Virus record (IMG/VR): IMGVR_UViG_2885028616_000003
Coordinates: 1-64,000 of that record
Direction: 5' to 3' (one strand)
Source: a virus
Taxonomy: Duplodnaviria > Caudoviricetes
Length of the DNA: 64,000 nucleotides
Part shown: in pieces, positions 1 to 64,000 of the stretch
Numbering within the stretch: position 1 is the stretch's first letter
How the letters are laid out: each line of letters opens with the position of its first letter
Notes under the pieces: model-generated
Database searches by the model: none
What the model was told of the DNA's origin: nothing
The model's input: only the letters and a program-made list of their open reading frames with translations
Program-made: the position numbers and the translations under genes

Positions 1-255
1 CTAGGCACCGTCCTTCCTTTGCGGCTTGGGCCCGCCCTTACGCGGTTCGACGCCCCGGGCTCTGACCTGCTTGCGGATGTAGGTGGCGCCGAACGTGCCG
101 CTGCGGGCGAGTTCGTCCGGCGTGCGGCCGGCGTAGCGGACCGCGTCGGCATAGGCGTCGAAGAGGGCCTCTTGTGCGCTGGTGGTCTCGGCTCTGAGGT
201 TGCGGAGTCGGGTCTCGGCCGCTGTCACGGCGGCGTCGGCATCTTCTGGCTTCAT
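1..255 (-). CDS. Small putative DNA-binding repressor
   Basis: MKPEDADAA... 84 aa with HTH-like segment TPDELARSGTFGATYIRKQVR; divergent from an operon with palindromic operators. Confidence 0.55.
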   Translation of the reverse strand: MKPEDADAAVTAAETRLRNLRAETTSAQEALFDAYADAVRYAGRTPDELARSGTFGATYIRKQVRARGVEPRKGGPKPQRKDGA

Positions 256-259
256 GCGC

Positions 260-344
260 CTCAGAGTATCGGCACTCAGTGTTGCGATCACCCTGTCCCG
301 TGAGTTACGATTCTCAGTGTCGACATAAAGAGTCGACACTGAGA
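260..344. promoter_or_regulatory. Divergent promoter with AGTGTCGACACT-like operators
   Basis: Perfect IR TCTCAGTGTCGAC-ATAAAGA-GTCGACACTGAGA (312-344) plus degenerate AGTATCGGCACT near 266-277. Confidence 0.7.
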
Positions 345-360
345 GCGGGGAGACGGGGAC

Positions 361-705
361 ATGGCGAAGGCGACCACCACCAAGACGGCGAACTGCCTCG
401 GCTGCCGCGGCCTGCTCACCGCCCGCCGCTCCGTGCTCCGCGGTTACGGCGACCGCTGCTGGGCCAAGAAGCGCCGCGAGGACGCCGCCCGCGCCGCCGG
501 GTTCAAGCCCGCCGCCATCACCAAGGCCAAGGACCTGATCGCCGACGGGGCGATCCTTCCCCTCCGCGGCCGGGTCTTCCAGGTCGTCGCCTCCAACGGC
601 ATCGACCGCTACCTCACCGCCCCCGAGGCCTGCAACTGCCCCGCCGGCCTTCGCGGCAAGCACGGGTGCTACCACCGCGCGGCCGCCACCCTGCTGGCCG
701 CCTGA
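361..705 (+). CDS. DUF6011-like Zn finger plus SWIM Zn finger protein
   Basis: CLGCRGLL..S..RGYG..C and CNC...CYH motifs. Confidence 0.75.
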   Translation: MAKATTTKTANCLGCRGLLTARRSVLRGYGDRCWAKKRREDAARAAGFKPAAITKAKDLIADGAILPLRGRVFQVVASNGIDRYLTAPEACNCPAGLRGKHGCYHRAAATLLAA

Positions 706-739
706 CCACCACCAGCACGCTGACGAGCAGGAGGACCCG

Positions 740-1015
740 ATGACGAGCAACGCCGAACAGCGCGACGACCTCGCGGTCCGGATCGAGCGGCGGATCTTCG
801 CCGCGATGGAGCCCGACCCGGTCACCCGCGTCGGCATGACGCTGTTTGCCGCGACGTGCAAGGTCGCGCTGGACCTCCAGGCCGAGGCTCGCGCGAAGGG
901 CTGGGAGCCGCACCTGGTCCGCGCGATCCACATATACGCGGTGAAGGTTGGGGCCGCGATCGGCCGCCGCGCCGTCGCCCGCGGGATCGTCACCCGCGAC
1001 CAGCTCCTCAACTAG
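740..1015 (+). CDS. Hypothetical protein
   Basis: RBS AGGAGG, high GC3, operon position. Confidence 0.7.
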   Translation: MTSNAEQRDDLAVRIERRIFAAMEPDPVTRVGMTLFAATCKVALDLQAEARAKGWEPHLVRAIHIYAVKVGAAIGRRAVARGIVTRDQLLN

Positions 1016-1041
1016 CCGCCCTGCCACCCGAGAGGAACCAC

Positions 1042-1467
1042 ATGAACGAGATGGAAGCGATCTTCGGCCCGGTCATCCATGCGCACACCCGCGCCGACGC
1101 CATCGAAGCCGGCGATCTGGTCGAGGCGAAGGCCGAGCTGGTCCGTGACGCCCGGCTGCACCACCCGGTCGCGCTGACCCGCGCGGCGTGGCTCGACTGC
1201 GTGGCCTGGACGGACGCCGACACCGAGGAGACCGGCGCGATCCAGGACGAGGACGGGCGCCTGTTCGACGTTCTCACCATGACGCGGGTCGCGCTCATCG
1301 GGGTGCGGGGTGGGGAGGCCGTCGCGACGGTTCACCGCATCCCCCGGGGCGAGCGGTTCGACGAGGACTCCGAGGACGGCGTCCCGGCCGTGTACCTCGC
1401 GGTCACGGTCGAGACCGACGACGAGGGACGGCCCTGCATCACGGTCAGCCAGATCGGCGAGGACTGA
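1042..1467 (+). CDS. DUF6573-like protein
   Basis: FGPVIHAHTRADAIEAGDLV...PVALTRAAW...QDEDGRLFDVL signature. Confidence 0.75.
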   Translation: MNEMEAIFGPVIHAHTRADAIEAGDLVEAKAELVRDARLHHPVALTRAAWLDCVAWTDADTEETGAIQDEDGRLFDVLTMTRVALIGVRGGEAVATVHRIPRGERFDEDSEDGVPAVYLAVTVETDDEGRPCITVSQIGED

Positions 1468-1514
1468 CCGGCGTGGGACGCGCCACCCGAACTGGCCACG
1501 AGGAGGAGCACGCG

Positions 1515-2000
1515 ATGTTGAGGATCATGCGGACGGTTGACAGGACCCGCACGGAGTCGGCGCGGTTCACGGTGACCGCGCCCACCGAGGTCGATGGGGA
1601 GCTGGCGGTGGACGCCGGCCCGGCCGAGGTCGCCGGGCTGCTCGTCGGCCGGGGGTTCACCACGTCGGAGGCGCTCGCGGTGATGGCCCGCGCGAATGAG
1701 CGGGGCGAGGCGATGCTCAGTGAGACCGAGATGGTCGACGTGCGGCTCCCGCACCCTGACGACGTGCAGGTCGCCTCGAAGTGGACGGCGGTGAACGAGT
1801 TCCGGGCGGCGTACGCGCGGGTCCTGACGGCGCCGGCCTGGGACCCCGACGAGGTGGATGCGGCGGAGGAGGAGGCTGCCCGGTGGGAGACGGCGGCGGT
1901 GCGGGTCGCGGCGGACGCCGCTGAGCGGGTTGGTCTGTCGGCTGAGGTGTGGCTGCTGCGCAGGGACCGCGAGCACAAGAAGTACTGGCGGTGGCTCTGA
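1515..2000 (+). CDS. Hypothetical protein
   Basis: RBS GAGGAG before ATG 1515. Confidence 0.7.
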   Translation: MLRIMRTVDRTRTESARFTVTAPTEVDGELAVDAGPAEVAGLLVGRGFTTSEALAVMARANERGEAMLSETEMVDVRLPHPDDVQVASKWTAVNEFRAAYARVLTAPAWDPDEVDAAEEEAARWETAAVRVAADAAERVGLSAEVWLLRRDREHKKYWRWL

Positions 2001-2005
2001 CGTTG

Positions 2006-2045
2006 CGCGGGGTGCTCCGCAGCCCCCGTGGCGGAGCACCCCGCG
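2006..2045. terminator. GC hairpin, copy 1
   Basis: 15-bp perfect stem CGCGGGGTGCTCCGC/GCGGAGCACCCCGCG. Confidence 0.6.
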
Positions 2046-2095
2046 TGACGCCAGACCCCCGAGGCAGCAACGAGCTGCCAGACAAGGAGACGAGC

Positions 2096-2485
2096 ATGGA
2101 CATCACCGGCAAGTCGTGCGTCTGCCCGCCCGACGCGACCGACCTCCTCGACGAGGTCACCATCACCGGCCACCAGTTCCCCTGCCCCAACGGCAACAAG
2201 GAGGGCCCCCGCTGGTACGTCTGGCAGCGCTTCGACATGCCCGCCTGCCTGGAAGCCGGCACGCTGTACGACTTCGCCCGCGCCTGGGCCGTGCACTGGC
2301 ACGACACCCACGTCGCCGGGACGGCGATCGCGCCGATCGAGGTCCGCACATGGCACCGCACCTACCGCCTGGAGATTGTCGAGCAGTCGGCGAACGTCGA
2401 GGAGCGGTTCGGGACCTACCGGTTCCAGGTGGAGGAGGAGTCCGTCGTCGAGGGCGTCGGCCTCGCCGAGCCCGCCCGCACCTGA
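2096..2485 (+). CDS. Hypothetical protein
   Basis: RBS AAGGAG, high GC3. Confidence 0.7.
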   Translation: MDITGKSCVCPPDATDLLDEVTITGHQFPCPNGNKEGPRWYVWQRFDMPACLEAGTLYDFARAWAVHWHDTHVAGTAIAPIEVRTWHRTYRLEIVEQSANVEERFGTYRFQVEEESVVEGVGLAEPART

Positions 2486-2496
2486 CCCATCCCGCG

Positions 2497-2537
2497 GGTT
2501 GGGGCGCTCCGCTGCCCCTTGGCGGAGCGCCCCAGCC
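2497..2537. terminator. GC hairpin, copy 2
   Basis: Stem GGTTGGGGCGCTCCGC/GCGGAGCGCCCCAGCC, homologous to 2006-2045. Confidence 0.6.
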
Positions 2538-2661
2538 GACATCCCTCAGGCAAGCTGGCCGCATCCGGCAAGGCTCCCTCCCCCGCACCCGAGCTCTCTT
2601 ACGGTAATCAGGCTTTAACCCACCGCCTCCCCCGCCAGGCAGACACGAGGAACCGAGGCCC

Positions 2662-3291
2662 ATGACTGTCCACTCCGGCCACGAACAGACGATCTGGGAA
2701 GGCCAGTCCCGCAACGTCACCGCACGCGCCACCGGCGGACGCTTCACCCTCCGCTACCGCCTCACCACCCACTACCTGTACTTCGAGACCGGTGGGATCG
2801 CGGGCACCAAACAGGAGCAGATCCCGCTGATCAACATCCAGGACGTGGACCTCTCCCAGACCCTCCTCCAGAAGACCCAGAAGGTCGGGAACGTCCTCGT
2901 CCACATCATCCGGCCGAGCGGGCAGCACGAAACCGCGGTGCTCGACTCGATCGTGGAGCCGGTGCAGGTGCGGGACCTGATCAACCACACCGTGCACCAG
3001 GTCCGCGGCGTCGTGCATCAGCGGCAGGTCGACGAGGCGCGGGACCTGGGAACGCACCGGTTCGAACAGACCGGCCCCGTTCCTCCGCACCCGGGCGGCT
3101 TCAGCATCGGCGGGCAGCAGGCCATACCGCCGGTCCAGCCCACCCCGCTGCAGAGCGCGCCCGCGGTGCAGGCCACCTCGTCCGAGCAGGTCATGGCGCT
3201 GCTCAAGCAACTCGGGGAGCTCCGCGACGCGGGCGTGGTCACTCCGGAGGAGTTCGAGGCGAAGAAGAAGGATCTCCTCGACCGGCTGTAA
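2662..3291 (+). CDS. Bacterial PH-domain plus SHOCT-domain protein
   Basis: YRLT..L.FETG...IQDVDLSQTLLQK...GNV (bPH_2-like); C-terminal LKQLGELRDAGVVTPEEFEAKKKDLL (SHOCT). Confidence 0.85.
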   Translation: MTVHSGHEQTIWEGQSRNVTARATGGRFTLRYRLTTHYLYFETGGIAGTKQEQIPLINIQDVDLSQTLLQKTQKVGNVLVHIIRPSGQHETAVLDSIVEPVQVRDLINHTVHQVRGVVHQRQVDEARDLGTHRFEQTGPVPPHPGGFSIGGQQAIPPVQPTPLQSAPAVQATSSEQVMALLKQLGELRDAGVVTPEEFEAKKKDLLDRL

Positions 3292-3318
3292 CGTCGCCCC
3301 CCGTCTGCTGCCGCGCAA

Positions 3319-3349
3319 AGGCCCCGCACCCGTGATGGGTGCGGGGCCT
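3319..3349. terminator. Bidirectional terminator
   Basis: 13-bp stem AGGCCCCGCACCC/GGGTGCGGGGCCT between convergent genes. Confidence 0.75.
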
Positions 3350-3360
3350 CGGCCTTTCTC

Positions 3361-3666
3361 CTACTGCGGGACCCGCGTGACCGCGAGGCGGACGGCGCGG
3401 CCCTTCCCTGCCTCCTCCTCGGCCCGGTAGCCGTAGGGGAAGCAGACGGAGAACTGGGCGTGGGACGGCCAGATCATCGACGGCTCGTCCGCGCCGGTCT
3501 TCAGCCACCCCCAGTGCGTGGCGGCCGGGTCATCGGCGGCGACCTGGCGAACGTCGACCGGGACGATTGGCAGGCGCAGGCCGTGCAGCTTAACCCAGGG
3601 TCGGGCACCGAGATTGGTGAAGACACCCTCGTCATCGTGGGCGTGCATCCTCCACGTCCGCATCAT
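3361..3666 (-). CDS. Phage hypothetical protein
   Basis: Last gene of translationally coupled minus-strand operon. Confidence 0.7.
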   Translation of the reverse strand: MMRTWRMHAHDDEGVFTNLGARPWVKLHGLRLPIVPVDVRQVAADDPAATHWGWLKTGADEPSMIWPSHAQFSVCFPYGYRAEEEAGKGRAVRLAVTRVPQ

Positions 3667-4169
3667 CGGTCAGCCCTCGCGAGAACGTCGGCCACGGTGT
3701 AGCCATTCACGGTCACCTTCGGCGCTGCCGCCCGGGCAAGGTTGAGCGCCGTGTCGAGGTCGAACCGGTGCGTGGCGAGCCACTCGTCGGCGCGCTCAGA
3801 TGGAATGGATTCGTACTCCCATTCGCCATCGTTGCCGAGGCACAAGAACCCGTCGCTGACCGCCCACCTGTCACGGCCCCGGTACTCGACGTAGAGGGAG
3901 AAGTGGCGGGCGTTGACGTTGTCCTCGGGCAGGGCACACACCGTGTAGCGGGTGGCGCGGATAGCGGCCGTACCCGGCGCGGGACCGGCGGCGCGGGCCT
4001 CCTCGACGGCTTCGAGCGCTGCGATCGCTGCGGTCTCGGCTTCGCGGCCGGACAGGATGATGGGCTGGCCTTCGGTGAGGGCGGCGGTGGCGTTGTGGCC
4101 GGGGTGGATGCGGACCAGGTCGCGGATGCGGGCGGCGACCTGGTCGACGAGTTCAGGCGGAGAGTTCAC
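3663..4169 (-). CDS. Phage hypothetical protein
   Basis: Coupled ORF; TRYTV.ALPED...VEYRGRDRWAV actinophage-type motif. Confidence 0.7.
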   Translation of the reverse strand: MNSPPELVDQVAARIRDLVRIHPGHNATAALTEGQPIILSGREAETAAIAALEAVEEARAAGPAPGTAAIRATRYTVCALPEDNVNARHFSLYVEYRGRDRWAVSDGFLCLGNDGEWEYESIPSERADEWLATHRFDLDTALNLARAAAPKVTVNGYTVADVLARADR

Positions 4170-4956
4170 CGACGGCTCCGTAGGTGTCGGTGGCGGCGCG
4201 GGCGCGGGCTTCCAGGAGAGTGCTCGGCGGGGCATCGCGCAGGACAAGGGGCGGCCACCCGTCCGGCTTCACCAGGCAGCGGGGGACGTAGTCGCGGGCC
4301 CTGTCGGAGCAGGCGAGGCAGTGGACGCCCCACTCCCCCGACCGCAGCGGCGCGACCATCGGCGCGTGCGGGAGGTCCGCGGGCTCGACGAGCTGCGCAT
4401 TGTCGAGCGCGGCCTGGAGCCGGTCGGCGAAGCATCGGATCTCGTGTGCGCGGTCTTCCCACCGGTCGCGCGCCTCCCGCCGGTGGGAGGGCTCGGCGTC
4501 TCGGGTAGCGAGCAGTTCCCCCTCGCGGGTACGGGCGTAGGCGATGACCTCGCGGACCGCGGTGACCTGCCCGGCCGCAGTGGCGAGCTGGTTGTCGCGG
4601 AGTTCGTCCTGGCGGTCGTGGACGGTCTGCGCAGCGGCGGCCGCGGCGTCTTCGTCGTTGTCGATCCGGGTCCAGGTCCGCGCGCCGTAGGGGTCGTTCA
4701 GCCTGTACCGGCCGGGCTTGGCCTGGCCGGTGGTCAGCACGATCTCCAGCGCGGTGCGGGTGTCGGCCTTGAGACCGTTCAGGTCTCGGGCGCCCGCTTT
4801 GGTGAGGGTCAGGCGAAATCGCTCGCTCTCGCTCAGGTCCTCCCACCCGGGGATCAGGAGTTCCTCGGTGGCGTGTTCGACCTGGCTGCCGCTGCGGGTC
4901 GGTGTGATGTCCGCTCGGCGGAGTATCTCCAGGTGCTGTTCGGTCAGGGTGAACAT
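4153..4956 (-). CDS. Phage hypothetical protein
   Basis: RBS GAAGGA, high GC3. Confidence 0.65.
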   Translation of the reverse strand: MFTLTEQHLEILRRADITPTRSGSQVEHATEELLIPGWEDLSESERFRLTLTKAGARDLNGLKADTRTALEIVLTTGQAKPGRYRLNDPYGARTWTRIDNDEDAAAAAAQTVHDRQDELRDNQLATAAGQVTAVREVIAYARTREGELLATRDAEPSHRREARDRWEDRAHEIRCFADRLQAALDNAQLVEPADLPHAPMVAPLRSGEWGVHCLACSDRARDYVPRCLVKPDGWPPLVLRDAPPSTLLEARARAATDTYGAVGELSA

Positions 4957-5032
4957 GGCGTGTCCTTCAGGGTGTTGTCGTTTCGGGGGGCGCCTCGGCA
5001 GGGCGGATGCTGGGCTTGCGGCGGCAGGGGGT

Positions 5033-5740
5033 TCAGGCAAGCGAAGCTGCTTCCGAGAGTCGGTAGTCCGCGGGCAGCAGCTCGGCAGCCTCGGCGGTGG
5101 TCAGGCGGCGCCAGGTCCTGCCCTCCCCTGGCGCGGAGACCAGCACGACCTTCAGCGGCGGCCGGTTCAGGAGCCCGCCGTTCACGATCCGGCGCCGGTG
5201 GGAGGTGTGCCGGCAGCGCGCGTCCGGGCAGGGCGACTCGACGTCCTGGACGGTGACGGTGTAGCCGCGCGGCTCCACGTACAGGGCGTACCAGGGGTGC
5301 GCAGGGTCTCCGCCGGCATCACCGGCGTTGATGTCGGTGGGGACGTAGCCTCCGCAGTCGCAGGCCGGGTCGGTGCAGGCCTTGCCGCGGTGCCCTTCGG
5401 AGACGCGGGCACGAACGGCGTAGAACGGTTGCCGTCCGGCAACCATCGGGCACGCGCGGGACGCGTACAGCGCGCACGGCGGGCACAGCGGCGGCTCATC
5501 GAAGTGGCCGGATGCGAGCTGGTTGGGGCCGCCGAACAGCACGGCCGGGTGGCCGAGCGGGTTCCCGCACGTCTGGCACAGGCGCTCCGTCCAGCACCGC
5601 GCGTAGGTGGTCTGGTGCGGGGATCGGAAGTCCACTCCCCCATCGGCGAGCCGCAGGTTGATGACCGGCACAACGAGACCGCCGACGGTGGGGCGGTGCG
5701 CGCACGACGCTGGGATCGGCGGGCGGTTGGCAGCGGTCAC
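5033..5740 (-). CDS. Cys-rich phage protein
   Basis: LCQTCG..L...EPPLC..CALYA..ACP motif. Confidence 0.7.
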   Translation of the reverse strand: MTAANRPPIPASCAHRPTVGGLVVPVINLRLADGGVDFRSPHQTTYARCWTERLCQTCGNPLGHPAVLFGGPNQLASGHFDEPPLCPPCALYASRACPMVAGRQPFYAVRARVSEGHRGKACTDPACDCGGYVPTDINAGDAGGDPAHPWYALYVEPRGYTVTVQDVESPCPDARCRHTSHRRRIVNGGLLNRPPLKVVLVSAPGEGRTWRRLTTAEAAELLPADYRLSEAASLA

Positions 5741-6219
5741 CTCGGGTCTCCGACAGGGAAGAGCGCAGGGAAGAGGGCGTCCTGGACAGGCTCAGTGCCC
5801 GGTCGTGCACGGTGCTCATCTCGGCGCCGACGGGCTGGGAGGGGCACCGCATGCGGGCCCGCCGCCTCGGCCTCGCTGGTGTCGGCCAGCTCGACATGTC
5901 GGCAGTCGCAACTGCAGACCCATCCGGCGCACCGCTGGCCCTCGACCGGAAAGAGGTGGGCGACGATGCGGCCCTCCAGGGTCACGCCGGTGTCCCATCG
6001 GGCCGGCCACTGCGCGTCCTGGTTCTCCTCCCGGGTGATGCACCGGTCGCAGCGGCCGGAGTCGCAGGCGCCGCACCGCTCCATCTCGCACGGGCTGATC
6101 CGGTAGAGGAAGCAGCCGCGGCCGTTCGGGTAGGAGCCGTCGATCTCCCGCATGCTTGGCGTCCATACGTTCGCGCGGATCCACTCGGCCGCCTCAGGCG
6201 GCATGGTCGGCGGGATCAT
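5737..6219 (-). CDS. Cys-rich protein (DUF6248-like)
   Basis: EAAEWIRANVW, CGAC..GRCDRC, WVCSCDC. Confidence 0.55.
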   Translation of the reverse strand: MIPPTMPPEAAEWIRANVWTPSMREIDGSYPNGRGCFLYRISPCEMERCGACDSGRCDRCITREENQDAQWPARWDTGVTLEGRIVAHLFPVEGQRCAGWVCSCDCRHVELADTSEAEAAGPHAVPLPARRRRDEHRARPGTEPVQDALFPALFPVGDPR

Positions 6220-6839
6220 GCCGACTCCAGGGCGACGATCGCTTCGGTGCACATCGTCTGCAGCGCCGTCCAGGCGGCGCTCCGCTCGGGCCAGGTGGGC
6301 CGCTCGCGGTCGCGGGTGATGTAGCCGGGGTGCCACTCGCCAGGGTTCGGCCACAGTTCGTACGGTCGCGTCATCTCGTTCCAGGACGGTGTGGGCAGCG
6401 CGGCCACCCATGCGAGGACGCTGGCGCGGGCGGGGTGGTCGCCGAGGTGGGCGCGCAGCTCGTCCCAGGTGACGAGATGGGCCGGGGTACGGTCCCAGCC
6501 GTACCGCTCGCCGCGGCTCCGCGCGCCCTTCCACCACTCGTCGGTGTGCTCGTAGTGGAACCCGTCGCGGCGGAGCGAGTACGCCCAGTCGCCCGACGCG
6601 CCGATCCCGCGGTCCTCGCGGTCACGCCAGTCGTCCAGGTGCACGACGACGTTCATCGCCTCGGGCACGGAGTCGCGCAGGCACGTCAGCGCGTCGACCT
6701 GGCGGCGGACGTCCGGTCCGGGGTCGAACAAGCCGACCGGTGCGGGTGCGGGGCGCCGCCGTCGGGTGGACGGCCGCGGCCGGCTGACCGCTGCTGGAGG
6801 CGCCACAACGGCGGGGAGGTTGAAGAGGGCGTCGTTCAT
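6216..6839 (-). CDS. Phage hypothetical protein
   Basis: ATGA coupling at both ends; Trp-rich. Confidence 0.65.
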   Translation of the reverse strand: MNDALFNLPAVVAPPAAVSRPRPSTRRRRPAPAPVGLFDPGPDVRRQVDALTCLRDSVPEAMNVVVHLDDWRDREDRGIGASGDWAYSLRRDGFHYEHTDEWWKGARSRGERYGWDRTPAHLVTWDELRAHLGDHPARASVLAWVAALPTPSWNEMTRPYELWPNPGEWHPGYITRDRERPTWPERSAAWTALQTMCTEAIVALESA

Positions 6840-7069
6840 GGCGCTGGTTCCTGACCGTCGGGTTCCGGCCCGGCGGGGACGAGCGCGAGGCGGTAGCCGA
6901 GGGCTTCCGCCCATGCCGCGGTGGCCTCGAGCGACGGTGAGCAGTGGCCGCGTTCCCACCGCAGGACGCTCCTACCGCATTTCCCGAGCCGGACGGCGAC
7001 GCGGTCCTGCCCGAGGCGGCGGTTCTTCCGCGCCTGGATGAGGGTCGCGATCACCTCGGCCGCTGTCAT
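6836..7069 (-). CDS. XRE-family HTH protein
   Basis: ARKNRRLGQDRVAVRLG....VLRWERG..SPSL. Confidence 0.85.
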   Translation of the reverse strand: MTAAEVIATLIQARKNRRLGQDRVAVRLGKCGRSVLRWERGHCSPSLEATAAWAEALGYRLALVPAGPEPDGQEPAP

Positions 7070-7311
7070 GAGGGCCTCGCTTCAGCCTCGGCGGCTCTCG
7101 GCTTGGGTGCCGGCACCTCGCGTTCGTGCCAGATGACGATCTCGTCGTCGCGGGCCTCGATGCGGGCTGCGTCGTCCCAGGCCGCGCCCTCCTCGCCGAG
7201 TTCGGTACCGATCGCAGCGAAGACCTTGCGGACCTCACCCCAGACCGTCCCGGACTCCAGCACGTACTCGGTGCGGATGAAGTGGCGCTCACGGCGCGTG
7301 TAGTCGGCCAT
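7066..7311 (-). CDS. Phage hypothetical protein
   Basis: Coupled ORF. Confidence 0.65.
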   Translation of the reverse strand: MADYTRRERHFIRTEYVLESGTVWGEVRKVFAAIGTELGEEGAAWDDAARIEARDDEIVIWHEREVPAPKPRAAEAEARPS

Positions 7312-7538
7312 CAGAGCGCTCCGATCACGCGGGCAGCCGCGCTGTCGGTGGCGTGGCCGTTCTCGAACGCCCAGTCGGCGATGTCGAGCGGCCACCGCGG
7401 GTCGTGGTAGCCGATGACGACGCTGGCGCCGTCCTGGCGGACGGTGTTGCTCGGCCCGGCGCCGAAGTACTCAGCGTGCTCGGCCACGACGGCGGCCGCC
7501 GCGGCGTCGGTGAGGCAGGGCAGACGGATCTCAGCCAC
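7311..7538 (-). CDS. Phage hypothetical protein
   Basis: Coupled ORF. Confidence 0.65.
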   Translation of the reverse strand: MAEIRLPCLTDAAAAAVVAEHAEYFGAGPSNTVRQDGASVVIGYHDPRWPLDIADWAFENGHATDSAAARVIGAL

Positions 7539-7659
7539 CGGCCACCGCCCACGCGATGACCCAGATGATGGCCAGGACGCTGACCGGGACTACCCCGAAG
7601 AAGACGACGCGGGCGTACCAGGGCGCGTCGCGCCACAGTTCGACCAGCTCATTCAGCAT
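7531..7659 (-). CDS. Small membrane protein (not in ORF track)
   Basis: MLNELVELWRDAPWYARVVFFGVVPVSVLAIIWVIAWAVAGG, RBS GGAG. Confidence 0.6.
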   Translation of the reverse strand: MLNELVELWRDAPWYARVVFFGVVPVSVLAIIWVIAWAVAGG

Positions 7660-7703
7660 GGTGTTCTCCGTTGATCAAGCGGGCGAGGGCCAGGGCTGTC
7701 AGG

Positions 7704-8198
7704 TCACCCATGGAGCACGGCCTTCGCGGTCGGGAGGATCGCCTCGTACACGTCGTCGGGGAGCTGCCACAGCTTCTGCGCGCCTCGGCACGGCACCGGC
7801 TCGGGCAGGGCCCGGACGTCGGCGAGGCGGAAGTGCCGCTCCCCGCTGAAGGCCCACAGGCCGCAGTCACACGCCAGGGGCCTGCCGGACGGGTAGCGCA
7901 GGGACTTCGAGCAGACACCGGTGAGGCGCGCGACCGCGACCACAGCGCCCCGGATCTCCATCTCCTCCTGCACAGCGCGGGTCCAGGTGTTCCCGAGCCG
8001 GGCCACGAAGCCCACGGCGCGCTTCTGCTGCTCGCGGGTCCCTGCGGAGGCCGCGGCGTGGATCGCGATGGGGCCGCGGTGATGGGTCATCCACTGCCGG
8101 TTCTCGATCGACTTCCCCAGATGGGCGATCGCGTGGGCCCAGGGCTGCCAAATCGTCAGCGCCCGAACGTCCAGGGCGCGGGACAGGACATCAGCCAC
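7704..8198 (-). CDS. ASCH-domain protein
   Basis: ALTIWQPWAHAI..GKSIENR.W...HRGPIAIHAA...P.PCRGAQKLW. Confidence 0.9.
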   Translation of the reverse strand: MADVLSRALDVRALTIWQPWAHAIAHLGKSIENRQWMTHHRGPIAIHAAASAGTREQQKRAVGFVARLGNTWTRAVQEEMEIRGAVVAVARLTGVCSKSLRYPSGRPLACDCGLWAFSGERHFRLADVRALPEPVPCRGAQKLWQLPDDVYEAILPTAKAVLHG

Positions 8199-8742
8199 GA
8201 CCGGTCTCCATCCCGTCCTGGTCCAGCACGCCGAGCGCGACGAGCACGTCATGCACCGGCACGGACAGATCGTCGAGCTGGTCGCGTGGCCCGCCGGCCT
8301 GGACGTCGGCGGCGGCATCGGTGTGTTCCTGGGCGACTAGGTCGATGACGGCGTTGCGCTGGGCGGTGAGGCGGTCCCGGTCGGCCACAACGCGGGCGAG
8401 GTCTCCGCTCCAGTCGTCGATGCGGCCGAGCATCTGCTCGACCTTGCCCTTGCGGACCTCGGCCAGTTCGGCGCGGAGCCGTTCGACCTCGTTGTGGTCG
8501 GCGACCATCCGGGCCGCGATCTCCCGGCGCATGTCGTCGGCCTCGTCCTCGCCCGGCTCCCAGGTCTCCAGGTCGCGCCCCATGATCAGGTCGCCGGCTT
8601 TCCACGAGACGGGCGTCCGATAGCTGTCGATCTCGCCGTCTCGGTCGCGAGTGACATCGAGGAGAGCGGACTCCCGCCAGATCTCCAGCCGCCCGTCGAC
8701 GTCCGACAGGAACCACCGGTCGAGGGCCGGCTGCTCAGGCAT
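8191..8742 (-). CDS. Phage hypothetical protein
   Basis: Coupled ORF with coiled-coil segment. Confidence 0.65.
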   Translation of the reverse strand: MPEQPALDRWFLSDVDGRLEIWRESALLDVTRDRDGEIDSYRTPVSWKAGDLIMGRDLETWEPGEDEADDMRREIAARMVADHNEVERLRAELAEVRKGKVEQMLGRIDDWSGDLARVVADRDRLTAQRNAVIDLVAQEHTDAAADVQAGGPRDQLDDLSVPVHDVLVALGVLDQDGMETGRG

Positions 8743-9106
8743 CGGTCTCCCCGTCCTGCTCGTCGGCGGGCCAGATGTTCTCCAGGCGCGTGCCCTCCGG
8801 GGCCTCGACCGTCAACACGACCGAGTAGGAGATGGGGCGGTCACCGGGGAACATGCCGCCGGTGTGCTGCCGGATCTGGGTGGGCCAGTCGGGCAGCGGG
8901 ATCGACTCGTCGACCTGCCCGATGGCCACGTGCCAGCAGCCGTCGTAGAGGACGTGGACGCGCATGGCGGCGCCGCTGGGCGCGATCAAGTCGCCGTGCC
9001 ACATCACGGGCCCCATGGCGTCGGAGCCGTAGACGTTGAACTCGTCGGCGCCCTCACAGCCCGCGACCTCGATCAGGTCGTCGCTGGCGCCGTAGATGGT
9101 GATCAC
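8735..9106 (-). CDS. Phage hypothetical protein
   Basis: ITIYGASDDLIEV.G..DEF conserved phage motif. Confidence 0.75.
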   Translation of the reverse strand: MITIYGASDDLIEVAGCEGADEFNVYGSDAMGPVMWHGDLIAPSGAAMRVHVLYDGCWHVAIGQVDESIPLPDWPTQIRQHTGGMFPGDRPISYSVVLTVEAPEGTRLENIWPADEQDGETDA

Positions 9107-9810
9107 TTGCTGTCTCCGTTCTTTTGGGCGAGGGCGATGATGCGGCCTCGCACCTCGGGTTGCGCGGCCCAGTGACGGCCGCCGATCGGCGGCGCCGGGA
9201 CAAGGTCGCCGCACTCGACGACCAGCCCAGCGACGATCGCCTCGTCGAGGGTGGAGCGCCGGAAGGTGCGCAGCAGCTCGTAGGGGCCGTCGGCGCCGTT
9301 GCGGAGGGACGGGACGATCAGCGCGGCCCACGCCTGGGTGCACTTCACCCAGCAGGGGCGGCCGTAGGTGGAGCGGAGCTTGAGGGCCTTCACGAGGGCG
9401 CGGACGGCCGGGCGCAGCGGCTTCGCCTCGGCCGGGGCCGCGTCCGCCAGGGGGAACCCGTTCATGGTCCGGCCGTCCGGCAGGACGATCTCCCACGGGC
9501 CGGGGATGAACCCGTAGGCGCACCAGTCACAGCCGCGTTTCGCCTGCCCCTTGCCGTCGCCGGTGTTCGGGCCCTTGAGGGCGCCGAGGGTCCGGCCGAT
9601 GCACTCCTGACCGAGCACGTCGGAGGCGATCGTGTCGCTGCCGTCACGGTTCTTGCGGGGGTGCTCGGCGAGCGCGTCGCGGAAGTCGCGGCCGGTCGCG
9701 ACGTCACCGCACCTCGGGCATTGGAAGGCCCAGTCGAGGGGGTCGTCGCCGAACCGGTCACGGGCCTCGGCCACGAGCTCGGCCTGGGTCAGCTTGCGGT
9801 GCTCAGCCAC
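9103..9810 (-). CDS. VVA0879-like protein with C-terminal extension
   Basis: EARDRFGDDPLDWAFQCPRCG...QECIGR...GCDWCAYG. Confidence 0.75.
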   Translation of the reverse strand: MAEHRKLTQAELVAEARDRFGDDPLDWAFQCPRCGDVATGRDFRDALAEHPRKNRDGSDTIASDVLGQECIGRTLGALKGPNTGDGKGQAKRGCDWCAYGFIPGPWEIVLPDGRTMNGFPLADAAPAEAKPLRPAVRALVKALKLRSTYGRPCWVKCTQAWAALIVPSLRNGADGPYELLRTFRRSTLDEAIVAGLVVECGDLVPAPPIGGRHWAAQPEVRGRIIALAQKNGDSK

Positions 9811-10174
9811 GGTTCTCTCCGTCCTGCTCGTCCTCGCGGTACACGAAAGCCAGCGGGGAGAGGGTGCGTATGAGCTCGCTTGGCGAGCGCGACGGGCAGG
9901 CGTCGACCTGGCAGACCATGGTGATCTCGCCGTCGCTGTCCTCGACCGCGAACCAGACGTCGTTCTCGCAGTCGCGCCAGAGGTCCCCCGCACGGGGCGG
10001 CCACTCGGCGGGGGCGACGCGCGTCACCTTGGCCTGCGGGGGCATCGCGTAGTGCGCGGGCTCACCGTCCGGGTGGTCCGCGACGATCGAGACGAGGCCC
10101 TTGTGCTCGGCCGCGACGCGGACGCCCTTGATGGCGATGTCGACGAACTCGCCGCGCTTGAAGCCGTCAGCCAC
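9803..10174 (-). CDS. Phage hypothetical protein
   Basis: WPPRAGDLWRD motif; coupled. Confidence 0.7.
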   Translation of the reverse strand: MADGFKRGEFVDIAIKGVRVAAEHKGLVSIVADHPDGEPAHYAMPPQAKVTRVAPAEWPPRAGDLWRDCENDVWFAVEDSDGEITMVCQVDACPSRSPSELIRTLSPLAFVYREDEQDGENRG

Positions 10175-11054
10175 GGGACACCTCCTCAGCGCCGCTCGGG
10201 ATGTAGCCGTGGCCCTGGCAGTGCGAGCACGCCGCGACGCTCGCCTCGTCCAGGAGCGCCTGGTAGTGCGCGGTGAGTTCGTCCCAATGGGCGGCGGCCT
10301 CGGCCCGGTTGCCGCCGGCGATGCGGTCGGGGACGTCCAGGAGCAGTTCCCGTCGCGCGGTGACGGTGACGGTGCGGCCCTTCTTCGAGCGGGACACCGA
10401 CCCGTCGCGGTTCCGTGCTGGCCGGTACTCGGTGACGGGCTGGTCGAACGGCACCCGGAGGATGACGGTCACCCCGGCCCGGCTCTGGTAGTCGAGGAAC
10501 ACGAACTCCCGGAACCGGTGCTTCTCCGCGACGCGCTTGATGTGGTCGCGGAACCCGGGCAGGTAGCCGGGGAACAGGTGGTGGTACTCGGGCCGGTTCC
10601 GGAGTGCGTCCGGGAGCCGCGGCACCCAGGTGCGGCCGTCGTCGGGCGGCGGGGTGCCGTCCAGGCGGACCCACGGCCCTTCGATCGTGATGACCTCGTC
10701 GGGCTGCGGCTCGGTCACCGTCGTGTACAGCTCCCACAGGAAGTCGTCGGTGCGGCGGTTCTCCCACTCGGCGGGGGTGAGCGCGGCGGGGAACTTCTCG
10801 GACGCGGCCGAGAGGTCCCGGAGCCGGTACCCGATCGTCTTCGCCGGGACGGGCCGGCGGGCGGTGATCCGGGTGGCTTCGTGGTCGGTGGCCCACCATC
10901 CGGGCTGCTGGAGCGCGGTCATCGGCTGGCCATCGGCGTCCGGGACGATCGTCTCGTGCCCGTAGGTGGGGCGGAAGTCGTCGCCGAGGTAGTACATCCA
11001 CGCGCCGTCGTCGTGCAGGACGAACCGCTGGAGCGGGGTGAGGATCTCAGCCAT
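10167..11054 (-). CDS. Phage protein with C-terminal CxxCxGxG motif
   Basis: Coupled ORF, ACSHCQGHG. Confidence 0.7.
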   Translation of the reverse strand: MAEILTPLQRFVLHDDGAWMYYLGDDFRPTYGHETIVPDADGQPMTALQQPGWWATDHEATRITARRPVPAKTIGYRLRDLSAASEKFPAALTPAEWENRRTDDFLWELYTTVTEPQPDEVITIEGPWVRLDGTPPPDDGRTWVPRLPDALRNRPEYHHLFPGYLPGFRDHIKRVAEKHRFREFVFLDYQSRAGVTVILRVPFDQPVTEYRPARNRDGSVSRSKKGRTVTVTARRELLLDVPDRIAGGNRAEAAAHWDELTAHYQALLDEASVAACSHCQGHGYIPSGAEEVSRG

Positions 11055-11856
11055 GGTCGGTCTCCTCTTCCTGGTGTTCGGCGGCCGTGGTCGTCGACGT
11101 CCCGTCGAGGGCCGCCTTCAGGCGGTGCGCGACGTCGCCGATGAGCGCGGCGGAGGACAGCAGAGCGGTCGCCTGGGCGTCGTTGGTGGCCTCGTCGTGC
11201 CGGCGCTTCAGATCCTTTTCGCGGGCCCGAAGGTCAGCAGCCAGCGCTCGCGCCCGCTTCACCTGCTCGCGTGCGGCCTTCCGTTCGGCTGTGACTATCT
11301 CGACCTGCTCGCGCGCCTGGTCCCGCTCGGCCTCGGCCTGCTCGATCGCCTGAAGGGCACGGTTCGCCCGGTCATCGGCCGCGGCCCGCTCCCGGGCACC
11401 CTGCACGACGAGGTCCTGAGCTTCCTTGCGGGACCGCTTGACCGCCTCGATGCTGTCGCGGAGCTGCTCCCATGAGCGGGCGCCGGGCGTGGCGTACAGC
11501 GCATCGCCGATCATCTGCCGCGCCTCGTCCAGCTCGGTCTCGGCGTCTCTTCCGGCTTGCTGCGCGCGCTCCAGCTTCGTGCGTGTCTCGTCGAGGAGGT
11601 CGCGGCGCACGCCGGCCTGCGTCCGGGCCTCGTCCCGCTCGGCGCGGACCGTGGCCAGTTGCGCGCGCATGTTGGCGGTGCCCTCCCGCATCGCAGCCCA
11701 CGCCTCGTTCAGCCTGGCGCGGAGCTGCTCGACCTCGGCGCGGGCGTCCAGCAGGTGGCGGCGCATCTCGATCGCCTTGGGCTGAAGCAGCGCCGGGTGC
11801 ATGTCGAGCAGTTCACGGATGCGCTGCTCGTCCCCGGGTGTCATGGAGTCAGCCAC
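11047..11856 (-). CDS. Coiled-coil phage protein
   Basis: AERDEAR heptad-like repeats. Confidence 0.7.
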   Translation of the reverse strand: MADSMTPGDEQRIRELLDMHPALLQPKAIEMRRHLLDARAEVEQLRARLNEAWAAMREGTANMRAQLATVRAERDEARTQAGVRRDLLDETRTKLERAQQAGRDAETELDEARQMIGDALYATPGARSWEQLRDSIEAVKRSRKEAQDLVVQGARERAAADDRANRALQAIEQAEAERDQAREQVEIVTAERKAAREQVKRARALAADLRAREKDLKRRHDEATNDAQATALLSSAALIGDVAHRLKAALDGTSTTTAAEHQEEETDHG

Positions 11857-12286
11857 GGTCCGCCTCCGTCCCGTTGAGGGCGGCGTAGAGGTCGTAGGCG
11901 AACACGAAGCCCTTGCCGTCCTCGTTGCGCCAGACCCGGACCTGCGCGGCCCGCTCCACCTGCTGGCACGCGGCGTCCCGCTCGGCCTCGGCGTTGCGCT
12001 GCCTGGACAGCGCCCGGTCCCGCTCGTTGGCGCGGCGGACGATCAACTCCTGCATGCGGTTGTTCGCGTCGCGGTACTCGGCGAGTTCGGCGCGGAGCCG
12101 CACCATCTCGGCGTCGCGGAACTCGGCCATGAACCGGGCCGTCATAGTGGCGACCTCGCTGGCGTGGACGCTGATGATGTCGTCGTGGCCAGAGTCGAGC
12201 GTGATGTCGCGGAGCCCGGCGGCGATGCGTTCGGTCCACTGTTGCGGGGGCGCCGGCTTGGGGGCGGGGGTCTTCGACTCGCTCAC
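11849..12286 (-). CDS. Coiled-coil phage protein
   Basis: Coupled ORF. Confidence 0.65.
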   Translation of the reverse strand: MSESKTPAPKPAPPQQWTERIAAGLRDITLDSGHDDIISVHASEVATMTARFMAEFRDAEMVRLRAELAEYRDANNRMQELIVRRANERDRALSRQRNAEAERDAACQQVERAAQVRVWRNEDGKGFVFAYDLYAALNGTEADRG

Positions 12287-12648
12287 GACCGACCCCCAAG
12301 GATCAAGCGGGCGAAGGTCAGGGCGCAGCGGACCGATCCGGGCTCGTTGCAGAGATCGACGGGGGCGAACTCCTCACCGAAACGAGCAAGATCGGATGCG
12401 GCACGCGTCGCCGGGGCCAGATCCTCCGCCGCCTCCTCCAGCCACGCGGCGAGGGGCCCTCGCAGCGGTGCGGCCACGTCCTGACCGTCCTCGCGAGACC
12501 CGCACTCCAGGCAATCGGCGAGGGGCCGACCAGTGGCGTTGAGCTGCTCCACCTCGGCGTCAGTGAGCACCTGGACGGGGTAGCGGTGGGCACACAGCAG
12601 CACCTTCGCGGCGGCGCGCAACTCCTCGACCGGAGACATCTCACTCAT
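12283..12648 (-). CDS. Phage hypothetical protein
   Basis: ELRAAA...LAAWLE...ALTFARLILG motif. Confidence 0.65.
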   Translation of the reverse strand: MSEMSPVEELRAAAKVLLCAHRYPVQVLTDAEVEQLNATGRPLADCLECGSREDGQDVAAPLRGPLAAWLEEAAEDLAPATRAASDLARFGEEFAPVDLCNEPGSVRCALTFARLILGGRS

Positions 12649-12935
12649 CAGACCCTCCAGTTCTTGCCGACGCGGGTCCGCTCGTTGTCGCGGGCGCTGA
12701 TGAGCGCGCGGGCGAGCTTGGAGGCGTGCTCGACGTCCCCGCACTCCCACTCGTCGCCGCACGTGCAGAGCGCCACGGTCTCGTCGGTCTCGGGGATGAG
12801 CCGGTGCCCTGCGGTGATCCCGTCCAGCAGCGCGGCGAGGTGGTCGCGGATGTCGCCCGGCGGGATCGGGGACTCGGCGCCGACCAGGACGCGGACGCCC
12901 TCGTGAATGTCGGCGATGGCCGTGGGCGTGCTCAC
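12648..12935 (-). CDS. Phage hypothetical protein
   Basis: Coupled ORF with H..CTCG.WEC. Confidence 0.65.
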   Translation of the reverse strand: MSTPTAIADIHEGVRVLVGAESPIPPGDIRDHLAALLDGITAGHRLIPETDETVALCTCGDEWECGDVEHASKLARALISARDNERTRVGKNWRV

Positions 12936-13345
12936 TGGGCACCGCCCGCGGTCTCGCGCAACAGCGTCGCGGCGTCACGGTCCGGGTCGAGGCGCTTGGC
13001 TACCTCGGTGGCGAACCGGCGGTACTGCTCGCGCTGGTTCGCGGGCATCTCACCCAACGGGAACGTGGCCGCGTCGTAGCCGAGGGTGGCCTTACGGGCG
13101 TCCCAGAGGATCTCGGCGAGCCGCTCTTCCTCGGTGATGCTGTCGGGCCAGGTGACGGTGACGGTCGCCGCGCACGCTAGGTCGTGGACTTTGCGCATCA
13201 GGTCCTGCGTGGCGTCGAAGTCGAGGTCGAACGGCTCCCAGTCCTCCTCGAACATCTCGCCGACGCCCACGAAGTCGAGTTCGGAGGCGGCCTCGACGAC
13301 GTACTTGCGGGCCCAGTCTTTGAGCTGCTCGTCGGTGTACTTCAC
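12932..13345 (-). CDS. Phage hypothetical protein
   Basis: GTG start with RBS GGAG. Confidence 0.65.
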   Translation of the reverse strand: MKYTDEQLKDWARKYVVEAASELDFVGVGEMFEEDWEPFDLDFDATQDLMRKVHDLACAATVTVTWPDSITEEERLAEILWDARKATLGYDAATFPLGEMPANQREQYRRFATEVAKRLDPDRDAATLLRETAGGAQ

Positions 13346-13971
13346 TGCTGGTCTCCATTCGTCTCGTCGCCCGCCACGGCGGCCAGCTCCCGCGCGGGCG
13401 GTGCCGTGGCGGCGCCGACGTCGCGGACGAGGGTCAGCGGCGCGTACACCTGCCGCGCCTCCGACATGGGCACCCACGTGCCGCGGTTGGTGACGAACCC
13501 GGTGCCGTCCTTGCCAGCGACGCAGAACAGCAGGTCGTCGTCGCGGCCGGAGTAGAGCTGACCGGGCCGGAGCGCGCCGGGCAGCGCGGGCTGCGCGTCT
13601 TCGGTGGGTTCGGCGGCGGCGCGGAGCGCGGCGATCACCTGTTCGGCGGTGCGGCCCTCCTGGTCCTGCCAGCAGGCCAGGGCAGTCAGCGACCACCACG
13701 CGCTCTCATCGGTGCCGAACACGTGGCGGTGCAGGGTCATCACCGCCCGCGCGTGGATCCCGGTGGGGTCCTCCGCGGCGTGGGAGTGGATGTCGATCCC
13801 GGCGGCCTTGGCGATCGCGGCGGGCAGGTCCAGCGGGCAGTCGGCGGGCTCCATGCCGGGGGTGTGCTTGTAGCCGCCCTGCTGGGTCCAGCCCTGGGTG
13901 GTGAGGGTCTCGGCGGCCCTGGTGAGGATCGCGGGGACGGTCGAGGGGGTGGGGGTTTCGGTCGGGCTCAT
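13342..13971 (-). CDS. DUF6197-like protein
   Basis: ILTRAAE.L..GWTQ...W.D.EGRTAEQVIAALRAAA. Confidence 0.7.
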   Translation of the reverse strand: MSPTETPTPSTVPAILTRAAETLTTQGWTQQGGYKHTPGMEPADCPLDLPAAIAKAAGIDIHSHAAEDPTGIHARAVMTLHRHVFGTDESAWWSLTALACWQDQEGRTAEQVIAALRAAAEPTEDAQPALPGALRPGQLYSGRDDDLLFCVAGKDGTGFVTNRGTWVPMSEARQVYAPLTLVRDVGAATAPPARELAAVAGDETNGDQQ

Positions 13972-14069
13972 TTCGGGTTCTCCTCTGTCCGTAACGGAGG
14001 GTGCCACATGTGTCGCTGCCTGTGATGGCATTCGGGATAACTGGTTCAGGTCAGCCGAGTTCGGCCAGG

Positions 14070-15014
14070 TCAGGGGATGTGAGCGCGAGCCTCGCGCTTC
14101 CGGCTCTGGTTGATCGCGGCGAGCTGCTCGCGCAGCGCGAGGAGCGCCTCGGCGGTATCGGCGCCATCCTCAGCGGCGGTGTCGGCCGGGTCGGTGTCGT
14201 CCTGGACGGCGGCGAGGATCGGCGGCTGCACCGGCGGCGCCGGACGCTCCGGCTCAGGCTCCGCGGCCGGCCCCGGGACGGCGGCGAGCGGCGGCGCGGA
14301 AGCCTCCTGGACGGCGGCGACGATGTCCGCGAGGTCGCTCTTGATCTCGCCCGAGACGGGATCCCGCTGCATGCTCTGCAGGTACCGGACGGGGTAGCGG
14401 ACCGGTTCGGGTGCGCGGGACTCCGCGATCTCCCACACGGTGACGGCCTCGGTGTCAGTCAGTCCGTACTCGGCCCGCAGCCACCGTACGGCCTCGCGCA
14501 CCCGCGCCGACTGACTGATCCTTCTGTCTCCTCGTGGCTCCTTCTCTATAGGTGCACGATCTTCGTGCACCTCCTGCACGTTTTTCGTGCGCCTCTGTGC
14601 ACGATTTTCGTCACCCTCAGGTGCACGGTTTTCGTCGGCGGCCTCCTCGCCCGAACCGCTATCTGCACGGTTTTCGTGCACCTGGGACCGCCGGAGGTTG
14701 AGCGCCCACTTCTGGCGACGACCCCCGCGAGCTGCCCGCACCAGACAGATCGCGCCCCGCTTGGCGAGCTGATTCGTCGCATCCCGGACGGCCTTGAAAG
14801 CGGCCTGCCGCGCTAGGGCAGCCTCGGGGCTCTCGTCATCCTCGTCGGGCAACTCGCGGCCCAGCGCGGCGACCAGGTCCGCTCGCCCGCCCCAGAACAT
14901 CGGGGGGTCATCGGCGTCCAGCGAGACCAGCGCCATGTACACGAGCAGCCGGAACGCGGTGTTCGGCAGCGTCGACCACTGGTCGTAGACAGCTTTCACG
15001 TTCTGCGCTCCCAT
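14070..15014 (-). CDS. Replication initiator (N-terminal wHTH, lambda-O-like layout)
   Basis: AFRLLVYMAL N-terminal HTH, central low-complexity linker containing iterons, PVRY C-terminal domain. Confidence 0.7.
   Translation of the reverse strand: MGAQNVKAVYDQWSTLPNTAFRLLVYMALVSLDADDPPMFWGGRADLVAALGRELPDEDDESPEAALARQAAFKAVRDATNQLAKRGAICLVRAARGGRRQKWALNLRRSQVHENRADSGSGEEAADENRAPEGDENRAQRRTKNVQEVHEDRAPIEKEPRGDRRISQSARVREAVRWLRAEYGLTDTEAVTVWEIAESRAPEPVRYPVRYLQSMQRDPVSGEIKSDLADIVAAVQEASAPPLAAVPGPAAEPEPERPAPPVQPPILAAVQDDTDPADTAAEDGADTAEALLALREQLAAINQSRKREARAHIP
14552..14681. repeat. Five iterons, putative replication origin
   Basis: TGCACGNT(T/C)TTCGT at 14553, 14575, 14598, 14622, 14664. Confidence 0.75.
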
Positions 15015-15139
15015 CAGGTGCGCGGCCTCTCGGGCATGCGGGAACTCCCCAGATCCAGGCATGGGTGATCACACGACCGCCCTGGGGGAGGCGTCGTTCA
15101 ACGGTGAATGTGGAGCCGCTGGGGGGCAGCGGCGGGCGG

Positions 15140-15553
15140 CTAGTCGGCCTGCGTGTCTCCGGCCGCGCGCTCGCCCTCAGCGAGCATCTGATCGACGCGC
15201 TTGGTCGCTGCGTCGAGGCGCGGCTTGTGGATGGTCTCGGTGACCAGCTTCCGCTCAGCGGTGATGCAGGGGCCTTGCTTGACGCCGCACTCGTCACACG
15301 GGATCGCGTAGGCGGTGGCGCGGATCGTTTCCTGTCGCCTGTACCAGGCGTCGATGACCTGCTTCATCAGCTCGGGGTCGGGACGCTCGGGGAGCTTGGC
15401 TCCGGGCAGCCTCAGCCACCACGCGAACAGCTGTTCGATCACGCCGTTGCGGCTCGTCTGCATCTGGCTGGTGGGCTGCTCGGCCACGTCCCAGGCCAGG
15501 TCCTCAATGGCCACGGAGCGGTACCTGCGCCCTGAGCGAAGCTGACGGGCCAC
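15140..15553 (-). CDS. Putative Kor-like repressor with C-terminal Zn finger
   Basis: RHH-like RSVAIEDLAW...SRNGVIEQLFAW; CDEC..GPC...H; divergent from transfer operon. Confidence 0.6.
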   Translation of the reverse strand: MARQLRSGRRYRSVAIEDLAWDVAEQPTSQMQTSRNGVIEQLFAWWLRLPGAKLPERPDPELMKQVIDAWYRRQETIRATAYAIPCDECGVKQGPCITAERKLVTETIHKPRLDAATKRVDQMLAEGERAAGDTQAD

Positions 15554-15568
15554 GCGCGGAAGTCTTCC

Positions 15569-15672
15569 AGGTACATGGGCACCTTTCAACATTGGACTCC
15601 TCTCGCCGAAGCGCCTTGAGGTACAGGGGTACCTTTCGCTATCGTGACACACGATAGGTACATGGGTACCTT
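15569..15672. promoter_or_regulatory. Three operators AGGTAC-N4-G(T/C)ACCT plus a second palindrome
   Basis: Copies at 15569, 15619, 15656; CTATCGTG-ACA-CACGATAG at 15639-15657. Confidence 0.8.
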
Positions 15673-15703
15673 TGACGCAAGCCCGAAGGTCAGGAGATCG
15701 CAA

Positions 15704-15862
15704 ATGCTCCGAAGATCCCCGCTGGTCGCCCTGTTCATCGCCGCGAGCACGCTCACCTGCCCCGCCAGCGCGCTCATCCTCACCGCGATCGTCGTCGCGC
15801 CCATCGCCGGCGCCCAGCTCGCCCGAGCGCTCACCAACGCGCGGGAGACCGCCGATGCGTAA
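15704..15862 (+). CDS. Small membrane protein
   Basis: RBS AGGAG; hydrophobic. Confidence 0.6.
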   Translation: MLRRSPLVALFIAASTLTCPASALILTAIVVAPIAGAQLARALTNARETADA

Positions 15863-16031
15863 CCGGCCGACCACCTGCACCCGGTGCAGCGACCCGATCA
15901 GGCGCGGCGCCGACTACCTCACCGACGTCCGCCAGATCGAACGGGTCGGCCGCCTCGGGTTCATCAAGGTCCGCGCCACCGTCTCCGCCGCCGTCTACCA
16001 CCCCACCTGCGCCCCCAAGGGAGCCCACTGA
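15855..16031 (+). CDS. Small Zn-ribbon protein
   Basis: CTRC...YHPTC. Confidence 0.6.
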
Positions 16032-16756
16032 TGATCGTCGTACCCGCGCACCTGCGCCCCTGGGCCGTCCCCTGGCCCGCCTACTCCCCCGTCGACATCA
16101 CCCCGCCCGAACTCCACGCCGGCCCCGGGCTGGCGGTGTCCGTCGCCGAGGGGTGGGCCGAGCCCTGCACCGACCCGGCCGGACTGCCCGACCTCGCCGA
16201 CCGCCAGGCCGCCGCGCTCATCCCCTACGCCATCGACGTCGACGGGTGGCCCCTCAACCCGGCCGGACGCACCGGCAAGACCGGCCGCAACCTCGGCCGC
16301 TGGGGCGAGAACACCGCCGCCGACCCCATCGTGACCGCCGGCACCGGCCTCGAGCGCCGCGTGCTGCTGATCCGCCGCGGCGACTGCGGCCACTGGGCCA
16401 TCCCCGGCGGGATGGTCGAACCCGGCGAGACCGCCCCGGCCGCGCTGGTGCGGGAGCTGCGCGAGGAGACCGGCGTCGATCTGGCCGGCCTCGCCCCCGT
16501 CGTCCTGGCCCGCATGCTCGTCGCCGACCCCCGCGAGTCCGACCACGCGTGGGTCGCCACCACCGCCGCGCTCTACCAGCTCACCGAGCCGGTCACGGCG
16601 ACCGCGGGTGACGACGCCGACGACGCCGCGTGGCTGCCCTTCACCAGCCTCACCGCCCTGACCCGCGCCCTGGACGGGTTCGGCGCCCGGCTCTACGACG
16701 CGCACCGCCCGCTGCTGAGCAGGGCGCTCGCGCACATCGGAGGGCGCGATGCGTGA
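16031..16756 (+). CDS. Nudix hydrolase, NUDT9/ADP-ribose pyrophosphatase-like
   Basis: [24 protein letters not shown]; Nudix box [23 protein letters not shown]; DPR..D.AW; AGDDA; LY.AH. Confidence 0.9.
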
Positions 16757-17180
16757 CCGCGTCCCTGCGGCCGGCTCCGCGCGCAGCATCCTCGGGAGCG
16801 TCCTGCTCTCCGCCGCGTTCCTCTACATCACCCGCGACCTCACCGTCCCCCTCGGCGTCCTGTACGCCGTCCTCCTGATCGCCGGGTGGGTGATCTGCCG
16901 CGCGCACCTCGCACGCGTCGACGCCGAACGCGACGCGGGCATCCAGCAGCGCCGCGCCGACGTCCTCACCGGCCCCCGCCTCTCCCTCACCGAGCTGCTC
17001 TACACCGGCTCCCGCGACCAGCTCGTCGGCCACCACGACCGCGAACAGGTCATCGAGCGGCTCGGCGAGCGGTACGCCGAGGGCTACCTCACCCCCCACG
17101 AGCACGAGCAGCGCACCACCGAAGCAACCCACGCCCGCACCCGCGCCGACCTCGCGCACACCCTGCGCGACCTCCCCTGA
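16749..17180 (+). CDS. Membrane protein with DUF1707 domain
   Basis: Two TM segments; DREQVIERL...YAEGYLT..E..R...A.ART.ADL..L.DLP. Confidence 0.8.
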
Positions 17181-17189
17181 AAGGACACC

Positions 17190-17930
17190 ATGGGCTACGC
17201 CCGCTACACCCTCCGGAGAGCCGGCCGCGAGATCGAAGCCGGGTACGACGTCCCCGACCGCTGTAACCGCCGCTGGTGCTGGGCTCGCATCGATCGCGGC
17301 CTCGACCACCTCTGCGGACGCACCCCCGGTGGCGATGAACACGGCTGCGGCGGCTACTTCTGCGACCGGCACCTGTTCAGCGCATCCCTGGACGTCGGTC
17401 ACCTCTGCCCTGCCTGCCGCGCCGCCCACTGGCGTGAGCAGCTCGGCAAGATCGCAGACGTCCTCGCCGAGTCCCTCGCCTACCGCGACGAGATCACCGA
17501 CGCCGACGTCCTGGCCGACCACCCCGCCGTCGTGACGATCACAGCGCGGGACGGGTTCGGCTGCTACGCGCGCCTCACCTACGACCTGGACGAGCCCCGC
17601 CGCCTCCGCCGCGGGTGCCGCGCCCTCCCCCGACTCCTCAGCAAGATCGCTGCACCCATCCGGCTCCGCCGCGCCGAACCCTGCGGGGCCTGCGCCGACC
17701 GCGGCTGGTTCTACACCGTCGGCACCGCCGAGAAGTTCCCGCCGCCCGACGGCTGCTCCGGTGTCGCCGTGTGCGGTTGCGGCGCCGCCGAACACCAGGG
17801 CCGAACCAGCCGCCGCCTCGTCCGGCGCGCGCACCGCCGCAACCGGTCCCACTCCCGCATGGGGGCCGGGCGGCGCCTCCTGCTCGCCGTCACGTTCGGC
17901 CGGGCCGGGCGCGGCGCACCGCCCTTCTAA
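17190..17930 (+). CDS. Cys-rich multi-domain protein
   Basis: MGYA...AGY...IDRGL..LCG...GCGGYFC..H plus second Cys cluster. Confidence 0.65.
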   Translation: MGYARYTLRRAGREIEAGYDVPDRCNRRWCWARIDRGLDHLCGRTPGGDEHGCGGYFCDRHLFSASLDVGHLCPACRAAHWREQLGKIADVLAESLAYRDEITDADVLADHPAVVTITARDGFGCYARLTYDLDEPRRLRRGCRALPRLLSKIAAPIRLRRAEPCGACADRGWFYTVGTAEKFPPPDGCSGVAVCGCGAAEHQGRTSRRLVRRAHRRNRSHSRMGAGRRLLLAVTFGRAGRGAPPF

Positions 17931-17965
17931 ACCGCCCACCCCACCGAACTCCCGGAAGGAACCAC

Positions 17966-18472
17966 GTGAACGACACCAGCCTCCGCGGCCTCGCGCTCTA
18001 CGCCGCCCTCCTCGCCACGTTCAGCGAGGCCCACCCCCTGTGCGACCACATCCTCCAGGACAACACCGCCGCGCAGAACAAGACCGGCCCCGGGACCCGC
18101 GGCCGCCTCGCCTGCGCCCACCACGTCGCCACCTACACCGCCGGGCAGACGATCGCGGCCGCCGCCGTCACCACGGCGCTCGGATACCGGCTCCCGGTCC
18201 GCGCCTGGCTCGCCGGCACCGCCATCAACGCCGCGACGCACTACGCGATCGACCGCCGCGCCGGGTTCATGCGCCTGCTGCGGTCCCCGTGGATCTGCAA
18301 GGGCGACTACCTCGACCACGCCACCGCGCAGCGCCGCCCCGGCACCGTCGACACCACCGGCCCCGGCACCGCCCTCTACGAGATGGACCAGGCCAGCCAC
18401 CGCGCCATCGGCATCGCCGCCGCGGCCCTCACCACCTGGCTCGCGCTCCGCGCCGACCGGAACGGCCGGTGA
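17966..18472 (+). CDS. DUF3307-like membrane protein
   Basis: H.LCDH.LQ...ACAHHVATY...THYAIDRR...DQA.H. Confidence 0.75.
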   Translation: MNDTSLRGLALYAALLATFSEAHPLCDHILQDNTAAQNKTGPGTRGRLACAHHVATYTAGQTIAAAAVTTALGYRLPVRAWLAGTAINAATHYAIDRRAGFMRLLRSPWICKGDYLDHATAQRRPGTVDTTGPGTALYEMDQASHRAIGIAAAALTTWLALRADRNGR

Positions 18473-18477
18473 CCGGC

Positions 18478-18603
18478 ATGGCCCGCGATGACCGCGACAC
18501 CGACGAGCAGCGCGAATCGGACCGGCAGCACACCAAGAACCAGCAGACCGACCAGGACCGCGACCGCCGCGCAGACAACGACGACCGGCGCGAACGCTCC
18601 TAA
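18478..18603 (+). CDS. Small highly charged peptide
   Basis: MARDDRDTDEQ... fills operon gap. Confidence 0.4.
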   Translation: MARDDRDTDEQRESDRQHTKNQQTDQDRDRRADNDDRRERS

Positions 18604-18643
18604 CCGCCCACCGAAGCAACAGCGCGAAGAAGGGCAACCCGCC

Positions 18644-18814
18644 ATGGCTAAGAAGAAGTGGATCATCTCCGCTCCCGACGTCCCCAACCCCCTCAAGGGC
18701 AAGGACGGCAAAGGCGACTCCGCGACCGTCTACAGCAAAGCCGACCTCAACAAGCGTCTCGCCGCCGCGAAGAAGGCGGGCGTGAAGGTGAACGTCCGCG
18801 AGACCACCGAATAG
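18644..18814 (+). CDS. Small basic protein
   Basis: MAKKKWII..., high GC3, followed by hairpin. Confidence 0.6.
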   Translation: MAKKKWIISAPDVPNPLKGKDGKGDSATVYSKADLNKRLAAAKKAGVKVNVRETTE

Positions 18815-18903
18815 ACCGCCCGGCCCCGGGCTCCACCTTCCACAGCGCGCCCGGGGCCGGGCCCCGTCCACACCAGCAGACGAGACGACCCCGAAGGGCC
18901 GCA

Positions 18904-20580
18904 ATGTACGACCCTACGAGCGACCTGCCCGCCTGGGCGCCCTACGCGACGGCCGGAGTCGGCCTCACCGCCACCCTCGCCATCGGCATGTGGATCGGCG
19001 GCCGCCGGCACCGCGCACACCGCACCGGGCGCCGCCGCCGCGCCGAGGACGCGCTCACCTTCGTCGCCGCGGCCCTCGCCACCGCCGTCACCAGCCAAGG
19101 CATGTGGCGCGTCTTCGAGCACCGCCTCCACATGCCCCTCGAACTACGCGTCGTGACGTTCGCGTTCCTCGAGATCGCGATGCTCACCTGCGGGATCCGC
19201 GCCCGCTCGAACATCGCCGACCCCGAGATCGGCAAAGCCGGGCCCGAGGGCGCAGCGGTCTGGGCGCTCGCCGGGTTCTCAGGGTTCGTCGCGGCCACCG
19301 ACTCCGGGAGCTGGCACGAGGCCCTCATCCGCCTCGCCGCTCCCCTGGCCGCCGCGTGGCTGTGGGAACGAGGGCTGCACGTCCAGCGGACCCAGAACGT
19401 CTGGTCCCGGCGCCGCCGCTGGTTCTCCTCGATCCACTGGCGGATCACCCCGGAGCGGATCCTCGTCGCGCTCGGCGCGGCCGAGCCGCAGGACCGCACC
19501 GCCGCCGAGGTCGACGTCGACCGGCACATCACCCGCCTCGCAGTCGCCAACGCCCGGCTCACCCTCGCGCGCCGCCCCGGCCGCAAACTCCCAGGGACCC
19601 TGAGGCGCGCCAACGCACGAGCCCAGAGAGCGTGGCTCGCCGCGGTCAAGCACACCCCGCTCGCGCACGACCCCGAACTCCTGGCCCGGGTCGAAGCCGA
19701 GACCGCGCTGCTCGTCCACGCGACCGCCTACGCCGACCTGCCGCACCGGCCGTCCTGGATGCCCGCCCCCGCCGCCCGCCCCCAGATCTGCCTCGGCGCC
19801 CACGCCGGGCCAGGCCTGATCGCGCTCCGCGTGCTGGAGCGCGGCAAGCGCCGCATCCTGCACCCGGAGCCGGCCGAGCGGCCCTCCGCGACCACGACGA
19901 GTCTGCTCGCCCGGATCCAGCAGCGCCGCACCGACCGGCGCCTCGGCATACGGCCCGGGTCCGACTCCACCCCGCACGCCCGTACGGACGAGACCCGTAC
20001 GGTTCCCCGTACCGACAATGCCCCCCAGCACCGTACGGACCGCACCGTACGGGCCACGGCACCCACCGGTACGGCCATCCATACGGGACCGCGTACGGCG
20101 CCCCGGCTCAACCCGTACGGCACCGTCCTGGTGATGCCCGTACGGACCACACCGTCCGGGCTCGCCCTGCCCCAGCCCTCCACCCGTACGGGCCGTACGG
20201 TGCCGGGACGTACGGACCCGGACCGTACGAACGGAACCGCCCGGACGCCGGCGCAGGCCCCGTCTCCCCCGCGGCCCGAACCCACCGCCGACCAGGCCGA
20301 CGAGCAGGACGGCAGGAAGCCCGACCGTACGGACGACGCACCTGAGCCGCCCCGCGACAACCGGCGCAAGAGCAAAGAGCACTGGGCCCGGGCCCTCGCG
20401 GAGGAGATCCGTACGGCCACCGAGCAGAGCCGTACGTGGGAGCCCGACTATCCCGCCCTCATGGCCCGTACGCGCTACGGCAAGAGCTGGTGCGAGAAGC
20501 GCGTACGGGAAGCCAAGGCCCTCGCTGCCCAGCCCCGTACGGCCGCCGACCCGCGCGCCCGTACGGCCATCGGCACCTGA
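18904..20580 (+). CDS. Spd-like (DUF2637-type) membrane protein with C-terminal HTH
   Basis: Several N-terminal TM helices, P/R/T-rich linker, C-terminal YPALMARTRYGKSWCEKRVREA; directly upstream of TraB. Confidence 0.65.
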   Translation: MYDPTSDLPAWAPYATAGVGLTATLAIGMWIGGRRHRAHRTGRRRRAEDALTFVAAALATAVTSQGMWRVFEHRLHMPLELRVVTFAFLEIAMLTCGIRARSNIADPEIGKAGPEGAAVWALAGFSGFVAATDSGSWHEALIRLAAPLAAAWLWERGLHVQRTQNVWSRRRRWFSSIHWRITPERILVALGAAEPQDRTAAEVDVDRHITRLAVANARLTLARRPGRKLPGTLRRANARAQRAWLAAVKHTPLAHDPELLARVEAETALLVHATAYADLPHRPSWMPAPAARPQICLGAHAGPGLIALRVLERGKRRILHPEPAERPSATTTSLLARIQQRRTDRRLGIRPGSDSTPHARTDETRTVPRTDNAPQHRTDRTVRATAPTGTAIHTGPRTAPRLNPYGTVLVMPVRTTPSGLALPQPSTRTGRTVPGRTDPDRTNGTARTPAQAPSPPRPEPTADQADEQDGRKPDRTDDAPEPPRDNRRKSKEHWARALAEEIRTATEQSRTWEPDYPALMARTRYGKSWCEKRVREAKALAAQPRTAADPRARTAIGT

Positions 20581-20630
20581 CCCGTACCGCCCAGCACGGC
20601 CATACGGCCCCGTCCGTACGAGCCCGTACC
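19980..20630. repeat. Dense CCGTACGG palindrome array
   Basis: About 12 perfect copies (hand count) and a similar number of 1-mismatch copies, irregular spacing, extending past the stop codon. Confidence 0.9.
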
Positions 20631-20651
20631 CCGCACACCATGGAGACCACA

Positions 20652-22754
20652 GTGACCGTCGACCTGGACAAGGACTCGCAGCCCGCAGCCCAGGCCCCCT
20701 CTACCGACCCGCCTACCGCTCCCCTACCGGACGGCGACGGCAGCCACGACGACGGCGAGGTCCTCGAGGGAGTCATCGTCCGCCCGAACCTGCCGGCGCT
20801 GCTGCCCGACTGGGTCCGGGACTGGGAGATCGCCAAGGCCCGCGCCGACGTCCGTGCCCGCCGCGCCGCCTACAAGGCCGCGTTCCACCTGCTCAGGACC
20901 CACCGCTACGCGTGGCGTTTCGCCTGGGGAGGCGGCGTCGGCTGGTACCGCGGCGGCTGCCGGCTCGTCGACTGGCTCACCCTCGGCGAATCCCGCGACC
21001 TGCGCCTGCACGCGGCCGGGCAAACCGACGCCAAGGAGTACCTCGCCCTACTCCACGCCCGCAACGACCACCTCAGGGTCCGCAGCATCGTCGCAGGTGG
21101 CACGGGTCTCGCCGTCGCGGCCGGGGTGGCGGCGGAGGCCTGGCTGCTCCCCCACTCCGTCCTGTGGGTCGAGGGCGCGCTGGCGTGGGCGGTCGCGGCC
21201 TGGCACGGCGGCCCCGAGCCCGACGTCGGCCTCCTCGACGAGCCCGAGGTCCCCGTTCGCCTGGACCTGTCCGCCGAGCACCTCAACGCCGCGTTCCGCG
21301 CCATCGGCATCCTCAAAGGCAAGGACGACGACGAGGACGCCCCCCGCCTGGTCCTGGTCCAGCCGCCCATGCGGGACTCCTCCCGGTCCTGGTCAGCGGT
21401 GGTGGATCTCCCCCGCGGCACCGGCAAATCCGCCAACGACGTCCTGGCCCGCCGCGACCGGCTCGCCGCCGAACTCGGCGTCGACGAGATCCAGCTCGAC
21501 ATCCGCCGCGTCCGAGCCGTCCACAAGGGCCACGCCGGGCGCCTGTCGATCTGGATGTGCGACGAAGACCCCTACCTCCAGGACAAGCCCACCCAGTCGC
21601 CGCTGGTCAAAGCCGAATCGTTCAACGTGTGGAACCCCGTGCCCTTCGGCCGGGACGCCCGCGGCGACCGCGTGGACCTGCCGGTGATGTGGCAGTCGAT
21701 GTTCTTCGGAGGGCTCCCCCGCCGCGGGAAGACCGGCAGCCAGCGCGACGTCGTCGCCGCCGGCGTCCTGGACGCCTCCGTCCGGCACCGCCTCGCCGAC
21801 GGCAAGGGCGGCGCCGACTGGAAACCCATGCGCCGCCTGGCCTACCGGTACGTCCTGGGCGCCGAGGCCGACGCCGTCACCGCCCTGGAAGACATGCTGG
21901 ACGAGGCCATCGCCGACATGGAAGCCGCGTTCAAGAAGCTCAACGCGCTCCCCCTGCACCTGGTCCCCGATGGGAAGCTCACCCCGCAGATCGTGGAGCG
22001 GTACGGGTTCGAGCTGAACTGGATCACCATCGATGAGCTGCAGGAATACCTGTCGGCGATCACCGACAACAAGCGCCGCGAGGCGCTGATCGAGCGGCTG
22101 TGCCGCCTCGCGCGCCGCGGACCCGCCGCCGGGTTCTTCAGCAACTTCGCCTCCCAGCGCCCCGACGCCACGTCCGTCCCGACCCGGCTGCGGGAGATCG
22201 TGTCCTACCGGTACTGCACCCAGGTCATCGACAAGACCAGCTCCGACATGGTCCTGGGTGACGGGAAGGCCAAGCAGGGCGCTGACGCCTCGATCCTGTC
22301 CGAGGAGCACGTCGGTGTCGGGGTGCTCGTCACCGGCCCCGCCTCGTTCACCACCGTCCTGGCGGACTACATCACGCTCCCGGAGTTCGTCGACATCTGT
22401 CAACGCGGCCGCGAGTTGCGGATCAAGGCGCAGACACTGGCCGGCGACGCCACCGACGAAGTCCTGTCCGGTGAGCGCGAAGACGTCATCCCGCAGGTCC
22501 TCGCGGACGCCCTTACCGTCATGCGGCATGTCGACCGGATGCACACCACCGACCTGCTCAACCGGCTCATCAACATCGATGAGGGCTACTACGGCGACTG
22601 GTCCGCTGACACGCTGGCGACCGAACTCGCCGCTGCCCGTGTTGAGCGTTCGACCGTCCAGGTGAAGATCAGCGGCGTCAACCGCAACGGCTGGCACAAG
22701 TCGGATCTGCTGGCCGCCGCCGATCAGTTCGGAGGCGCCCGGCACCGTTCCTGA
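20652..22754 (+). CDS. traB: FtsK/SpoIIIE-family conjugative DNA translocase (TraB-like)
   Basis: TM pair, Walker A GGLPRRGKT, DGKGG.D, Walker B ITIDELQ, SQRP, C-terminal wHTH-like region. Confidence 0.85.
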   Translation: MTVDLDKDSQPAAQAPSTDPPTAPLPDGDGSHDDGEVLEGVIVRPNLPALLPDWVRDWEIAKARADVRARRAAYKAAFHLLRTHRYAWRFAWGGGVGWYRGGCRLVDWLTLGESRDLRLHAAGQTDAKEYLALLHARNDHLRVRSIVAGGTGLAVAAGVAAEAWLLPHSVLWVEGALAWAVAAWHGGPEPDVGLLDEPEVPVRLDLSAEHLNAAFRAIGILKGKDDDEDAPRLVLVQPPMRDSSRSWSAVVDLPRGTGKSANDVLARRDRLAAELGVDEIQLDIRRVRAVHKGHAGRLSIWMCDEDPYLQDKPTQSPLVKAESFNVWNPVPFGRDARGDRVDLPVMWQSMFFGGLPRRGKTGSQRDVVAAGVLDASVRHRLADGKGGADWKPMRRLAYRYVLGAEADAVTALEDMLDEAIADMEAAFKKLNALPLHLVPDGKLTPQIVERYGFELNWITIDELQEYLSAITDNKRREALIERLCRLARRGPAAGFFSNFASQRPDATSVPTRLREIVSYRYCTQVIDKTSSDMVLGDGKAKQGADASILSEEHVGVGVLVTGPASFTTVLADYITLPEFVDICQRGRELRIKAQTLAGDATDEVLSGEREDVIPQVLADALTVMRHVDRMHTTDLLNRLINIDEGYYGDWSADTLATELAAARVERSTVQVKISGVNRNGWHKSDLLAAADQFGGARHRS

Positions 22755-22806
22755 ACCCGCCTCCGAGGCGGCCAGACCGGTCTTCTCGCAGGACCCACCT
22801 AAACCG

Positions 22807-22897
22807 CCTACCTCGCAGGTCAGAGCACCTGCCAGGGGTTCCTACCGCGCGCCTACCGCGGGAGGTGGTTCCCGGTCAGAGGCCATATGCCGGTAGG
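22807..22897. repeat. clt-like CCTACC(G) repeats downstream of traB
   Basis: Copies at 22807, 22841, 22852 and inverted at 22891; three more at 20701-20729. Confidence 0.55.
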
Positions 22898-22950
22898 CAC
22901 CCCAAACCCGACGCATGACCGCCAGGTCACATCACGTAGAGGAGAGCATC

Positions 22951-23313
22951 ATGCCACCCGCGAAACGGACAACCCGGGTCCGCAGCCACACCCGCAGCGA
23001 CGGAACGAAGGTCAAGAGCCACAACCGCGAAGCAGCCCTCGCGCAGGCGAAAGCAGCCTGGGCCGGCGCCGGGGTCTCCGGCCTGACCACCCTCGCCCTA
23101 GTGGTCGAGATGGGCTTCACGATCATCTCCACCACCGCCCTCATCATCACCGCGCTACTGGGCTGGCTCGCGGTGTACGCGACCCAGCGGACCGCCAAGA
23201 ACAAGCGGAAGATCCGCGCCACCAGAGCCACAGCCAGGCGAAACACCGGCCGCCGCACCACCACCCGCAGCCGCTCCACCAGCCGTGGCAAGACGACGAA
23301 GAAGCGCCGATGA
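22951..23313 (+). CDS. Basic two-TM membrane protein
   Basis: VRSHTRSDGTKVKSH.R motif, hydrophobic core. Confidence 0.7.
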   Translation: MPPAKRTTRVRSHTRSDGTKVKSHNREAALAQAKAAWAGAGVSGLTTLALVVEMGFTIISTTALIITALLGWLAVYATQRTAKNKRKIRATRATARRNTGRRTTTRSRSTSRGKTTKKRR

Positions 23314-23450
23314 CGGGCCTGCGACTCGCGCCCACGCTCGCCTGGGCGTCGCTGGCGGCCGGGCTCGCCACCGGCCACGCCGCCGCCGGCGTCCTCGTCG
23401 CCGCGGTGTTCGCGCTCGTCGGCGCGGCCGCGAGGAAGAGGCGCCGGTGA
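23310..23450 (+). CDS. Small membrane protein
   Basis: ATGA-coupled, hydrophobic with basic tail. Confidence 0.55.
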   Translation: MTGLRLAPTLAWASLAAGLATGHAAAGVLVAAVFALVGAAARKRRR

Positions 23451-24580
23451 CCGGTGATTCGAGGCCGTCCGGGGTCGGCGGTATCGCCGGCTCCGGGTTG
23501 TCGGGTGCGCTGATCCGGCCGGGTTCGGTTGCGCAGGCCGGTGGGGAACGGGAATGCCAATTCCCGGAACTCGATCATGTGGGGGGCGGGCCGGCGTTCG
23601 ACGCCGCCGCGGCGCTCCCGCCCGGCAAGAACCCGTACCTGGTGTACCTGTCGCGCTTCACCAAGCCCGAGAGCCACCGCGCGATGGCCGGATGCCTCGA
23701 CCGCATCGCCGGCCTGTGGGCCCTCCAGTTGGACATGGCGCTGCCCGAGCCGTACGGGCAGCACTTCCCCTGGGCGTCGCTGCGGTACGCCCACACGGCG
23801 GCGATCCGCGCCATGGTCCTGGCGCAGACCCGCGCCGACGGGCAGCCTTGGGCGCCCGCGTACCGCAACAAGCACCTCGTCGCGCTACGCCGGGTACTGA
23901 GGGTCTCGTGGAAGCTGGAGCTGATGTCCACCGACGACTACCACCGTGCCTGCGACGTCGAGGGCGTCGAGCATCGGCGCCTCGTCGTCGGCCGCGTCAT
24001 CACGGCGGAGGAACGCGCGCAGCTCACCGCCGTCTGTCTCGCCGACCCGGCTCCGCAGGGGCTGCGGGACGCCGCCCTTCTGGAATCGCTGTACTCGACC
24101 GGGTGCCGCCGCGCCGAGCTCGCCCGCGCCACCCGCGACGACTACGACCCCGGGTCCCGGACCCTCATCGTCACCGGCAAGCGGGACAAGCAGCGCGACA
24201 CCTACCTCACCGAGGCCGCCGCGGCCCGCCTCGGTGAGTGGCTCGTCGCCGGCCGCCCGCGGGGGCCTCTGTTCCCGGCTGGAGACAGGTGGGGCCGTAT
24301 CGGGACCGAGCACATGACCTCGAACGGCATCGGGCAGGTCGTCGCGCGCCGGGCCCGCCAGGCCGGGGTGCCGGACATCTCCCCGCACGACTTCCGCCGC
24401 ACCTTCACCGGTGACCTCCTGGACGCCGGTGTCGACCTGGCAACGGTGCAGCAGCTCCTCGGGCATGCGTCCGCGTCGACTACGGCGGGGTACGACCGGC
24501 GGCCGGCCGCTGCTCGTCGTGCTGCCGTCGATCGTCTGGGAGGCGGCCCGGCGGGCATGTCGGCTCGGCATCTCACCTGA
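23447..24580 (+). CDS. Tyrosine recombinase (resolvase-like)
   Basis: TGCRRAE (R), GKRDK (K), HDFRR (HxxR), LGH, GYDRR (Y). Confidence 0.92.
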   Translation: MTGDSRPSGVGGIAGSGLSGALIRPGSVAQAGGERECQFPELDHVGGGPAFDAAAALPPGKNPYLVYLSRFTKPESHRAMAGCLDRIAGLWALQLDMALPEPYGQHFPWASLRYAHTAAIRAMVLAQTRADGQPWAPAYRNKHLVALRRVLRVSWKLELMSTDDYHRACDVEGVEHRRLVVGRVITAEERAQLTAVCLADPAPQGLRDAALLESLYSTGCRRAELARATRDDYDPGSRTLIVTGKRDKQRDTYLTEAAAARLGEWLVAGRPRGPLFPAGDRWGRIGTEHMTSNGIGQVVARRARQAGVPDISPHDFRRTFTGDLLDAGVDLATVQQLLGHASASTTAGYDRRPAAARRAAVDRLGGGPAGMSARHLT

Positions 24581-24585
24581 CATTC

Positions 24586-24626
24586 TTGCGTACATACACA
24601 AGACAGGCTATTCTGTATGTACGCAA
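24586..24626 (+). promoter_or_regulatory. Promoter with two TTGCGTAC-N-TACGCAA-like operators
   Basis: TTGCGT-N17-TATTCT overlapped by IR TTGCGTACATACA/TGTATGTACGCAA. Confidence 0.75.
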
Positions 24627-24643
24627 TGAACGAGGGAGGCGCC

Positions 24644-24925
24644 ATGCAGGTCTGGATTCTCGCCCGGGGCGAGGACAGCGAGGGCGAGCAGGTCCTCGGC
24701 GTGTACGCCTCCCGCGACGCCGCGCGCGCCGACTTCGAGCGGGAGGCTCTGGTGGTCGACCGCGCGTTCACCATCGACCGCGCGTTCAACACCGAGGACG
24801 GCTCGGTCTACATCCACGGCGGCTGCGACTGGGTGACCCTCACCCCGTGGACCGTCCAGGGCGCTCCCGTCCCGGGACCGGCCGCCCCGGCGCTGTCCGC
24901 CCAGCAGCCGCAGGCCCTGGCCTGA
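24644..24925 (+). CDS. Hypothetical protein
   Basis: RBS GGAGG; VWIL..GE..EG..VLGVYAS motif. Confidence 0.7.
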   Translation: MQVWILARGEDSEGEQVLGVYASRDAARADFEREALVVDRAFTIDRAFNTEDGSVYIHGGCDWVTLTPWTVQGAPVPGPAAPALSAQQPQALA

Positions 24926-24985
24926 CCGGTCCCCTGGCCCGCCCGGCATCCGCCGGGCGGGCCTTGTCATGCCCGCGGCCGCGGG

Positions 24986-25255
24986 TCATCCGTCGCCGGC
25001 TCGGCTACGGGCGCGCGAGGTGGCGGCGCGGCGGTAGCGGTTGCGCTTGCGTTCCGCGAGTTCGTGTTCGCCGGATCTGAGCTGCTCGATCTCGCCGGGG
25101 GTGCCGCCGGCTTCGATGACTTCGCGGATGCGCTGGTGGATATCGGCGGTGGGGTTGCTGTCCTGGCGCTTGAGGACGGCCTGGTAGGCGGTCCACATGG
25201 GGGTGGGGACGCGGATGGTCTTGCCGGGTGTGCGGTCTTCTTCGGTTCGAGTCAT
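24986..25255 (-). CDS. Ribbon-helix-helix-like repressor
   Basis: TPGKTIRVPTPMW.AY...ADI...I. Confidence 0.65.
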   Translation of the reverse strand: MTRTEEDRTPGKTIRVPTPMWTAYQAVLKRQDSNPTADIHQRIREVIEAGGTPGEIEQLRSGEHELAERKRNRYRRAATSRARSRAGDG

Positions 25256-25274
25256 GGTCTGACGATCCCATGCG

Positions 25275-25315
25275 TTGCGTACAGACGCAACAAGCGGTAT
25301 TGTGTACTTACGCAA
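25275..25315 (+). promoter_or_regulatory. Promoter with two operators of the same family as 24586-24626
   Basis: TTGCGT-N17-TATTGT; TTGCGTACAGACGCAA and TTGTGTACTTACGCAA. Confidence 0.75.
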
Positions 25316-25416
25316 TAACAACTCCACAGCGGACCGCCCCCGAGGGCGGACACCGGGCCTCCCGGGACCGGCGCGAGCCGGGGCCCACCCGATTCCAACT
25401 ACAAGGGAGGCCCCCG

Positions 25417-25740
25417 ATGTCCACCACCTTCACCACCACCCTCGGCGGCCCGGAGCTCAACCTCCACAACGGGAACACCCGCACGGTGCTTGAGCTTCTG
25501 GGACTTCCCGCCGAGGAGCCGTGGGGCGACGCACCCGCCGAGGACTTCCTCGGCCGGGTGCTCATCGCACAGGGCCTGCTCAACGTCACCACCGACGACG
25601 AGCACGGGCGACCGGCCGTCACCGACGGCCGCATCACCTACGGCGGCCGGAACCCCGGCCGCCTGGCCCAGGTGCTGGCGGAACTCCAGGACATCGCGTC
25701 CTGGGCCCACCGCCACCACGCGGACGTGACGTGGGACTGA
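25417..25740 (+). CDS. Hypothetical protein
   Basis: RBS GGAGG; PELNLHNGN...LLG...FLGRVL.A motif. Confidence 0.7.
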   Translation: MSTTFTTTLGGPELNLHNGNTRTVLELLGLPAEEPWGDAPAEDFLGRVLIAQGLLNVTTDDEHGRPAVTDGRITYGGRNPGRLAQVLAELQDIASWAHRHHADVTWD

Positions 25741-25836
25741 CCCACCACGACCGCCTCCGTGGGGCCACCGCCCGCCGGTGGCCCCACGGGCCTGTCGCCC
25801 CCAGGACCGCCCGGGATGAGTGGGTAACACCTCTCC

Positions 25837-26055
25837 ATGCCTCGCGTACCGCCGATCGTCGGCTCCGCGACCGCCGACGGTCCCGCATACCTGCTCGCCT
25901 GGGAGCACCTGCCCGACGGCACGTGGGGCGCGCACATCGCCTGGGTTGTGCTCGAAGGCGAGGCCTGGAAGGTGAAGTCGGCGCGGGTCGCCGCGGACGA
26001 TCTGGAGCGCATGAAGGGCCAGGACTACGAGCGGGTGCCGCGCCGACAGCCGTGA
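25837..26055 (+). CDS. Hypothetical protein
   Basis: High GC3; LLAW...DG.W.A.IAW...GQDY..VPR. Confidence 0.65.
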   Translation: MPRVPPIVGSATADGPAYLLAWEHLPDGTWGAHIAWVVLEGEAWKVKSARVAADDLERMKGQDYERVPRRQP

Positions 26056-26141
26056 CCGCGCATCCGCAACTCGACCCGCATTTCGGCCACGTCCGGTCAC
26101 GTACCTGTGTCTGTCGGTAAGGACCGTGGCAGCATCGGCGC

Positions 26142-26921
26142 ATGCCCTCCCCCGACATCGACGTCGATCGCCCCTCAGCCGCCCGTGTCTACGACTACGT
26201 CCTCGGCGGCAAGGACAACTACGCCGTGGACCGGCAGGCCGCCGAGCAACTGTTCGAGATAGCTCCGGAGATCCGCGACACCGCCCGGGAGAACCGGGCC
26301 TTCCTGCGGCGCATGGTCCGCTACCTCGCCGGGGAAGGCGTCCGGCAGTTCCTCGACCTCGGCGCGGGCCTGCCCACGGTCGAGAACACCCACCAGGTCG
26401 CCCAGGCCGCGGCCCCCGACACCAAGACCGTGTACGTCGACAACGACCCCATCGTCCTGGCGCACGGCCGCGCGTACCTGGACCTGGACGCACGGACCAG
26501 CTTCCTGTCGTCCGACATCCGCGACACCGCCGCCGTGCTCGATGGCGCCGGCGCGCACCTGGACCTGTCCGAGCCGATCGGGTTGTTCTTCGTGAACGTG
26601 TTGCACCTGGTCGGCGATCGCGACGACCCTGCCGGGCTGGTCGCCGCCTACGCTCATGCTCTTGCGCCCGGCTCGCATGTCGTGATCACCCATGTCTCCT
26701 CGGATGGGGCGTCCGAGGAGCTTCGGGCCCGGATCGGGTCGGTGTTCGCCGGCTCGTCCGCGGATGCGCGTCTTCGCACACGTGAAGAGATCCGCGGGAT
26801 GTTCGGCGGGCTGCCGCTGCTGGAGCCGGGCCTGGTCGATGTCGCGGCGTGGCGCCCTGAGGACGGTGACGAGCCCGTCGGTGAGCTACGCGTGTTCGCC
26901 GGCGTGGCCCGGGTGCAGTAG
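26142..26921 (+). CDS. SAM-dependent methyltransferase (Methyltransf_19 type)
   Basis: PSAARVYDY.LGGKDNYAVDR, QFLDLGAGLPT, YVDNDPIVLAH, PGLV...WRP. Confidence 0.93.
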   Translation: MPSPDIDVDRPSAARVYDYVLGGKDNYAVDRQAAEQLFEIAPEIRDTARENRAFLRRMVRYLAGEGVRQFLDLGAGLPTVENTHQVAQAAAPDTKTVYVDNDPIVLAHGRAYLDLDARTSFLSSDIRDTAAVLDGAGAHLDLSEPIGLFFVNVLHLVGDRDDPAGLVAAYAHALAPGSHVVITHVSSDGASEELRARIGSVFAGSSADARLRTREEIRGMFGGLPLLEPGLVDVAAWRPEDGDEPVGELRVFAGVARVQ

Positions 26922-27104
26922 GTCGTGGCGGCCGGCGCGTACAGCTTCGAGCAGCCCCACCCACGCGCCGGCCGACATGCTCAGCTGCGATCCGGGGGCT
27001 TTGGAGTCGCGGACCGCGACGCCGGCGGTGGACGCGGCGACTTCGACGCACTGGCCGTGGGCGTCGCTTCCGCTGGCCTTCCGCCAGATCTTGGAGTGGG
27101 TCAC
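26886..27104 (-). CDS. DUF397-domain protein
   Basis: WRKAS.S...CVEVA...VAVRDSK.P. Confidence 0.93.
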   Translation of the reverse strand: MTHSKIWRKASGSDAHGQCVEVAASTAGVAVRDSKAPGSQLSMSAGAWVGLLEAVRAGRHDLLHPGHAGEHA

Positions 27105-27982
27105 GGTCGTCCCTTCACCCGGAGGTAATTAACGCGCGCCTCGATCAGGATGAGGGTATCTGCCGTCGAGCGGGCCGCGGCGATCAGTCTCTCCCACGAG
27201 CGAAGGAACTCTGTCACCCGGGCTGGGTCCTCTTGCCACAGATCCCCCGCCGGTGTCTCCACGTACACGGCTTCGGGATCGCGGGGCTCGATGAACGACA
27301 GGATGGAGAAGGGGCCCGCCGCTGGTGCGGCGCCTGCGGCGAACGGCAGGACCTGCAGCCGCACATGCGGGAGCTGCGCGACCTTGTGGAGGTGGTCGAG
27401 TTGCTCGATCATGACGTCGGTGCCGCCGACGGCGCGGCGGAGTGTCTCTTCGGCGAGGACCGCCGAGACGTGGATCGGGTCGGGTACCGACAGGAGCCGC
27501 TCCTGCCGCTCGACGCGGAGCTCGACGAGTTCGTCGACCTGCTCGGCGGTCAGGTCGGGTGCGCGGGTGGCGATGAGCGCGCGGGCGTAGGCGGGGGTCT
27601 GCAGGAGGCCGGGGACCACGCCCGGTTCGTAGTTGCGCACGGTGTCGGCCTCGGCTTCCAGGCCGACGTAGGTGGAGTAGGCGTCGGAGATGGTGTAGTC
27701 GGCCCACCAGCCGCGTCGGCGCCCCTCACGGGCGAGCTGAAGCAGTTCGGTGCGGCGTTTTGGCTGGGCGGTCTCGGTGATGCCGTACACGTCCAGCAGG
27801 CGCCCGAGGTGGGCGAGGTTGGGTTGCCTCCACAGCCTGTTCTCGGCGCGGCTGAGGTTGGACTGGTTCCAGCCGGCGGCGCGGGCGGCCTCGGTGACGG
27901 TGAGCCCTGCGGTCTCGCGGAGCTGGCGGAGCTCACGCGATAGGCGCCGCAGCCGCACGGTGGGGCTGTGGCGCGTCGCCAT
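27101..27982 (-). CDS. XRE-HTH plus DUF5753 regulator (WhiJ/Scr1-like)
   Basis: SPTVR.RRL..ELRQLRE; GWW; YVGLE..A; VPGLLQT..YAR; QVLPF. Confidence 0.93.
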   Translation of the reverse strand: MATRHSPTVRLRRLSRELRQLRETAGLTVTEAARAAGWNQSNLSRAENRLWRQPNLAHLGRLLDVYGITETAQPKRRTELLQLAREGRRRGWWADYTISDAYSTYVGLEAEADTVRNYEPGVVPGLLQTPAYARALIATRAPDLTAEQVDELVELRVERQERLLSVPDPIHVSAVLAEETLRRAVGGTDVMIEQLDHLHKVAQLPHVRLQVLPFAAGAAPAAGPFSILSFIEPRDPEAVYVETPAGDLWQEDPARVTEFLRSWERLIAAARSTADTLILIEARVNYLRVKGRP

Positions 27983-28042
27983 GGACGTCTCCTCGAGTTG
28001 TGGAGTCTCAGGCTACTTGGGGGTGCCCCCCGTGGAAATACT

Positions 28043-28079
28043 GATTCGCATAATACTTGGCGCTTGCATATTGCGAATC
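28043..28079. promoter_or_regulatory. Putative XRE operator/divergent promoter
   Basis: AT-rich stretch with IR GATTCGCA...TGCGAATC. Confidence 0.55.
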
Positions 28080-28115
28080 GGGTCTCTGGCTGTGAGGCTA
28101 GGGGCAGTTGGGAGG

Positions 28116-28207
28116 AGCCTGGAGCGGGCCCGACCGCCGCCGTATACCCCACCCACATCCCCCGGGCCCACGTACGCGGACAGCGGGACGGGAACCCGCT
28201 CCAGGCT
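28116..28207 (+). other. Long hairpin in tnpB leader
   Basis: 13-bp stem AGCCTGGAGCGGG/CCCGCTCCAGGCT with inner pairing and C-rich loop. Confidence 0.6.
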
Positions 28208-28258
28208 TCTGTCACTCGCACGCGCGAGCCAGACCTGTTCCGAAGAGCGACGGAAGCG

Positions 28259-29443
28259 ATGAGACGGTCCTTCAAGTTCCTGCTGCGCCCCACCGCTCGG
28301 CAGGCCGGGTCTCTCGCGGCATGTCTGGAAGACCACCGGCAGCTTTACAACGCCGCTCTGGAGCACCGCCGGACTGCCTACCGGATGGCGGGGGTGAGCG
28401 TCCGGTACGGGGACCAGTCCGCCGACCTCAAGCACATCCGCGCCGATGACGCCGATGGGCAGGGACGCTGGTCGTTCTGCTCCCAGCAGGCCACCCTCCG
28501 GCGCCTGGACAAGGCGTTCGCCGCGTTCTTCCGCCGCGTCAAGGCCGGGCGCCAGGCAGGATTCCCCCGCTTCAAAGGCCGGGGCTGGTTCGACACCATT
28601 GAATGGCCCAGGGACCGCGACGGTTGCCGGTGGGATTCCCAGCCTGATCATCCGAGCGCGACTTTCGTAAGGCTCCAGGGCATTGGGCACGTCCGCGTCC
28701 ACCAGCACCGCCCGGTCGCCGGGACCGTGAAGACGATCAGCGTAAAGCGTGAAGGCCCCCGCTGGTACGTGATCCTGTCGTGCGACAACGTTCCCACCGC
28801 CCCGCTCCCGCAGACGGGTGCGGCGGCTGGGATCGATCTGGGGGTAGCGTCGCTGGCCACCACCAGCGATGGCGCCCACTTCGCCAACCCTCGGCACCTA
28901 CGGTCGGCGGCCGAGCGTCTCGCCGCCGCACAACGTGACCTGGCCCGATGCAAACGCGGCTCGAACCGACGCTGCAAGGCCGCCCGCCGTGTGGCCGCGC
29001 TGCACGGCAAAATCCGCCGACGGCGGCTCGACACAGCTCACAAGGCCGCGCTGTCCCTGGTTCGCGATTACGACGTGATCGTCTACGAGGACCTGCGGAT
29101 CGGGAACATGACCCGTTCCGCGACCGGCAGCGTTGAGGAGCCGGGCCGGAACGTCGCGGCCAAGACCGGTTTGAACCGTTCGATCTTGGATGCGGGTTGG
29201 GGGGTGTTCCTGCGAGTCCTCGCGCACAAGGCTGAAAGCGCCGGTCGTGAGCTGATCGCAGTCGACCCTCGCAACACCTCCCGGACGTGCGGTGCCTGCG
29301 GGCACTGCGCGGCTGGGAACCGCATCACCCAGGCTGGGTTCCGATGCCAGGCGTGCGGGCACACCGCGCACGCCGACGTGAACGCGGCCATCAACGTGCT
29401 TAGGGCAGGGCTTGCCCTTCGCGATTCCGCAGAAGCGGTTTAG
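28259..29443 (+). CDS. tnpB: RNA-guided endonuclease TnpB (IS200/IS605 family, no tnpA)
   Basis: LYNAALE, GFPRFK, RuvC GIDLG / YEDL / ADVNAA all intact, two CxxC. Confidence 0.95.
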   Translation: MRRSFKFLLRPTARQAGSLAACLEDHRQLYNAALEHRRTAYRMAGVSVRYGDQSADLKHIRADDADGQGRWSFCSQQATLRRLDKAFAAFFRRVKAGRQAGFPRFKGRGWFDTIEWPRDRDGCRWDSQPDHPSATFVRLQGIGHVRVHQHRPVAGTVKTISVKREGPRWYVILSCDNVPTAPLPQTGAAAGIDLGVASLATTSDGAHFANPRHLRSAAERLAAAQRDLARCKRGSNRRCKAARRVAALHGKIRRRRLDTAHKAALSLVRDYDVIVYEDLRIGNMTRSATGSVEEPGRNVAAKTGLNRSILDAGWGVFLRVLAHKAESAGRELIAVDPRNTSRTCGACGHCAAGNRITQAGFRCQACGHTAHADVNAAINVLRAGLALRDSAEAV

Positions 29444-29497
29444 CGAGAAGCCGCCCCTTCCAAGGTGCGGAAGAGTCACCCCAATCCCCCGGGCTCA
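29300..29497 (+). ncRNA. Putative omegaRNA (5' limit uncertain) with right end at about 29479 and guide 29480-29497
   Basis: GAAGCCGCCCC-ttccaa-GGTGCGG hairpin ending in GAGTCAC just after the tnpB stop, typical of IS605-type right ends. Confidence 0.55.
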
Positions 29498-29519
29498 ACC
29501 CCGCTTCCAGACCGCTCGC

Positions 29520-29942
29520 CTAGTCGTCACCGGCCACGACCGTGAACCGGTCCGCCGGCAGCACCTGCTCGCTGCCATCAGCGTGGGCGAGGACCAGGAC
29601 CGGGACGCCGAGCGGCATCTCGTGCGTGCGGCGTTCCGCCTCGGTGGGCATCCGCGCCGTGACCTCAGTCCCGGCAGCGATCGGCACCTGGGCGCGTTCC
29701 CGCTCGACCCGGACCCTCGTCCCGACACGCGGAGTGGTCACCACGAGGCCTTCGCCGCGCAGGATCGTCAGCGCTTCGCGCACCGAGGCGCGGCTCACGC
29801 CGAACCACTCCATCATCTGATGCTCGCCGGGCAGCACCTGTCCAGGCCGGAGTGTGCCGTCTGTGATCTGCGCGCGGAGCCGGTCAGCCACTTGCTTCAC
29901 GACCGGGCGGTCGGAGGTGGGGTCGACGGGTGTACGGTCCAT
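29520..29942 (-). CDS. GntR-family wHTH regulator
   Basis: QVADRLRAQI..G.L.PG..LPGE...FGVSRASVREAL..L..EGLV. Confidence 0.9.
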   Translation of the reverse strand: MDRTPVDPTSDRPVVKQVADRLRAQITDGTLRPGQVLPGEHQMMEWFGVSRASVREALTILRGEGLVVTTPRVGTRVRVERERAQVPIAAGTEVTARMPTEAERRTHEMPLGVPVLVLAHADGSEQVLPADRFTVVAGDD

Positions 29943-29979
29943 GCGCGGAAACTACGGAGAGTCATTCCCGAGATCGCTG

Positions 29980-29995
29980 GTACGTATGTACGTAC
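29980..29995. promoter_or_regulatory. Putative GntR operator
   Basis: Palindrome GTACGTA-TG-TACGTAC upstream of gntR. Confidence 0.6.
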
Positions 29996-30282
29996 AAGAA
30001 CGGTCCTGCCGACGCGCGTGCAAGAGGGCGGGACGCCTACAGTGCGGCGTCCCGAGCTCGGAGCCGCAGGGGATCGACCAGAGACGGTCACCGGGCCCCG
30101 TCGCTGGCGACCTGACGTGCACGGCCTCCCCCACTCAGGTACGTGCCGCGCCCGAGGTTCGCCTCGCCGAGGTCCGGAAAGCCCACATGCGGCTCGCGAC
30201 TGACCGGTCCCGGACGCGCCGCGGCGTATCCGCCGCCTGGGCCCTCGGCCGTGGCCAAGACGCGTCGGGAACACTGGGGGCC

Positions 30283-30822
30283 GTGGACATCGAGCACCTC
30301 GAAGGCGACGCCACCCGGGATCGGCTCGGCGAGATCGAGTCGGTGTACGCCGAGGCGTTTCCGGACTACGACCTCGGCGACTACCGGACCCGGATGCGGA
30401 GCCTGCTCGCCTCGCCCGGATTCGAGGCCGTCACAGCACGAGACAACGACGCACTCGCCGGGTTCGCCTACGGGGCCCGCCTCACGGGGGCGTCATGGTG
30501 GGAGGGACTGGAGCCCCCGCCACCCGCCGGGTTCACCACCGAGACGGGGCGGCGGACGTTCGCCGTGATCGACCTGGCCGTGCGGCCCCCAATGCGCGGC
30601 AGAGGACTCGGCCGCCGCCTCCTAGACGAATTGCTCGCAGGACGGGCGGAAGAGCGCGCCACACTCGCTACAGCGCCGCACGAGCGCGAGACCCAAGCGA
30701 TGTATCGGCGCTGGGGCTGGCGGCATGTCGGGCGCACCCCCGGCAGCGAGGGCGAGACCGAGGACTGGTTCGACCTCTACGTGATCGCCCTGCGCTCACC
30801 GGACGCGAGCAGCTCCCGGTAG
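30283..30822 (+). CDS. GNAT acetyltransferase
   Basis: LAGFAYG, LAVRP..RGRGLGRRL, MYRRWGW. Confidence 0.9.
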   Translation: MDIEHLEGDATRDRLGEIESVYAEAFPDYDLGDYRTRMRSLLASPGFEAVTARDNDALAGFAYGARLTGASWWEGLEPPPPAGFTTETGRRTFAVIDLAVRPPMRGRGLGRRLLDELLAGRAEERATLATAPHERETQAMYRRWGWRHVGRTPGSEGETEDWFDLYVIALRSPDASSSR

Positions 30823-32078
30823 CCCGCGACGACCGGCTGGGTGCGGCTCGCGGCCGGGACGGCGTCGGCGACCTGGCGGGCCAGGCTGGTCACCATCACG
30901 GTCCGGTGTTCGTCCGGCTGGGCCTCGTAGACGGCGTGAGCGTGCCGCACGCCCTCGGTCGTGTCACCGGCCCGCACGTGCCCGGCCGCGCGCAGCAGGT
31001 CGAGCTGGACGCCCACCCGCGGGTCGTCGGCGGGCAGGATCTCCCGCGCTCGGGAGACTGCGGGATCGAGACGGGCGCGGTCGCCGGCGTGCGCATGCAC
31101 CCATGCCTCGGTGTAGCGCAGACGGTCCTCGGCCCAGCCTGCGATCGAACGCACCTCGCCGGTCACCGAGGCCGGGAGCCGGTTGAAGATCTCTTCGCAC
31201 TCCCGCAGCTCGGCCGCCGCCTCGCCGCTGGCACCCTCCATCGCGAGCAGCTGTGCGCGGACCGTGCGGACGTGCAGCAGTCCCCGGCATACGGTGTTCG
31301 GCGCGCCGCCGACCGCGCGGTCCGCCTTGCGCAGGAGGATCGCCGTAGGACGGCCCTCGTAGAGGCCGTGCACGAGTTGCTCGCCGCGGATCCACAGGCC
31401 CAGATCGAGATCACGCGAGGCGTCCGCTGCGTGCTGCGCGGTGACCCACCAGTCCCGCGCCAGCCGGGGCTGCTGGAGATTGCACAGCGTCTTGGCCATG
31501 AGCGCCGCAAGACCCCCGGTCACCCGGTACCAGGGGAGGCGCTCCCCGGCATGGCGGCCGGTGATCCGCTGGACGGCGACCAGGTCGGCGGCCAGGTCCC
31601 GCAGCAGCAGGTGCGGGGGAAGAAGAATGTAGCTGTAGCCGTACTCGGCCACCGTCTCCTCCCACTCGTCAAGGAGGGAGGACTCGTCTCGCCCGATGGA
31701 CCGGTCGACTCCGTCGCGGATGTGCTCGATCGCCTCCACGGCGGGGGAGGATGCAGCGCCGAGCGTCGCTAAGGCCTGTAGAAGGCGGCGTCGCTGCATC
31801 TCGTCGTCCTCGTCCAGATCGCTGCCGTGAACCCGACCGCAATCCACGCTACTGGCCCGGCCTGCGTCTTCCGCTGTTGTCTGGACCAGGGCAACAAGGC
31901 GGCCATCAGCGCCGAGGATCTCGTCGATACGCGTCGCGGTCTCTTCGGACGTGCGCTTACGGCCGTTGCGGAGATGGGAGATGTGCCCGGGATCGCAGGG
32001 CACCTGCCTGGCCAGGGCGCGGACACCGACTCCTTGCTCGTCCATGAGCTGACGGAGTGCCTGGCTGAAGGTCGTCAT
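30777..32078 (-). CDS. XRE-HTH plus helical (TPR-like) regulator
   Basis: FSQALRQL...LARQV.CD.GHISHL.NG.K; MQRRRLL linker; helical C-terminus. Confidence 0.8.
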   Translation of the reverse strand: MTTFSQALRQLMDEQGVGVRALARQVPCDPGHISHLRNGRKRTSEETATRIDEILGADGRLVALVQTTAEDAGRASSVDCGRVHGSDLDEDDEMQRRRLLQALATLGAASSPAVEAIEHIRDGVDRSIGRDESSLLDEWEETVAEYGYSYILLPPHLLLRDLAADLVAVQRITGRHAGERLPWYRVTGGLAALMAKTLCNLQQPRLARDWWVTAQHAADASRDLDLGLWIRGEQLVHGLYEGRPTAILLRKADRAVGGAPNTVCRGLLHVRTVRAQLLAMEGASGEAAAELRECEEIFNRLPASVTGEVRSIAGWAEDRLRYTEAWVHAHAGDRARLDPAVSRAREILPADDPRVGVQLDLLRAAGHVRAGDTTEGVRHAHAVYEAQPDEHRTVMVTSLARQVADAVPAASRTQPVVAGYRELLASGERRAIT

Positions 32079-32209
32079 CGCCCCACCCGTTTCGCCCCGG
32101 GTTGATCTGTTGGCCGTGTTGACCGGGCCGGTGGCCTACGGACAACGCCTTCCACGCTAACGCTCACTGCGGTCAGGTGAAGGGCGAAAGGTGTTCCAGG
32201 ACACACAGA

Positions 32210-32254
32210 CGGCCCCGGCCGGCGCGCGAACGCCGGGGGTTCCGGGGCCTGACC
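32210..32254 (+). promoter_or_regulatory. Structured leader hairpin
   Basis: GGCCCCGG..CGGCG-cgcgaa-CGCCG..CCGGGGCC followed by TGACC upstream of 32272. Confidence 0.4.
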
Positions 32255-32271
32255 CGAAACGAGGTCGGGCT

Positions 32272-32721
32272 ATGGGGAAGATACCCAACCCACCGACAGC
32301 AGTGGGACCACCCGTGGACATCGAGGGGCGGCTCGCCGCGCTCCGTAAGGAGTTCCCCGGCTGGACGATCGAAGCCAGCACCATGCCGTTCTCCCCTTAC
32401 CGCGCTGTCCGCGACGGCGATGACAAGGCGGCGATCCTCGGCGCCGGATCCTATGGCGCTCTGCGGCGACTGCTGCACGAGGCCGACGAGGTCGTCTGTG
32501 CGCAGGCCCTCCTCGCCCTGCGCACCGCCCTCGCCAAGCGAGGCGCCGAGGCCTTACTGCACGGCGTCAGCGTCGTCACCCGCTCGCGAACCCGAGTCCA
32601 GCGCACCATCGGGGCCCGCCGCGGCCGGTTCACCTGGCACGACGGCACCGACCTCGGCCCCATCAGCGACGTGGACGCCGTCGCCGACGAGATCCTGCAG
32701 CAGCTGGAGCTGAAGCGATGA
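32272..32721 (+). CDS. Hypothetical protein
   Basis: LRKEFPGWTI motif; divergent from XRE-TPR gene. Confidence 0.65.
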   Translation: MGKIPNPPTAVGPPVDIEGRLAALRKEFPGWTIEASTMPFSPYRAVRDGDDKAAILGAGSYGALRRLLHEADEVVCAQALLALRTALAKRGAEALLHGVSVVTRSRTRVQRTIGARRGRFTWHDGTDLGPISDVDAVADEILQQLELKR

Positions 32722-33212
32722 GCAGCGACCAGGAAAAGCAGCAGCTCGCCGACCTCACCACCGCCCACCCCGGCTGGTCGATCCAGCACCTGCCCGAGGC
32801 GAACCTCCCCTGGGAAGCCCGCAGGCTCCCGTTCCAGCTGCCTGCTTCAGGTGGATACATGTGGCTGAACGCGCCCACCGCCGCGCGGCTCGCCGACCTG
32901 ATCGACGGTGCCCTCCAGTTCGAAGCGCAGCTCGCCACCGAGGACGCCGCGAACGCCCGCCTCGAGGCGCTGCGACTGCGTGCGGTGGCGGCCGGGTTCC
33001 GCGCGGAGTTGGAGCAGGGCGTCCTGACGGTGACCGCGCCACCCGCAGACGACGGGCCCCGCGGGTCAGAGATGGTGACCTGTCGGTCGCGACTCGAGGA
33101 CAACGGGCGGCTGTGGTTCTTCGACGGCGATGGAGCACCGATCGAGCAGGCCGACCACGTGACGGACGCCGTGGTGATCCTCGGCGGGAAGCTGTGGCGG
33201 ATTCGGTCGTGA
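32718..33212 (+). CDS. Hypothetical protein, similar layout to upstream gene
   Basis: L...HPGWSI motif, GRLWFF; ATGA coupled. Confidence 0.65.
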   Translation: MSSDQEKQQLADLTTAHPGWSIQHLPEANLPWEARRLPFQLPASGGYMWLNAPTAARLADLIDGALQFEAQLATEDAANARLEALRLRAVAAGFRAELEQGVLTVTAPPADDGPRGSEMVTCRSRLEDNGRLWFFDGDGAPIEQADHVTDAVVILGGKLWRIRS

Positions 33213-33518
33213 ACCGCGCCGTCGTGGTTAGCGGCGGTCCAGTGCGCTGACCCCAAGACCGGAGGGCTCCGCCTCTGCCCGTCCCCCCGGGGTCCTCATC
33301 GGGGGTGGGGCTCTCCACCTGTCCCGCGGCTCCGGGAATCGCGCACGGACCGGAGTTGCGGCGGGGCGGCGCGGCCACACAGGGACTGGCCGCGCCGCCC
33401 CTTCCAGACGCGCGCCGACCGCGATCCGCTGCGTTATCCCCCAGTTCATCGCGGTCGGCGCGCACCGAGACGGCGGCGGCGCGGTCCCTGCGGACGCGCG
33501 CCAGCCACGGCTACACGT

Positions 33519-34877
33519 TCAAGCGGGCCGCAGGACGCTGGTCAGGAGTCTGTCAGCTTGGCGCACATCGGCGTCGCCTCGGTACGGCTGCCATGCGGTC
33601 CTGATCTGGCTGAGCACCCCCTGCACGCGCTCGGAGGAGACGGCAGTGAGGGTGTCCGACAGGTCCAGCAGTGTCCGGGCAGCCTGGTCGGGGTGCCGGC
33701 GGCGTAGTTGGACGTACGCCAATCGGGCGCCGATGAGCGCGCGGGTGCGCCGCTCGACAGGACGCCGAGAGTCCACCGACGCCGCGTAGTGCTCCTCCGC
33801 TCCAGCAAGGTCGCCGAGCTGGTGAAGGGTCAGACCTACCTGGTGGGCGAACGACTCGCGCCGGTAGGCTCCGGCGATCTCAGCTTCGGGCAGTGAGTCC
33901 GCGCGCTCCAGATCGGCCTCCGCCGCGTGCAGCAGCGATCGGGCGCGGGCACGGTCGCCGCTGGCTGCGGCGAGCGCCTCGGCGCACATCCCGGTGATCC
34001 ACGCGCGCGTGCGTACGGGTGCCCCGGTCCGGATCCCGTCGGCGGCGGCGTCGGCCAGGTCCCGGCCAGCCCGGTTGTGGCCGAGTTCGACTGCCTGGAC
34101 GGCCAGACCCCGCAGCGCCGTCGCGCGCATCACCGGGTGCTCCGCCTCGTCGGCCAGCCGCACCGACTGGACGTAGTAGCGCTGCGCGACGCCGGGCCGA
34201 CCCGAGTCGGCTGCCATGTAAGCCGCCAGGTAGGCCAGCTCGGCGGCGGCGACGAACAACGCGGGCCGGGCGGCGCCGGTGGTGCCGCGCAGGAGGGGCG
34301 CGACGTCGTGGGTGAGGTAGGCACCGAGCGCTGAGCGGGCGTGCCCGCCGCCGTACAGGTCGTCCAAGTCGCCGAAGTATCGGGTCGTTTCGCGGATGCG
34401 GGCGACGTCGGCGGCGCCAGCGCGGCGCGGCTCTCCAGCCCGGCGTGTGATTCGGTGAAGCCGGTCGGGTAGGGCTGCGGCGGCCAGGGAGTACAGGCCG
34501 GCCGCAAGGGCGTCGCGCCGGTCGAGGTCGAGCATCTCGCTCCGTCCGAGGGTTGTGATCCAGGTGACGGGGTCACCGCGCCAAGGGTCGTCAGGTCCGG
34601 TGACTGTTCCGGCCGGCCAGCCGAGGTCGCAGGCGGTGAGGCCGGGCTCGTCCAGCAGGCGCGAGAACGCTTCGACGGCGTACGCCATCGTCGCCTGGAC
34701 AGGCACCGCACCATTGAGCCATTTACCCAGAGTGGCGGCCGTGCATCGCAAGTTCTTGCCATCCTCAGCGGCCACGTTATTGATCAATATGGCGATTGAT
34801 GCGTAGGTGCGGCTACCGCGTTTGATCGCCGCGTCCAGTTCGACGTTACGTAAGATCCGCGTGCGTGGCCGTGACAT
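33519..34877 (-). CDS. NsdA-like HTH-TPR regulator
   Basis: KWLNG.VP, DLGW, DRRD, LDDLYGGGHAR, LAAYMA.D.G...AQRYY..S.RLA. Confidence 0.8.
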   Translation of the reverse strand: MSRPRTRILRNVELDAAIKRGSRTYASIAILINNVAAEDGKNLRCTAATLGKWLNGAVPVQATMAYAVEAFSRLLDEPGLTACDLGWPAGTVTGPDDPWRGDPVTWITTLGRSEMLDLDRRDALAAGLYSLAAAALPDRLHRITRRAGEPRRAGAADVARIRETTRYFGDLDDLYGGGHARSALGAYLTHDVAPLLRGTTGAARPALFVAAAELAYLAAYMAADSGRPGVAQRYYVQSVRLADEAEHPVMRATALRGLAVQAVELGHNRAGRDLADAAADGIRTGAPVRTRAWITGMCAEALAAASGDRARARSLLHAAEADLERADSLPEAEIAGAYRRESFAHQVGLTLHQLGDLAGAEEHYAASVDSRRPVERRTRALIGARLAYVQLRRRHPDQAARTLLDLSDTLTAVSSERVQGVLSQIRTAWQPYRGDADVRQADRLLTSVLRPA

Positions 34878-34931
34878 CACCCTCACCCTCCTATCAGGGC
34901 TTTTAACTCCATGTTCCTCGCACTTCACCAG

Positions 34932-34970
34932 CAAAGCAATACGAAGCAAAACGAGGAAAACGAAGCAAAA
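34932..34970. repeat. ACGAAGCAAA-type direct repeats in divergent promoter
   Basis: Copies at 34941, 34951, 34960, about 10-nt period. Confidence 0.6.
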
Positions 34971-35047
34971 TACTACGCCCTACCAGCGACGTGAACGGAG
35001 GTATTTCCTTAACCCAACCGCACAGTTTCTCTGACGAAGGGAAGCCA

Positions 35048-35666
35048 ATGACCATCACCACCGCCCAGCCGGTGCCAGCCACCCGCGAAGTGATCTCGCC
35101 GGCGCTGTTCGAGCTGGTCGCCGCCCGCGCCGCCGCCGAGCACTCCATGCCGCCCGGCCTCGCCGAGCGGTCCCTCACCCAGACCCTCACGATGCTCCAC
35201 GCGATCGCCGCCCACCCCGGCACGGTGATCCACCCGCCGCGCGTCATCGACGTCACGTGGCACATGCTGATCCTGCACACCGCCGAGTACATGGCTCTGT
35301 GCGACCGGCTGGCCGGGCACTACCTGGCGCGGTACCGGAGCCGACTGGGCCAACGACTCTCTACGGCACAGCGACGCCGCGGACATCACCCCGTCCATGG
35401 TGCGGGCGTGGCTGCGCAAGAACTCGCGGCTGATCCGTACGGTGTGCTCGACGCCGGAGGAGGCCGCGGCGTGGGCGATGACGCAGTGGACGCGGGCCCG
35501 CGCAGAGTCGCTCACCCCGGTTCCCGAGTGGATCGTCGACGAGGAGCAGGAGCGCTCGAACCTGTATGAGCTGCGCGTGGGGAACGACATCTCGAAGGGG
35601 CTGTGGGTGAAAGGCCCGTCCATGGTGTCGTGGGGCGTGGTGGGGACTGCCGAGCGCTGCCACTGA
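35048..35666 (+). pseudogene. Probable deletion fusion of a glycine-rich-domain (GRDP-like) gene 5' part and an unrelated gene 3' part
   Basis: P...ID..WH..ILHT.EY..LC..LAG.YL stops short of expected HH.P; a different frame is coding-like from about 35325 with no start. Confidence 0.55.
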
Positions 35667-35690
35667 GCACAGCGATCCAGGCAAAACGAA

Positions 35691-35721
35691 ACGGCCCACC
35701 CCCATGTGGAGGGTGGGCCGT
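35691..35721. terminator. Terminator between convergent genes
   Basis: ACGGCCCACCC/GGGTGGGCCGT stem preceded by A-runs. Confidence 0.7.
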
Positions 35722-35807
35722 CCCGTTGCCAGGCCCCGTATTCAGAAGGTCTGCGGCCGACGCTACGCCCGCACCCCCGCGCCGGTCTACCATCAGGCGG
35801 GGGCCGG

Positions 35808-36203
35808 TCACGGCCAGCGGTGCTCCGGCGCCGGATCCACCAGCGCGTACTCCGCCCGAGCCGCGCGGGCCCGGCCCACGCCGATCCAGTGGTCCAGCAG
35901 CCCCCGCGACGCGCCGGCCTCCACGAGCAGCTCGGCCGCCGCGCGGTTCGCCTCCGGATGGTCGGTGGGGGCGGTGCCGAGGAGGAGCCCGGCGACCTCG
36001 GCCAGCAGGTCCGCGCGCAGCACCGGGGCGGGCTGGTGCACTGCGCCGCGGCGTGCTGGCGGGTGCACGGTCGCGATGTCCCGGAGCTCCGCGACCGCTC
36101 GAGCGCGCGCTGCGCCGGTCGGGGGGTTCCATCCGGCGAGGCGGGTTGCGGTGCCGGTGAGGCGGGAGGCGATGACGCGGTCTGGGGTCTGGCGGTAACC
36201 CAT
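35808..36203 (-). CDS. Hypothetical protein, probably SOS-regulated
   Basis: AVAELR.IA...RADLLAEVAG...W...GR.RA; leaderless -10 TATCCT. Confidence 0.65.
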   Translation of the reverse strand: MGYRQTPDRVIASRLTGTATRLAGWNPPTGAARARAVAELRDIATVHPPARRGAVHQPAPVLRADLLAEVAGLLLGTAPTDHPEANRAAAELLVEAGASRGLLDHWIGVGRARAARAEYALVDPAPEHRWP

Positions 36204-36213
36204 CCGGCAAGGA

Positions 36214-36229
36214 TAGAACGTGTTTTCGA
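36214..36229. promoter_or_regulatory. Putative LexA box
   Basis: TCGAAA-ACAC-GTTCTA (minus strand) versus actinobacterial TCGAAC-N4-GTTCGA, 2 mismatches, overlapping -10. Confidence 0.6.
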
Positions 36230-36373
36230 CGCAAGGTGGCGAGGGTGCGGCTGAGCTGGGCTAGTGGCGCGAGTGTGTCCATGCGGGGGACGGTAGGTGC
36301 GGCGCTGGCGGTGGCGTGGCCGAGCGGGATTCTGTGGATAACCAGGGGATCTTGGCAGGATGCGGACAGCCTC

Positions 36374-36401
36374 TAGACCTTACAGCGCAACGCTGTATAG
36401 T
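36374..36401 (+). promoter_or_regulatory. Promoter with palindromic operator
   Basis: TAGACC-N16-TATAGT enclosing TACAGCG-CAA-CGCTGTA. Confidence 0.7.
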
Positions 36402-36434
36402 TGAGGGTGTCAGCAGGACACAGGGGAGGCCGAG

Positions 36435-36989
36435 ATGGACACCACCACCGCCGCGCAGCAGGCAGGCGTCACCGTCGCCACCATCCGCACTTGGTGCCGA
36501 CGCAACGTCATCGCCGCCATCAAGCGCGCCGGCCGGTGGACCATCGACGCCGCCTCCCTCATCCGCCGCATTGAGATTGGCAGGAAGGGCGCCATGGAAG
36601 CCCCGATCCACCTGAGCAGCAAGCGAGTCCCCGGCATGCTCGTCGCTGTCGGCTCCGCCTCCACCCTGGCCTCCGCCTACAGCAACGGCACGCCCGTCAC
36701 CCTCGCCGGGAAGTTCGCCGGTGAGCGCGTCTACCTCGGCCACACCCGGCAGACCTGGGACGACGGTGTCACCGTCGAGACCCTCGGCCGGGCGGGCGAG
36801 ACCTGGACGCACGAGGGCATGCAGATCGCCGCCTACCACCTCGACCTCACCCGGCTCCAGGAGGCGCCCCGCCTCGCGGAGCTGGTCCGCCAGGTCGAGA
36901 ACCGCCGGATCCAGCGTGCGATGGACGTCGAGGCCCGCGCCGCCGCCAAGGAGCACGAGCTTGAGCACGGCAGCGAGGACGGTGCTTGA
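36435..36989 (+). CDS. N-terminal HTH_17/MerR-like protein
   Basis: TTTAAQQAGVTVATIRTWCR..VIAA.K..GRW.ID. Confidence 0.8.
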   Translation: MDTTTAAQQAGVTVATIRTWCRRNVIAAIKRAGRWTIDAASLIRRIEIGRKGAMEAPIHLSSKRVPGMLVAVGSASTLASAYSNGTPVTLAGKFAGERVYLGHTRQTWDDGVTVETLGRAGETWTHEGMQIAAYHLDLTRLQEAPRLAELVRQVENRRIQRAMDVEARAAAKEHELEHGSEDGA

Positions 36990-37585
36990 TGACACTGCAC
37001 CTGTACCTGAGGGACGGCGCCCGTCAACCCGACGTCATCGATTCCGACCGTCTCAGTCCCCGGGCGCGTGCTCTGGCGGAGGCGATCGCGTCGGGCCCGG
37101 CCAGCGACACCGGCAAAGGGGTGATCACGTGCATGCGCCGTGACGCCCTGGAGGGGATGACCGTCGCCCAGGCGGCTAAGGCGATCATGGATGATGACCT
37201 GTCCCCGCAGTCGCTGGCGTCAGTGGGCTGGCGGTCATGGTCGCGGTATCCGGCCGCCTCGGCGATGGATCCGCACGAGTACCTGGAGATCCAGGCCCGG
37301 CGGATCCCCGGAGACTGGGTGATCATCGGGCATGCGTACGCGCCAGGACCGCAAGCGCAGGCGGCCGTGGCTGATCAGGGGATCACGGCGTCGGAGGTAC
37401 TGGAGACACTGCGGCGGCTGGGCCGTCCCGTGGCGCCAGGGACATGGCGGTCCTACGTCGCGCGGGGGCAAGCGCCTCGCCCGGTACGGCACGTCGGGAC
37501 CACTCCGCTGTGGGAACGGCAGGCCGTGGTCGACTGGGCACAAGCACCGCGCCGCCCTGGGACCCGCACCGACCTGACCCGCTGA
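36989..37585 (+). CDS. Protein with C-terminal AlpA/Xis-like HTH
   Basis: GTWRSYVARGQAP.P....G.TPLW...V..W..R.PG.RTDL. Confidence 0.75.
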   Translation: MTLHLYLRDGARQPDVIDSDRLSPRARALAEAIASGPASDTGKGVITCMRRDALEGMTVAQAAKAIMDDDLSPQSLASVGWRSWSRYPAASAMDPHEYLEIQARRIPGDWVIIGHAYAPGPQAQAAVADQGITASEVLETLRRLGRPVAPGTWRSYVARGQAPRPVRHVGTTPLWERQAVVDWAQAPRRPGTRTDLTR

Positions 37586-37604
37586 CCTCAGGCACGACGA
37601 AGAG

Positions 37605-37648
37605 CGCCCCGCTCCCCCGGCCGCCGAAGCGGTCGAGAGAGCGGGGCG
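37605..37648. terminator. Terminator at end of late operon
   Basis: CGCCCCGCTC...GAGCGGGGCG stem between convergent genes. Confidence 0.7.
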
Positions 37649-37689
37649 GTTCCTCGCGTCGGGCTTCGCTGCCCGGCGAACAGTTCAGA

Positions 37690-37953
37690 TCAGGGCTGCA
37701 CCTTCGGATACGTCGCCGGCGCGCGGCGCAGCCCGAGAGCCACCAGGAACCGGCCCGCCTGCGGGTAGCGCTCCTCGATCGCGCGAGCCGCAGCGTAGTA
37801 GGCGCCGATCACCACAGCGGCAGAGCCGAGCTTCAGCATGGTGCTGGCGTCCTCGTCGACGATCACACCGAAGTGGACGGCGAGCCACGCCAGGGCGGCC
37901 CCGATCCCAGTCGAGACCCACGTCCTGATCAGGGACACGGCGTAGTCGGACAT
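37690..37953 (-). CDS. Putative holin
   Basis: SLIRTWV..IGAALAWL...YYA.AR.IE..P; two TM; after endolysin. Confidence 0.75.
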   Translation of the reverse strand: MSDYAVSLIRTWVSTGIGAALAWLAVHFGVIVDEDASTMLKLGSAAVVIGAYYAAARAIEERYPQAGRFLVALGLRRAPATYPKVQP

Positions 37954-37996
37954 TGCGACCCCCTTCAGGCCATGGACGGCGCACGCCGCCCCATGT

Positions 37997-38170
37997 TCAT
38001 TCGCTGGCGACGGCGTCCGCGACGGCACGTGCGGCTGCGCGCCAGGCGTTCTGGATGCGGTCGCCCAGGTCCTCCCAGGCGGGCATCGGCTCGCCGCGGA
38101 AGTTCTTGCGGTCGGTGGTCTCGCCGTACGCGGCGTACGCGGCCTCGGCGAGCTGGTCGATGTCAGGCAC
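37997..38170 (-). CDS. Small phage protein (not in ORF track)
   Basis: PDIDQLAEAAYAAYGETTDRKNFRGEPMPAWEDL...IQNAWRAAA; RBS AGGAG. Confidence 0.7.
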   Translation of the reverse strand: MPDIDQLAEAAYAAYGETTDRKNFRGEPMPAWEDLGDRIQNAWRAAARAVADAVASE

Positions 38171-38268
38171 AGGTCTCCTCCGGACAGGTTGCAGAGGGGC
38201 CGGAAAATATGACGGAGAATATGCCGACGCAGGTCAGGGAGCCCTCGGCTGCCCGGTGTTGGCGCCGG

Positions 38269-39006
38269 TCAGTGGACGCGCAGCAGGACCGGCCAGGTCT
38301 GCCGCCCGACGATCCCGTCGTCGTCGACACCGCCCCACCGTTGCACGGCCCTCACTGCCGCCTCAGTCTTGGCGTCGAACGTGCCCGTCATGCGCACCTC
38401 GGGGTGGCTGCGCGCGAGCAGCAGCCCCTGCAGCGACTCGACGTGCTCGCCGGTGTCGCCTCGGCTGAGCTCGGGGAGTTTCTTCATCATGACCTCCTGC
38501 CAGGTCTCTGCGGACGGAGCCGACGACGGGCTGCCGCCGCTGGGGTAGGCCGGGCGGCCGAGCCCGGCGATGACGCCGGCGTCGCGGACGCGGCGGCGCA
38601 CGGAGTCGCTGGTGTTGCCCTCGATCGTCTGAACCCGGCCGCCGCCGAGCACGGCCTCGACCAGGCCGACGTGGTCGATCGCGCCGATGCCGTCGGTGCC
38701 GCCCCAGTCGAAGAACACAATGTCGCCCGGCTTGGCGGCGTTGACGTTCGCGGTCGTCCCGGCGTGCCAGCGTCCGGCCTTCTGGAAGTCCTGCGCGTGC
38801 CACACCGTGTAGGCGCGGTCACCGCCCGGCAGCACCGCGCTGGTGTTCCCGCTGTGCCGCGCCCAGTAGGTGATGGCCATGTCGCACCAGGACGCGCGGA
38901 GGAACTCGTCGCCTTCCCGGGTCGCGTACTCCCTCGTGATCGCGTTCGGGCGCCCGGACATGCCCAGCGTCTTGCGGGCCTCGGCGATCATGCGCGCGGC
39001 GGTCAT
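38269..39006 (-). CDS. Endolysin: CHAP plus peptidoglycan-binding domain
   Basis: WCD, PGDIVFFDW, HVGLVE, IEGNT; PG_binding_1 DGIVGRQTW. Confidence 0.92.
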   Translation of the reverse strand: MTAARMIAEARKTLGMSGRPNAITREYATREGDEFLRASWCDMAITYWARHSGNTSAVLPGGDRAYTVWHAQDFQKAGRWHAGTTANVNAAKPGDIVFFDWGGTDGIGAIDHVGLVEAVLGGGRVQTIEGNTSDSVRRRVRDAGVIAGLGRPAYPSGGSPSSAPSAETWQEVMMKKLPELSRGDTGEHVESLQGLLLARSHPEVRMTGTFDAKTEAAVRAVQRWGGVDDDGIVGRQTWPVLLRVH

Positions 39007-39146
39007 GCCGGGCCTTCCTCGTCGGCCTTGTCCTCGCCGCGGAAGACGCCGTCGGCGTCGGGCGGGCCGTACAGGTCTTTCAGCACGGCCTCCTCATCCC
39101 CCTCGGTCGGCCCCGCTTCCGGGTCCGGGATCTCCGTACGTGCCAT
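39003..39146 (-). CDS. Small acidic protein
   Basis: RBS AAGGAG; LYGPPDADGVFRG; coupled to endolysin. Confidence 0.6.
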   Translation of the reverse strand: MARTEIPDPEAGPTEGDEEAVLKDLYGPPDADGVFRGEDKADEEGPA

Positions 39147-39175
39147 GGGTGGCTCCTTCCTTGCAGGAAGCGGCA

Positions 39176-39508
39176 TCAGCGCTTCCTCGCCTCGTCGCGG
39201 CGGAACGCGGGCCTGATCTGGCGGCGCCACAGCAGCCCGACGCGCCACACCATCAGGACAGCGACCACGCTGTAGACCGCCGTGCGGCCGACCTCGTCAC
39301 CGGCGGTGGGCGGCGGCGCCGCGAAGATCGACCGGTAGGCCAGCCAGGACAGAATGAGCGCGAGACCGCCGGTGAACGACATCAGGTGCCGGCCCTCGCC
39401 GGACCGCCACCACGGCGCGGTCAGGTGGTACAGGCCGCAGAACGCAACCGCGCTGGCCAGCGCCAGCCACAGCGCGATGGTCCCGGCCAGGTGCACTTCA
39501 TGGATCAA
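39176..39508 (-). CDS. Putative holin (three TM)
   Basis: YH..APWWRS..GRHLM motif. Confidence 0.75.
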   Translation of the reverse strand: MIHEVHLAGTIALWLALASAVAFCGLYHLTAPWWRSGEGRHLMSFTGGLALILSWLAYRSIFAAPPPTAGDEVGRTAVYSVVAVLMVWRVGLLWRRQIRPAFRRDEARKR

Positions 39509-39708
39509 CGCCCCTCCTTCAACGCGCGCTCGATGGCCTCAGCGAGGTGGTTACGTTCGCGCATGGCGCGGATCCGTTCGGCGAGGCGGTGACCGGCCTC
39601 ATCTCGGCGACGACTCTCAGCGAGCCGCTCTGACGCACGCTCCAACGCCTCATCGGCGCGGGCCTGCTCGCCATCGTCCGGATGCTCGTGCTTCCACGGC
39701 CACCTCAT
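39505..39708 (-). CDS. Lysis-cassette small protein
   Basis: MRWPW...RERNHLAEAI. Confidence 0.7.
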   Translation of the reverse strand: MRWPWKHEHPDDGEQARADEALERASERLAESRRRDEAGHRLAERIRAMRERNHLAEAIERALKEGR

Positions 39709-39992
39709 CGGCGAGCCCTCTCGATCAGCGACGACAGCAGCTGCGTGTGGAGTTCCGCGGCCTCGGTAAGCGAGTCGAGGCGTCCTTCGAACGCGTCGAT
39801 GCGTTCTTCGGACTTGTGGCACGAGGCCTCCCACTTGTCGGCCCGGCGCTCTTCGCGTTCCAGAACGCTGCGCGGCACCAGGTCGCCTCTGACGATCGCG
39901 CGGACGACCAGACCCACAGCGCCGAGCAGGAGAAGGACCACTCCGCCGGCGACGAGGGTCTGCCATGGGATCTGCGCCAGGGCCGCGGTCAA
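39705..39992 (-). CDS. Membrane/coiled-coil lysis-cassette protein
   Basis: TM followed by RGDLVPRS...RADKW. Confidence 0.7.
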   Translation of the reverse strand: MTAALAQIPWQTLVAGGVVLLLLGAVGLVVRAIVRGDLVPRSVLEREERRADKWEASCHKSEERIDAFEGRLDSLTEAAELHTQLLSSLIERARR

Positions 39993-40909
39993 GTTGCCTC
40001 CGGGGTTTGGATCGTGGCGTCCCAGACGTTGCCGTCGCGCGCGGCCTTGATCCCCGAGTACGGGGGCTGGCCGCTCTTGGCGGGGGCCTTCAGCTTCACC
40101 TGGGAGATGCGGACCTCGCCGATGACCGCCTGCGGGACCGTGAGCTTCACCTGGGCGATGTGCAGCAGGGGCGCGTCGCCGGGGTTCGGGGCGAGGAGTT
40201 TGACCTGGGAGATCCGCAGCTCGGGTGGATCTGCTGGCGTGTACTTGTAGGTCGCGACGGCCGCGGTGTACGTGCTGGAGGACGACAGGGTGAGGGTCCC
40301 CTGCTGCGCGCCGGTCGCGTTGACGTACTGCCAGGCGACCTGGAGCGCGCGGTCGCTGGAGCCCGCGGAGGTCTCGACCTTCGCGCCGCCCGTCCACCCG
40401 GCCGGGATCGTCACGGTCCGGCCGCTGCCGAACCCGTAGATGGCGTAGACGAGTTCGTGCGCCTGCGCGGTGGTGGCGGTCGACCCCGTCGACAGCGAGG
40501 TCCCGGACGGTGCGGTGTTCCCGGTCGTCTGGGTCTGGTCCAGCGGCGAGGTGTCGACGTCATCGAACGCGTCGGCTTGCAGGCACCACCGTGAGCGGGT
40601 GCCGCCGGACACCGTGACCGTGATGGTGTCGCCAACCTGCAAGGCCGTCGTGAGTCTCGCACGCAACACCGCACCGGCGACCGTTGAGTTGGAGGTACCG
40701 CCGGCCGTCACATCTGGTGTCGTGCTCCAGGTGTTACTGCGCGAGTCGGCGACTGCGGAGATGGTCGCCACGCCGGTCCCACCGCCAGCCTCCCAGATGA
40801 TGCCGACCAGAACGGTCGACCCGACAGCGGCGCCGGCCGTCAGCGTGATCGCGACGCTCGAGGCTGCCGAGGACTGCGTCTTGGTGCCCAGGACACCCAG
40901 GTGCGCCAT
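39989..40909 (-). CDS. Minor tail/fibre protein
   Basis: Beta-rich S/T/A domain; three C-terminal I(S/A)QVKL repeats. Confidence 0.65.
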   Translation of the reverse strand: MAHLGVLGTKTQSSAASSVAITLTAGAAVGSTVLVGIIWEAGGGTGVATISAVADSRSNTWSTTPDVTAGGTSNSTVAGAVLRARLTTALQVGDTITVTVSGGTRSRWCLQADAFDDVDTSPLDQTQTTGNTAPSGTSLSTGSTATTAQAHELVYAIYGFGSGRTVTIPAGWTGGAKVETSAGSSDRALQVAWQYVNATGAQQGTLTLSSSSTYTAAVATYKYTPADPPELRISQVKLLAPNPGDAPLLHIAQVKLTVPQAVIGEVRISQVKLKAPAKSGQPPYSGIKAARDGNVWDATIQTPEAT

Positions 40910-40921
40910 GTCCGCGCCCCG

Positions 40922-41971
40922 TCAGCTCAGGTCCGCGGCGAAGGTGAGCCGCAGCGCCGAGTAGTCGCTGATCGCGTTCGCCTCGCCGCTGCTGAGGGTG
41001 TGGGTGTAGGTCGCGAACGAGCCGGTCACGGCCTGCGTCCACGTGGCGATCGTCGTGGGGCCCTGCTTCAGGGTGACGATGACGTTCCCGGCCGACGCGC
41101 CTGCGGCATAGCAGCCTCGGAACTCGACCGTGTGACCGGACCCCGAGTTCGGGTCGATCAGCGCGGCCATGCCGACCTGGATGAACCCGCCGTCTGCGAG
41201 TTGGACGTAGCTGGTGTCAACGTTGGCTGCGAGGTTGGCGTACGGCCCGGAGCCGCCGCCCGGTGCAGGGACGCCCACCGCGCCGTCCGAGTCGATGTCG
41301 CTGACGGGGCGGGACACCTGCGTGGTCGAGATCGGCGTGAGGCCGATGGTGAACATCGCTGCCTTGCCGGACGCGGCGCCGGCGACGAGGGACTCTCCGC
41401 CGTAGGAGCCGAGGGTGGCCGCCGCCTTGTCCTGCACGGTCGCGGTCACGTGCCCGGACAGGTTGGTGTTGTCGAGGCTGTCTTGCCGCTTGGTGTAGCC
41501 ACTCACCGTGCCCCAGCTCTGTGTGGCGGAGTCGGACTGGACGGCGGCGATGATGATGCGGGCGTTGTCGACGGTGGTGGTCGCGGTCGGTGTGGTGTGT
41601 GACGCGGTCGCGATCGTCTCGGACGCCGCGGCGGCGACGTTGATGGGGCTGACGGGGTCCGTCCCGCTGTACGCGGCGATGATCGCGCAGGACTTGCCGG
41701 TGCCGGGGGTGATGAGGGTGACGGTGGCGCCTGGGTCGCCGGACTGCGCGACGCGGTAGTACGCCGCGGCGAAGAGGTTCGAGGGGACGCGGCGTGTGTC
41801 GATCGCGGTCCACCCGGCCGGGGTGGGCCAGTCGTTGCCCGAGACCCCGGCGTCGTTGAGGCCGCCGATGAGCAGCAGGCAGTCACCGGCCTGGACCCCG
41901 GAGGGGATGGTGATGCCGAGGGACCCGGTGGTCAGGTGCGCCTCAGCGCTGGCCCGGAACGCGATGGCCAA
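40922..41971 (-). CDS. Minor tail/fibre protein
   Basis: ITIPSGVQAGD.LL...PAGWT beta-rich domain. Confidence 0.65.
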   Translation of the reverse strand: MAIAFRASAEAHLTTGSLGITIPSGVQAGDCLLLIGGLNDAGVSGNDWPTPAGWTAIDTRRVPSNLFAAAYYRVAQSGDPGATVTLITPGTGKSCAIIAAYSGTDPVSPINVAAAASETIATASHTTPTATTTVDNARIIIAAVQSDSATQSWGTVSGYTKRQDSLDNTNLSGHVTATVQDKAAATLGSYGGESLVAGAASGKAAMFTIGLTPISTTQVSRPVSDIDSDGAVGVPAPGGGSGPYANLAANVDTSYVQLADGGFIQVGMAALIDPNSGSGHTVEFRGCYAAGASAGNVIVTLKQGPTTIATWTQAVTGSFATYTHTLSSGEANAISDYSALRLTFAADLS

Positions 41972-42012
41972 GACGACCCCTTTCAGGCAGGGCGGCGCGC
42001 GACAATGGCGCC

Positions 42013-42438
42013 ATGGACGGGACCGAGGAGTTCCTGCAGCGCGCACGGCGCGAGGTACTCGGGGAGCAGTTGCGGCTGTTCGAAGAGCGATGGCGGCGGT
42101 CAAGCGGGGCAGTGATGCGGGACCTGGGCGCTATGCGCTGCCCTGCCTGTCAGGCGCCGCTCCGGCGAATTCACGGGACGCCTCAGTCCCAGACCCCAGG
42201 CGCATCCGAACCCGGCGACGAGTGGTGCCGCTGTCCGGAGTGCGACGTGTACTGGCGACTCGTCTTGCCGTCCGGGTGGGAGTGGTATCTGGTAGCCGAC
42301 AACCATCCCTGGCACGACGTTCTGGCTGCCAGGGCCAGAGCACGAGAAGCCGCCGACGAAGCGGCTGAGGTCTCGCGGATGGAGAGCGTGCTGTCTGACC
42401 GCTGTCGTGAAGCGACTCAGAGCACGAACTTGGTGTAG
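42013..42438 (+). CDS. Antisense Zn-ribbon protein within tail module
   Basis: CPAC...CPEC; fills gap; GACAAT 6 nt before ATG. Confidence 0.55.
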   Translation: MDGTEEFLQRARREVLGEQLRLFEERWRRSSGAVMRDLGAMRCPACQAPLRRIHGTPQSQTPGASEPGDEWCRCPECDVYWRLVLPSGWEWYLVADNHPWHDVLAARARAREAADEAAEVSRMESVLSDRCREATQSTNLV

Positions 42439-43406
42439 TCGCTGTAGTGCGCCGCGCTCGCGGCCTTCGCCGCCGAGATCCACGCCGACACGTTCCCCGG
42501 CGTCGGATTCGAGATGGGGCCAGCCGTGTCGAACCAGCACGCGAACGCGCACCGGGTGTGGCTACCGCCGCCCGCCGTGGTGGTCAGGTACGCGACCTGC
42601 GCGTTAAGCCAGCTGACGTCCTGCGGGCCGGTGTTGCCGTAGCCGATCTCCGGAACGGCCCACGCGATCCCCTTCGAGCGGGCGAAGTCCACGGCCGGAC
42701 CCCACAGCGACGCGCCACTGCCGACGTGGCTGTAACCGTCCACGCCGAAGCAATCCACGAGGCCATCACCGGGCCAGGTGTCGGCATACGTGGTGCCTGC
42801 CTTCGGGTTCGTCCCGGACCAGGTGGTGAGGATCTGGATCGTGTAGAGATGGCTCCAGCCCTCGGACTGGACCTGCCTGACGAGCTGGCAGAACCGGCGG
42901 AGCGCCGCCTTGTAGGTGTTCAGCGAGAACGCCCCGTCACGGATCTTGCCGTCGCCCTCATGCCACACACTGACGAACGCCACGTGGCTCTTGGGGATGC
43001 TGCGCAAGAACGTCAGCGTCTGCGCGTCCAGGCTCCCGGCCGCCATGGCGTTGATGTCCGGCTTCCCCGACCAGCAGCTGGCGCGCAGCCCCACGTCCAC
43101 CCCGCCGTTGCACGCCGCCCACGACGCGGGCATCCCGGCGGCGGCGGGCTGGTAGCTGCGCCGGATCGTCAGCGGACCGTACGCGGTGTCCTTCGCCCCG
43201 AAGTCCGACCCCGACAGCGACTGCGGGCAGGTCCCCCACAAGATCGCGTTACGGTTCCCCACCACCGGACCGCCATCCCCAGGGCCTCCGGTCCCAGGAC
43301 TGCCATCACCGGGTGAGCCGGGCGACCCAGGGATGATGACGCCGGCGTCGCCGTTGAGCGGGAGGAGCCGCTGCTGGGAGGCGACGTAGACCTTCGCGTA
43401 CCTCAC
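42417..43406 (-). CDS. Tail protein with GH26-like glycoside hydrolase domain
   Basis: WHEGD, WPGD..VD..GVDGY, AVPEIG; collagen-like G/P linker. Confidence 0.7.
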   Translation of the reverse strand: MRYAKVYVASQQRLLPLNGDAGVIIPGSPGSPGDGSPGTGGPGDGGPVVGNRNAILWGTCPQSLSGSDFGAKDTAYGPLTIRRSYQPAAAGMPASWAACNGGVDVGLRASCWSGKPDINAMAAGSLDAQTLTFLRSIPKSHVAFVSVWHEGDGKIRDGAFSLNTYKAALRRFCQLVRQVQSEGWSHLYTIQILTTWSGTNPKAGTTYADTWPGDGLVDCFGVDGYSHVGSGASLWGPAVDFARSKGIAWAVPEIGYGNTGPQDVSWLNAQVAYLTTTAGGGSHTRCAFACWFDTAGPISNPTPGNVSAWISAAKAASAAHYSDYTKFVL

Positions 43407-43408
43407 CC

Positions 43409-43945
43409 TCAGCCTCCCGGCGTCGGGTTGATCCAGTAGTCCCCCGGGGGGATGAGCGCCGGAGCCGTCGGCCCGAACCACACATAGACGCGGCTGTCGT
43501 CCGGTCGGGCGGGCCAGGAGGAGGTGTCGGTGTTGTAGACGACCGCGCCCACCGAGTTGGACAGCAGGTCGATGGTGGCCTGCTGGGTCGCGACGGTCGC
43601 GGACAGGTCGGTGAGGACGTCCCCGACATCGGTCGCGATCATCTTGTAGCGGGCGCCTCCACCGGCGTCCGCCCACAGCGCGAACACACCATCAGGGCCC
43701 TGGAACTCGGGGATGGCGCCGACGGTGAACCCGCCGACGCCTGCCGAGGACACGACCTGGGTGATGGGGGCGCCGGCGGAGTCGAGGAGGTCGGTGTACT
43801 GCGTCCCGCCGGTTTTTGCCGACCAGAGCGTGATGGTGGCGGGCCCGGTCGCCAGCACTGACGCGGTGGTGACGTCATCGGTGGTGGTGGGCGCGTCGGT
43901 GTCCATCGTCCAGTCGCTCAAGGACTGTCCGAACCAGTGCCGCAT
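43409..43945 (-). CDS. Minor tail protein
   Basis: RH.FG...TGGTQYTDL...IPEFQGPDG...WADAG. Confidence 0.75.
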   Translation of the reverse strand: MRHWFGQSLSDWTMDTDAPTTTDDVTTASVLATGPATITLWSAKTGGTQYTDLLDSAGAPITQVVSSAGVGGFTVGAIPEFQGPDGVFALWADAGGGARYKMIATDVGDVLTDLSATVATQQATIDLLSNSVGAVVYNTDTSSWPARPDDSRVYVWFGPTAPALIPPGDYWINPTPGG

Positions 43946-44886
43946 CAGGCCGCCCCCACCCACGACGTGGAGAACCCGAGCAGGGTCCCGCCGCTGCTGG
44001 GGATGGAGGCCCCGGCGGTGAACCAGATCTGCCCCGCACGGCTGTCACCGCTCGGGTAGATGGTGAGGCGTCTCAGGTCGGCGCCGGACCCGCCGGTGTA
44101 GGCGTACACCGCCTCGATGGGGACGAAGTCGGCCGGGATCGTCCCAGGGAGGCGCACGTCCGGGGACACGGCGCCGCCGGTACGGGTCAGTGACCCGTAC
44201 CGGCACGTCACCATGTCGCCGCGGCGCCGCACGACTGTGGACGCCGCACCGGAGGTCGACCAGCCCGACCCGGAGATGGTGAGGACCTGGTCCAGGGGTG
44301 GCTGGTAGATGGTGCGCCACACCGACCCGTCGGCGAACAGGACCTTGCCGGTGTCACGTTCGAACCCGACCCGCCGCAGCGTCGCGGCCGGCCGGGCTCC
44401 GGAGCGGAACTCCACCGGCGGCGCCGCGGCGAACACCCGCTCATCGGTCAGGCCCGACAGGGAACCGTTCGACGCCGCCGTCCACCGCGCGATCGGGATG
44501 TCGTAGTTCCCTCCGCCGGTCTGCGACAGCGCGGGGATCGCCGGGGACGTCGCAGGCGTGCCCTTGATCACCACGGGTTTGATCCAGTTCGCGGCCGCGC
44601 TCGCGGTCCGGTCCAGCCGCAACGCGAGCCGGTCGATGCGGTTCTGCGCGTCGGCCGCCGGGATCGAGGTGGCGGTCGTGGAGGGGTTGTCGACGTGGAA
44701 CCCGCGGATCTGCGCGGCCCCAGTGCCCAGGACCGCAGTGCGGGCACCGGTGTTCAGGGTGGCGGCGAGCTCGTTGAGGACGCCGGGGATCACCCCGTCG
44801 GCGGAGAAGCCGGTGAAGAACTTCTCCCACTGCGCCATCGTCGACAGCGTCGAGTCCGACGTCGGGAAGGCAGCGTCGATCGCCAA
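43945..44886 (-). CDS. Minor tail/baseplate protein
   Basis: G.AQIRG, NRIDRLALRLD, YDIPIA, LTDER. Confidence 0.75.
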   Translation of the reverse strand: MAIDAAFPTSDSTLSTMAQWEKFFTGFSADGVIPGVLNELAATLNTGARTAVLGTGAAQIRGFHVDNPSTTATSIPAADAQNRIDRLALRLDRTASAAANWIKPVVIKGTPATSPAIPALSQTGGGNYDIPIARWTAASNGSLSGLTDERVFAAAPPVEFRSGARPAATLRRVGFERDTGKVLFADGSVWRTIYQPPLDQVLTISGSGWSTSGAASTVVRRRGDMVTCRYGSLTRTGGAVSPDVRLPGTIPADFVPIEAVYAYTGGSGADLRRLTIYPSGDSRAGQIWFTAGASIPSSGGTLLGFSTSWVGAA

Positions 44887-44934
44887 GACGGCCCCTCTCA
44901 AGGTGGTGGTGGGCTGCGCCCGCACGGCGATGGG

Positions 44935-46188
44935 TCAGGCGCGGGAGCGGAGCAGCTGCTCGAGCTGCCGGACCCGGGCGGACAGCTGCGCGATCGCGGT
45001 CGCGTCGTCGGTCGCAGCGTCGGAGCCGGCGTCGTTGTCGCCGATCGTGGGGGTGACGGTCTCGGTGTAGGGGGCGGTGGTGGCGTCCGCGGTGAGCTGC
45101 ACGGCGGTGACGGTGTCGGTGTAGGTGATGCCGTCGCGGATGTCGGCGGCGACCAAGTCACCGATGCCGTAGCCCTGGATGCCGGTGGCGTCGCGGCCGA
45201 ACCGGACACGGGGGATGTCGCCTGCGGCGAGCGCCACGCGGGTCTGTGCGGCGCCGCGCGCGACCTCGTCGAGCTGCGCCTGGGTGATCTGCGCGGCCTC
45301 GGTCGTGGAGGACTGGTCGGTGTACCGCTCGACGCGGCGCCACGGGTCGGTGGCGCTCACACCGCCGTGGGTTTCGGTGAACGGCCCGACCGCCGCGGCG
45401 GACTGCATGAGGATCGCGTTCGCGGTCGGGGTCGCGTCCGTGATGGACCAGGAGCGCAGTGACCCGTACCGCTCGGAGAACACGACCCGATCGGTGAGGT
45501 CGCGGGGCTCGTAGCAGTCGAACACCAGTTGCCCGCCGACCAGCGCGATCGACACACCGATGTCGGCCTGCCGGGCGACGGCGCGGATCATGTCCATGAG
45601 GGACTCGCCGGCGGTGGAGGCCTGGTCGGTGCCGGGGTCGGCGGCGGGGTTCTTGATGGAGATGGTGTAGGTGACGGTGCCGCCGCGGGCCAGGTCGGGA
45701 GCGACGGTGAAGCCGGGGACACGGCGCGAGGTGTCGCCCGCGGTGACGATGTTCGCCTTGACCAGATCCTTGATCACGGTTTCGGCTTTGCCGGTCACCG
45801 GGGTGGACCCGATGGTCTGGCCGGCCCAGGTGGTCGCGGCGTTGCGGTACACGATCCGGTCGGCCAGGAGCGAGAAGTAGTCGGCGCCGGAGAACACGAT
45901 CGTCTCGACGATCTCCCCGTTCTCGCTGATCTGTTTGGAGGGGTTGACGGCCTCGGCCTTGAGCGGCACCTCGTAGACGCCGTTCCAGTCGACGAAGAAC
46001 CCCGTCCGGGGCTTCAGGACCCCGTCGGTGTCGAAGTCGACGAGATCCCAGGTGGTGTCGTTGGCGGGGACGGTGAGGGAGAACGCGCCGACGGCGTTGT
46101 AGCGGACGGCGTTGATGTCGAGCCGCAGCCACGGCAACGGCTTCAGCTTCGTCCAGCTGGTGGTGAGGGGCTCAACAGTGACCGCCAC
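44935..46188 (-). CDS. Siphovirus Gp37-like (ReqiPepy6) minor tail protein
   Basis: RYNAVG.F, AETVIK.LV..N, WRRVE...D, Y.IGD.V; position after Dit. Confidence 0.8.
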   Translation of the reverse strand: MAVTVEPLTTSWTKLKPLPWLRLDINAVRYNAVGAFSLTVPANDTTWDLVDFDTDGVLKPRTGFFVDWNGVYEVPLKAEAVNPSKQISENGEIVETIVFSGADYFSLLADRIVYRNAATTWAGQTIGSTPVTGKAETVIKDLVKANIVTAGDTSRRVPGFTVAPDLARGGTVTYTISIKNPAADPGTDQASTAGESLMDMIRAVARQADIGVSIALVGGQLVFDCYEPRDLTDRVVFSERYGSLRSWSITDATPTANAILMQSAAAVGPFTETHGGVSATDPWRRVERYTDQSSTTEAAQITQAQLDEVARGAAQTRVALAAGDIPRVRFGRDATGIQGYGIGDLVAADIRDGITYTDTVTAVQLTADATTAPYTETVTPTIGDNDAGSDAATDDATAIAQLSARVRQLEQLLRSRA

Positions 46189-46197
46189 AGGAGCCTC

Positions 46198-47157
46198 CTA
46201 GGCGCGGAGCCAGCGGCGGACGTAGGACAGTTCGATCCGCGACGCCGACGACGACCCCGACAGCGCGAGGTTCAGGTGGTTGGGGCCCTTCACCAGCTCC
46301 CACAGATCCCGCGGGCTGCTCTTCACCAGGTCGGTCCATCGGTCCTCGCCGTCCTGGTCGATGGCGTAGGCGGACCCGTCGGGGGCGGTGTCGATGGTGA
46401 CGGTCTCGCCCTCCGACAGCGCGGTCGCCAGGCCGAAGGACCGGCCTAGCGTCACGTTCTCCAGCGTCGGTGTCCCCGGGCCGGAGATCTTCCAGACGGG
46501 GTAGGCGGCCGCGTTGCCGGTGTTGTTGACGGTGGTGTCGCCGAGCACCGCGTACGGCGACAGCACGACGGGCGGCATCGGCGGCACTCCGGCGCCGCTG
46601 TCGGCGCCCTGGAAGGTGAGGGTGGTCGGGGTGGCGTCCGACCAGCACGCGTCCAGCGACTTGAACGTGATCACGAAGCTGGTCCAGGTGAGGCCGGACT
46701 TGTCGCGGTCGTCGTCGGACAGGTCCGGGCCGTCGGTCACCATCACCTTGATGCGGCGGCCCGTGCCGTCCGGCCGCTGGATCACCAGCGTCCCCGGCGC
46801 GGGTTCACCGAGCCGCTCGGTCCACAGCGCCTGCGCGAGCCGGTCGGACAGCCGCAGGAACTCGGTCTGGGTGTCGGCGCCGGCGACGATCCCGACGAGG
46901 ATGGTCCGGCCGCTGCCGACGTAGTTCTGCGGCAGCGACGCCCCGGACGGCATCCCCAGCGTCGTCAGCGACACCGGTGGTGAGCCGTGCCCAGCGACAT
47001 TGGTGACCTGCACCGGCCCGGCCAGGTCCGACCAGTCCCACTGCTCACCATCAGGGTCGATGTACAGGACCCGCAGCGGCCGGGCCCGTACGGCCCCCGG
47101 CCCGCCACCGCCCGGCGCCCCGGGCCCGGCGGCTCCTGCTCTTGCGGGAAGCGGCAT
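46198..47157 (-). CDS. Distal tail protein (Dit)
   Basis: N.GNAAAYPVW.ISGP, W.L..G.N; follows tape measure. Confidence 0.8.
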   Translation of the reverse strand: MPLPARAGAAGPGAPGGGGPGAVRARPLRVLYIDPDGEQWDWSDLAGPVQVTNVAGHGSPPVSLTTLGMPSGASLPQNYVGSGRTILVGIVAGADTQTEFLRLSDRLAQALWTERLGEPAPGTLVIQRPDGTGRRIKVMVTDGPDLSDDDRDKSGLTWTSFVITFKSLDACWSDATPTTLTFQGADSGAGVPPMPPVVLSPYAVLGDTTVNNTGNAAAYPVWKISGPGTPTLENVTLGRSFGLATALSEGETVTIDTAPDGSAYAIDQDGEDRWTDLVKSSPRDLWELVKGPNHLNLALSGSSSASRIELSYVRRWLRA

Positions 47158-47167
47158 CCAGGGCCCC

Positions 47168-50100
47168 CTATCCCCGCCGGCCGATGCGCAGGCTCTGCGC
47201 CTGCGCCATCTGCATCGACTTGAAAGCGGTCCGGACCTCGCGGGACAGGGCGGCGGCGGTGATCCCGTCGAAGTGCGCGTGGTACTCGTCGCCGCCGCCC
47301 GCGGTCGAGGCGGAGTCGGACAGCTCCAGCGGCGCCGCGGCCGCCGAGAGCGCCATGCGCAGGGAGTCCTCGTGCGGGTACACCGCTTCCCCGCCGCGGA
47401 AGTCGACCAGTTCGGGGCCGCGCTCACCGACCCAGGCGAGGCCTCGGCGGGCGTGGTCGGTCCCTTGCGCGTACCAGCCGGTGCGCTGGGAGTGCGCCCA
47501 CGCCCCCGCCGGGCTGCCGTAGCGGTGCTTGATGTAGTCCAGGCCCCACCGGATCTGGGTGGCCCAATTCGTTCGCCAGTCGGACCCGAAGCTGGCCATC
47601 TTGCCTGGCGGGAGGGCCTGCGGGATGCCGTACGCGCCCGACGAGGGGTTGCGGGCGTTCCACCGCCAGCCCGACTCCCGCTCCCACAGCCGGTTCAAAG
47701 GGGCGAACTGCGCCGCGGACCAGCCGAGGTCACCGAGCTGCGCCTGCGCGAACGCCTTCGGGGTGCCGCCCCCGTACCACGACCCGCCCTTGCCTGCGAT
47801 GTGCCGGTAGGTTCCGCCGGACCGCCACCCGGCGTAGCGGACAACGTCGCCGGTGTGGGGGGCGTGGATGAGGGCGTGGTCACCGCCCATCCCGGTCACC
47901 ATCATCACGTGGCCGCGGTGCGGGAAATAGAGGTCGCCCGGCATCGCCGCGGACCTGGTCGTCGCGGAGCCGTAGGCGATCTGGTCGTAGGTGACGCGGG
48001 GGATGTTCACCCCGGCCGCCTGCCACGCCCGCATGGTCAGGCCTGAGCAGTCCCAGGAGTCTGGGCCCGTGGCGCCCCACACGTATGGCTCACCGAGCTG
48101 GGCTTTGGCGAAAGCGACGGCCTTGGCGCCGCTGCCGTACGCCCCCGACAGCAGCGTGGTGAGGATGCCCGCACCGATCGCGGCGTGCCCGGAGGCATAC
48201 CCCAGCATCGACGCCAGCCCGACCGCGTTGCCCTCCCGGGCCTTGTTGATGGTGGCGGGCGGGTCACCCCGGTAGTGGTAGTCCTTCTTGAAGGTCGATC
48301 CGATCAGCCCGCCGCCGGCGAACGCAGGCAGCGTGTCCCGCCGGGGTCCGGGGAGGCCGCCGCCGGCGAACGCACCGCCAGCGCCCGGTACCGGGCCGCC
48401 GCCGGTGGTGTAGCCCTGCCCCTTGTAGATCGTGCCCTTGTTGCCCTCGTCGTTGATCGCGGTCAGCAGCGGCAGATACCTGCTGGTGGCGGGGGCGTTG
48501 ATGACCATCTCGCCCGCGCTGATGCGGGTGACCTTGTCGTCGGCGCGGGGCCCGCCACCACCTGCGATGACGCCGCCGCCGGCGTTGCGCAGGCTCGGCG
48601 CGAGGAGGTCGGCAAGGCCTGGGATCTTCGCCAGGTTCCCCAGGCCTTTCATGGAGAACTTGCCCTTGGCGTTCACGCTGACGTCGGTGCTGGTCTTCTT
48701 GGGGATCTTCACCAGCTGGTCGACGTACTTCTCCGCAGCCTTCCGGGACCCCAGGAACCGGGTGGCGAGGTCGATGAGCTGCTCGCGTTGCCCCTTCAGC
48801 TTCTTGACGTTCGCGTCGGTGACGCGGTTGTTGGTCACCAGGTCGTCGGAGTAGCTGTTCAGGACGCGGGCGCCCTGGAGGATGGTCTGCCGGTTGTTCA
48901 GCGCCGCTTGGGAGTTGCCCCAGAACGCGCGGCCGTTGGTGTCCAGCGCGGTCCGCCCGGCGGCGAGCGCGCTGTTGAAGTCGATGACTTCTTGCTGGTC
49001 GGCGATGAACCGGTTGGCGTTGGTGAGCAGCGCCTGGTTCTGCTGGCGGATCTTCTCGGTGAAGATCTGCGTCTGGAACGCGCCGGACCCAACCAACGCG
49101 CTGTACTGCGGGAACAGCGACTTGATCTTCTCGATGGACAGGTTGCTGAGGTCCAGTTGCGCCGCCATCCGGGAGAACGAGGTCGCGGCCGCGTCGGCCT
49201 GCCCGTTCTGCGCCATCTGCGTCAGCGTCGTGTCGAGCTGCTTGAACTTGTTGACCGCCTCCGAAAGCGGCGTGTTGTAGGCGCCGAAGGAGATGACGTG
49301 GAAGAACTCCGCGGCGGGGTGGTCGATCCACCTCTGATTCCACGACGGATTCGCGATGGACTCCGCGGCGGCGCGGAACTCCTCCAGGTTCGTCTTCCCC
49401 GAAAGCGCCCCGGCCTTGAACTGGTCGAAGAACGCGCCACCGAACTTCCCGGTCGTGGCGAGGGTCTGCATGGACCGGGTCAGCGACTCGGTGGACTGCA
49501 CGGTGCCGTTCTGGGCGTGCTGGAGCGCGTTCATCGCGTAGCCCATGCCGACCACGACACCGACCACGGCACCCAGGCGCGCCAGGCCCATGAGCGCGAT
49601 GCGGGTGGTCACGGCCGACCCGGACACGCCCATCATGTAGCCGCCGGTCGCCCGCAGGATCACCCCGAGCCGCAGCAGCCCCCCGGACGCGACCCCGGCA
49701 GCCGCGCCCGTGCCGGTCAACCCGGCGATCAACGAGGTGAATCCCAGGACCCGGACGGCCTTGGACACCAGGAACGCGGCCGCAGCAAGCTGGATCAGGC
49801 CGGGCGCGGTCCGCGCCATCGCCGCGAGCCCGTCGGCGAGGATCCGGATCACGGCAAGCTGCACGGCCGCGAGGGGGGCCAAGGCTTGCCCGACGTCGAT
49901 CAGACCCGAGGCCAGCGACCCGATCGTGTGGATCACGTCGGGGCCGGTCTGCTGCACGTACCCCATAAACCGGATGAACCCGGAGGACCCGGCGAGGCTG
50001 GTGCCCCACCGCTCGAACCGCACCGTCAGGGCGTCGACCGCGCCGAGCAGCAGGTTCGTGTACGGCAGGAACGCCTCGAAGATCCCGCCGACGCCGGTGA

Positions 50101-51916
50101 GGGTGTGCCCGGTGATCGACCCGAACTTCTCGATCGCGCGGGGCGCCTCAATGCTGGTCCGGGCGATGAACCGTGACCAGAACGGCCCGTCCAGCGCGAG
50201 CGCGGCCCGCGTCTCCAGGATCCGCATCGCCGCCGCCGACGACCGGGTCAGCGGGGAGAACTTGTCGAGCTGCATCGTGATGAGGCCGAGCCCGCCGGAC
50301 AGCACCGGCAGGACGTCGGGCTCCAGGTCGTTGACCCACCCCCGGTACTCCTTCCGGAACCGCTGCCAACTGTCCAGCAGCCGGTTCTCGGCGGGGGTGA
50401 GCTTGTCCATGGCGCGCCCCAGCCGCACGGTCGCGGCGGACGCGCCGTCCGCGGCGTGCGCGGACTGGCGCTGCGCGTCGGCCTGCTGCAACGCGGCGAT
50501 ACGGTCCTGGATCTGCTGGGTCCGCACCGCGCGCTGCGCGTCGGCGACCTGCTGCAGCGCGTCCTTCAGCCGCTCCTTCGCGGCGACGACCTCCTGGGTG
50601 CCCTCGACGCCGGCCTTGCGGGCCTTGGCCTCATCGGCGCGGAGCCGGTTGACCAGGATCCGCTGCTCTTTGAGCTGCTGGACCGCCTGGTCGTAGGCGA
50701 GTTTGGCTTCCTTTCGGTCGAGGTCGCGGTCTTTGCGCTGCTGCTGCGCGGCGGCGACCGCCTGCTTGGCCAGGTCGACCGCGAGCTGCGCCTGGTCCTT
50801 GTCGAGCTGGGTGGAGCGGGAGTCGCCGAGGACCTTGGCCTGCTTGGCCTGCGCGGCCGCGAGGCCGACCTGGGCCTTCTGGACGGCGAGGTCGTCCTGC
50901 CGTGTCGACCCGAGCTTCTCCAGTTCCCGCCGTGCCCGCTCGACTGCGAGTTCGTCACCGCGCAGGGACAGACCGGCGTCGATGAGCGAGTTCTGCATGT
51001 CCTGCAGCGACCGCGCGCCGTCCTGCCGGGCGCGGTTGAGATCGGTCTGGGCCTGGCGGGCGGCGGCCTGGGCCTGGGTGACCTGCCGTTCGGCCTGCGC
51101 CATCTGCATGGCCCGCAGCCGCGCCTGCTCGGTGGCGATCGCCGCGGTGTTCAGCGCGACCGCCCGGCCCCGCGTCGAGGTGGCGACCTGGTTGTCGGCG
51201 GTCTTCTGCGCCTGCAGCGCCTCGGAGATCCGGTGGACACCGGGAACCGCGACGGCGAGCATCCCGCCGATCCCGAGCCCGGCGGAGGTCGCGGCCGCGG
51301 CGATCCCGCCGATGCCCGCGGCCAGGGTCGCGCCGAGCGGGATGGACGCCAGCGCGGCCATCTGGATCCCAAGCATCATCAGCGCCGACGACGCCCCAGC
51401 AGTGTTCGCGCCGACCTGCACGTTCACCGACCGGCCGAACAGCCTGTCCGCCTCAGCCCGCAGCGCCAGCAGCCGCGCCATCGCGGCCGCGGTGTCGGCG
51501 TCCACGTTGATCGTGGCGTGGAACGGGCCGAGGTTCTCCAGCCGGCGGCGGACCCGTTCCAGCGACGCCTCGTCCAGCTTCACGCGGACATTGACGTTGG
51601 CGCGCGGCAGGTTCTTCAGCTTCGCTTCAAGCTCGGCCTTGGCGGCGCGCGCGATCTCAGCGCCGATCTTGCGGCCGAGACGCCCCCCGGCGAGCTCCAG
51701 CCGCGGTGTGGCGTCCCGCATCGCCTCCTCGAGGCGCCGCGGCGAGAACCCCGCCTTGGCGCCCTCGGCGATCGCGCGGCCCAGCACCCGGCCCGACGAC
51801 CGGCCGACCCTGTCGAGGGTCGGGTCGAGCCGCCGTTTGATCTCCTGCCCCCACGCCGCAGGATCGATCCGGGGCAGGACATCGATCTTGACTGATCCGC
51901 CGTCGTGCTCCGCCAC
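47168..51916 (-). CDS. Tape measure protein with NlpC/P60 and lytic transglycosylase domains
   Basis: 1582 aa helical; PYVWGA.GP..WDCSGL...H..H; RESGW..ARNPSSGAYGIPQALP. Confidence 0.93.
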   Translation of the reverse strand: MAEHDGGSVKIDVLPRIDPAAWGQEIKRRLDPTLDRVGRSSGRVLGRAIAEGAKAGFSPRRLEEAMRDATPRLELAGGRLGRKIGAEIARAAKAELEAKLKNLPRANVNVRVKLDEASLERVRRRLENLGPFHATINVDADTAAAMARLLALRAEADRLFGRSVNVQVGANTAGASSALMMLGIQMAALASIPLGATLAAGIGGIAAAATSAGLGIGGMLAVAVPGVHRISEALQAQKTADNQVATSTRGRAVALNTAAIATEQARLRAMQMAQAERQVTQAQAAARQAQTDLNRARQDGARSLQDMQNSLIDAGLSLRGDELAVERARRELEKLGSTRQDDLAVQKAQVGLAAAQAKQAKVLGDSRSTQLDKDQAQLAVDLAKQAVAAAQQQRKDRDLDRKEAKLAYDQAVQQLKEQRILVNRLRADEAKARKAGVEGTQEVVAAKERLKDALQQVADAQRAVRTQQIQDRIAALQQADAQRQSAHAADGASAATVRLGRAMDKLTPAENRLLDSWQRFRKEYRGWVNDLEPDVLPVLSGGLGLITMQLDKFSPLTRSSAAAMRILETRAALALDGPFWSRFIARTSIEAPRAIEKFGSITGHTLTGVGGIFEAFLPYTNLLLGAVDALTVRFERWGTSLAGSSGFIRFMGYVQQTGPDVIHTIGSLASGLIDVGQALAPLAAVQLAVIRILADGLAAMARTAPGLIQLAAAAFLVSKAVRVLGFTSLIAGLTGTGAAAGVASGGLLRLGVILRATGGYMMGVSGSAVTTRIALMGLARLGAVVGVVVGMGYAMNALQHAQNGTVQSTESLTRSMQTLATTGKFGGAFFDQFKAGALSGKTNLEEFRAAAESIANPSWNQRWIDHPAAEFFHVISFGAYNTPLSEAVNKFKQLDTTLTQMAQNGQADAAATSFSRMAAQLDLSNLSIEKIKSLFPQYSALVGSGAFQTQIFTEKIRQQNQALLTNANRFIADQQEVIDFNSALAAGRTALDTNGRAFWGNSQAALNNRQTILQGARVLNSYSDDLVTNNRVTDANVKKLKGQREQLIDLATRFLGSRKAAEKYVDQLVKIPKKTSTDVSVNAKGKFSMKGLGNLAKIPGLADLLAPSLRNAGGGVIAGGGGPRADDKVTRISAGEMVINAPATSRYLPLLTAINDEGNKGTIYKGQGYTTGGGPVPGAGGAFAGGGLPGPRRDTLPAFAGGGLIGSTFKKDYHYRGDPPATINKAREGNAVGLASMLGYASGHAAIGAGILTTLLSGAYGSGAKAVAFAKAQLGEPYVWGATGPDSWDCSGLTMRAWQAAGVNIPRVTYDQIAYGSATTRSAAMPGDLYFPHRGHVMMVTGMGGDHALIHAPHTGDVVRYAGWRSGGTYRHIAGKGGSWYGGGTPKAFAQAQLGDLGWSAAQFAPLNRLWERESGWRWNARNPSSGAYGIPQALPPGKMASFGSDWRTNWATQIRWGLDYIKHRYGSPAGAWAHSQRTGWYAQGTDHARRGLAWVGERGPELVDFRGGEAVYPHEDSLRMALSAAAAPLELSDSASTAGGGDEYHAHFDGITAAALSREVRTAFKSMQMAQAQSLRIGRRG

Positions 51917-51933
51917 CGCACCTCCCCCGGGTT

Positions 51934-52358
51934 TCAGTCGGGCGGGGTGTCCGCCGGAGGCTGGTAGGAGGGGCTGAACTTGCGGAGCGCCGCAACACGG
52001 GCGGCGTGCACGGCCTGCTTGTGCTTCTCCTCCGCGGTCGGCTCAGGGCGGGCGTAGACGGGCACCTGCACCGGCGCCGCCTTGGGCGGCCGGCCCTTGA
52101 GCCGGAGCCCGACCCACAGGATCGAGATCACCGTCTGCAGGTAGGTGATCTGCGCCGCCGCCATCCATTCCCGCTCGGACCAGCGGCGGCCCTTCTCATC
52201 GCCGGCCTGCGCGGACTTGGTCGCCGACTCCTCGGGCAGCCAGTCGTACAGGGCGGCCAGCTCGATCAGCGGCGCGTCCCCGGCCCGCCACTCCATCAGC
52301 GGGTCCCGGCCGGGGAAGTAGTGCGCGAAGTCGGCCCAGAGTTTGGAAGGGTGCTCCT
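51934..52358 (-). CDS. Tail assembly chaperone C-terminal (frameshift) part
   Basis: HP..L.ADF..Y...LPEESAT...W; frame open upstream across TAC stop. Confidence 0.7.
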
Positions 52359-52694
52359 CTACCGCGTGGAGGAGCCCTGCGATTCCGGGCGCTTGATGTC
52401 CCTCATGACCTCTTCGAGGAGGTCACGCATGTCACCGAGCTCCAGGTTCAGGTCCTTGAGCTTGGCGAACTCCTCGGCGGGCATGATCCGCTCCAGGGTC
52501 GCCATGTCTCCGGTGACCTCACCGGACAGCACGACGTCCTCGTACGTCGCGGCGTCCCAGAACGCCTGCCGCGGGATCTGCACCAGGACGTTGCCGTCGT
52601 CGTCCTCGATCTCGACGTGGCGGCCACCGAGGGCCTTGGCGCGCTGCTCGCGCATCTCCGACAGCTTGAACCGGGTCTTGTTGGGCTTGGGCAT
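52359..52694 (-). CDS. Tail assembly chaperone
   Basis: Between major tail and tape measure genes. Confidence 0.8.
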   Translation of the reverse strand: MPKPNKTRFKLSEMREQRAKALGGRHVEIEDDDGNVLVQIPRQAFWDAATYEDVVLSGEVTGDMATLERIMPAEEFAKLKDLNLELGDMRDLLEEVMRDIKRPESQGSSTR

Positions 52695-52788
52695 GGGTCA
52701 CCTCGCGGGTCTTGCGTCGCGGGTCTTGCGGGGTTGATGGGCGGCCGGGGCGAAGACCCGCGAAGGAAGACCCCGGCCGCCCGGCTCA

Positions 52789-53367
52789 TCAGGTGGGAAG
52801 CGGAACCTTCGACACGAACCGCTTCACGGGGGTGCCGCCCACGGTCGGGACCATCGCGGTCATCGTGAGGCCGTACTGGTGCAGGCTGTCGGCCTTGTCC
52901 TCGATGTTGTCCCGTTCGGAGACCTTCGCGCGGGGGACGACGTAGCGGAACTGGCGGCCGGTCTGCTCGTCGATGACGTCGAGGCCGAGCGCGACGTAGA
53001 TCGCGAGGGCGGTCTCGGGGTCGTCGAACTGGACACCGATGTCGTCGCCGGACCCGACGGTGGTCATGTCGGCGATCGGCACCGAGTAGTAGAGGCTCAG
53101 GGCCCGCGCGGTCGTCTGCGTCAGGGTGAGCTTGAAGGTGATCGTCCGCGACTTGGGCTGGATGCGGATCGGGCCGTTGTAGCCCCAGCCGCCGAAGCTC
53201 GTCTCGTCCTCGGCGAGGGCCTCGGTGAGGCCGTCGTCCAGGATGATCCCGGCGTCCTCCCAGCCGGTGCCCCAGGCCGTCGCGATGTCGGTGGGCGGGG
53301 TCACCCCGACCTCACCGAAGTAGGCGTAGCCCTTACCGCCGACTGTGATCTCGTCCGTGTTGGCCAC
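52789..53367 (-). CDS. Major tail protein
   Basis: G...DDGLTE...W...PIR; PRAKVSER; Y.LT; position. Confidence 0.88.
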   Translation of the reverse strand: MANTDEITVGGKGYAYFGEVGVTPPTDIATAWGTGWEDAGIILDDGLTEALAEDETSFGGWGYNGPIRIQPKSRTITFKLTLTQTTARALSLYYSVPIADMTTVGSGDDIGVQFDDPETALAIYVALGLDVIDEQTGRQFRYVVPRAKVSERDNIEDKADSLHQYGLTMTAMVPTVGGTPVKRFVSKVPLPT

Positions 53368-53450
53368 GGTGAATCCCCCTTCATGCGGGCATGCGGAAAC
53401 GCCCGCCGACCTGGCGGGACATGGGATTCGCGGGTCTTACGAGGTGGCCG

Positions 53451-53867
53451 TCAGGGGCCGACGAACCGGACCGTCAGCGAGACGGTGAACCCGATCCGGG
53501 TGATGTTCTGCGAGGCGTCCGGCCGTCGCCCAGGGCCCGCGGTCTCTTCGGGGTCGCTGAACGCGACACCGCCCGTGACGGTCCCGGCGATGCCCAGCAG
53601 CGCCGCGCGCAGCGCCTTCACGGCGAGGTTGGCCTGCTCGCGGGACCCGCCGTACACGTCCACGTCGATGCGGGGACGGTCCATCAGGTACCCGTTGCCC
53701 CAGGTGCGGCGGATCGCCGCCCCGCCGATGCGGGTGTACTGCGCGACGGGCAGGCGGGCGTTGAACTCGTCGACCGGTGGGAGCTCCAGGCACGAGTGCA
53801 CGGACGGCACCGTCTCGAGCTGGTAGGCGACGATCACGGGTTCGACGTCGGGGAACTCGTCCTGCAC
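53451..53867 (-). CDS. Tail terminator/completion protein
   Basis: FPDVE, RIGG, DRPRIDVDVY, GP.RRPD. Confidence 0.8.
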   Translation of the reverse strand: MQDEFPDVEPVIVAYQLETVPSVHSCLELPPVDEFNARLPVAQYTRIGGAAIRRTWGNGYLMDRPRIDVDVYGGSREQANLAVKALRAALLGIAGTVTGGVAFSDPEETAGPGRRPDASQNITRIGFTVSLTVRFVGP

Positions 53868-53892
53868 GGTGGCTCCCCTCGCCGCGCCTGAG

Positions 53893-54297
53893 TCAGGACC
53901 CGGCGTAGTGCGCGGCGAGCTGGCCGCGGGTCATGGCCTTGGCGTCCTCGTGGTCCATGCCCTGGCCAATCGCGTAGGCGATCCAGTCGTCGTGGGAGGC
54001 GCCGCGGCCCGGCTTGGGGCGCGTGCCGTCCCCGGCTGTCTTGCCGGCGGCCGTCCCGTCGCCCTCGCCGTCGGGCTGGGCGCCTTCGGTGGGCTCGCCG
54101 GCGAGCCCCGCATCGACCTGCGCGGCCCTCTCGGATGCGGCGGGCCCCCCGGCGAGCGGCTCCGGGGTTCCGACCGGGCGGGCCTGCCCCTCGCGGATCA
54201 GCATCCTCGCGAGCGCGGCGTCGTCGACGTCGACCACATCGCCCGGGTTGCGCTTCTCACCATGGATCCGGGGCCAGGCAGTGACCTTGAGTTGCAC
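53893..54297 (-). CDS. Small virion-associated protein
   Basis: PGDVVDVDD..A..LI..G.A plus P...AS..W.AYA...T..QL. Confidence 0.65.
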   Translation of the reverse strand: MQLKVTAWPRIHGEKRNPGDVVDVDDAALARMLIREGQARPVGTPEPLAGGPAASERAAQVDAGLAGEPTEGAQPDGEGDGTAAGKTAGDGTRPKPGRGASHDDWIAYAIGQGMDHEDAKAMTRGQLAAHYAGS

Positions 54298-54313
54298 GGG
54301 GTCTTCTCCTTCG

Positions 54314-54730
54314 TCAGGCGGTGCGGGCGGCTTCGAGCGCGGCCCCGGACATGACCCGGTAAGGGCGCGTCCCGGGGTGGTCGACCTTCCGCGCGAAGAT
54401 CACGCGGCCGGTCGCCGGGTCGACCCACCGCAGGTATTTGCCTTTGCGCGGATAGATCATGTGGCGGCGGGAACCCCACTCGATGATCACGGCGTAGGAG
54501 GCGGTGGTGTCGTTGCCGTACAGCACCCGACGAGCGAAACCGCGGCGCTCGACGCGGATGGTCGAGGCGAGATGCCCTGCGTCCTGACCGTTGCGGCCGT
54601 CCTCGCTGCGCGGGCACACCGCGTCGGCTGCGGCGCGGGCGGCCTCAGCGCGGCGGTCCAGGTCGGCTTGGACGTTCTGGCTCTCGGGGAGGCGCTCGAA
54701 GGTCCGGTAGTTCAGGTTCCAGTCGGCCAC
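54314..54730 (-). CDS. HK97 gp10-like neck protein
   Basis: G.LASTI, YA.IIEWGS..H.I.P, V.HPGT.P. Confidence 0.8.
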   Translation of the reverse strand: MADWNLNYRTFERLPESQNVQADLDRRAEAARAAADAVCPRSEDGRNGQDAGHLASTIRVERRGFARRVLYGNDTTASYAVIIEWGSRRHMIYPRKGKYLRWVDPATGRVIFARKVDHPGTRPYRVMSGAALEAARTA

Positions 54731-54734
54731 CGCG

Positions 54735-55076
54735 CTAGGGGTGCTGGAGCAGCGCGACCGTGACCGACGAGACGGCCGAGAAGTCCACGTACATGACCGC
54801 GGTCGAGGCGAGCTGCCGGTAAACCCCCTCGTCGAACGGGCCCAGGTACTTCGTGGCGCCCGCGGCGACGGTCCGGGCCGGAGACGTCGGGGTCACCCCC
54901 TCGATCGTCTTGGCGATCTTCGGGGTGACGGTGATGTCGTTGCCGCTGCCGTTGGTCACCTTCAGGATCATGCGGCCGTTGTTGCGGAACGACACGCCGG
55001 AGGCGTCCGGGGTGACCGTGGTCGGGACGAGCCCGGCGGTCGTGAACGGCTGCGGCGTCAGGCTGGTCCTGGCCAA
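54735..55076 (-). CDS. Structural protein
   Basis: F.NNG...L.V.NG...GPF...Y. Confidence 0.65.
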   Translation of the reverse strand: MARTSLTPQPFTTAGLVPTTVTPDASGVSFRNNGRMILKVTNGSGNDITVTPKIAKTIEGVTPTSPARTVAAGATKYLGPFDEGVYRQLASTAVMYVDFSAVSSVTVALLQHP

Positions 55077-55119
55077 TGTGGATCACCAATCTACGAGAAC
55101 GGACAGAATGTGCGGGCGG

Positions 55120-55821
55120 TCAGCCGCCCTCGTCGATGCGGATCCGGAACTGGATGTGGTGGCCGCCGCCGGTCTCGGGCTGCGGCCACGCGCGCGGCTC
55201 ACCGTCGACCTCCCAGACGCGGCCGTCCCACTCCACCCGGTCCGTCACGCGCACGTCGGTGCCGGCGGCGACGAAGCACAGGTAGAAGCTGGTGACCTTG
55301 TCGCGGCCGCCGGTCTCCTCAATGGTGGAGCCCGGCTCGAGCCCGGCCGGCACGGTGGTGCGGGTCGCGTTCGCCCAGTCGAAGACGAGGCTGTTGCCGT
55401 ATCCGGTGACCAGCGGCGCCCGGACGATGGTGATCTCGTCGGACAGGACCGGCAGGCCGGCCATCTGGTCGTCGGCGTACAGGTCCCGCTCCCATTCCTG
55501 GGTGCCGTAGCGGACTTGCTTGACGATCAGGGTGCGGCCGACCAGGCCCCCGTCGACCGCTGCGGTGACGGTGACGACGTCACCGACCTCCACGGTGTCG
55601 GTGTCGTACCGGACCGTCACCAGGTACCGGACCACCAGGAGTTTCTGGTCGCCGATCATCGCGACCTCGTTGGAGCCGTCCGCGATGATCCGGCACGGGC
55701 CCGCGTAAACCTGGGTGGCGCCGCGGGTGATGGTGCACTCCCCCGTCATGGTCCCGGTCGCGACCGGACGGTGGTGCTGGCTCCAGTCAGGGTGGAACAC
55801 CCGCGTCGTGGGGAGCGGCAT
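55120..55821 (-). CDS. Head closure/adaptor, apparent two-domain fusion (DUF6093-like plus head-tail adaptor)
   Basis: W..HHRP...VY.GPCR; second domain YGN...DW...TDRVEW.G..WEVDGEP..W. Confidence 0.7.
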   Translation of the reverse strand: MPLPTTRVFHPDWSQHHRPVATGTMTGECTITRGATQVYAGPCRIIADGSNEVAMIGDQKLLVVRYLVTVRYDTDTVEVGDVVTVTAAVDGGLVGRTLIVKQVRYGTQEWERDLYADDQMAGLPVLSDEITIVRAPLVTGYGNSLVFDWANATRTTVPAGLEPGSTIEETGGRDKVTSFYLCFVAAGTDVRVTDRVEWDGRVWEVDGEPRAWPQPETGGGHHIQFRIRIDEGG

Positions 55822-56462
55822 CAGAACGACTCCAGCTCGGTGCCCTCAGGCCCGAGCACGCGGCTGAACGGGTCCACGAAGTCAACGACGTCGAAGAACC
55901 CGCCGATTTCGGGGTCTTCCTCGTTGGCCTGGCGGCGCAGCTCGGCGGCACGGGCCCGCAACTCCGCGGCGAGCTTCGCGCCGTCGGTGGTGAGGTCCTT
56001 GGTGCGGATGACCTTGGAGATCAGCGCCTCGGACGTCGCGATGACCCCGAGGGCGCTCGCCGCAGCGAGCTTGACGCTTCCGCCCTCCATCGCGAGGAAG
56101 TCAGCGAGCTCGTCCACGCGGAACGTGCGCGCTGTCGGGTCGGTGTCGGCGATGAGCAGCCGCACCCTGCGCAGATCGCTGGTGAGGGGCGGGGGTGCGG
56201 CGACGATGACGGTGTAGTGCTGCACACCGGCGCCGGTCCCGGTTGTGGTGAACACGGCGGTGTATTCGCCGGGGGTGGTGAGGGTGGGGCCGATGCCGGT
56301 CCAGGTCGCGCCGTCGTCGCCGGTCGTCATGGCGAACGACGTCGGCGTGCCGACCGCGCTGGTGATGGTCGCGCTCATCGCGGTCGTGCCGTCGGCCGGG
56401 TCAACAGCGACGGTGAACGCGGGGGCGTCGCCCGCGTCGATCTCGATCAGCCCCACGGTCAT
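55821..56462 (-). CDS. Head-tail connector with extra N-terminal beta domain
   Basis: VRLLIADT...F..DE...FL..EG.VKLAAA.AL..IA.SE...DLTTDG. Confidence 0.75.
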   Translation of the reverse strand: MTVGLIEIDAGDAPAFTVAVDPADGTTAMSATITSAVGTPTSFAMTTGDDGATWTGIGPTLTTPGEYTAVFTTTGTGAGVQHYTVIVAAPPPLTSDLRRVRLLIADTDPTARTFRVDELADFLAMEGGSVKLAAASALGVIATSEALISKVIRTKDLTTDGAKLAAELRARAAELRRQANEEDPEIGGFFDVVDFVDPFSRVLGPEGTELESF

Positions 56463-58039
56463 CGGGCGGACACCTCCAGTCGGGATCGGGGGGTCGCGGT
56501 GGCCGCCAGGCTGGTGCGCGCGGTCACCGTCAGCGCGGCAGAGGAGGCCGTGACGGCGATGGCCCCGGGTACGTCTGGTGGAGGGGCGCCGGTGGTGCTG
56601 CCGACGGCTGCGTCGGCCAGGGCGAGCATGTCGACCGCGGCGGCGTACAGGGTGACGGTGGCGGTCGCGGTGTCGTCCAGCACCACGCCGTCGTCGGCGG
56701 TCCGGGTGCGGCTGCCCACGGCGGTAGCGCTGCCGGTGAGGGTGAGCGTGTCGGCCACCGGCGCCCGCGCGGCGAGGATCCGCGCGGCGGTGTCGGTGAC
56801 GGTGAGCGTGTCGTCCGCAGTCACGGTGTGCCCGGTGAAGGCGTCGGCCACGTCGCCCAACTCGAGGCCGTCGTCGGCGGTCCGCGCGGTCGCGGTCGCG
56901 CGGCTGGTGGCGTCGGCGAGGGCGAGGCCTTCGGCGCAGGTGCGGTTGGTGGCCGTGGCCGCGGCGGCGGCGTCGGCCGCCGTGAGGGAGTCGGTGGCTG
57001 TCGCGGTGTGGCCGGTGAAGGCCTCGGCGGCGTCGGCCAGGCCGAGGCCCTCGGTGACGGGGCGGGAGGCTGCCCAGACGCGGGCTGGGCTGTCGTCGAG
57101 GGTGAGCTGGTCACTGCCAGCGCGGACGGCGGTGGTCGCCGCGGTGGCCGCGTCGGTGGCAGTGAGGGCGTCGCTCGCCGAGCGGGCCCCCGCACTTGCT
57201 CGGTTGGCCGCGTCGCCGAGCGTGAGGGCGTCAGTGCCAGCGCGCGCTCGGGTGCCCGATGCGCTGGCCGCATCCCCGACGGTGAGGGTGTCGGTGCCGG
57301 TCCGGGCGGTCGCAGCCGAGCGGCCCACGGAGTCGGTGAGGGTGAGGGTGTCGGTCGCGGTGCCGGTCGACGCGACGGCGGCGGTGGGGACCGCGAGCGT
57401 CCACGTCGTCACCCCGATCACCGCAGCCGACCCGATGAGGTTGTCGGGGGTGGCCGCGATGTTCGCAGCGTGGCTGGTGGTGAGGTCGTCGGCGATCCCG
57501 GAGAACGTGCCGCCCGACCCGCTGCCTGCGGAGCCTGAGTGGACGCGCACGGTGTAGGTGCTGCCGCCCGGGACCGACAGTGACGTCGACCCGGACGAGG
57601 ACCGCTCCCCCATCATCGTGACGATCACACAGGTCGCGATGGTGGGCGTCACCGCAGGGCACGGATGCGAGGTGACCGATGACGTCTCGTCCAGGAACGC
57701 GATCTTGTGGATGGGGGTGGCGGTGTCGACACCTCGCAGCACCCGCACCGAGAGGGTCTGCCGGTTCGTGCCCGCCGCCGTCACGCTGATGCTTCCGGAC
57801 TCCGAGCCCGTACAGACCCGGCTGTAGATCCGGCTCCGCATCGACCCGCTCGCGGAGTCGCGGGTTCCCTCGAGGGTCCACCCAGACGGATCACCGGTGA
57901 CCGTCTGCGCGGACCCGAGCGTCCAGATCAGATACGCGCAGTCGCCCGCCGCAGGGGTCGCGGTGAGGGCGGACCAGGCGAGGGTGAGGGTCTGGACGTT
58001 TCCGCCGGCAGTGCCGGTCGCGACGCCCGAGACCGCCAC
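56459..58039 (-). CDS. Fibre-like repeat protein
   Basis: N-terminal AGD...PSGWT domain then many ~20-aa D.LT.TD repeats. Confidence 0.7.
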   Translation of the reverse strand: MAVSGVATGTAGGNVQTLTLAWSALTATPAAGDCAYLIWTLGSAQTVTGDPSGWTLEGTRDSASGSMRSRIYSRVCTGSESGSISVTAAGTNRQTLSVRVLRGVDTATPIHKIAFLDETSSVTSHPCPAVTPTIATCVIVTMMGERSSSGSTSLSVPGGSTYTVRVHSGSAGSGSGGTFSGIADDLTTSHAANIAATPDNLIGSAAVIGVTTWTLAVPTAAVASTGTATDTLTLTDSVGRSAATARTGTDTLTVGDAASASGTRARAGTDALTLGDAANRASAGARSASDALTATDAATAATTAVRAGSDQLTLDDSPARVWAASRPVTEGLGLADAAEAFTGHTATATDSLTAADAAAAATATNRTCAEGLALADATSRATATARTADDGLELGDVADAFTGHTVTADDTLTVTDTAARILAARAPVADTLTLTGSATAVGSRTRTADDGVVLDDTATATVTLYAAAVDMLALADAAVGSTTGAPPPDVPGAIAVTASSAALTVTARTSLAATATPRSRLEVSAR

Positions 58040-58052
58040 CCCGCCACCCAGG

Positions 58053-58445
58053 TCAGGAAGCGGTGACGGTGTCGGTGATGGTGATGCTGTCGCCGCTGGC
58101 CGACAGCGTAGCCGTCGCGCTGAGCAGGGTCTCGTTCGTCATCGTCCCGCTCGACGCCGCATTGAAGATCCCGATCTTGGCGATGACCACTGGCAGTGAG
58201 TCGGACCCGTTCGCCGTGAATGTCTTGCTGAGGGTGGCTGTGGCCTGCCCGTTGGTGTGCGCGTACGTCGCCTGCGCCCGCACCAGCCCACCACCCGAAG
58301 TGGTGATCTCCCCCGACAGCGACGTGTTCGACGCCGACGGCGACGTGCTGTTCGCGGTCAGGGCGATGTAGTTCGCCGCGGCGGGCTGCGCGCTGGTGCC
58401 GTACACGCACGCCAGCGCGTGATCCCGGCCGCCGTTGGTCAGCAT
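58053..58445 (-). CDS. Structural protein (fibre-associated)
   Basis: LTN.G...YIAL...T.L.GE...R...GIFNAASSG.M. Confidence 0.7.
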   Translation of the reverse strand: MLTNGGRDHALACVYGTSAQPAAANYIALTANSTSPSASNTSLSGEITTSGGGLVRAQATYAHTNGQATATLSKTFTANGSDSLPVVIAKIGIFNAASSGTMTNETLLSATATLSASGDSITITDTVTAS

Positions 58446-58448
58446 CCC

Positions 58449-58757
58449 TCAGCCCTCCTCGTCCGGCTCGGGGTCGCGGACCTCGCAGCGGTAGTGCGCC
58501 GCGAGGAACTGAGCGACCGCCGGGTTCGTGGACGCCACCCACGCCGGCGCGCCATCGGAGTGGTACGCCCACGCCCCACCCGGCGCCGTGATCGTCGTGA
58601 AGATCTCACCGAGCGATGTCCCGGCCGGGGGCCGCACGGTGGTGCACCGCCGCCCTTCCGGCAGTGGCGTCCGCGTCACGGTGCCGTCGTCGCCGCGGCG
58701 GATGTCGACCGCGGCCCGGTTCCCCAGGTACACCACGACCTGCTCGTCGTCGCCCAT
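58449..58757 (-). CDS. Hypothetical protein
   Basis: W.YHS...PAWVAS...LA.HY.C. Confidence 0.7.
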   Translation of the reverse strand: MGDDEQVVVYLGNRAAVDIRRGDDGTVTRTPLPEGRRCTTVRPPAGTSLGEIFTTITAPGGAWAYHSDGAPAWVASTNPAVAQFLAAHYRCEVRDPEPDEEG

Positions 58758-58762
58758 GCTCG

Positions 58763-59005
58763 TCAGGTCTCGATGATCCCGGCGGCCCGCAGCGACGCGA
58801 GCAGCGAGTTCAGCTTGGTCTTCAGTTCGTTGATCAGGTCGGCTTCGGGCTGGCCGTACGTCGCGTCCGCGTTGGCGGTGGCGACGTCGGCGACGGCGTC
58901 GCCCTGGCTGAGGCCGCCCGCGTCGCCGAGCTGGGCGGCGGGGACGTGGCCGTCGGAATCGAGAGTGGCGAGCCCGTTCGGCTGGCCCTTGGCAGTGGAG
59001 CCCAC
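58763..59005 (-). CDS. Head-fibre-like protein
   Basis: GQPNGLATLD..G.VP..QL and KLNSLLASLRAAGII. Confidence 0.65.
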   Translation of the reverse strand: MGSTAKGQPNGLATLDSDGHVPAAQLGDAGGLSQGDAVADVATANADATYGQPEADLINELKTKLNSLLASLRAAGIIET

Positions 59006-59006
59006 G

Positions 59007-59261
59007 TCAGGCCCCCTTCCTGGATCGGGTGCGCGGCGCGCCCGCCTGTGCGGGTGCCTTGCGCGCGGAGGGCTTGCGGGCCGGCTCGGTGAGCGGCCGG
59101 GCCGGGGTGGCCGGTGGCGCAGGTTCCCGCAGTTCCACCGGCTCACCCTCGGCCGGGTCCGGCGCGGGTGCGGGGAGCCGGTCACGGATCTCGCCCAGCC
59201 GGTCGTGGATCGCGGCGAGGTACACGTCGGTGACCGTGACCGGCGGCGGCAGCGTGCTCAC
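59007..59261 (-). CDS. Small post-capsid protein
   Basis: LPPPVT..DVYLAAI; VELREP. Confidence 0.65.
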   Translation of the reverse strand: MSTLPPPVTVTDVYLAAIHDRLGEIRDRLPAPAPDPAEGEPVELREPAPPATPARPLTEPARKPSARKAPAQAGAPRTRSRKGA

Positions 59262-59292
59262 TGCCGCCTGCCTGCCCGTATCGCGAGGGTTG

Positions 59293-60453
59293 TCACGAAC
59301 CGGAACCGTTCGAGGCCACCGAGGACTTCGGGTCCATCAGCGTCCCGCCGAACACATACCGGACCTTGTAGTCGATGCTGTCGGTGCGGAAGTCGCCGTC
59401 CATCGGGTCGACCGCACCGCCACCGACGCGGACGGCGTTCGGGGACTGCATGAACAGTTCCGGGGTCTCGTGCCCGGTGAGGAACCCGATCTCCATCGCC
59501 GGGCGGCCCACGCTCGGGTTGGCGAACAGGTACCAGGCGGTGTTCCCCGAGGTGGAGTCGATGATCGGGAGCCACGGGTCCACGACCAGCTTGACCCTGT
59601 TCCGCATCCAGTTGGTGACGCGGAGCTGGTTGTTGCCGGTGCCGTCGCCGCCGCCAGCCGCGGCGATGATCTCGGTGGCGTTGATGATGTTCAGCGCCGT
59701 GATCTCCAGCGCCGGCGGCACGACCAGGGTGACGGCGTCGATGTAGATCGGGTTGCCGTCCGAGTCCTTCTGCGCGGCGAGGACCCGGAACGCGGTGTTC
59801 AGGCCCTCGATGCCCAGGGCGGGGTTGCCGGTGACCTGGTTGGCGTTGCCGGAGGAGTAGAACGTCGCGTTCGGGCCGCTGCTGGAGGCGAACAGGGTGG
59901 TGAAGAACTTCTCCTCGGAGAACTTCGCGGAGTTGGCGAGCCGGTCGGGCATGTCGCGCAGCGCGTCGAGGTCGTCGTTGATGAAGTCCTCCCACGTGAA
60001 GGGGAGGCGCTTGCCGAACTTCTTGACCGAGTACTCGTACTTGCCGTCGGTGACGGCGGCCGCCGGGTACTCGGTGTTCTGCGGCACCTCGTCCAGGACG
60101 GCCTCGCCGCCGTCGAGGGTGAACCGCTTGACCTTCCTGAAGTCCCGGACGCGGCCGCGGCGGGCGATCTGGTCCCACATCACGTTCCGGTGCTGGTACT
60201 TGGCCAGGAGCTGCCGGTCGAGGATGTCGGCGAACAGGTACTGGAAGTCGCTGGTGGTCATCGCCTCCTGGAGGCGGTCGACCTTCTGGCGGCCGTTGAG
60301 GACGTCGGCGTACAGGCGGCCGGCCTCCAGGAGCGCCCGCTTGTAGTTGGGGTCGTTGCGGCCGCCGCGGACCCGGCGGCCCTCCCGGGCGTACAGGGCG
60401 CGCTCGGAGGCGTCCCTGTGGTTGTAGCTCTCGATCAGGTCGAGGATTTCCAT
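59293..60453 (-). CDS. Major capsid protein (Mu gpT-like)
   Basis: TSDF, VRDF, EY, K.G....TWE.FINDDL, WYL.A.P, FL.G.E.P. Confidence 0.9.
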   Translation of the reverse strand: MEILDLIESYNHRDASERALYAREGRRVRGGRNDPNYKRALLEAGRLYADVLNGRQKVDRLQEAMTTSDFQYLFADILDRQLLAKYQHRNVMWDQIARRGRVRDFRKVKRFTLDGGEAVLDEVPQNTEYPAAAVTDGKYEYSVKKFGKRLPFTWEDFINDDLDALRDMPDRLANSAKFSEEKFFTTLFASSSGPNATFYSSGNANQVTGNPALGIEGLNTAFRVLAAQKDSDGNPIYIDAVTLVVPPALEITALNIINATEIIAAAGGGDGTGNNQLRVTNWMRNRVKLVVDPWLPIIDSTSGNTAWYLFANPSVGRPAMEIGFLTGHETPELFMQSPNAVRVGGGAVDPMDGDFRTDSIDYKVRYVFGGTLMDPKSSVASNGSGS

Positions 60454-60562
60454 GGGTGATCCTTCTGCTGCGGGCGCTCCGCGCCGAGGGCATGCGAAAG
60501 CCCCCGGACCCGTGGGGGCGGAGGCGAGGAGAAGAGAGGAGACCGCCGGGGCGGTCAGACGG

Positions 60563-60937
60563 TCAGTTGGACAGGCGGACCCGGATCGTGCCGGTCGCGC
60601 CGGCCGCGATGAGGTTCCCCGAGGTGTAGCCGGCGGGCTCGACCGCGTGGCCGACGAACCGGCCGCTGGAGGTCTTGGAGATCGGCGGGTCGTTGGCGTC
60701 GACGTAGTACAGCTTGTCGCCGGGCGCGACCGCGGAGTCGGATCCGGTGGTGCCCTTCACGCTCAGCAGGTGCACGCCCTGGAAGGTCACGGACGTCTTG
60801 CCGTTGGCGTCCTCGGTCGTGGTGGCGACGCCGACGAGCTCGCCGTAGCGGACCGGGTCGCCCGACACCGGGGACGTGGGGTGGGAGCAGGTGACCGACA
60901 GGTCGGCGCCCTGCTTGAAGACCTCGTTCTTCGCCAT
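60563..60937 (-). CDS. DUF2190-like capsid cement protein
   Basis: MAKN, SGDPV..G.L.GVA, GD.LY, G.A. Confidence 0.85.
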   Translation of the reverse strand: MAKNEVFKQGADLSVTCSHPTSPVSGDPVRYGELVGVATTTEDANGKTSVTFQGVHLLSVKGTTGSDSAVAPGDKLYYVDANDPPISKTSSGRFVGHAVEPAGYTSGNLIAAGATGTIRVRLSN

Positions 60938-60950
60938 GCTGCTGTCTCCT

Positions 60951-62732
60951 TCAGCGGCCCGTGGCCGCGATCTTCGCTTCGTCGGCGGTCATGCCGATGT
61001 CCTGGAGCGACTCGGCCAGCGCCTTGTCCAGGTCGCCGTCGCTGTCGCCCGCCGGGGTCGGGTCGGAGGTAAGGCCGCGGGGCAGGCCGTAGCCGCGGGC
61101 CTCGTCCAGCTCGGCCAGGTAGGACTTGTGGTCCTGGATCGCGGTCTTGACGGCCTCGCCGAAGGCGGTCTCGTCGAGGGCGCCGTCGTCGCCGGTCGGG
61201 AGCGTGACGGTGGCCTCGCGCAGGACGCGGGGGTGCGCCTGCGTCGGCAGCCCGGACGTGGCGAGCGACGCCTCGCACAGGGTGCGGGCGCGCACGAGGT
61301 TGTCGCGGGCCTGGTCGCGCTTGCCGGCCTCGGCGAGCGCGGTCTCCAGCGTCTCGATCTTCTGGCCCTGCGACTCGATGAGCTGCGCCGCCTGGTCCAG
61401 GCGGCCGATCGCCTCGTCGAGGCGGGTCTTGGTCGCGGCAGCCTCGTTGAGCGTGCTGAGCTGCTCGTCGCTGATCTCGGGCATCGCGCCCTCCTTCATC
61501 GTCTTGGGCGCGGGCTTGCTGCCCGGCGCGTCCTTGGCCTTGGCCTTCTTGGCCTTCGGGTCGTCCTCGCCCTCACCGTCGGCGGGGGCGTCCTTGCCGG
61601 CATCGCCGGTGTCCTCGTCGTCCTTCTTGGCGAACAGGAAGGGCGGCTTCTTCCCCGCCTCCGACATCGGCTCCTGCCCGCCGTCCTCGTCGGGCGGGAA
61701 GGACCAGGGGCCGCGCTGATACAGCTGCGGCGCGTCCTTCTCCAGCCGGGCGACGAGTGTGCCGAGCGCGTCCCCAAGCGCCGAGGAGAGAGTGATGCGC
61801 TCGTCGCGGGTGAGGCGCCCGTCGCAGTACATGTCGTCGGCGAGGATCGTGAAGGCCGTGTGGGTGCGCGCTTCGATCCGGGCCCCGATCGTGGCGCCGG
61901 CCTCCCGCAGCTCCTCGCGGCTGGGCGGGACGGCCGACTCCTTCGCCGACGACTTCGTCCAGTCGGCGGGGATCAGGTCGCTCTTCCCGAGCGCCTTGGC
62001 GCGCTTGATGATGTGCGCGCGGATCTTGTCGTGGTCGGCGCCGCCGCGACCGACCGCGCGGATCGCGTTGCGGAGGTCCTGCTCGTCGGCGATCGGGTAC
62101 GCGGGGTCACCGTCGGGGTTCTTCATCGCGTGGCCCTTGCCGAGCATGGCCTTCATCTGGGCGGCGTCGTACTTCGCCTCCCACAGCCGCACGGCCTGAG
62201 CATTGGCGTCGGTCTGCTCGCGGGCGGACTCGATCAGCTCCAGCACCCGACCACCCGCTCCAGCGCGGGTGACCCAGTCGACGGAGATGCCCTCGTTCAG
62301 GGACTTCACGATCGGGCCCTCACGCCCTTCGGCCTCACCGTGCTCTGCGACACCCGTGGCCCTGATCGACAGGCCAACGTGTTCGGCGAACGTCGGGTTC
62401 AGCAGTTCCTGCCACTGCGGGAAGACCTGCACGTCCGCGACCAGACCGTTCTCGGCCTCGTCCCAGACGGGGTCGGAGACGAACACGCCTGCCCAGTCCT
62501 TCACTGACCGTTCCGGCCGCTCGGCGGACTCGGTCAGGGTCGGGTGGTCCAGGTATTGCTGGGTGCCTGCAGGCCAGACCTTGGGGCCGTCGCGCTCCAG
62601 TACCTCGGGGCCGTAATAGCCCGATGAGCCCCATCCCGCCCGGATCAGGAGCACTCGGTACCGGCCGGACCCGTCGCCCTTCGGAGTGAGGGTGGCAGTG
62701 GGGAACGCTTCGTTGAGCGTAAGCCGGTCCAT
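60951..62732 (-). CDS. Prohead protease/scaffold fusion
   Basis: GWGSSGYY, YLDHP, GLSI, SVDWVT.AGAGG; coiled-coil C-terminus. Confidence 0.85.
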   Translation of the reverse strand: MDRLTLNEAFPTATLTPKGDGSGRYRVLLIRAGWGSSGYYGPEVLERDGPKVWPAGTQQYLDHPTLTESAERPERSVKDWAGVFVSDPVWDEAENGLVADVQVFPQWQELLNPTFAEHVGLSIRATGVAEHGEAEGREGPIVKSLNEGISVDWVTRAGAGGRVLELIESAREQTDANAQAVRLWEAKYDAAQMKAMLGKGHAMKNPDGDPAYPIADEQDLRNAIRAVGRGGADHDKIRAHIIKRAKALGKSDLIPADWTKSSAKESAVPPSREELREAGATIGARIEARTHTAFTILADDMYCDGRLTRDERITLSSALGDALGTLVARLEKDAPQLYQRGPWSFPPDEDGGQEPMSEAGKKPPFLFAKKDDEDTGDAGKDAPADGEGEDDPKAKKAKAKDAPGSKPAPKTMKEGAMPEISDEQLSTLNEAAATKTRLDEAIGRLDQAAQLIESQGQKIETLETALAEAGKRDQARDNLVRARTLCEASLATSGLPTQAHPRVLREATVTLPTGDDGALDETAFGEAVKTAIQDHKSYLAELDEARGYGLPRGLTSDPTPAGDSDGDLDKALAESLQDIGMTADEAKIAATGR

Positions 62733-62991
62733 GGTCAGACCTCCGTATGGGGCGTGAGCTGCGTGGTCGAGGACGCGACGCTAGGTGGGACGGCCCCGTA
62801 CGGTCGCCGCATGGATGAAGAGCAGTGCCCCGAGGGGCTGTGGGAATGCCGGAGCATCCGGTGGTGAACGGGGTTGTGCTCTATGACCGCGTCACCGAGC
62901 GGACTTGCCCGAACGAGGCGGAGCACCAGCGGGCTGTCCAGCGTCGAAAGCCGGTCTACTTCTTCAAACCGCGCGAGGACGGCGACGGCTC

Positions 62992-63138
62992 CTAGCGGAT
63001 CCAGTCGCCGCTGGCGGGAAGGCCAGCCAGCGCCAGCAGGACGACGGCGGCGGCCAGCAGCGCGAGCTGCCAGCCGCGGTCGACGGCGGCCCAGACCAGC
63101 GCGATGACGGCGATGATGAGCGCTGCGAGCGTCATCAT
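62992..63138 (-). CDS. Small membrane protein
   Basis: Two hydrophobic segments; coupled. Confidence 0.6.
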   Translation of the reverse strand: MMTLAALIIAVIALVWAAVDRGWQLALLAAAVVLLALAGLPASGDWIR

Positions 63139-63488
63139 CGGACCGTCCTGCTGGCGAGCTCGGCCGCGGCCTGGGCGAGGCCCTGCAGCGCGGCCGCGGC
63201 GTCGCTGCACGCCATGGGCAGCCGGCGCACGGCGTCGGCGGCGGCGTGGTCGTCGCCGGGGTCGGTCTGGTTGAGGTCGTTGCAGCGGTCGACCAGGTCG
63301 TCGAGGGCGGCGCGGGTGTCCTCGCTGAACGCGCGGGCGTCGACCGCGATCTTGTTGGCCTGGTCGGCGTAGCTCTCGGACGCCTTCTGGTCCTCGGTCG
63401 GCGCCTTGTCCTCGGAGGCCTTGCTCTCGTTGGCCTTGTTCTTGGCCGGGGTCCGGTTCTGGCTGGTGTCGGTCTTGCGCGTGGCCAT
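63135..63488 (-). CDS. Hypothetical protein
   Basis: RBS GAGGAG; helical. Confidence 0.65.
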   Translation of the reverse strand: MATRKTDTSQNRTPAKNKANESKASEDKAPTEDQKASESYADQANKIAVDARAFSEDTRAALDDLVDRCNDLNQTDPGDDHAAADAVRRLPMACSDAAAALQGLAQAAAELASRTVR

Positions 63489-63499
63489 GCTGCTCCTCC

Positions 63500-64000
63500 T
63501 CAGGTGAGGTCTTTGAGCGGGACGACGGTGTACGAAGGGCGCCAGCCGGGGTTGTCGCGGCGCCGCGCGAGGTCTGTCCAGGCGACCTGGCCGGTGTCGA
63601 GCAGGTGCAGCCGGCCGGGGCCCATGATGCGGAGCTGGTCGGCGCGGGGCAGCGCACGGAACACGGCCTCGGCGTCCGGGGTCGCGTCGGTGGGCTCAGT
63701 GCCGGGGAGGCCGAGGTCGGCCCAGGATTTGAGGACGGGGACGCGGCGGCAGCGGCCGGCGGGGTGGTCGAGCGGCCCCGGTTCGGACAGCGGGTAGGTC
63801 GTGCCGTGCAGCGCCCAGCAGCTCGGGCATACATCGGTGTCCAGGCGGGAGATCCAAGCCCAGCCGGACAGCAGGTCCGCGGCCGTGTCCTGGGTAGCTT
63901 GGGCGGCGGCGCGGTGCGCGTCCATGATCTCGGTGCGGGCGACCAGGAGCGTCCGGGCGAGCGCGGCGCTGGAGTGCTGCTGCGCGCCGTTGAGGACCTG
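63500..64000 (-). CDS. Minor head morphogenesis protein (Mu gpF-like), 5' truncated by window
   Basis: ARTE..DAHR, W...LD..CPSCW..HG, DHP.GRC..VP. Confidence 0.85.
   Translation of the reverse strand, partial: QVLNGAQQHSSAALARTLLVARTEIMDAHRAAAQATQDTAADLLSGWAWISRLDTDVCPSCWALHGTTYPLSEPGPLDHPAGRCRRVPVLKSWADLGLPGTEPTDATPDAEAVFRALPRADQLRIMGPGRLHLLDTGQVAWTDLARRRDNPGWRPSYTVVPLKDLT

Follow-up and report, generated by a model that had tools for sequence, protein, structure and literature searches.

A candidate conjugative transfer module in an integrated temperate siphophage-like element

Results

Read from left to right, the element described here carries an initiator gene that contains iterons, a divergent operator region and a rightward tra operon, followed by an Xer-like recombinase, a 13.7-kb cargo, a lysis-tail-head-terminase module and an early region; its left part lies in the window, i.e., the whole stretch of 64,000 nt that was analysed. 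The initiator-like protein (14070..15062, minus strand) combines, judging from its translation, a winged-helix-like N-terminal part with a C-terminal domain. A Pfam search of this ORF gave no match; in the Atlas comparison it falls closest to the clusters Phage_rep_O, RepA_N and HTH_36 (score 0.93). Inside the ORF, as the first-pass annotation had proposed, are five direct repeats of ~21 bp (GTGCACGnTTTTCGTGCACCT; 14552..14683) with spacings of 22-24 bp and 42 bp and a pyrimidine-rich stretch alongside, and the homologue in the diverged relative G079 likewise contains repeats of its own at the equivalent place. With putative origin repeats inside its own gene, the initiator would have a lambda-O-like layout.

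A small ORF, read as a candidate transfer repressor, had also been placed about 125 bp 5' of the initiator and in the same orientation. It is found there (15140..15514, minus strand), at a gap of 78 bp when the first ATG is used and 126 bp for the second Met, and encodes a conserved 124-aa protein with a CxxC..C motif that is likewise found beside the tra genes in a second diverged relative, G107. The protein may be a zinc finger that binds DNA and acts as a regulator; its only Pfam match, to Phage_zn_bind_8 (E=0.002), is sub-threshold. Family searches of the block proteins found no GntR/KorA-type (Kor-type) repressor and, together with Pfam and in line with the first-pass annotation, no RepSA or primase-type replicase. 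Where the rep and tra operons diverge, the gap contains three 18-bp palindromic operator-like repeats (AGGTACAnGGGTACCTTT; 15569..15673). On the other side, 3' of the initiator, a leftward operon of ~20 small genes (3361..13971, minus strand; DUF6197 at 13342-13971) yielded only three PHROG matches, all to families of unknown function, and several of its genes have homologues among the early genes of the element in G107. This leftward operon (3.4-14.5 kb) lies where a phage early operon had been proposed; the main early region, with RecT/YqaJ, covers roughly 40 kb at 69-110 kb, beyond the window. The left arm consists of small plus-strand genes (361..3291, called by GC3), among them one for a bPH_2-SHOCT protein (2662-3291; Pfam).

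The rightward tra operon encodes a Nudix hydrolase (16031..16756, plus strand; Pfam 2.7e-17), a protein with a transmembrane segment and DUF1707/SHOCT-like features (16749-17180, plus strand), a Cys-rich protein of 246 aa (17190-17930, plus strand) and a DUF3307-like protein (17966-18472, plus strand), the last three having homologues on contig C69 of G079. Further downstream is a DUF2637/SpdB-like polytopic membrane protein (18904..20580, plus strand), which has no Pfam match but scores 0.96 to DUF2637 and 0.82-0.83 to SpdB_N clusters in the Atlas comparison; a homologue (36%) adjoins traB in G107. Small hydrophobic ORFs are present at 15704-15862, 16749-17180 and 22915-23313. The last of these, 3' of traB, would encode a small basic protein with a hydrophobic core that is Spd-like by composition only, and its strand (plus as called) is uncertain because an antisense frame (22932-23279) is open too.

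The product of 20640..22754 (plus strand) is a true TraB-type FtsK/SpoIIIE dsDNA translocase by its motifs, its FtsK-like motor fold and its homology to plasmid TraB proteins. It carries a Walker A motif (GLPRRGKT) and a Walker B motif (IDELQ), and residues G357, G363-K364-T365, D465-E466 and Q506-R507-P508-D509 (G-x4-GKT, DE, QRPD) are invariant in 15 homologues. The AF2 model has pLDDT >75 across residues 210-670 and, among PDB folds, best matches the FtsK motor and pCW3 TcpA (E 4e-15 to 1e-13; TM (target) 0.57-0.72); residues 612-686, the candidate C-terminal winged helix that would read 8-bp clt repeats (TRS), are modelled as three helices and a beta-hairpin. By tblastn, TraB matched 81 plasmid records annotated as FtsK/SpoIIIE, 69 of them from Streptomyces, and none of 50,697 phage records. 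The plasmid matches include NC_007431.1 (S. venezuelae, 12,652 bp; E 1e-41) and NC_008792.1 (S. viridosporus, 12,207 bp; E 6e-39), which we take to be pSVH1 and pSG5, each at about 33% identity over the motor.

Directly 5' of traB, within the spd-like coding region, the palindromic 8-mer CCGTACGG recurs 12 times exactly and also many times with one mismatch, forming a clt-like array (19980..20630) that encodes the low-complexity C-terminal half of the DUF2637/SpdB-like protein. The 114.7-kb element contains 17 exact copies, so that 12 of the 17 fall in the array, where ~0.02 are expected per 400 bp. At the equivalent position G079 has 11 copies of a different repeat, CCCGCACG, and G107 no comparable 8-bp array. 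As 8-bp clt repeats are recognised by TraB (PMC4447253), CCGTACGG is the likely candidate for the docking repeat of this TraB, although a palindromic array 5' of traB and within a coding region could instead serve another DNA-binding protein.

A resolvase-type recombinase had been predicted in the block. The enzyme is there (23579..24580, plus strand; Phage_integrase 4.4e-25), but it is a tyrosine, Xer-like recombinase and not a serine resolvase. It adjoins traB in this element, in G079 and in G107, and is a candidate for dimer resolution or for a second integrase. The predicted TraB/FtsK translocase, Spd-like membrane genes and Nudix gene were borne out by motifs, Pfam and Atlas scores. The virion module said to lie next to the block is real as well, but the 13.7 kb of cargo intervene. 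This cargo/regulatory region (24626..37953), which is conserved in part in G079 and G107, encodes Methyltransf_19, HTH_31-DUF5753, a solo TnpB, GNAT, HTH_31 regulators and an HTH_17 protein.

The complete siphophage virion module spans 38.2 kb to 67.7 kb and, within the window, is read from the minus strand. It starts with a lysis cassette (38269..39496) of an endolysin with CHAP and PG_binding domains (38269-39006) and a holin (39176-39496). The virion genes within the window (39989..64000), which have collinear homologues in G107 and G079, include those for Dit (46198-47427), accompanied by minor tail genes, the tape measure (47168-51916), major tail (52789-53367), head closure (55120-55821), major capsid (59293-60453) and protease (60951-62654) proteins; portal and large terminase (64534-67684) follow just past the window end.

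The window is part of a 9.53-Mb chromosome assembled as a single contig, probably that of an Actinomadura. Direct repeats of 65 bp, whose core occurs exactly twice across this genome, mark the element ends at about -550 and 114,175 in window numbering, and this single pair encloses everything described above. The integrated temperate siphophage-like element thus delimited measures 114.7 kb (-559/-485 to 114,165/114,239), with the left att copy (-559..-486) immediately beyond the window start and a tyrosine-type integrase of 561 aa adjoining attR. GC3 is 0.85-0.95 within the element and 0.97-0.99 outside. The element sits in an acyl-CoA dehydrogenase gene, at the 3' end, and an element-borne copy restores the C-terminus with only one V-to-I change. 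In three close relatives (G104, G036 and G057) precisely this site is empty, with the flanks 180-300 bp apart, and attB of G036 consists of the left side of attL, the core and the right side of attR. The temperate siphophage set is thereby present in full: head, tail, packaging and lysis genes, the terminal integrase, attL and attR, and attB in G036.

The linkage of tra and virion genes could be followed in both diverged relatives. In G079, two contigs, C69 and C55, run collinear with the regions at 14-33 kb and 37.7-114 kb in window numbering. The G107 element (116.3 kb, with a 47-bp repeat at its ends) lies in a tRNA-Thr(CGT) gene and is collinear with the present one at identities of 58% for TraB, 53% for the recombinase, 61% for the portal and 64% for the tape measure; across the two relatives TraB identity is 58% (G107) and 72%. 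Both retain the order of tra block, recombinase, cargo and virion module, so that the conserved tra-head/tail linkage for which the first-pass annotation had suggested looking was indeed found. Since one 65-bp repeat pair encloses all genes, empty sites exist and the order is kept in diverged relatives, the sequence comparison supports the tra block and the virion module as a single mobile unit. As evidence on the other side, phages in G002, G070 and G074 have a related head module (portal about 61-64% identical) without a close TraB, so that the tra module is accessory.

The same comparison bears on whether the block at ~14-25 kb is a separate AICE nested in a prophage that still excises and transfers alone. 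On this reading, the block would hold the full set of AICE modules in their customary order, a recombinase at one end (layout as in PMC2440964); TraB, Nudix and the iteron-bearing initiator are present, while a GntR-type regulator was not found. The inner Xer-like recombinase adjoins traB, as in AICEs, and the closest plasmid TraB (57%) is encoded by a 14.6-kb unit with its own recombinase, deposited as a duplicated 29-kb record. In contrast, neither an inner att repeat nor repeats bounding 15.1-24.6 kb, which had been named as evidence against a single unit, were detected above chance. The best flanking repeat is a 15-mer, 28% of size-matched random segment pairs share at least 15 bases, and the 15-mers of the present element and G107 are unrelated. 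Moreover, synteny covers both block flanks in G079 and the right one in G107, despite 40-60% protein divergence and different chromosomal sites, so any capture happened long ago and block and phage have moved together from then on. We therefore regard an autonomous nested AICE as improbable.

Discussion

Taken together, we favour, at a probability of about 70%, the reading in which this stretch forms the portion for transfer and replication of a single integrated temperate siphophage-like element of 114.7 kb. The first-pass annotation had called it one replicon, a candidate conjugative phage-plasmid, and suggested a check of contig circularity. Its notion of one unit holds in that the tra and virion modules share a single att pair, but not in the sense of a free replicon, as the element is integrated in the 9.53-Mb single-contig chromosome.

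A true phage-plasmid would persist in lysogeny as a free circle replicating from the iteron origin, the chromosomal copy being one of two states. The initiator with internal iterons would suit such a lifestyle, the Xer-like recombinase could resolve dimers, and PhiNon1 of Nonomuraea occurs both circular and integrated at tRNA-Val (PMC5431353). However, the one-chromosome assembly has the element integrated with no separate contig, the ParA motif KGGxGK[ST] is absent in all frames, a scan of about 90 proteins revealed no Par family, the portal is absent from 72,556 plasmid records (PLSDB), and there are just four weak protein matches to the plasmid-phage pZL12. With chromosomal integration, a terminal integrase at attR, no par genes and no plasmid with its portal, we rejected the phage-plasmid assignment and consider it highly improbable.

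The principle of a conjugative plasmid-phage is already known from pZL12/ZL12 of Streptomyces (GQ919031), described by Zhong et al. 2010 (J Bacteriol 192:3747), as cited in PMC3583192 and PMC4487206. Like the present element, it is a temperate siphophage genome (about 90 kb) carrying a tra region, which comprises the FtsK/SpoIIIE-like pZL12.71c, adjacent membrane-protein genes, Nudix 76c and GntR regulator 80 and lies beside head genes. According to the account given in PMC3583192, its conjugal transfer requires the major tra gene together with two genes next to it. The four matches to pZL12 are the Nudix protein (43% identical to pZL12.76c across 107 aa), the DUF3307-like protein and two weak tail matches, whereas the translocases are unmatched by BLAST. 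Furthermore, pZL12 occurs as a free, circular plasmid that encodes ParAB, while the present element is integrated, with att repeats and a terminal integrase, and par genes were not found. PhiNon1 of Nonomuraea gerenzanensis (PMC5431353) is also plasmid-phage-like, with a Streptosporangiales host and site-specific integration, but measures 59 kb, targets tRNA-Val and has been shown to form a multicopy circle.

For the transfer functions, there is a close likeness in parts to the TraB-clt-Spd systems of pSVH1 and pSG5 (Reuther 2006; Thoma 2015, PMC4447253), which share a homologous TraB with an FtsK-like fold, an array of 8-bp repeats next to traB, a membrane partner resembling SpdB/DUF2637 and small hydrophobic proteins. 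These are 12-kb plasmids rather than a 115-kb phage, and in the present case the repeat is palindromic and located 5' of traB inside the spd-like gene, and a GntR TraR/KorA was not found. pSAM2 and other AICEs share tyrosine-recombinase integration, duplicated att sites, a TraB-type gene and a Nudix gene (Pif in pSAM2), the Nudix gene here occupying the position of the Pif-type conjugal-immunity genes of AICEs, and RepAM of pMEA300 binds repeats inside its own gene, as the internal repeats of the present initiator recall (PMC2440964). AICEs are, however, 9-24 kb in size, have mostly tRNA targets and lack virion genes (PMC2440964), whereas here a complete phage lies between the two att copies and integration is into a protein-coding gene.

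In the mechanism we propose for the integrated phage element, the terminal integrase would excise it as circular dsDNA with two exits. The circle may be packaged into virions, or TraB hexamers may dock on the 8-bp array via a C-terminal winged helix and pump dsDNA into a neighbouring hypha, after which the SpdB-like and small membrane proteins would spread the element across septa. The Nudix protein might act like pSAM2 Pif and block carrier-to-carrier transfer. Most likely, the tra block started as a captured AICE or plasmid module that is now fixed in the phage lineage.

Alternatively, the TraB module may work without inter-mycelial mating, only moving phage DNA from one compartment to another within an infected or induced mycelium, or be an inactive relic. 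Actinophage SpdB2 homologues have been proposed to aid the spreading of phage DNA (PMC4447253), and the missing Kor-type repressor and the lack of a clear array in G107 fit this idea. Yet all TraB catalytic motifs are kept, and the protein is 58-72% conserved with intact frames in three elements; plasmids, moreover, use one machinery for transfer and spread (PMC4447253). In addition, the arrays differ at one position (CCGTACGG here, CCCGCACG in G079), as expected for a protein-site pair in use. We thus view a module without mating as rather unlikely. The structure of the locus supports the idea of two routes on one element, with conjugation and virion production as the putative exits. Extended to the ~115-kb siphophage lineage of Actinomadura-like actinomycetes, this gives the tentative proposal, for which we see somewhat less than an even chance, of a phage that is at the same time an integrative conjugative element, in which dsDNA transfer between hyphae, by TraB acting on a lineage-specific 8-bp array, would complement packaging of the whole genome into virions and permit virion-independent lysogenisation.

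If both routes work, 115 kb including cargo genes could move by mating, and since a host would be reached without adsorption, receptor-based resistance would not block the phage. The line between prophage and ICE would then be blurred in mycelial actinomycetes, which affects how prophages and AICEs are counted. The locus offers a clean test bed, since its att sites are defined, relatives have the site empty, a candidate clt array is at hand and two natural variants differ in their repeats. As a minor observation, the present element and that of G107 are of near-equal size (114.7 and 116.3 kb; n=2).

Boundaries and integration site of the element

The window corresponds to bases 642,239-706,238 within a single contig of 9,528,492 bases and is therefore chromosomal DNA, not a plasmid contig. 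Because G+C content is about 71%, genes were called by third-position G+C (GC3), which was 0.85-0.95 for genes from approximately window position -340 to 114,040 and 0.97-0.99 for the flanking genes. A direct repeat, exact over 65 bp and 97% identical over 74 bp, forms an att pair at -559 to -486 and 114,166-114,239, with neither a further copy of the 65-bp repeat in the genome nor a degenerate third copy between the att sites. Since both sites lie outside the window, a repeat search within it had yielded nothing useful. An acyl-CoA dehydrogenase gene has the right copy as its 3' end, the left copy being the displaced original end; the C-termini encoded by the two copies differ at a single residue. 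In three relatives with an empty site (G104, G036 and G057), the flanks, about 90-95% identical, are only 180-300 bp apart, and the G036 site reads as the left side of attL, the core and the right side of attR. Together, the att repeats and the empty sites indicate a single 114.7-kb insertion, within which the tra block (14.0-24.6 kb), the cargo and the phage genes all lie.

A tRNA scan of the window and 60 kb on either side returned no tRNA, so integration into a tRNA gene was ruled out for the genome carrying the window. Three further relatives (G006, G112 and G035) show flank gaps of 5.4, 2.2 and 3.9 kb at this acyl-CoA dehydrogenase 3' end, compared to about 0.2 kb elsewhere, so that insertions may recur here.

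A TraB translocase preceded by a clt-like repeat array

The plus-strand ORF at 20640-22754, which carries Walker A (GLPRRGKT) and Walker B (IDELQ) motifs, is a TraB. In tblastn searches it matched 81 plasmid records (69 from Streptomyces) with FtsK/SpoIIIE annotation, including a 12.6-kb S. venezuelae plasmid (E 1e-41) and a 12.2-kb S. viridosporus plasmid (E 6e-39); the top plasmid match, at 57% identity, lies on a plasmid unit of 14.6 kb that is present in duplicate in its 29-kb record. The G-x4-GKT, DE and QRPD motifs were invariant across 15 aligned homologues. Best fold matches of the AlphaFold model (mean pLDDT 71; above 75 for residues 210-670) were the FtsK motor domain and the FtsK-like coupling protein TcpA (E ~1e-14), and its C-terminal end forms three helices and a beta-hairpin. 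A weak DUF3631 match (E 0.0027) was dismissed as noise. No TraB relative was found in an IMG/VR scan and no tblastn match among 50,697 phage records, while a scan of genome contigs returned only G079 (Actinomadura sp. KC06).

Plasmid-specific 8-bp repeats in clt are the recognition sites of TraB proteins (PMC4447253). An 8-mer clustering scan over the whole element picked out CCGTACGG, 12 of whose 17 copies fall within 19980-20566, besides many one-mismatch copies, against an expected density of ~0.02 copies per 400 bp. This putatively clt-like array spans the 3' half of the SpdB-like gene as far as the traB start codon. At the equivalent position G079 carries 11 copies of another 8-mer, CCCGCACG; near traB of G107, the second genome with a diverged related element, no comparable array was detected, only four copies of CGCCAAG.

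The remaining tra block genes announced by the first-pass annotation were likewise recovered. They comprise a Nudix hydrolase (16031-16756; Pfam), an SpdB-like protein (18904-20580) and a recombinase (23579-24580), which had been called resolvase-type and proved to be a tyrosine recombinase closest to XerC/D rather than a serine resolvase. The SpdB-like protein had no match in Pfam, NCBIfam or PHROGs, and its closest protein-atlas clusters were DUF2637 (0.96) and SpdB_N (0.82-0.83). SpdB2 homologues are carried by actinophages (PMC4447253), and Pif of pSAM2 is a Nudix protein conferring conjugal immunity (PMC2440964). Profile searches with the same three databases were also empty for the leftward initiator-like ORF (14070-15062), whose closest atlas clusters include Phage_rep_O, RepA_N and HTH_36. 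Five direct repeats of ~21 bp (14552-14683) lie within its coding sequence, a lambda O/ori-like layout, and the G079 initiator gene contains six copies of a different iteron. Three 18-bp palindromes (15569-15673) occupy the divergent gap between the leftward initiator operon and the rightward tra operon. The sole match of the candidate repressor (15140-15514) was a sub-threshold phage zinc finger.

Both repeat sets keep their positions in G079 (iterons, 14552-14683 versus L031:590-730; array before traB, 19980-20566 versus L031:3321-3940, L031 being a piece of G079) and differ in sequence, compatible with co-evolving protein-site pairs. Downstream of traB, mirror ORFs at 22915-23313 (+) and 22932-23279 (-) are both open; the former would encode a basic protein with a hydrophobic core, a composition that does not decide the strand.

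Virion module, early region and cargo

The virion module had been described as intact-looking, and PHROGs and Pfam assignments bear this out. All on the minus strand, they identified an endolysin (38269-39006), a holin (39176-39496), minor tail proteins and Dit, a 1582-aa tape measure protein (47168-51916), major tail (52789-53367), head closure, major capsid (59293-60453) and protease (60951-62654), followed past the window end by portal (64534-66228) and large terminase (66242-67684). At 69-110 kb, an extended early region reads leftward, with DUF932, vWA-TerF, Lsr2-like, XRE, RecT and YqaJ genes, and a 561-aa protein (112356-114041) has weak tyrosine-integrase matches at its N- and C-terminus. 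The recombinase and the lysis genes are separated by 13.7 kb of cargo with Methyltransf_19, HTH_31-DUF5753, solo TnpB, GNAT and HTH regulator genes. Most left-arm and early genes had no match in Pfam, NCBIfam or PHROGs, and megablast matched neither the tra block to plasmids nor the virion module to phages at the nucleotide level.

The cargo TnpB (27968-29443) is a solo IS605-family OrfB/TnpB (OrfB_IS605 and Cas12f1-like TNB domains) with no tnpA nearby; DNA matches of 88% in genome G005 and 79% in genome G003 suggest a mobile copy. In the left arm, a 295-aa protein (10167-11054) matched Gad1 (Gabija anti-defence 1) at E 0.0068 and 16 bits, short of the 27-bit cut-off. Eight of the 11 element copies of TGGCGAGG cluster at 90133-90913 (L012:6133-6913, L012 being a piece right of the window), in an early-region gene-free gap of ~1.1 kb, and may represent a second origin or operator array. 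The early region also encodes an Lsr2 DNA-binding-domain protein (98382-99290; L012:14382-15290) and a vWA-TerF-like protein (96163-96951; L012:12163-12951).

Recurrence of the composite in related genomes

Were the tra block a separate insert, repeats might bound it. Those flanking the inner recombinase in G000 (the genome carrying the window), G079 and G107 were chance-level 11-15-mers, the best being unrelated 15-mers; at least 15 shared bases occurred in 28% of size-matched random segment pairs drawn from the element. This agrees with the earlier statement that no att repeat delimits such an insert. More weight against it comes from recurrence of the composite, in line with the proposed linkage of tra and head/tail genes. 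In G107, a complete genome, TraB (58% identity), recombinase (53%) and a small gene of the 25417 type (65%) are collinear with G000. Collinearity extends to an HTH_31-DUF5753 gene, to the early region and to the virion module in its entirety, with identities of 61% for portal and 64% for tape measure. The G107 element ends in 47-bp direct repeats 116.3 kb apart at the 3' end of tRNA-Thr(CGT). In G079, collinearity is split over two contigs, C69 with window 14-33 kb and C55 with 37.7-114 kb. Because content is the same while integration sites differ, the composite travels as one unit. One element carrying both machineries, as first proposed, is thus well supported, structurally as well as by comparison, with conjugative transfer and virion production as its putative activities. 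Phages with a related head module and no close TraB (G002, G070 and G074) show that the TraB module is accessory in a mosaic phage family, not universal. Genomes G019, G024 and G030, flagged as unpublished, underlie none of these conclusions.

In G107, a partial third copy of the tRNA-Thr att (38 bp), 3 kb outside attL (L015-L016, concatenated 20126 and 23144), points to either a remnant or a small tandem insertion there.

Replicon state, host and known systems

The phage-plasmid designation was not sustained for this chromosomal element: no ParA-type motif was present in any frame, no partition family among ~90 proteins scanned, and no portal match among 72,556 plasmid records. The host is probably Actinomadura (Thermomonosporaceae) rather than Streptomyces, since the same-genus relative G079 is Actinomadura sp. 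KC06. The kind is already known from pZL12 (GQ919031), which encodes an FtsK-like protein (71c) with membrane-protein neighbours, Nudix (76c), GntR (80) and ParAB and shares only four protein matches with the element, all weak; new here are the integrated state, the size of 115 kb and the probable Actinomadura lineage. PhiNon1 of Nonomuraea is a plasmid-phage likewise capable of integration (PMC5431353).

What the first reader, a model, noticed from the sequence alone, without database searches (positions are those of the whole stretch)
18904..20630. CCGTACGG palindrome array inside the gene of a membrane-anchored HTH protein
Seen: roughly two dozen exact or 1-mismatch copies in about 650 bp. 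They are read as RT, PYG and VR (all three frames) and continue past the stop codon, so selection looks DNA-level. The protein has N-terminal TM helices and a C-terminal HTH. Known (from memory): pIJ101 SpdA2 binds a short palindrome found in its own coding region. Inference: the gene encodes both a binder and its centromere-like site, tethering the element to the membrane beside TraB for partition or spreading. Motif and HTH should co-vary among homologs.
Basis: partly seen in the sequence, partly recalled or inferred. Interest (0 to 1): 0.72.

Follow-up and report, generated by a model that had tools for sequence, protein, structure and literature searches.

The report
Self-encoded docking array of Spd-like protein
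A membrane protein gene in an actinomycete DNA-transfer module carries about 25 copies of the palindrome CCGTACGG in its own coding DNA, most likely as landing sites for the protein's own DNA-binding tail, which would hold the mobile element at the membrane transfer machine.

Summary
There are 12 exact and 25 one-mismatch-or-better CCGTACGG sites at 19980-20621, and this is the only such cluster in the 9.5-Mb genome. Selection acts on the DNA. 14 of 21 Arg-Thr pairs are coded CGT-ACG, CGT is never used for the other 41 Arg codons, sites occur in all three frames, and some lie past the stop.

The gene (18904-20580) encodes a SpdB-like helical membrane domain, a roughly 185-residue disordered linker that hosts most sites, and a confident three-helix C-terminal domain with a conserved 'W-PDY...SWCEK' motif.

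The array follows this domain. All 6 genome loci with the domain carry the array and none of 75 without it do. In 62 metagenome loci the density is 3.5 sites/kb inside the gene against 0.05/kb in the flanks. This holds across different membrane anchors.

The array does not follow the TraB translocase. At least four unrelated translocase DNA-reading domains accompany the same motif, and each translocase has its own clt-like repeat cluster after its gene (here CCTACC, 22806-22900).

Other family members carry different 8-mers with different C-terminal domains. The scan noted the same thing in two other genomes. I found no description in the literature I could search.

The parts
18904..20580 (+). 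Gene for a 558-aa Spd-like membrane protein with a C-terminal DNA-binding-type domain (P0001)
   Evidence: ORF and GC3 frame plot. No Pfam, NCBIfam or PHROGs family. 46 homologues share residues about 48-290.
18904..19780 (+). N-terminal helical membrane domain (residues 1 to about 290), SpdB/DUF2637-like by look-alike search only
   Evidence: AF2 helices 12-36, 43-74, 79-105, 114-132 and 137-176, pLDDT about 90. Hydrophobic segments at 13-33, 50-68 and 75-101. Atlas look-alikes score 0.96/0.92 in clusters partly carrying DUF2637, with SpdB_N at 0.83.
19780..20352 (+). Coding DNA for a disordered linker (residues about 293-483) that hosts most of the sites
   Evidence: pLDDT below 50 for residues 293-332, 351-386, 388-457 and 459-476. 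The linker is not alignable between homologues.
19980..20630 (.). Array of about 25 CCGTACGG palindromes (12 exact), running through the linker and C-terminal domain codons and past the stop
   Evidence: It is the only such cluster in the genome.
20353..20538 (+). C-terminal three-helix ('SWCEK') domain, residues 484-545, the presumed reader of the array
   Evidence: AF2 pLDDT 94-97, helices 484-507, 516-523 and 527-542. Invariant W512, P514, Y516, R522, T523 and S528-W-C-E-K532. 97 clusters in the 50%-identity library.
20640..22754 (+). traB: FtsK/SpoIIIE-type dsDNA conjugative translocase
   Evidence: tblastn gives 57% identity to the S. decoyicus plasmid FtsK/SpoIIIE protein and 33% to pSVH1 TraB. 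PHROG FtsK/SpoIIIE-like hit at 7e-20.
20701..20729 (+). Three CTACCG repeats at 11-12 bp pitch in the traB 5' end: candidate TraB recognition repeats
Evidence: Read.
22806..22900 (.). Candidate clt: three direct and one inverted copy of (G)CCTACC(G) just after the traB stop
   Evidence: It is the only 4-copy cluster in the window (34 copies in 64 kb; Poisson 3e-7 per 100 bp). It has the same position as the pSVH1 clt and the pWTY27 clt (PMC3583192).
23285..24580 (+). Tyrosine integrase (context)
   Evidence: Pfam Phage_integrase, 4e-25.

Best explanation
The gene encodes a SpdB-like integral membrane protein. Its cytoplasmic tail is a long disordered linker ending in a small helix-turn-helix-type domain. 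The DNA that codes for the linker, the tail domain and the 50 bp after the stop carries about 25 copies of the 8-bp palindrome CCGTACGG. These are the binding sites of that same tail domain.

Many membrane-anchored copies binding many adjacent sites would hold this stretch of the element at the membrane. The stretch directly abuts traB and its CTACCG repeats, so the DNA would sit next to the TraB pore and the other Spd proteins. This would serve loading for transfer, spreading through the mycelium, or retention of the element.

Shown here:
- The sites are selected at the DNA level.
- They co-occur with this domain across anchors, translocases and genera.
- They do not track TraB.

Inferred:
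- Physical binding.
- Cytoplasmic orientation of the tail, from the positive-inside rule.
- The tethering role.
For: DNA-level selection:
- CGT codes 15 of 21 Arg before Thr and 0 of 41 other Arg, against a background CGT use of 7.7%.
- Sites occur in three frames and after the stop.
- The same codon bias is seen in 5 homologous loci from four other genera.

Co-occurrence with the domain:
- 6 of 6 genome loci with the domain carry the array; 0 of 75 without it do.
- In 62 distinct metagenome genes with the domain there are 236 sites in 66.9 kb, against 11 in 225 kb of flanks.
- Across 95 library clusters, RT dipeptides number 743 against 230 expected, with the reversed TR control at 159.
- Only 12 of the 95 share this N-terminal anchor; some have DUF2637 anchors.
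- On the N-domain tree the class needs at least 3 placements.
- The only protein shared by the array loci is this one.

Not TraB:
- The arrays sit beside at least 4 kinds of translocase wHTH.
- L012's wHTH resembles those of L033 and L038, which lack the motif.
- Separate clt-like clusters follow each translocase gene and co-vary with its wHTH.

Generality:
- 19 of 81 family gene tails hold an 8-mer repeated 7 or more times, against 4 of 886 control windows.
- Motifs differ by C-terminal class.
- The homologous L021 domain (z 7.7) has helix TWCGDRI and motif CGCGTCCA.

Precedents:
- SpdA2 binds palindromes in its own gene (PMC4170104).
- SpdA was proposed as the DNA-to-apparatus interface (PMC4447253).
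Against: - There are no binding data.
- The HTH assignment rests on a three-helix AF2 model with only weak fold matches (Foldseek E of 4 or more; Z of 4.2 or less to FapR/PurR/GntR-type domains).
- The array and the domain codons are physically linked, so part of the co-occurrence is co-inheritance.
- Some complete genes with the domain have 0-1 sites (L135, L143).
- The largest family class ('WKLE' tail, 36 loci) has no array, so an array is not obligatory for these proteins.
- 8 bp is short for a classical dimeric HTH operator.
Confidence: 0.68

Rival explanations
1. The array is bound by the tail domain, but its job is regulatory. It would act as a membrane-tethered repressor or roadblock that throttles read-through into the potentially lethal traB gene, or autoregulates the spd operon.
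For: The array ends 10-60 bp before the traB start and covers the intergenic gap. In 5 of 6 genome loci the sites continue past the stop. An earlier scan note reports a non-coding CGTACG array directly upstream of a tra promoter in another genome (e1-5931933; unchecked).
Against: 10-25 sites spread over 500-900 bp is far more than operators need. In L011, L016, L018 and L012 the translocase gene lies about 2 kb and 2-3 genes downstream of the array.
Confidence: 0.14
2. The array is the element's clt: repeated 8-bp TraB recognition sequences read by the wHTH domain of TraB.
For: It consists of 8-bp repeats at irregular spacing next to traB, as in known clt loci (PMC4170104 introduction; pSVH1 control). 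No other large array exists in the element.
Against: The same motif accompanies translocases with unrelated C-terminal wHTH domains. The L011 and L018 translocases are 86% identical but differ in the recognition helix, yet share CCGTACGG. L033 and L038 share L012's wHTH type without the motif. The closest TraB (57% identity) sits on a plasmid with no CCGTACGG. Each translocase has its own small repeat cluster at the canonical place after its stop codon, including this window.
Confidence: 0.06
3. The sites are read by some other factor, either host-encoded or encoded elsewhere on the element, and merely sit in a tolerant linker.
For: Binding is untested, and a disordered linker is a permissive place for any DNA signal.
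Against: No other protein is shared by the array-bearing loci. The motif is not enriched elsewhere in the genome. Different family members carry different motifs that change with their own tail domain.
Confidence: 0.08
4. The RT-rich linker is selected at the protein level (for example as kinase sites), or the array is a slippage-generated minisatellite.
For: RT dipeptides are enriched three-fold in the protein family.
Against: The rare CGT codon is used only before ACG. Sites occur in the Val-Arg and Pro-Tyr-Gly frames and in non-coding DNA. Flanks and spacings are not repeated. Non-palindromic motifs in relatives occur on both strands.
Confidence: 0.02

Closest known systems
SpdA2 / sps of Streptomyces lividans plasmid pIJ101 (Thoma et al. 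2014, PMC4170104)
   Same: A conjugative-element protein whose palindromic binding sites lie inside or next to its own gene and impose an amino-acid motif on it (SRDD/E there, RT here). It belongs to the Spd/TraB transfer context. SpdA interacts with SpdB2, SpdB3, Spd79 and TraB (PMC4447253).
   Different: SpdA2 is a 14.7-kDa soluble protein with an N-terminal DNA-binding region and 2-3 copies of a 12-bp palindrome. Here there is a 558-aa membrane protein with a C-terminal domain and about 25 copies of an 8-bp palindrome. The domain profile finds nothing in pSVH1, which encodes a SpdA.
TraB / clt (TRS repeats) of pSVH1, pWTY27, pJV1
   Same: Element-specific 7-9 bp repeats at irregular spacing, on either strand, read by a membrane-bound protein of the dsDNA transfer machine.
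   Different: A clt has 4-9 copies in 50-175 bp at or after the 3' end of the translocase gene and tracks the TraB wHTH. This array is several times larger, lies in the upstream gene, and tracks that gene's own tail.
SpdB2 of pSVH1 (Tiffert 2007; Thoma 2015, PMC4447253)
   Same: An oligomeric multi-pass membrane protein encoded in the spd operon just upstream of traB. Its cytoplasmic C-terminal domain binds dsDNA and contacts TraB.
   Different: SpdB2 binding was reported as non-specific, and no sequence similarity is detectable (hhalign probability 0.3%).
Noc/NBS and RacA/ram of Bacillus subtilis (from general knowledge)
   Same: Sequence-specific DNA binders that, through many dispersed or clustered sites, fasten DNA to the membrane or cell pole.
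   Different: Those are chromosomal systems with peripheral membrane association or a partner protein, they are not homologous, and their sites are not written into the binder's own gene.

Membership tests
SpdA2/sps system | SpdA-type protein with a conserved N-terminal DNA-binding region | tested here: not met
   P0001 is a 558-aa membrane protein with the conserved small domain at the C terminus. The A6 domain profile finds no ORF in pSVH1, which encodes spdA. pIJ101 SpdA2 itself was not compared.
SpdA2/sps system | 12-bp sps palindrome in 1-3 copies, coded as SRDD/E | tested here: not met
   The motif here is 8-bp CCGTACGG in about 25 copies, coded mostly as RT. sps is as described in PMC4170104.
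SpdA2/sps system | Binding sites lie within or beside the binder's own gene | tested here: met
   The array lies at 19980-20630, inside and just after gene 18904-20580.
SpdA2/sps system | Specific binding of the protein to the palindrome | not testable with these tools
   Needs EMSA or ChIP.
TraB clt / TRS | Repeat motif co-varies with the translocase C-terminal wHTH | tested here: not met
   The same motif occurs with at least 4 wHTH kinds, and similar wHTH domains occur without the motif.
TraB clt / TRS | Small cluster at or after the 3' end of the translocase gene | tested here: not met
   The array is upstream of traB. A different cluster (CCTACC x4, 22806-22900) occupies the canonical place, as in pSVH1.
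SpdB2 / SpdB_N / DUF2637 membrane proteins | Sequence or profile match | tested here: inconclusive
   There is no Pfam hit even at E of 10, and no similarity to pSVH1 SpdB2. However, the Atlas nearest clusters (0.96, 0.92) partly carry DUF2637, with SpdB_N at 0.83. One homologue is named DUF2637 by UniRef.
SpdB2 / SpdB_N / DUF2637 membrane proteins | Multi-pass membrane protein encoded in the operon upstream of traB | tested here: met
   (helices, hydropathy). Gene order is; compare the pSVH1 map.
Helix-turn-helix DNA-binding domains | Three-helix core with a short second helix, tight turn and recognition helix | tested here: inconclusive
   The AF2 domain has pLDDT 91-94 over helices 12-28, 37-44 and 48-63 of the 79-aa piece. 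The best fold matches are weak: GntR/AraR/NanR DNA-binding domains at Foldseek E 4-8, and FapR and PurR at Z 4.2, rmsd 2.3-2.5. There is no Pfam or PDB sequence match.

The most novel reading that the evidence does not exclude
Actinomycete dsDNA conjugation has a second, modular cis/trans specificity system besides TraB/clt. SpdB-like membrane proteins carry interchangeable DNA-reading heads, and each head's cognate 8-mer array is written into the disordered-linker codons of its own gene. Head and address therefore travel as one recombination unit. The system decides which DNA is held at the transfer and spreading apparatus. It is also used by prophage-borne transfer modules.
Probability: 0.4. 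Interest if true: 0.82.

Novelty: new variant of a known kind. Interest (0 to 1): 0.72.

Why it matters
Streptomyces-type conjugation moves double-stranded DNA with a single FtsK-like pump. How the Spd proteins handle DNA during spreading is an open question. SpdB2 is reported to bind DNA non-specifically, and the role of SpdA is debated.

This finding gives a concrete, testable case: a SpdB-like protein with sequence-specific sites, a defined 8-bp word, a defined roughly 60-residue domain, and natural specificity variants to swap.

It also shows coding DNA for a disordered linker carrying a dense DNA-level signal. This matters for interpreting 'RT-rich' low-complexity proteins.

Finally, it offers a bioinformatic way to tell clt repeats from Spd arrays in unannotated integrative elements, for which no clt has been described (PMC9513070).

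Tried and rejected
- **Family searches for P0001.** Pfam, NCBIfam and PHROGs give no family. The C-terminal domain has no Pfam or PDB sequence match.
- **Similarity to pSVH1 SpdB2.** hhalign and BLASTP find nothing.
- **Fold searches.** Searches with the full model and with the domain model gave no significant match.
- **Sequenced phages and plasmids.** tblastn of the domain finds no match.
- **Element ends.** There are no tRNA genes and no direct repeat of 20 bp or more flanking the module. An 18-bp repeat at 11728/26352 was not pursued.
- **clt reading.** Rejected; see the rival explanations.
- **Protein-level RT selection and slippage.** Rejected on codon and frame evidence.
- **Profile search of other tail classes.** Only the six 'SWCEK' loci are found. 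By local alignment only L021 is significantly similar, so recognition-helix co-variation within one homologous domain rests on a single case.
- **Literature.** Searches for the motif together with Streptomyces found only unrelated uses. Vogelmann 2011 is not held.

Full report
**Observation**

The window is 71-72% G+C actinomycete DNA. It lies at 642-706 kb of a 9.53-Mb single-contig genome.

- Exact CCGTACGG occurs 12 times between 19980 and 20566, against 1.6 expected for the whole window.
- There are 23 GTAC cores at 19982-20629.
- 25 sites with at most one mismatch lie at 19980-20621, against 9 in the remaining 15 kb around them.
- Genome-wide the word is not enriched: 322 copies, against 321 for the reversed control. 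This is the only cluster of more than three copies, and the only CGTACG cluster of five or more.

The ORF 18904-20580 is supported by third-position G+C of 0.92-0.96. This dips to 0.79-0.86 exactly where the rare CGT codons accumulate.

**Selection acts on the DNA**

Seventeen sites are read CGT-ACG (Arg-Thr). The rest are read Val-Arg or Pro-Tyr-Gly, and three or four lie after the stop.

- In neighbouring genes CGT is 7.7% of Arg codons and ACG is 14% of Thr codons.
- In the gene's tail, 15 of 21 Arg codons before Thr are CGT, and 0 of 41 other Arg codons are.
- Shuffling synonymous codons within the region gives a mean of 3.0 CGTACG (maximum 9 in 2000 shuffles), against 18 observed.
- The conserved unit is the 8-bp palindrome; its flanks are not conserved.

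**The protein**

No Pfam, NCBIfam or PHROGs family matches. AlphaFold2 with 46 homologues gives three parts:

| Residues | Prediction |
|---|---|
| 12 to about 280 | Confident helices |
| 293-476 | Disordered, pLDDT below 50 |
| 484-542 | Three helices, pLDDT 94-97 |

Three to five of the N-terminal helices are hydrophobic. Most sites lie in the linker codons.

The basic loops after helix 1 and after the last membrane helix suggest a cytoplasmic tail. This is an inference from the positive-inside rule.

The N-terminal domain's nearest Atlas clusters partly carry DUF2637, and more distantly SpdB_N. That is a lead only. There is no detectable similarity to pSVH1 SpdB2.

The tail domain has invariant W-x-P-D-Y, R-T and S-W-C-E-K. 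Its fold matches to GntR, AraR, FapR and PurR DNA-binding domains are weak. I treat 'HTH' as likely but not shown.

**Context**

- Downstream lies a TraB-type FtsK/SpoIIIE translocase at 20640-22754. It is 57% identical to one on a Streptomyces decoyicus plasmid and 33% identical to pSVH1 TraB.
- Beyond it is a tyrosine integrase.
- Upstream are small Spd-like ORFs and a Nudix gene.
- A siphophage virion module occupies about 38-64 kb.

**Relatives**

A scan of one genome per species returned 80 loci encoding the N-terminal domain, mostly from Streptosporangiales.

Five of these have the same tail domain: L011, L012 (two copies of the domain), L016, L018 and L048. All five have CCGTACGG arrays at the same place, with the same CGT-ACG codon bias. 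In four of the five the sites run past the stop. The 75 loci with other tails have at most two CGTACG there.

On a quick tree of the N-terminal domain, the six 'SWCEK' loci need at least three separate placements. Caveats are that the window's branch is long and the careful tree search did not finish.

Searching the tail domain alone against 1.8 billion representatives gave 97 clusters.

- Only 12 of 95 share this N-terminal domain.
- Some carry DUF2637 anchors.
- RT dipeptides number 743, against 230 expected and 159 for TR.

A metagenome scan with the tail profile gave 62 distinct genes. CCGTACGG density is 3.53 per kb in gene plus 200 bp, against 0.049 per kb in the flanks (236 against 11 sites). 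Translocase genes lie downstream in the longer contigs.

Close relatives show site turnover, with some sites conserved in place and others gained or lost through indels.

**Is it the clt of TraB? No.**

1. The only protein shared by the array loci is the membrane protein itself.
2. The translocases beside the arrays are of two very distant kinds, which align only over Walker A, Walker B and the TQR motif. They carry at least four different C-terminal winged-helix domains.
   - The L011 and L018 translocases are 86% identical overall but only 51% identical in the last 90 residues.
   - L012's domain resembles those of L033 and L038, which lack the motif.
   - L008, L009 and L013 have L011-type translocases, other tails on the membrane protein, and no CGTACG at all in 14 kb.
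3. Each translocase has its own small repeat cluster immediately after its stop codon, and that cluster co-varies with its winged helix.

| Loci | Repeat after the translocase stop |
|---|---|
| L011, L016 | AACTGTGCC |
| L018 | AACTGTCC, four direct and three inverted |
| L012, L033, L038 | CGTCACAG |
| L048 | (G)TCTACC |
| This window | (G)CCTACC(G), three direct and one inverted, at 22806-22900 |

The window's cluster is the only such cluster in 64 kb. Three more CTACCG copies lie at 20701-20729 (lead from note e1-5865177).

This is the position of the experimentally defined clt of pSVH1. I confirmed that as five GACCCGGA copies right after its traB. It is also the position of the pWTY27 clt (PMC3583192).

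The closest TraB relative sits on a plasmid without any CCGTACGG.

**Generality**

In the last kilobase of the 81 family genes, 19 have some non-trivial 8-mer repeated seven or more times, against 4 of 886 control windows. One of those four controls is a clt-like cluster.

The words differ with the tail class, and non-palindromic words occur on both strands.

| Tail class or locus | Repeated word |
|---|---|
| 'RTAYRYIEQAGL' tails | CGTGWCACG |
| L052 | GCGACCGGTCGC |
| L023, L035 | GGGGACGA |
| L019, L037 | ACCGGACA |
| L021 | CGCGTCCA |

L021's tail is significantly similar to the window's (z 7.7), but its last helix reads TWCGDRI instead of SWCEKRV. The most numerous class ('WKLE', 36 loci) has no array.

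**Mechanism**

I commit to self-recognition. The membrane-anchored protein's tail binds the array written in and just after its own gene. Many copies on many sites would hold this DNA at the membrane, and this DNA abuts the TraB recognition repeats.

The precedent is SpdA2/sps of pIJ101 (PMC4170104). Its authors later proposed that SpdA links the DNA substrate to the TraB-Spd apparatus (PMC4447253). Here, anchor and reader are in one polypeptide.

A regulatory roadblock role is the main alternative for what the binding achieves.

**Novelty**

I found no description of this domain, motif or arrangement in the literature I could search.

Earlier notes of this scan report the same thing in two other genomes (e1-5849729, e1-5931933). 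Those are unchecked AI notes, not independent evidence.

I file it as a new variant of a known kind: a mobile-element DNA binder with self-encoded sites.

Noticed in passing
window 20701-20729 and 22806-22900: CTACCG/CCTACC repeats flank traB, with three at 11-12 bp pitch in its 5' end and three direct plus one inverted just after its stop. This is a candidate clt. The related TraB of L048 has (G)TCTACC repeats at the same place (L048:8255-8340).
   Followed up: partly
L011:12391-13091, L016:12263-12963, L018:12619-12745, L012/L033/L038 after their translocase stops: A distant FtsK-like translocase of about 780 aa, with no Pfam hit, has clt-like 8-mer clusters right after its gene. These clusters change with its C-terminal winged helix (AACTGTGCC, AACTGTCC, CGTCACAG). 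This could be used to predict clt loci in Streptosporangiales elements.
   Followed up: partly
window 14550-14700: There are four to five copies of AGGTGCACGA (CGTGCAC x5 within 300 bp) inside or beside the leftward gene 14070-15062. They are possibly iterons or operators.
   Followed up: no
window 15500-15720: Six AGGTAC/GTACCT hexamers lie within 200 bp, in the gap between the leftward genes and the rightward transfer operon. They are probably operators.
   Followed up: no
window 38000-64000: A siphophage virion module lies on the minus strand: tape measure 47168-51916, major tail 52789-53367, capsid/protease 59293-60453 and 60951-62732. The transfer module may therefore belong to, or sit beside, a prophage.
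   Followed up: partly
NZ_CP107886.1 (L001): The 29,140-bp Streptomyces decoyicus plasmid record repeats itself at an offset of 14,570 bp, so it is a head-to-tail dimer or an assembly duplication. It also has seven CACGTGAC copies near record position 12,950.
   Followed up: no
L039:3208-3900: There are 28 copies of CGAGCCCG within 700 bp, far from the family gene. This is probably a tandem repeat.
   Followed up: no
window 20466-20473 and homologous loci: The invariant Arg-Thr inside the tail domain's second helix is itself coded CGTACG in 16 of 40 distinct loci, against about 1% expected. The array therefore recruits even conserved codons.
   Followed up: yes
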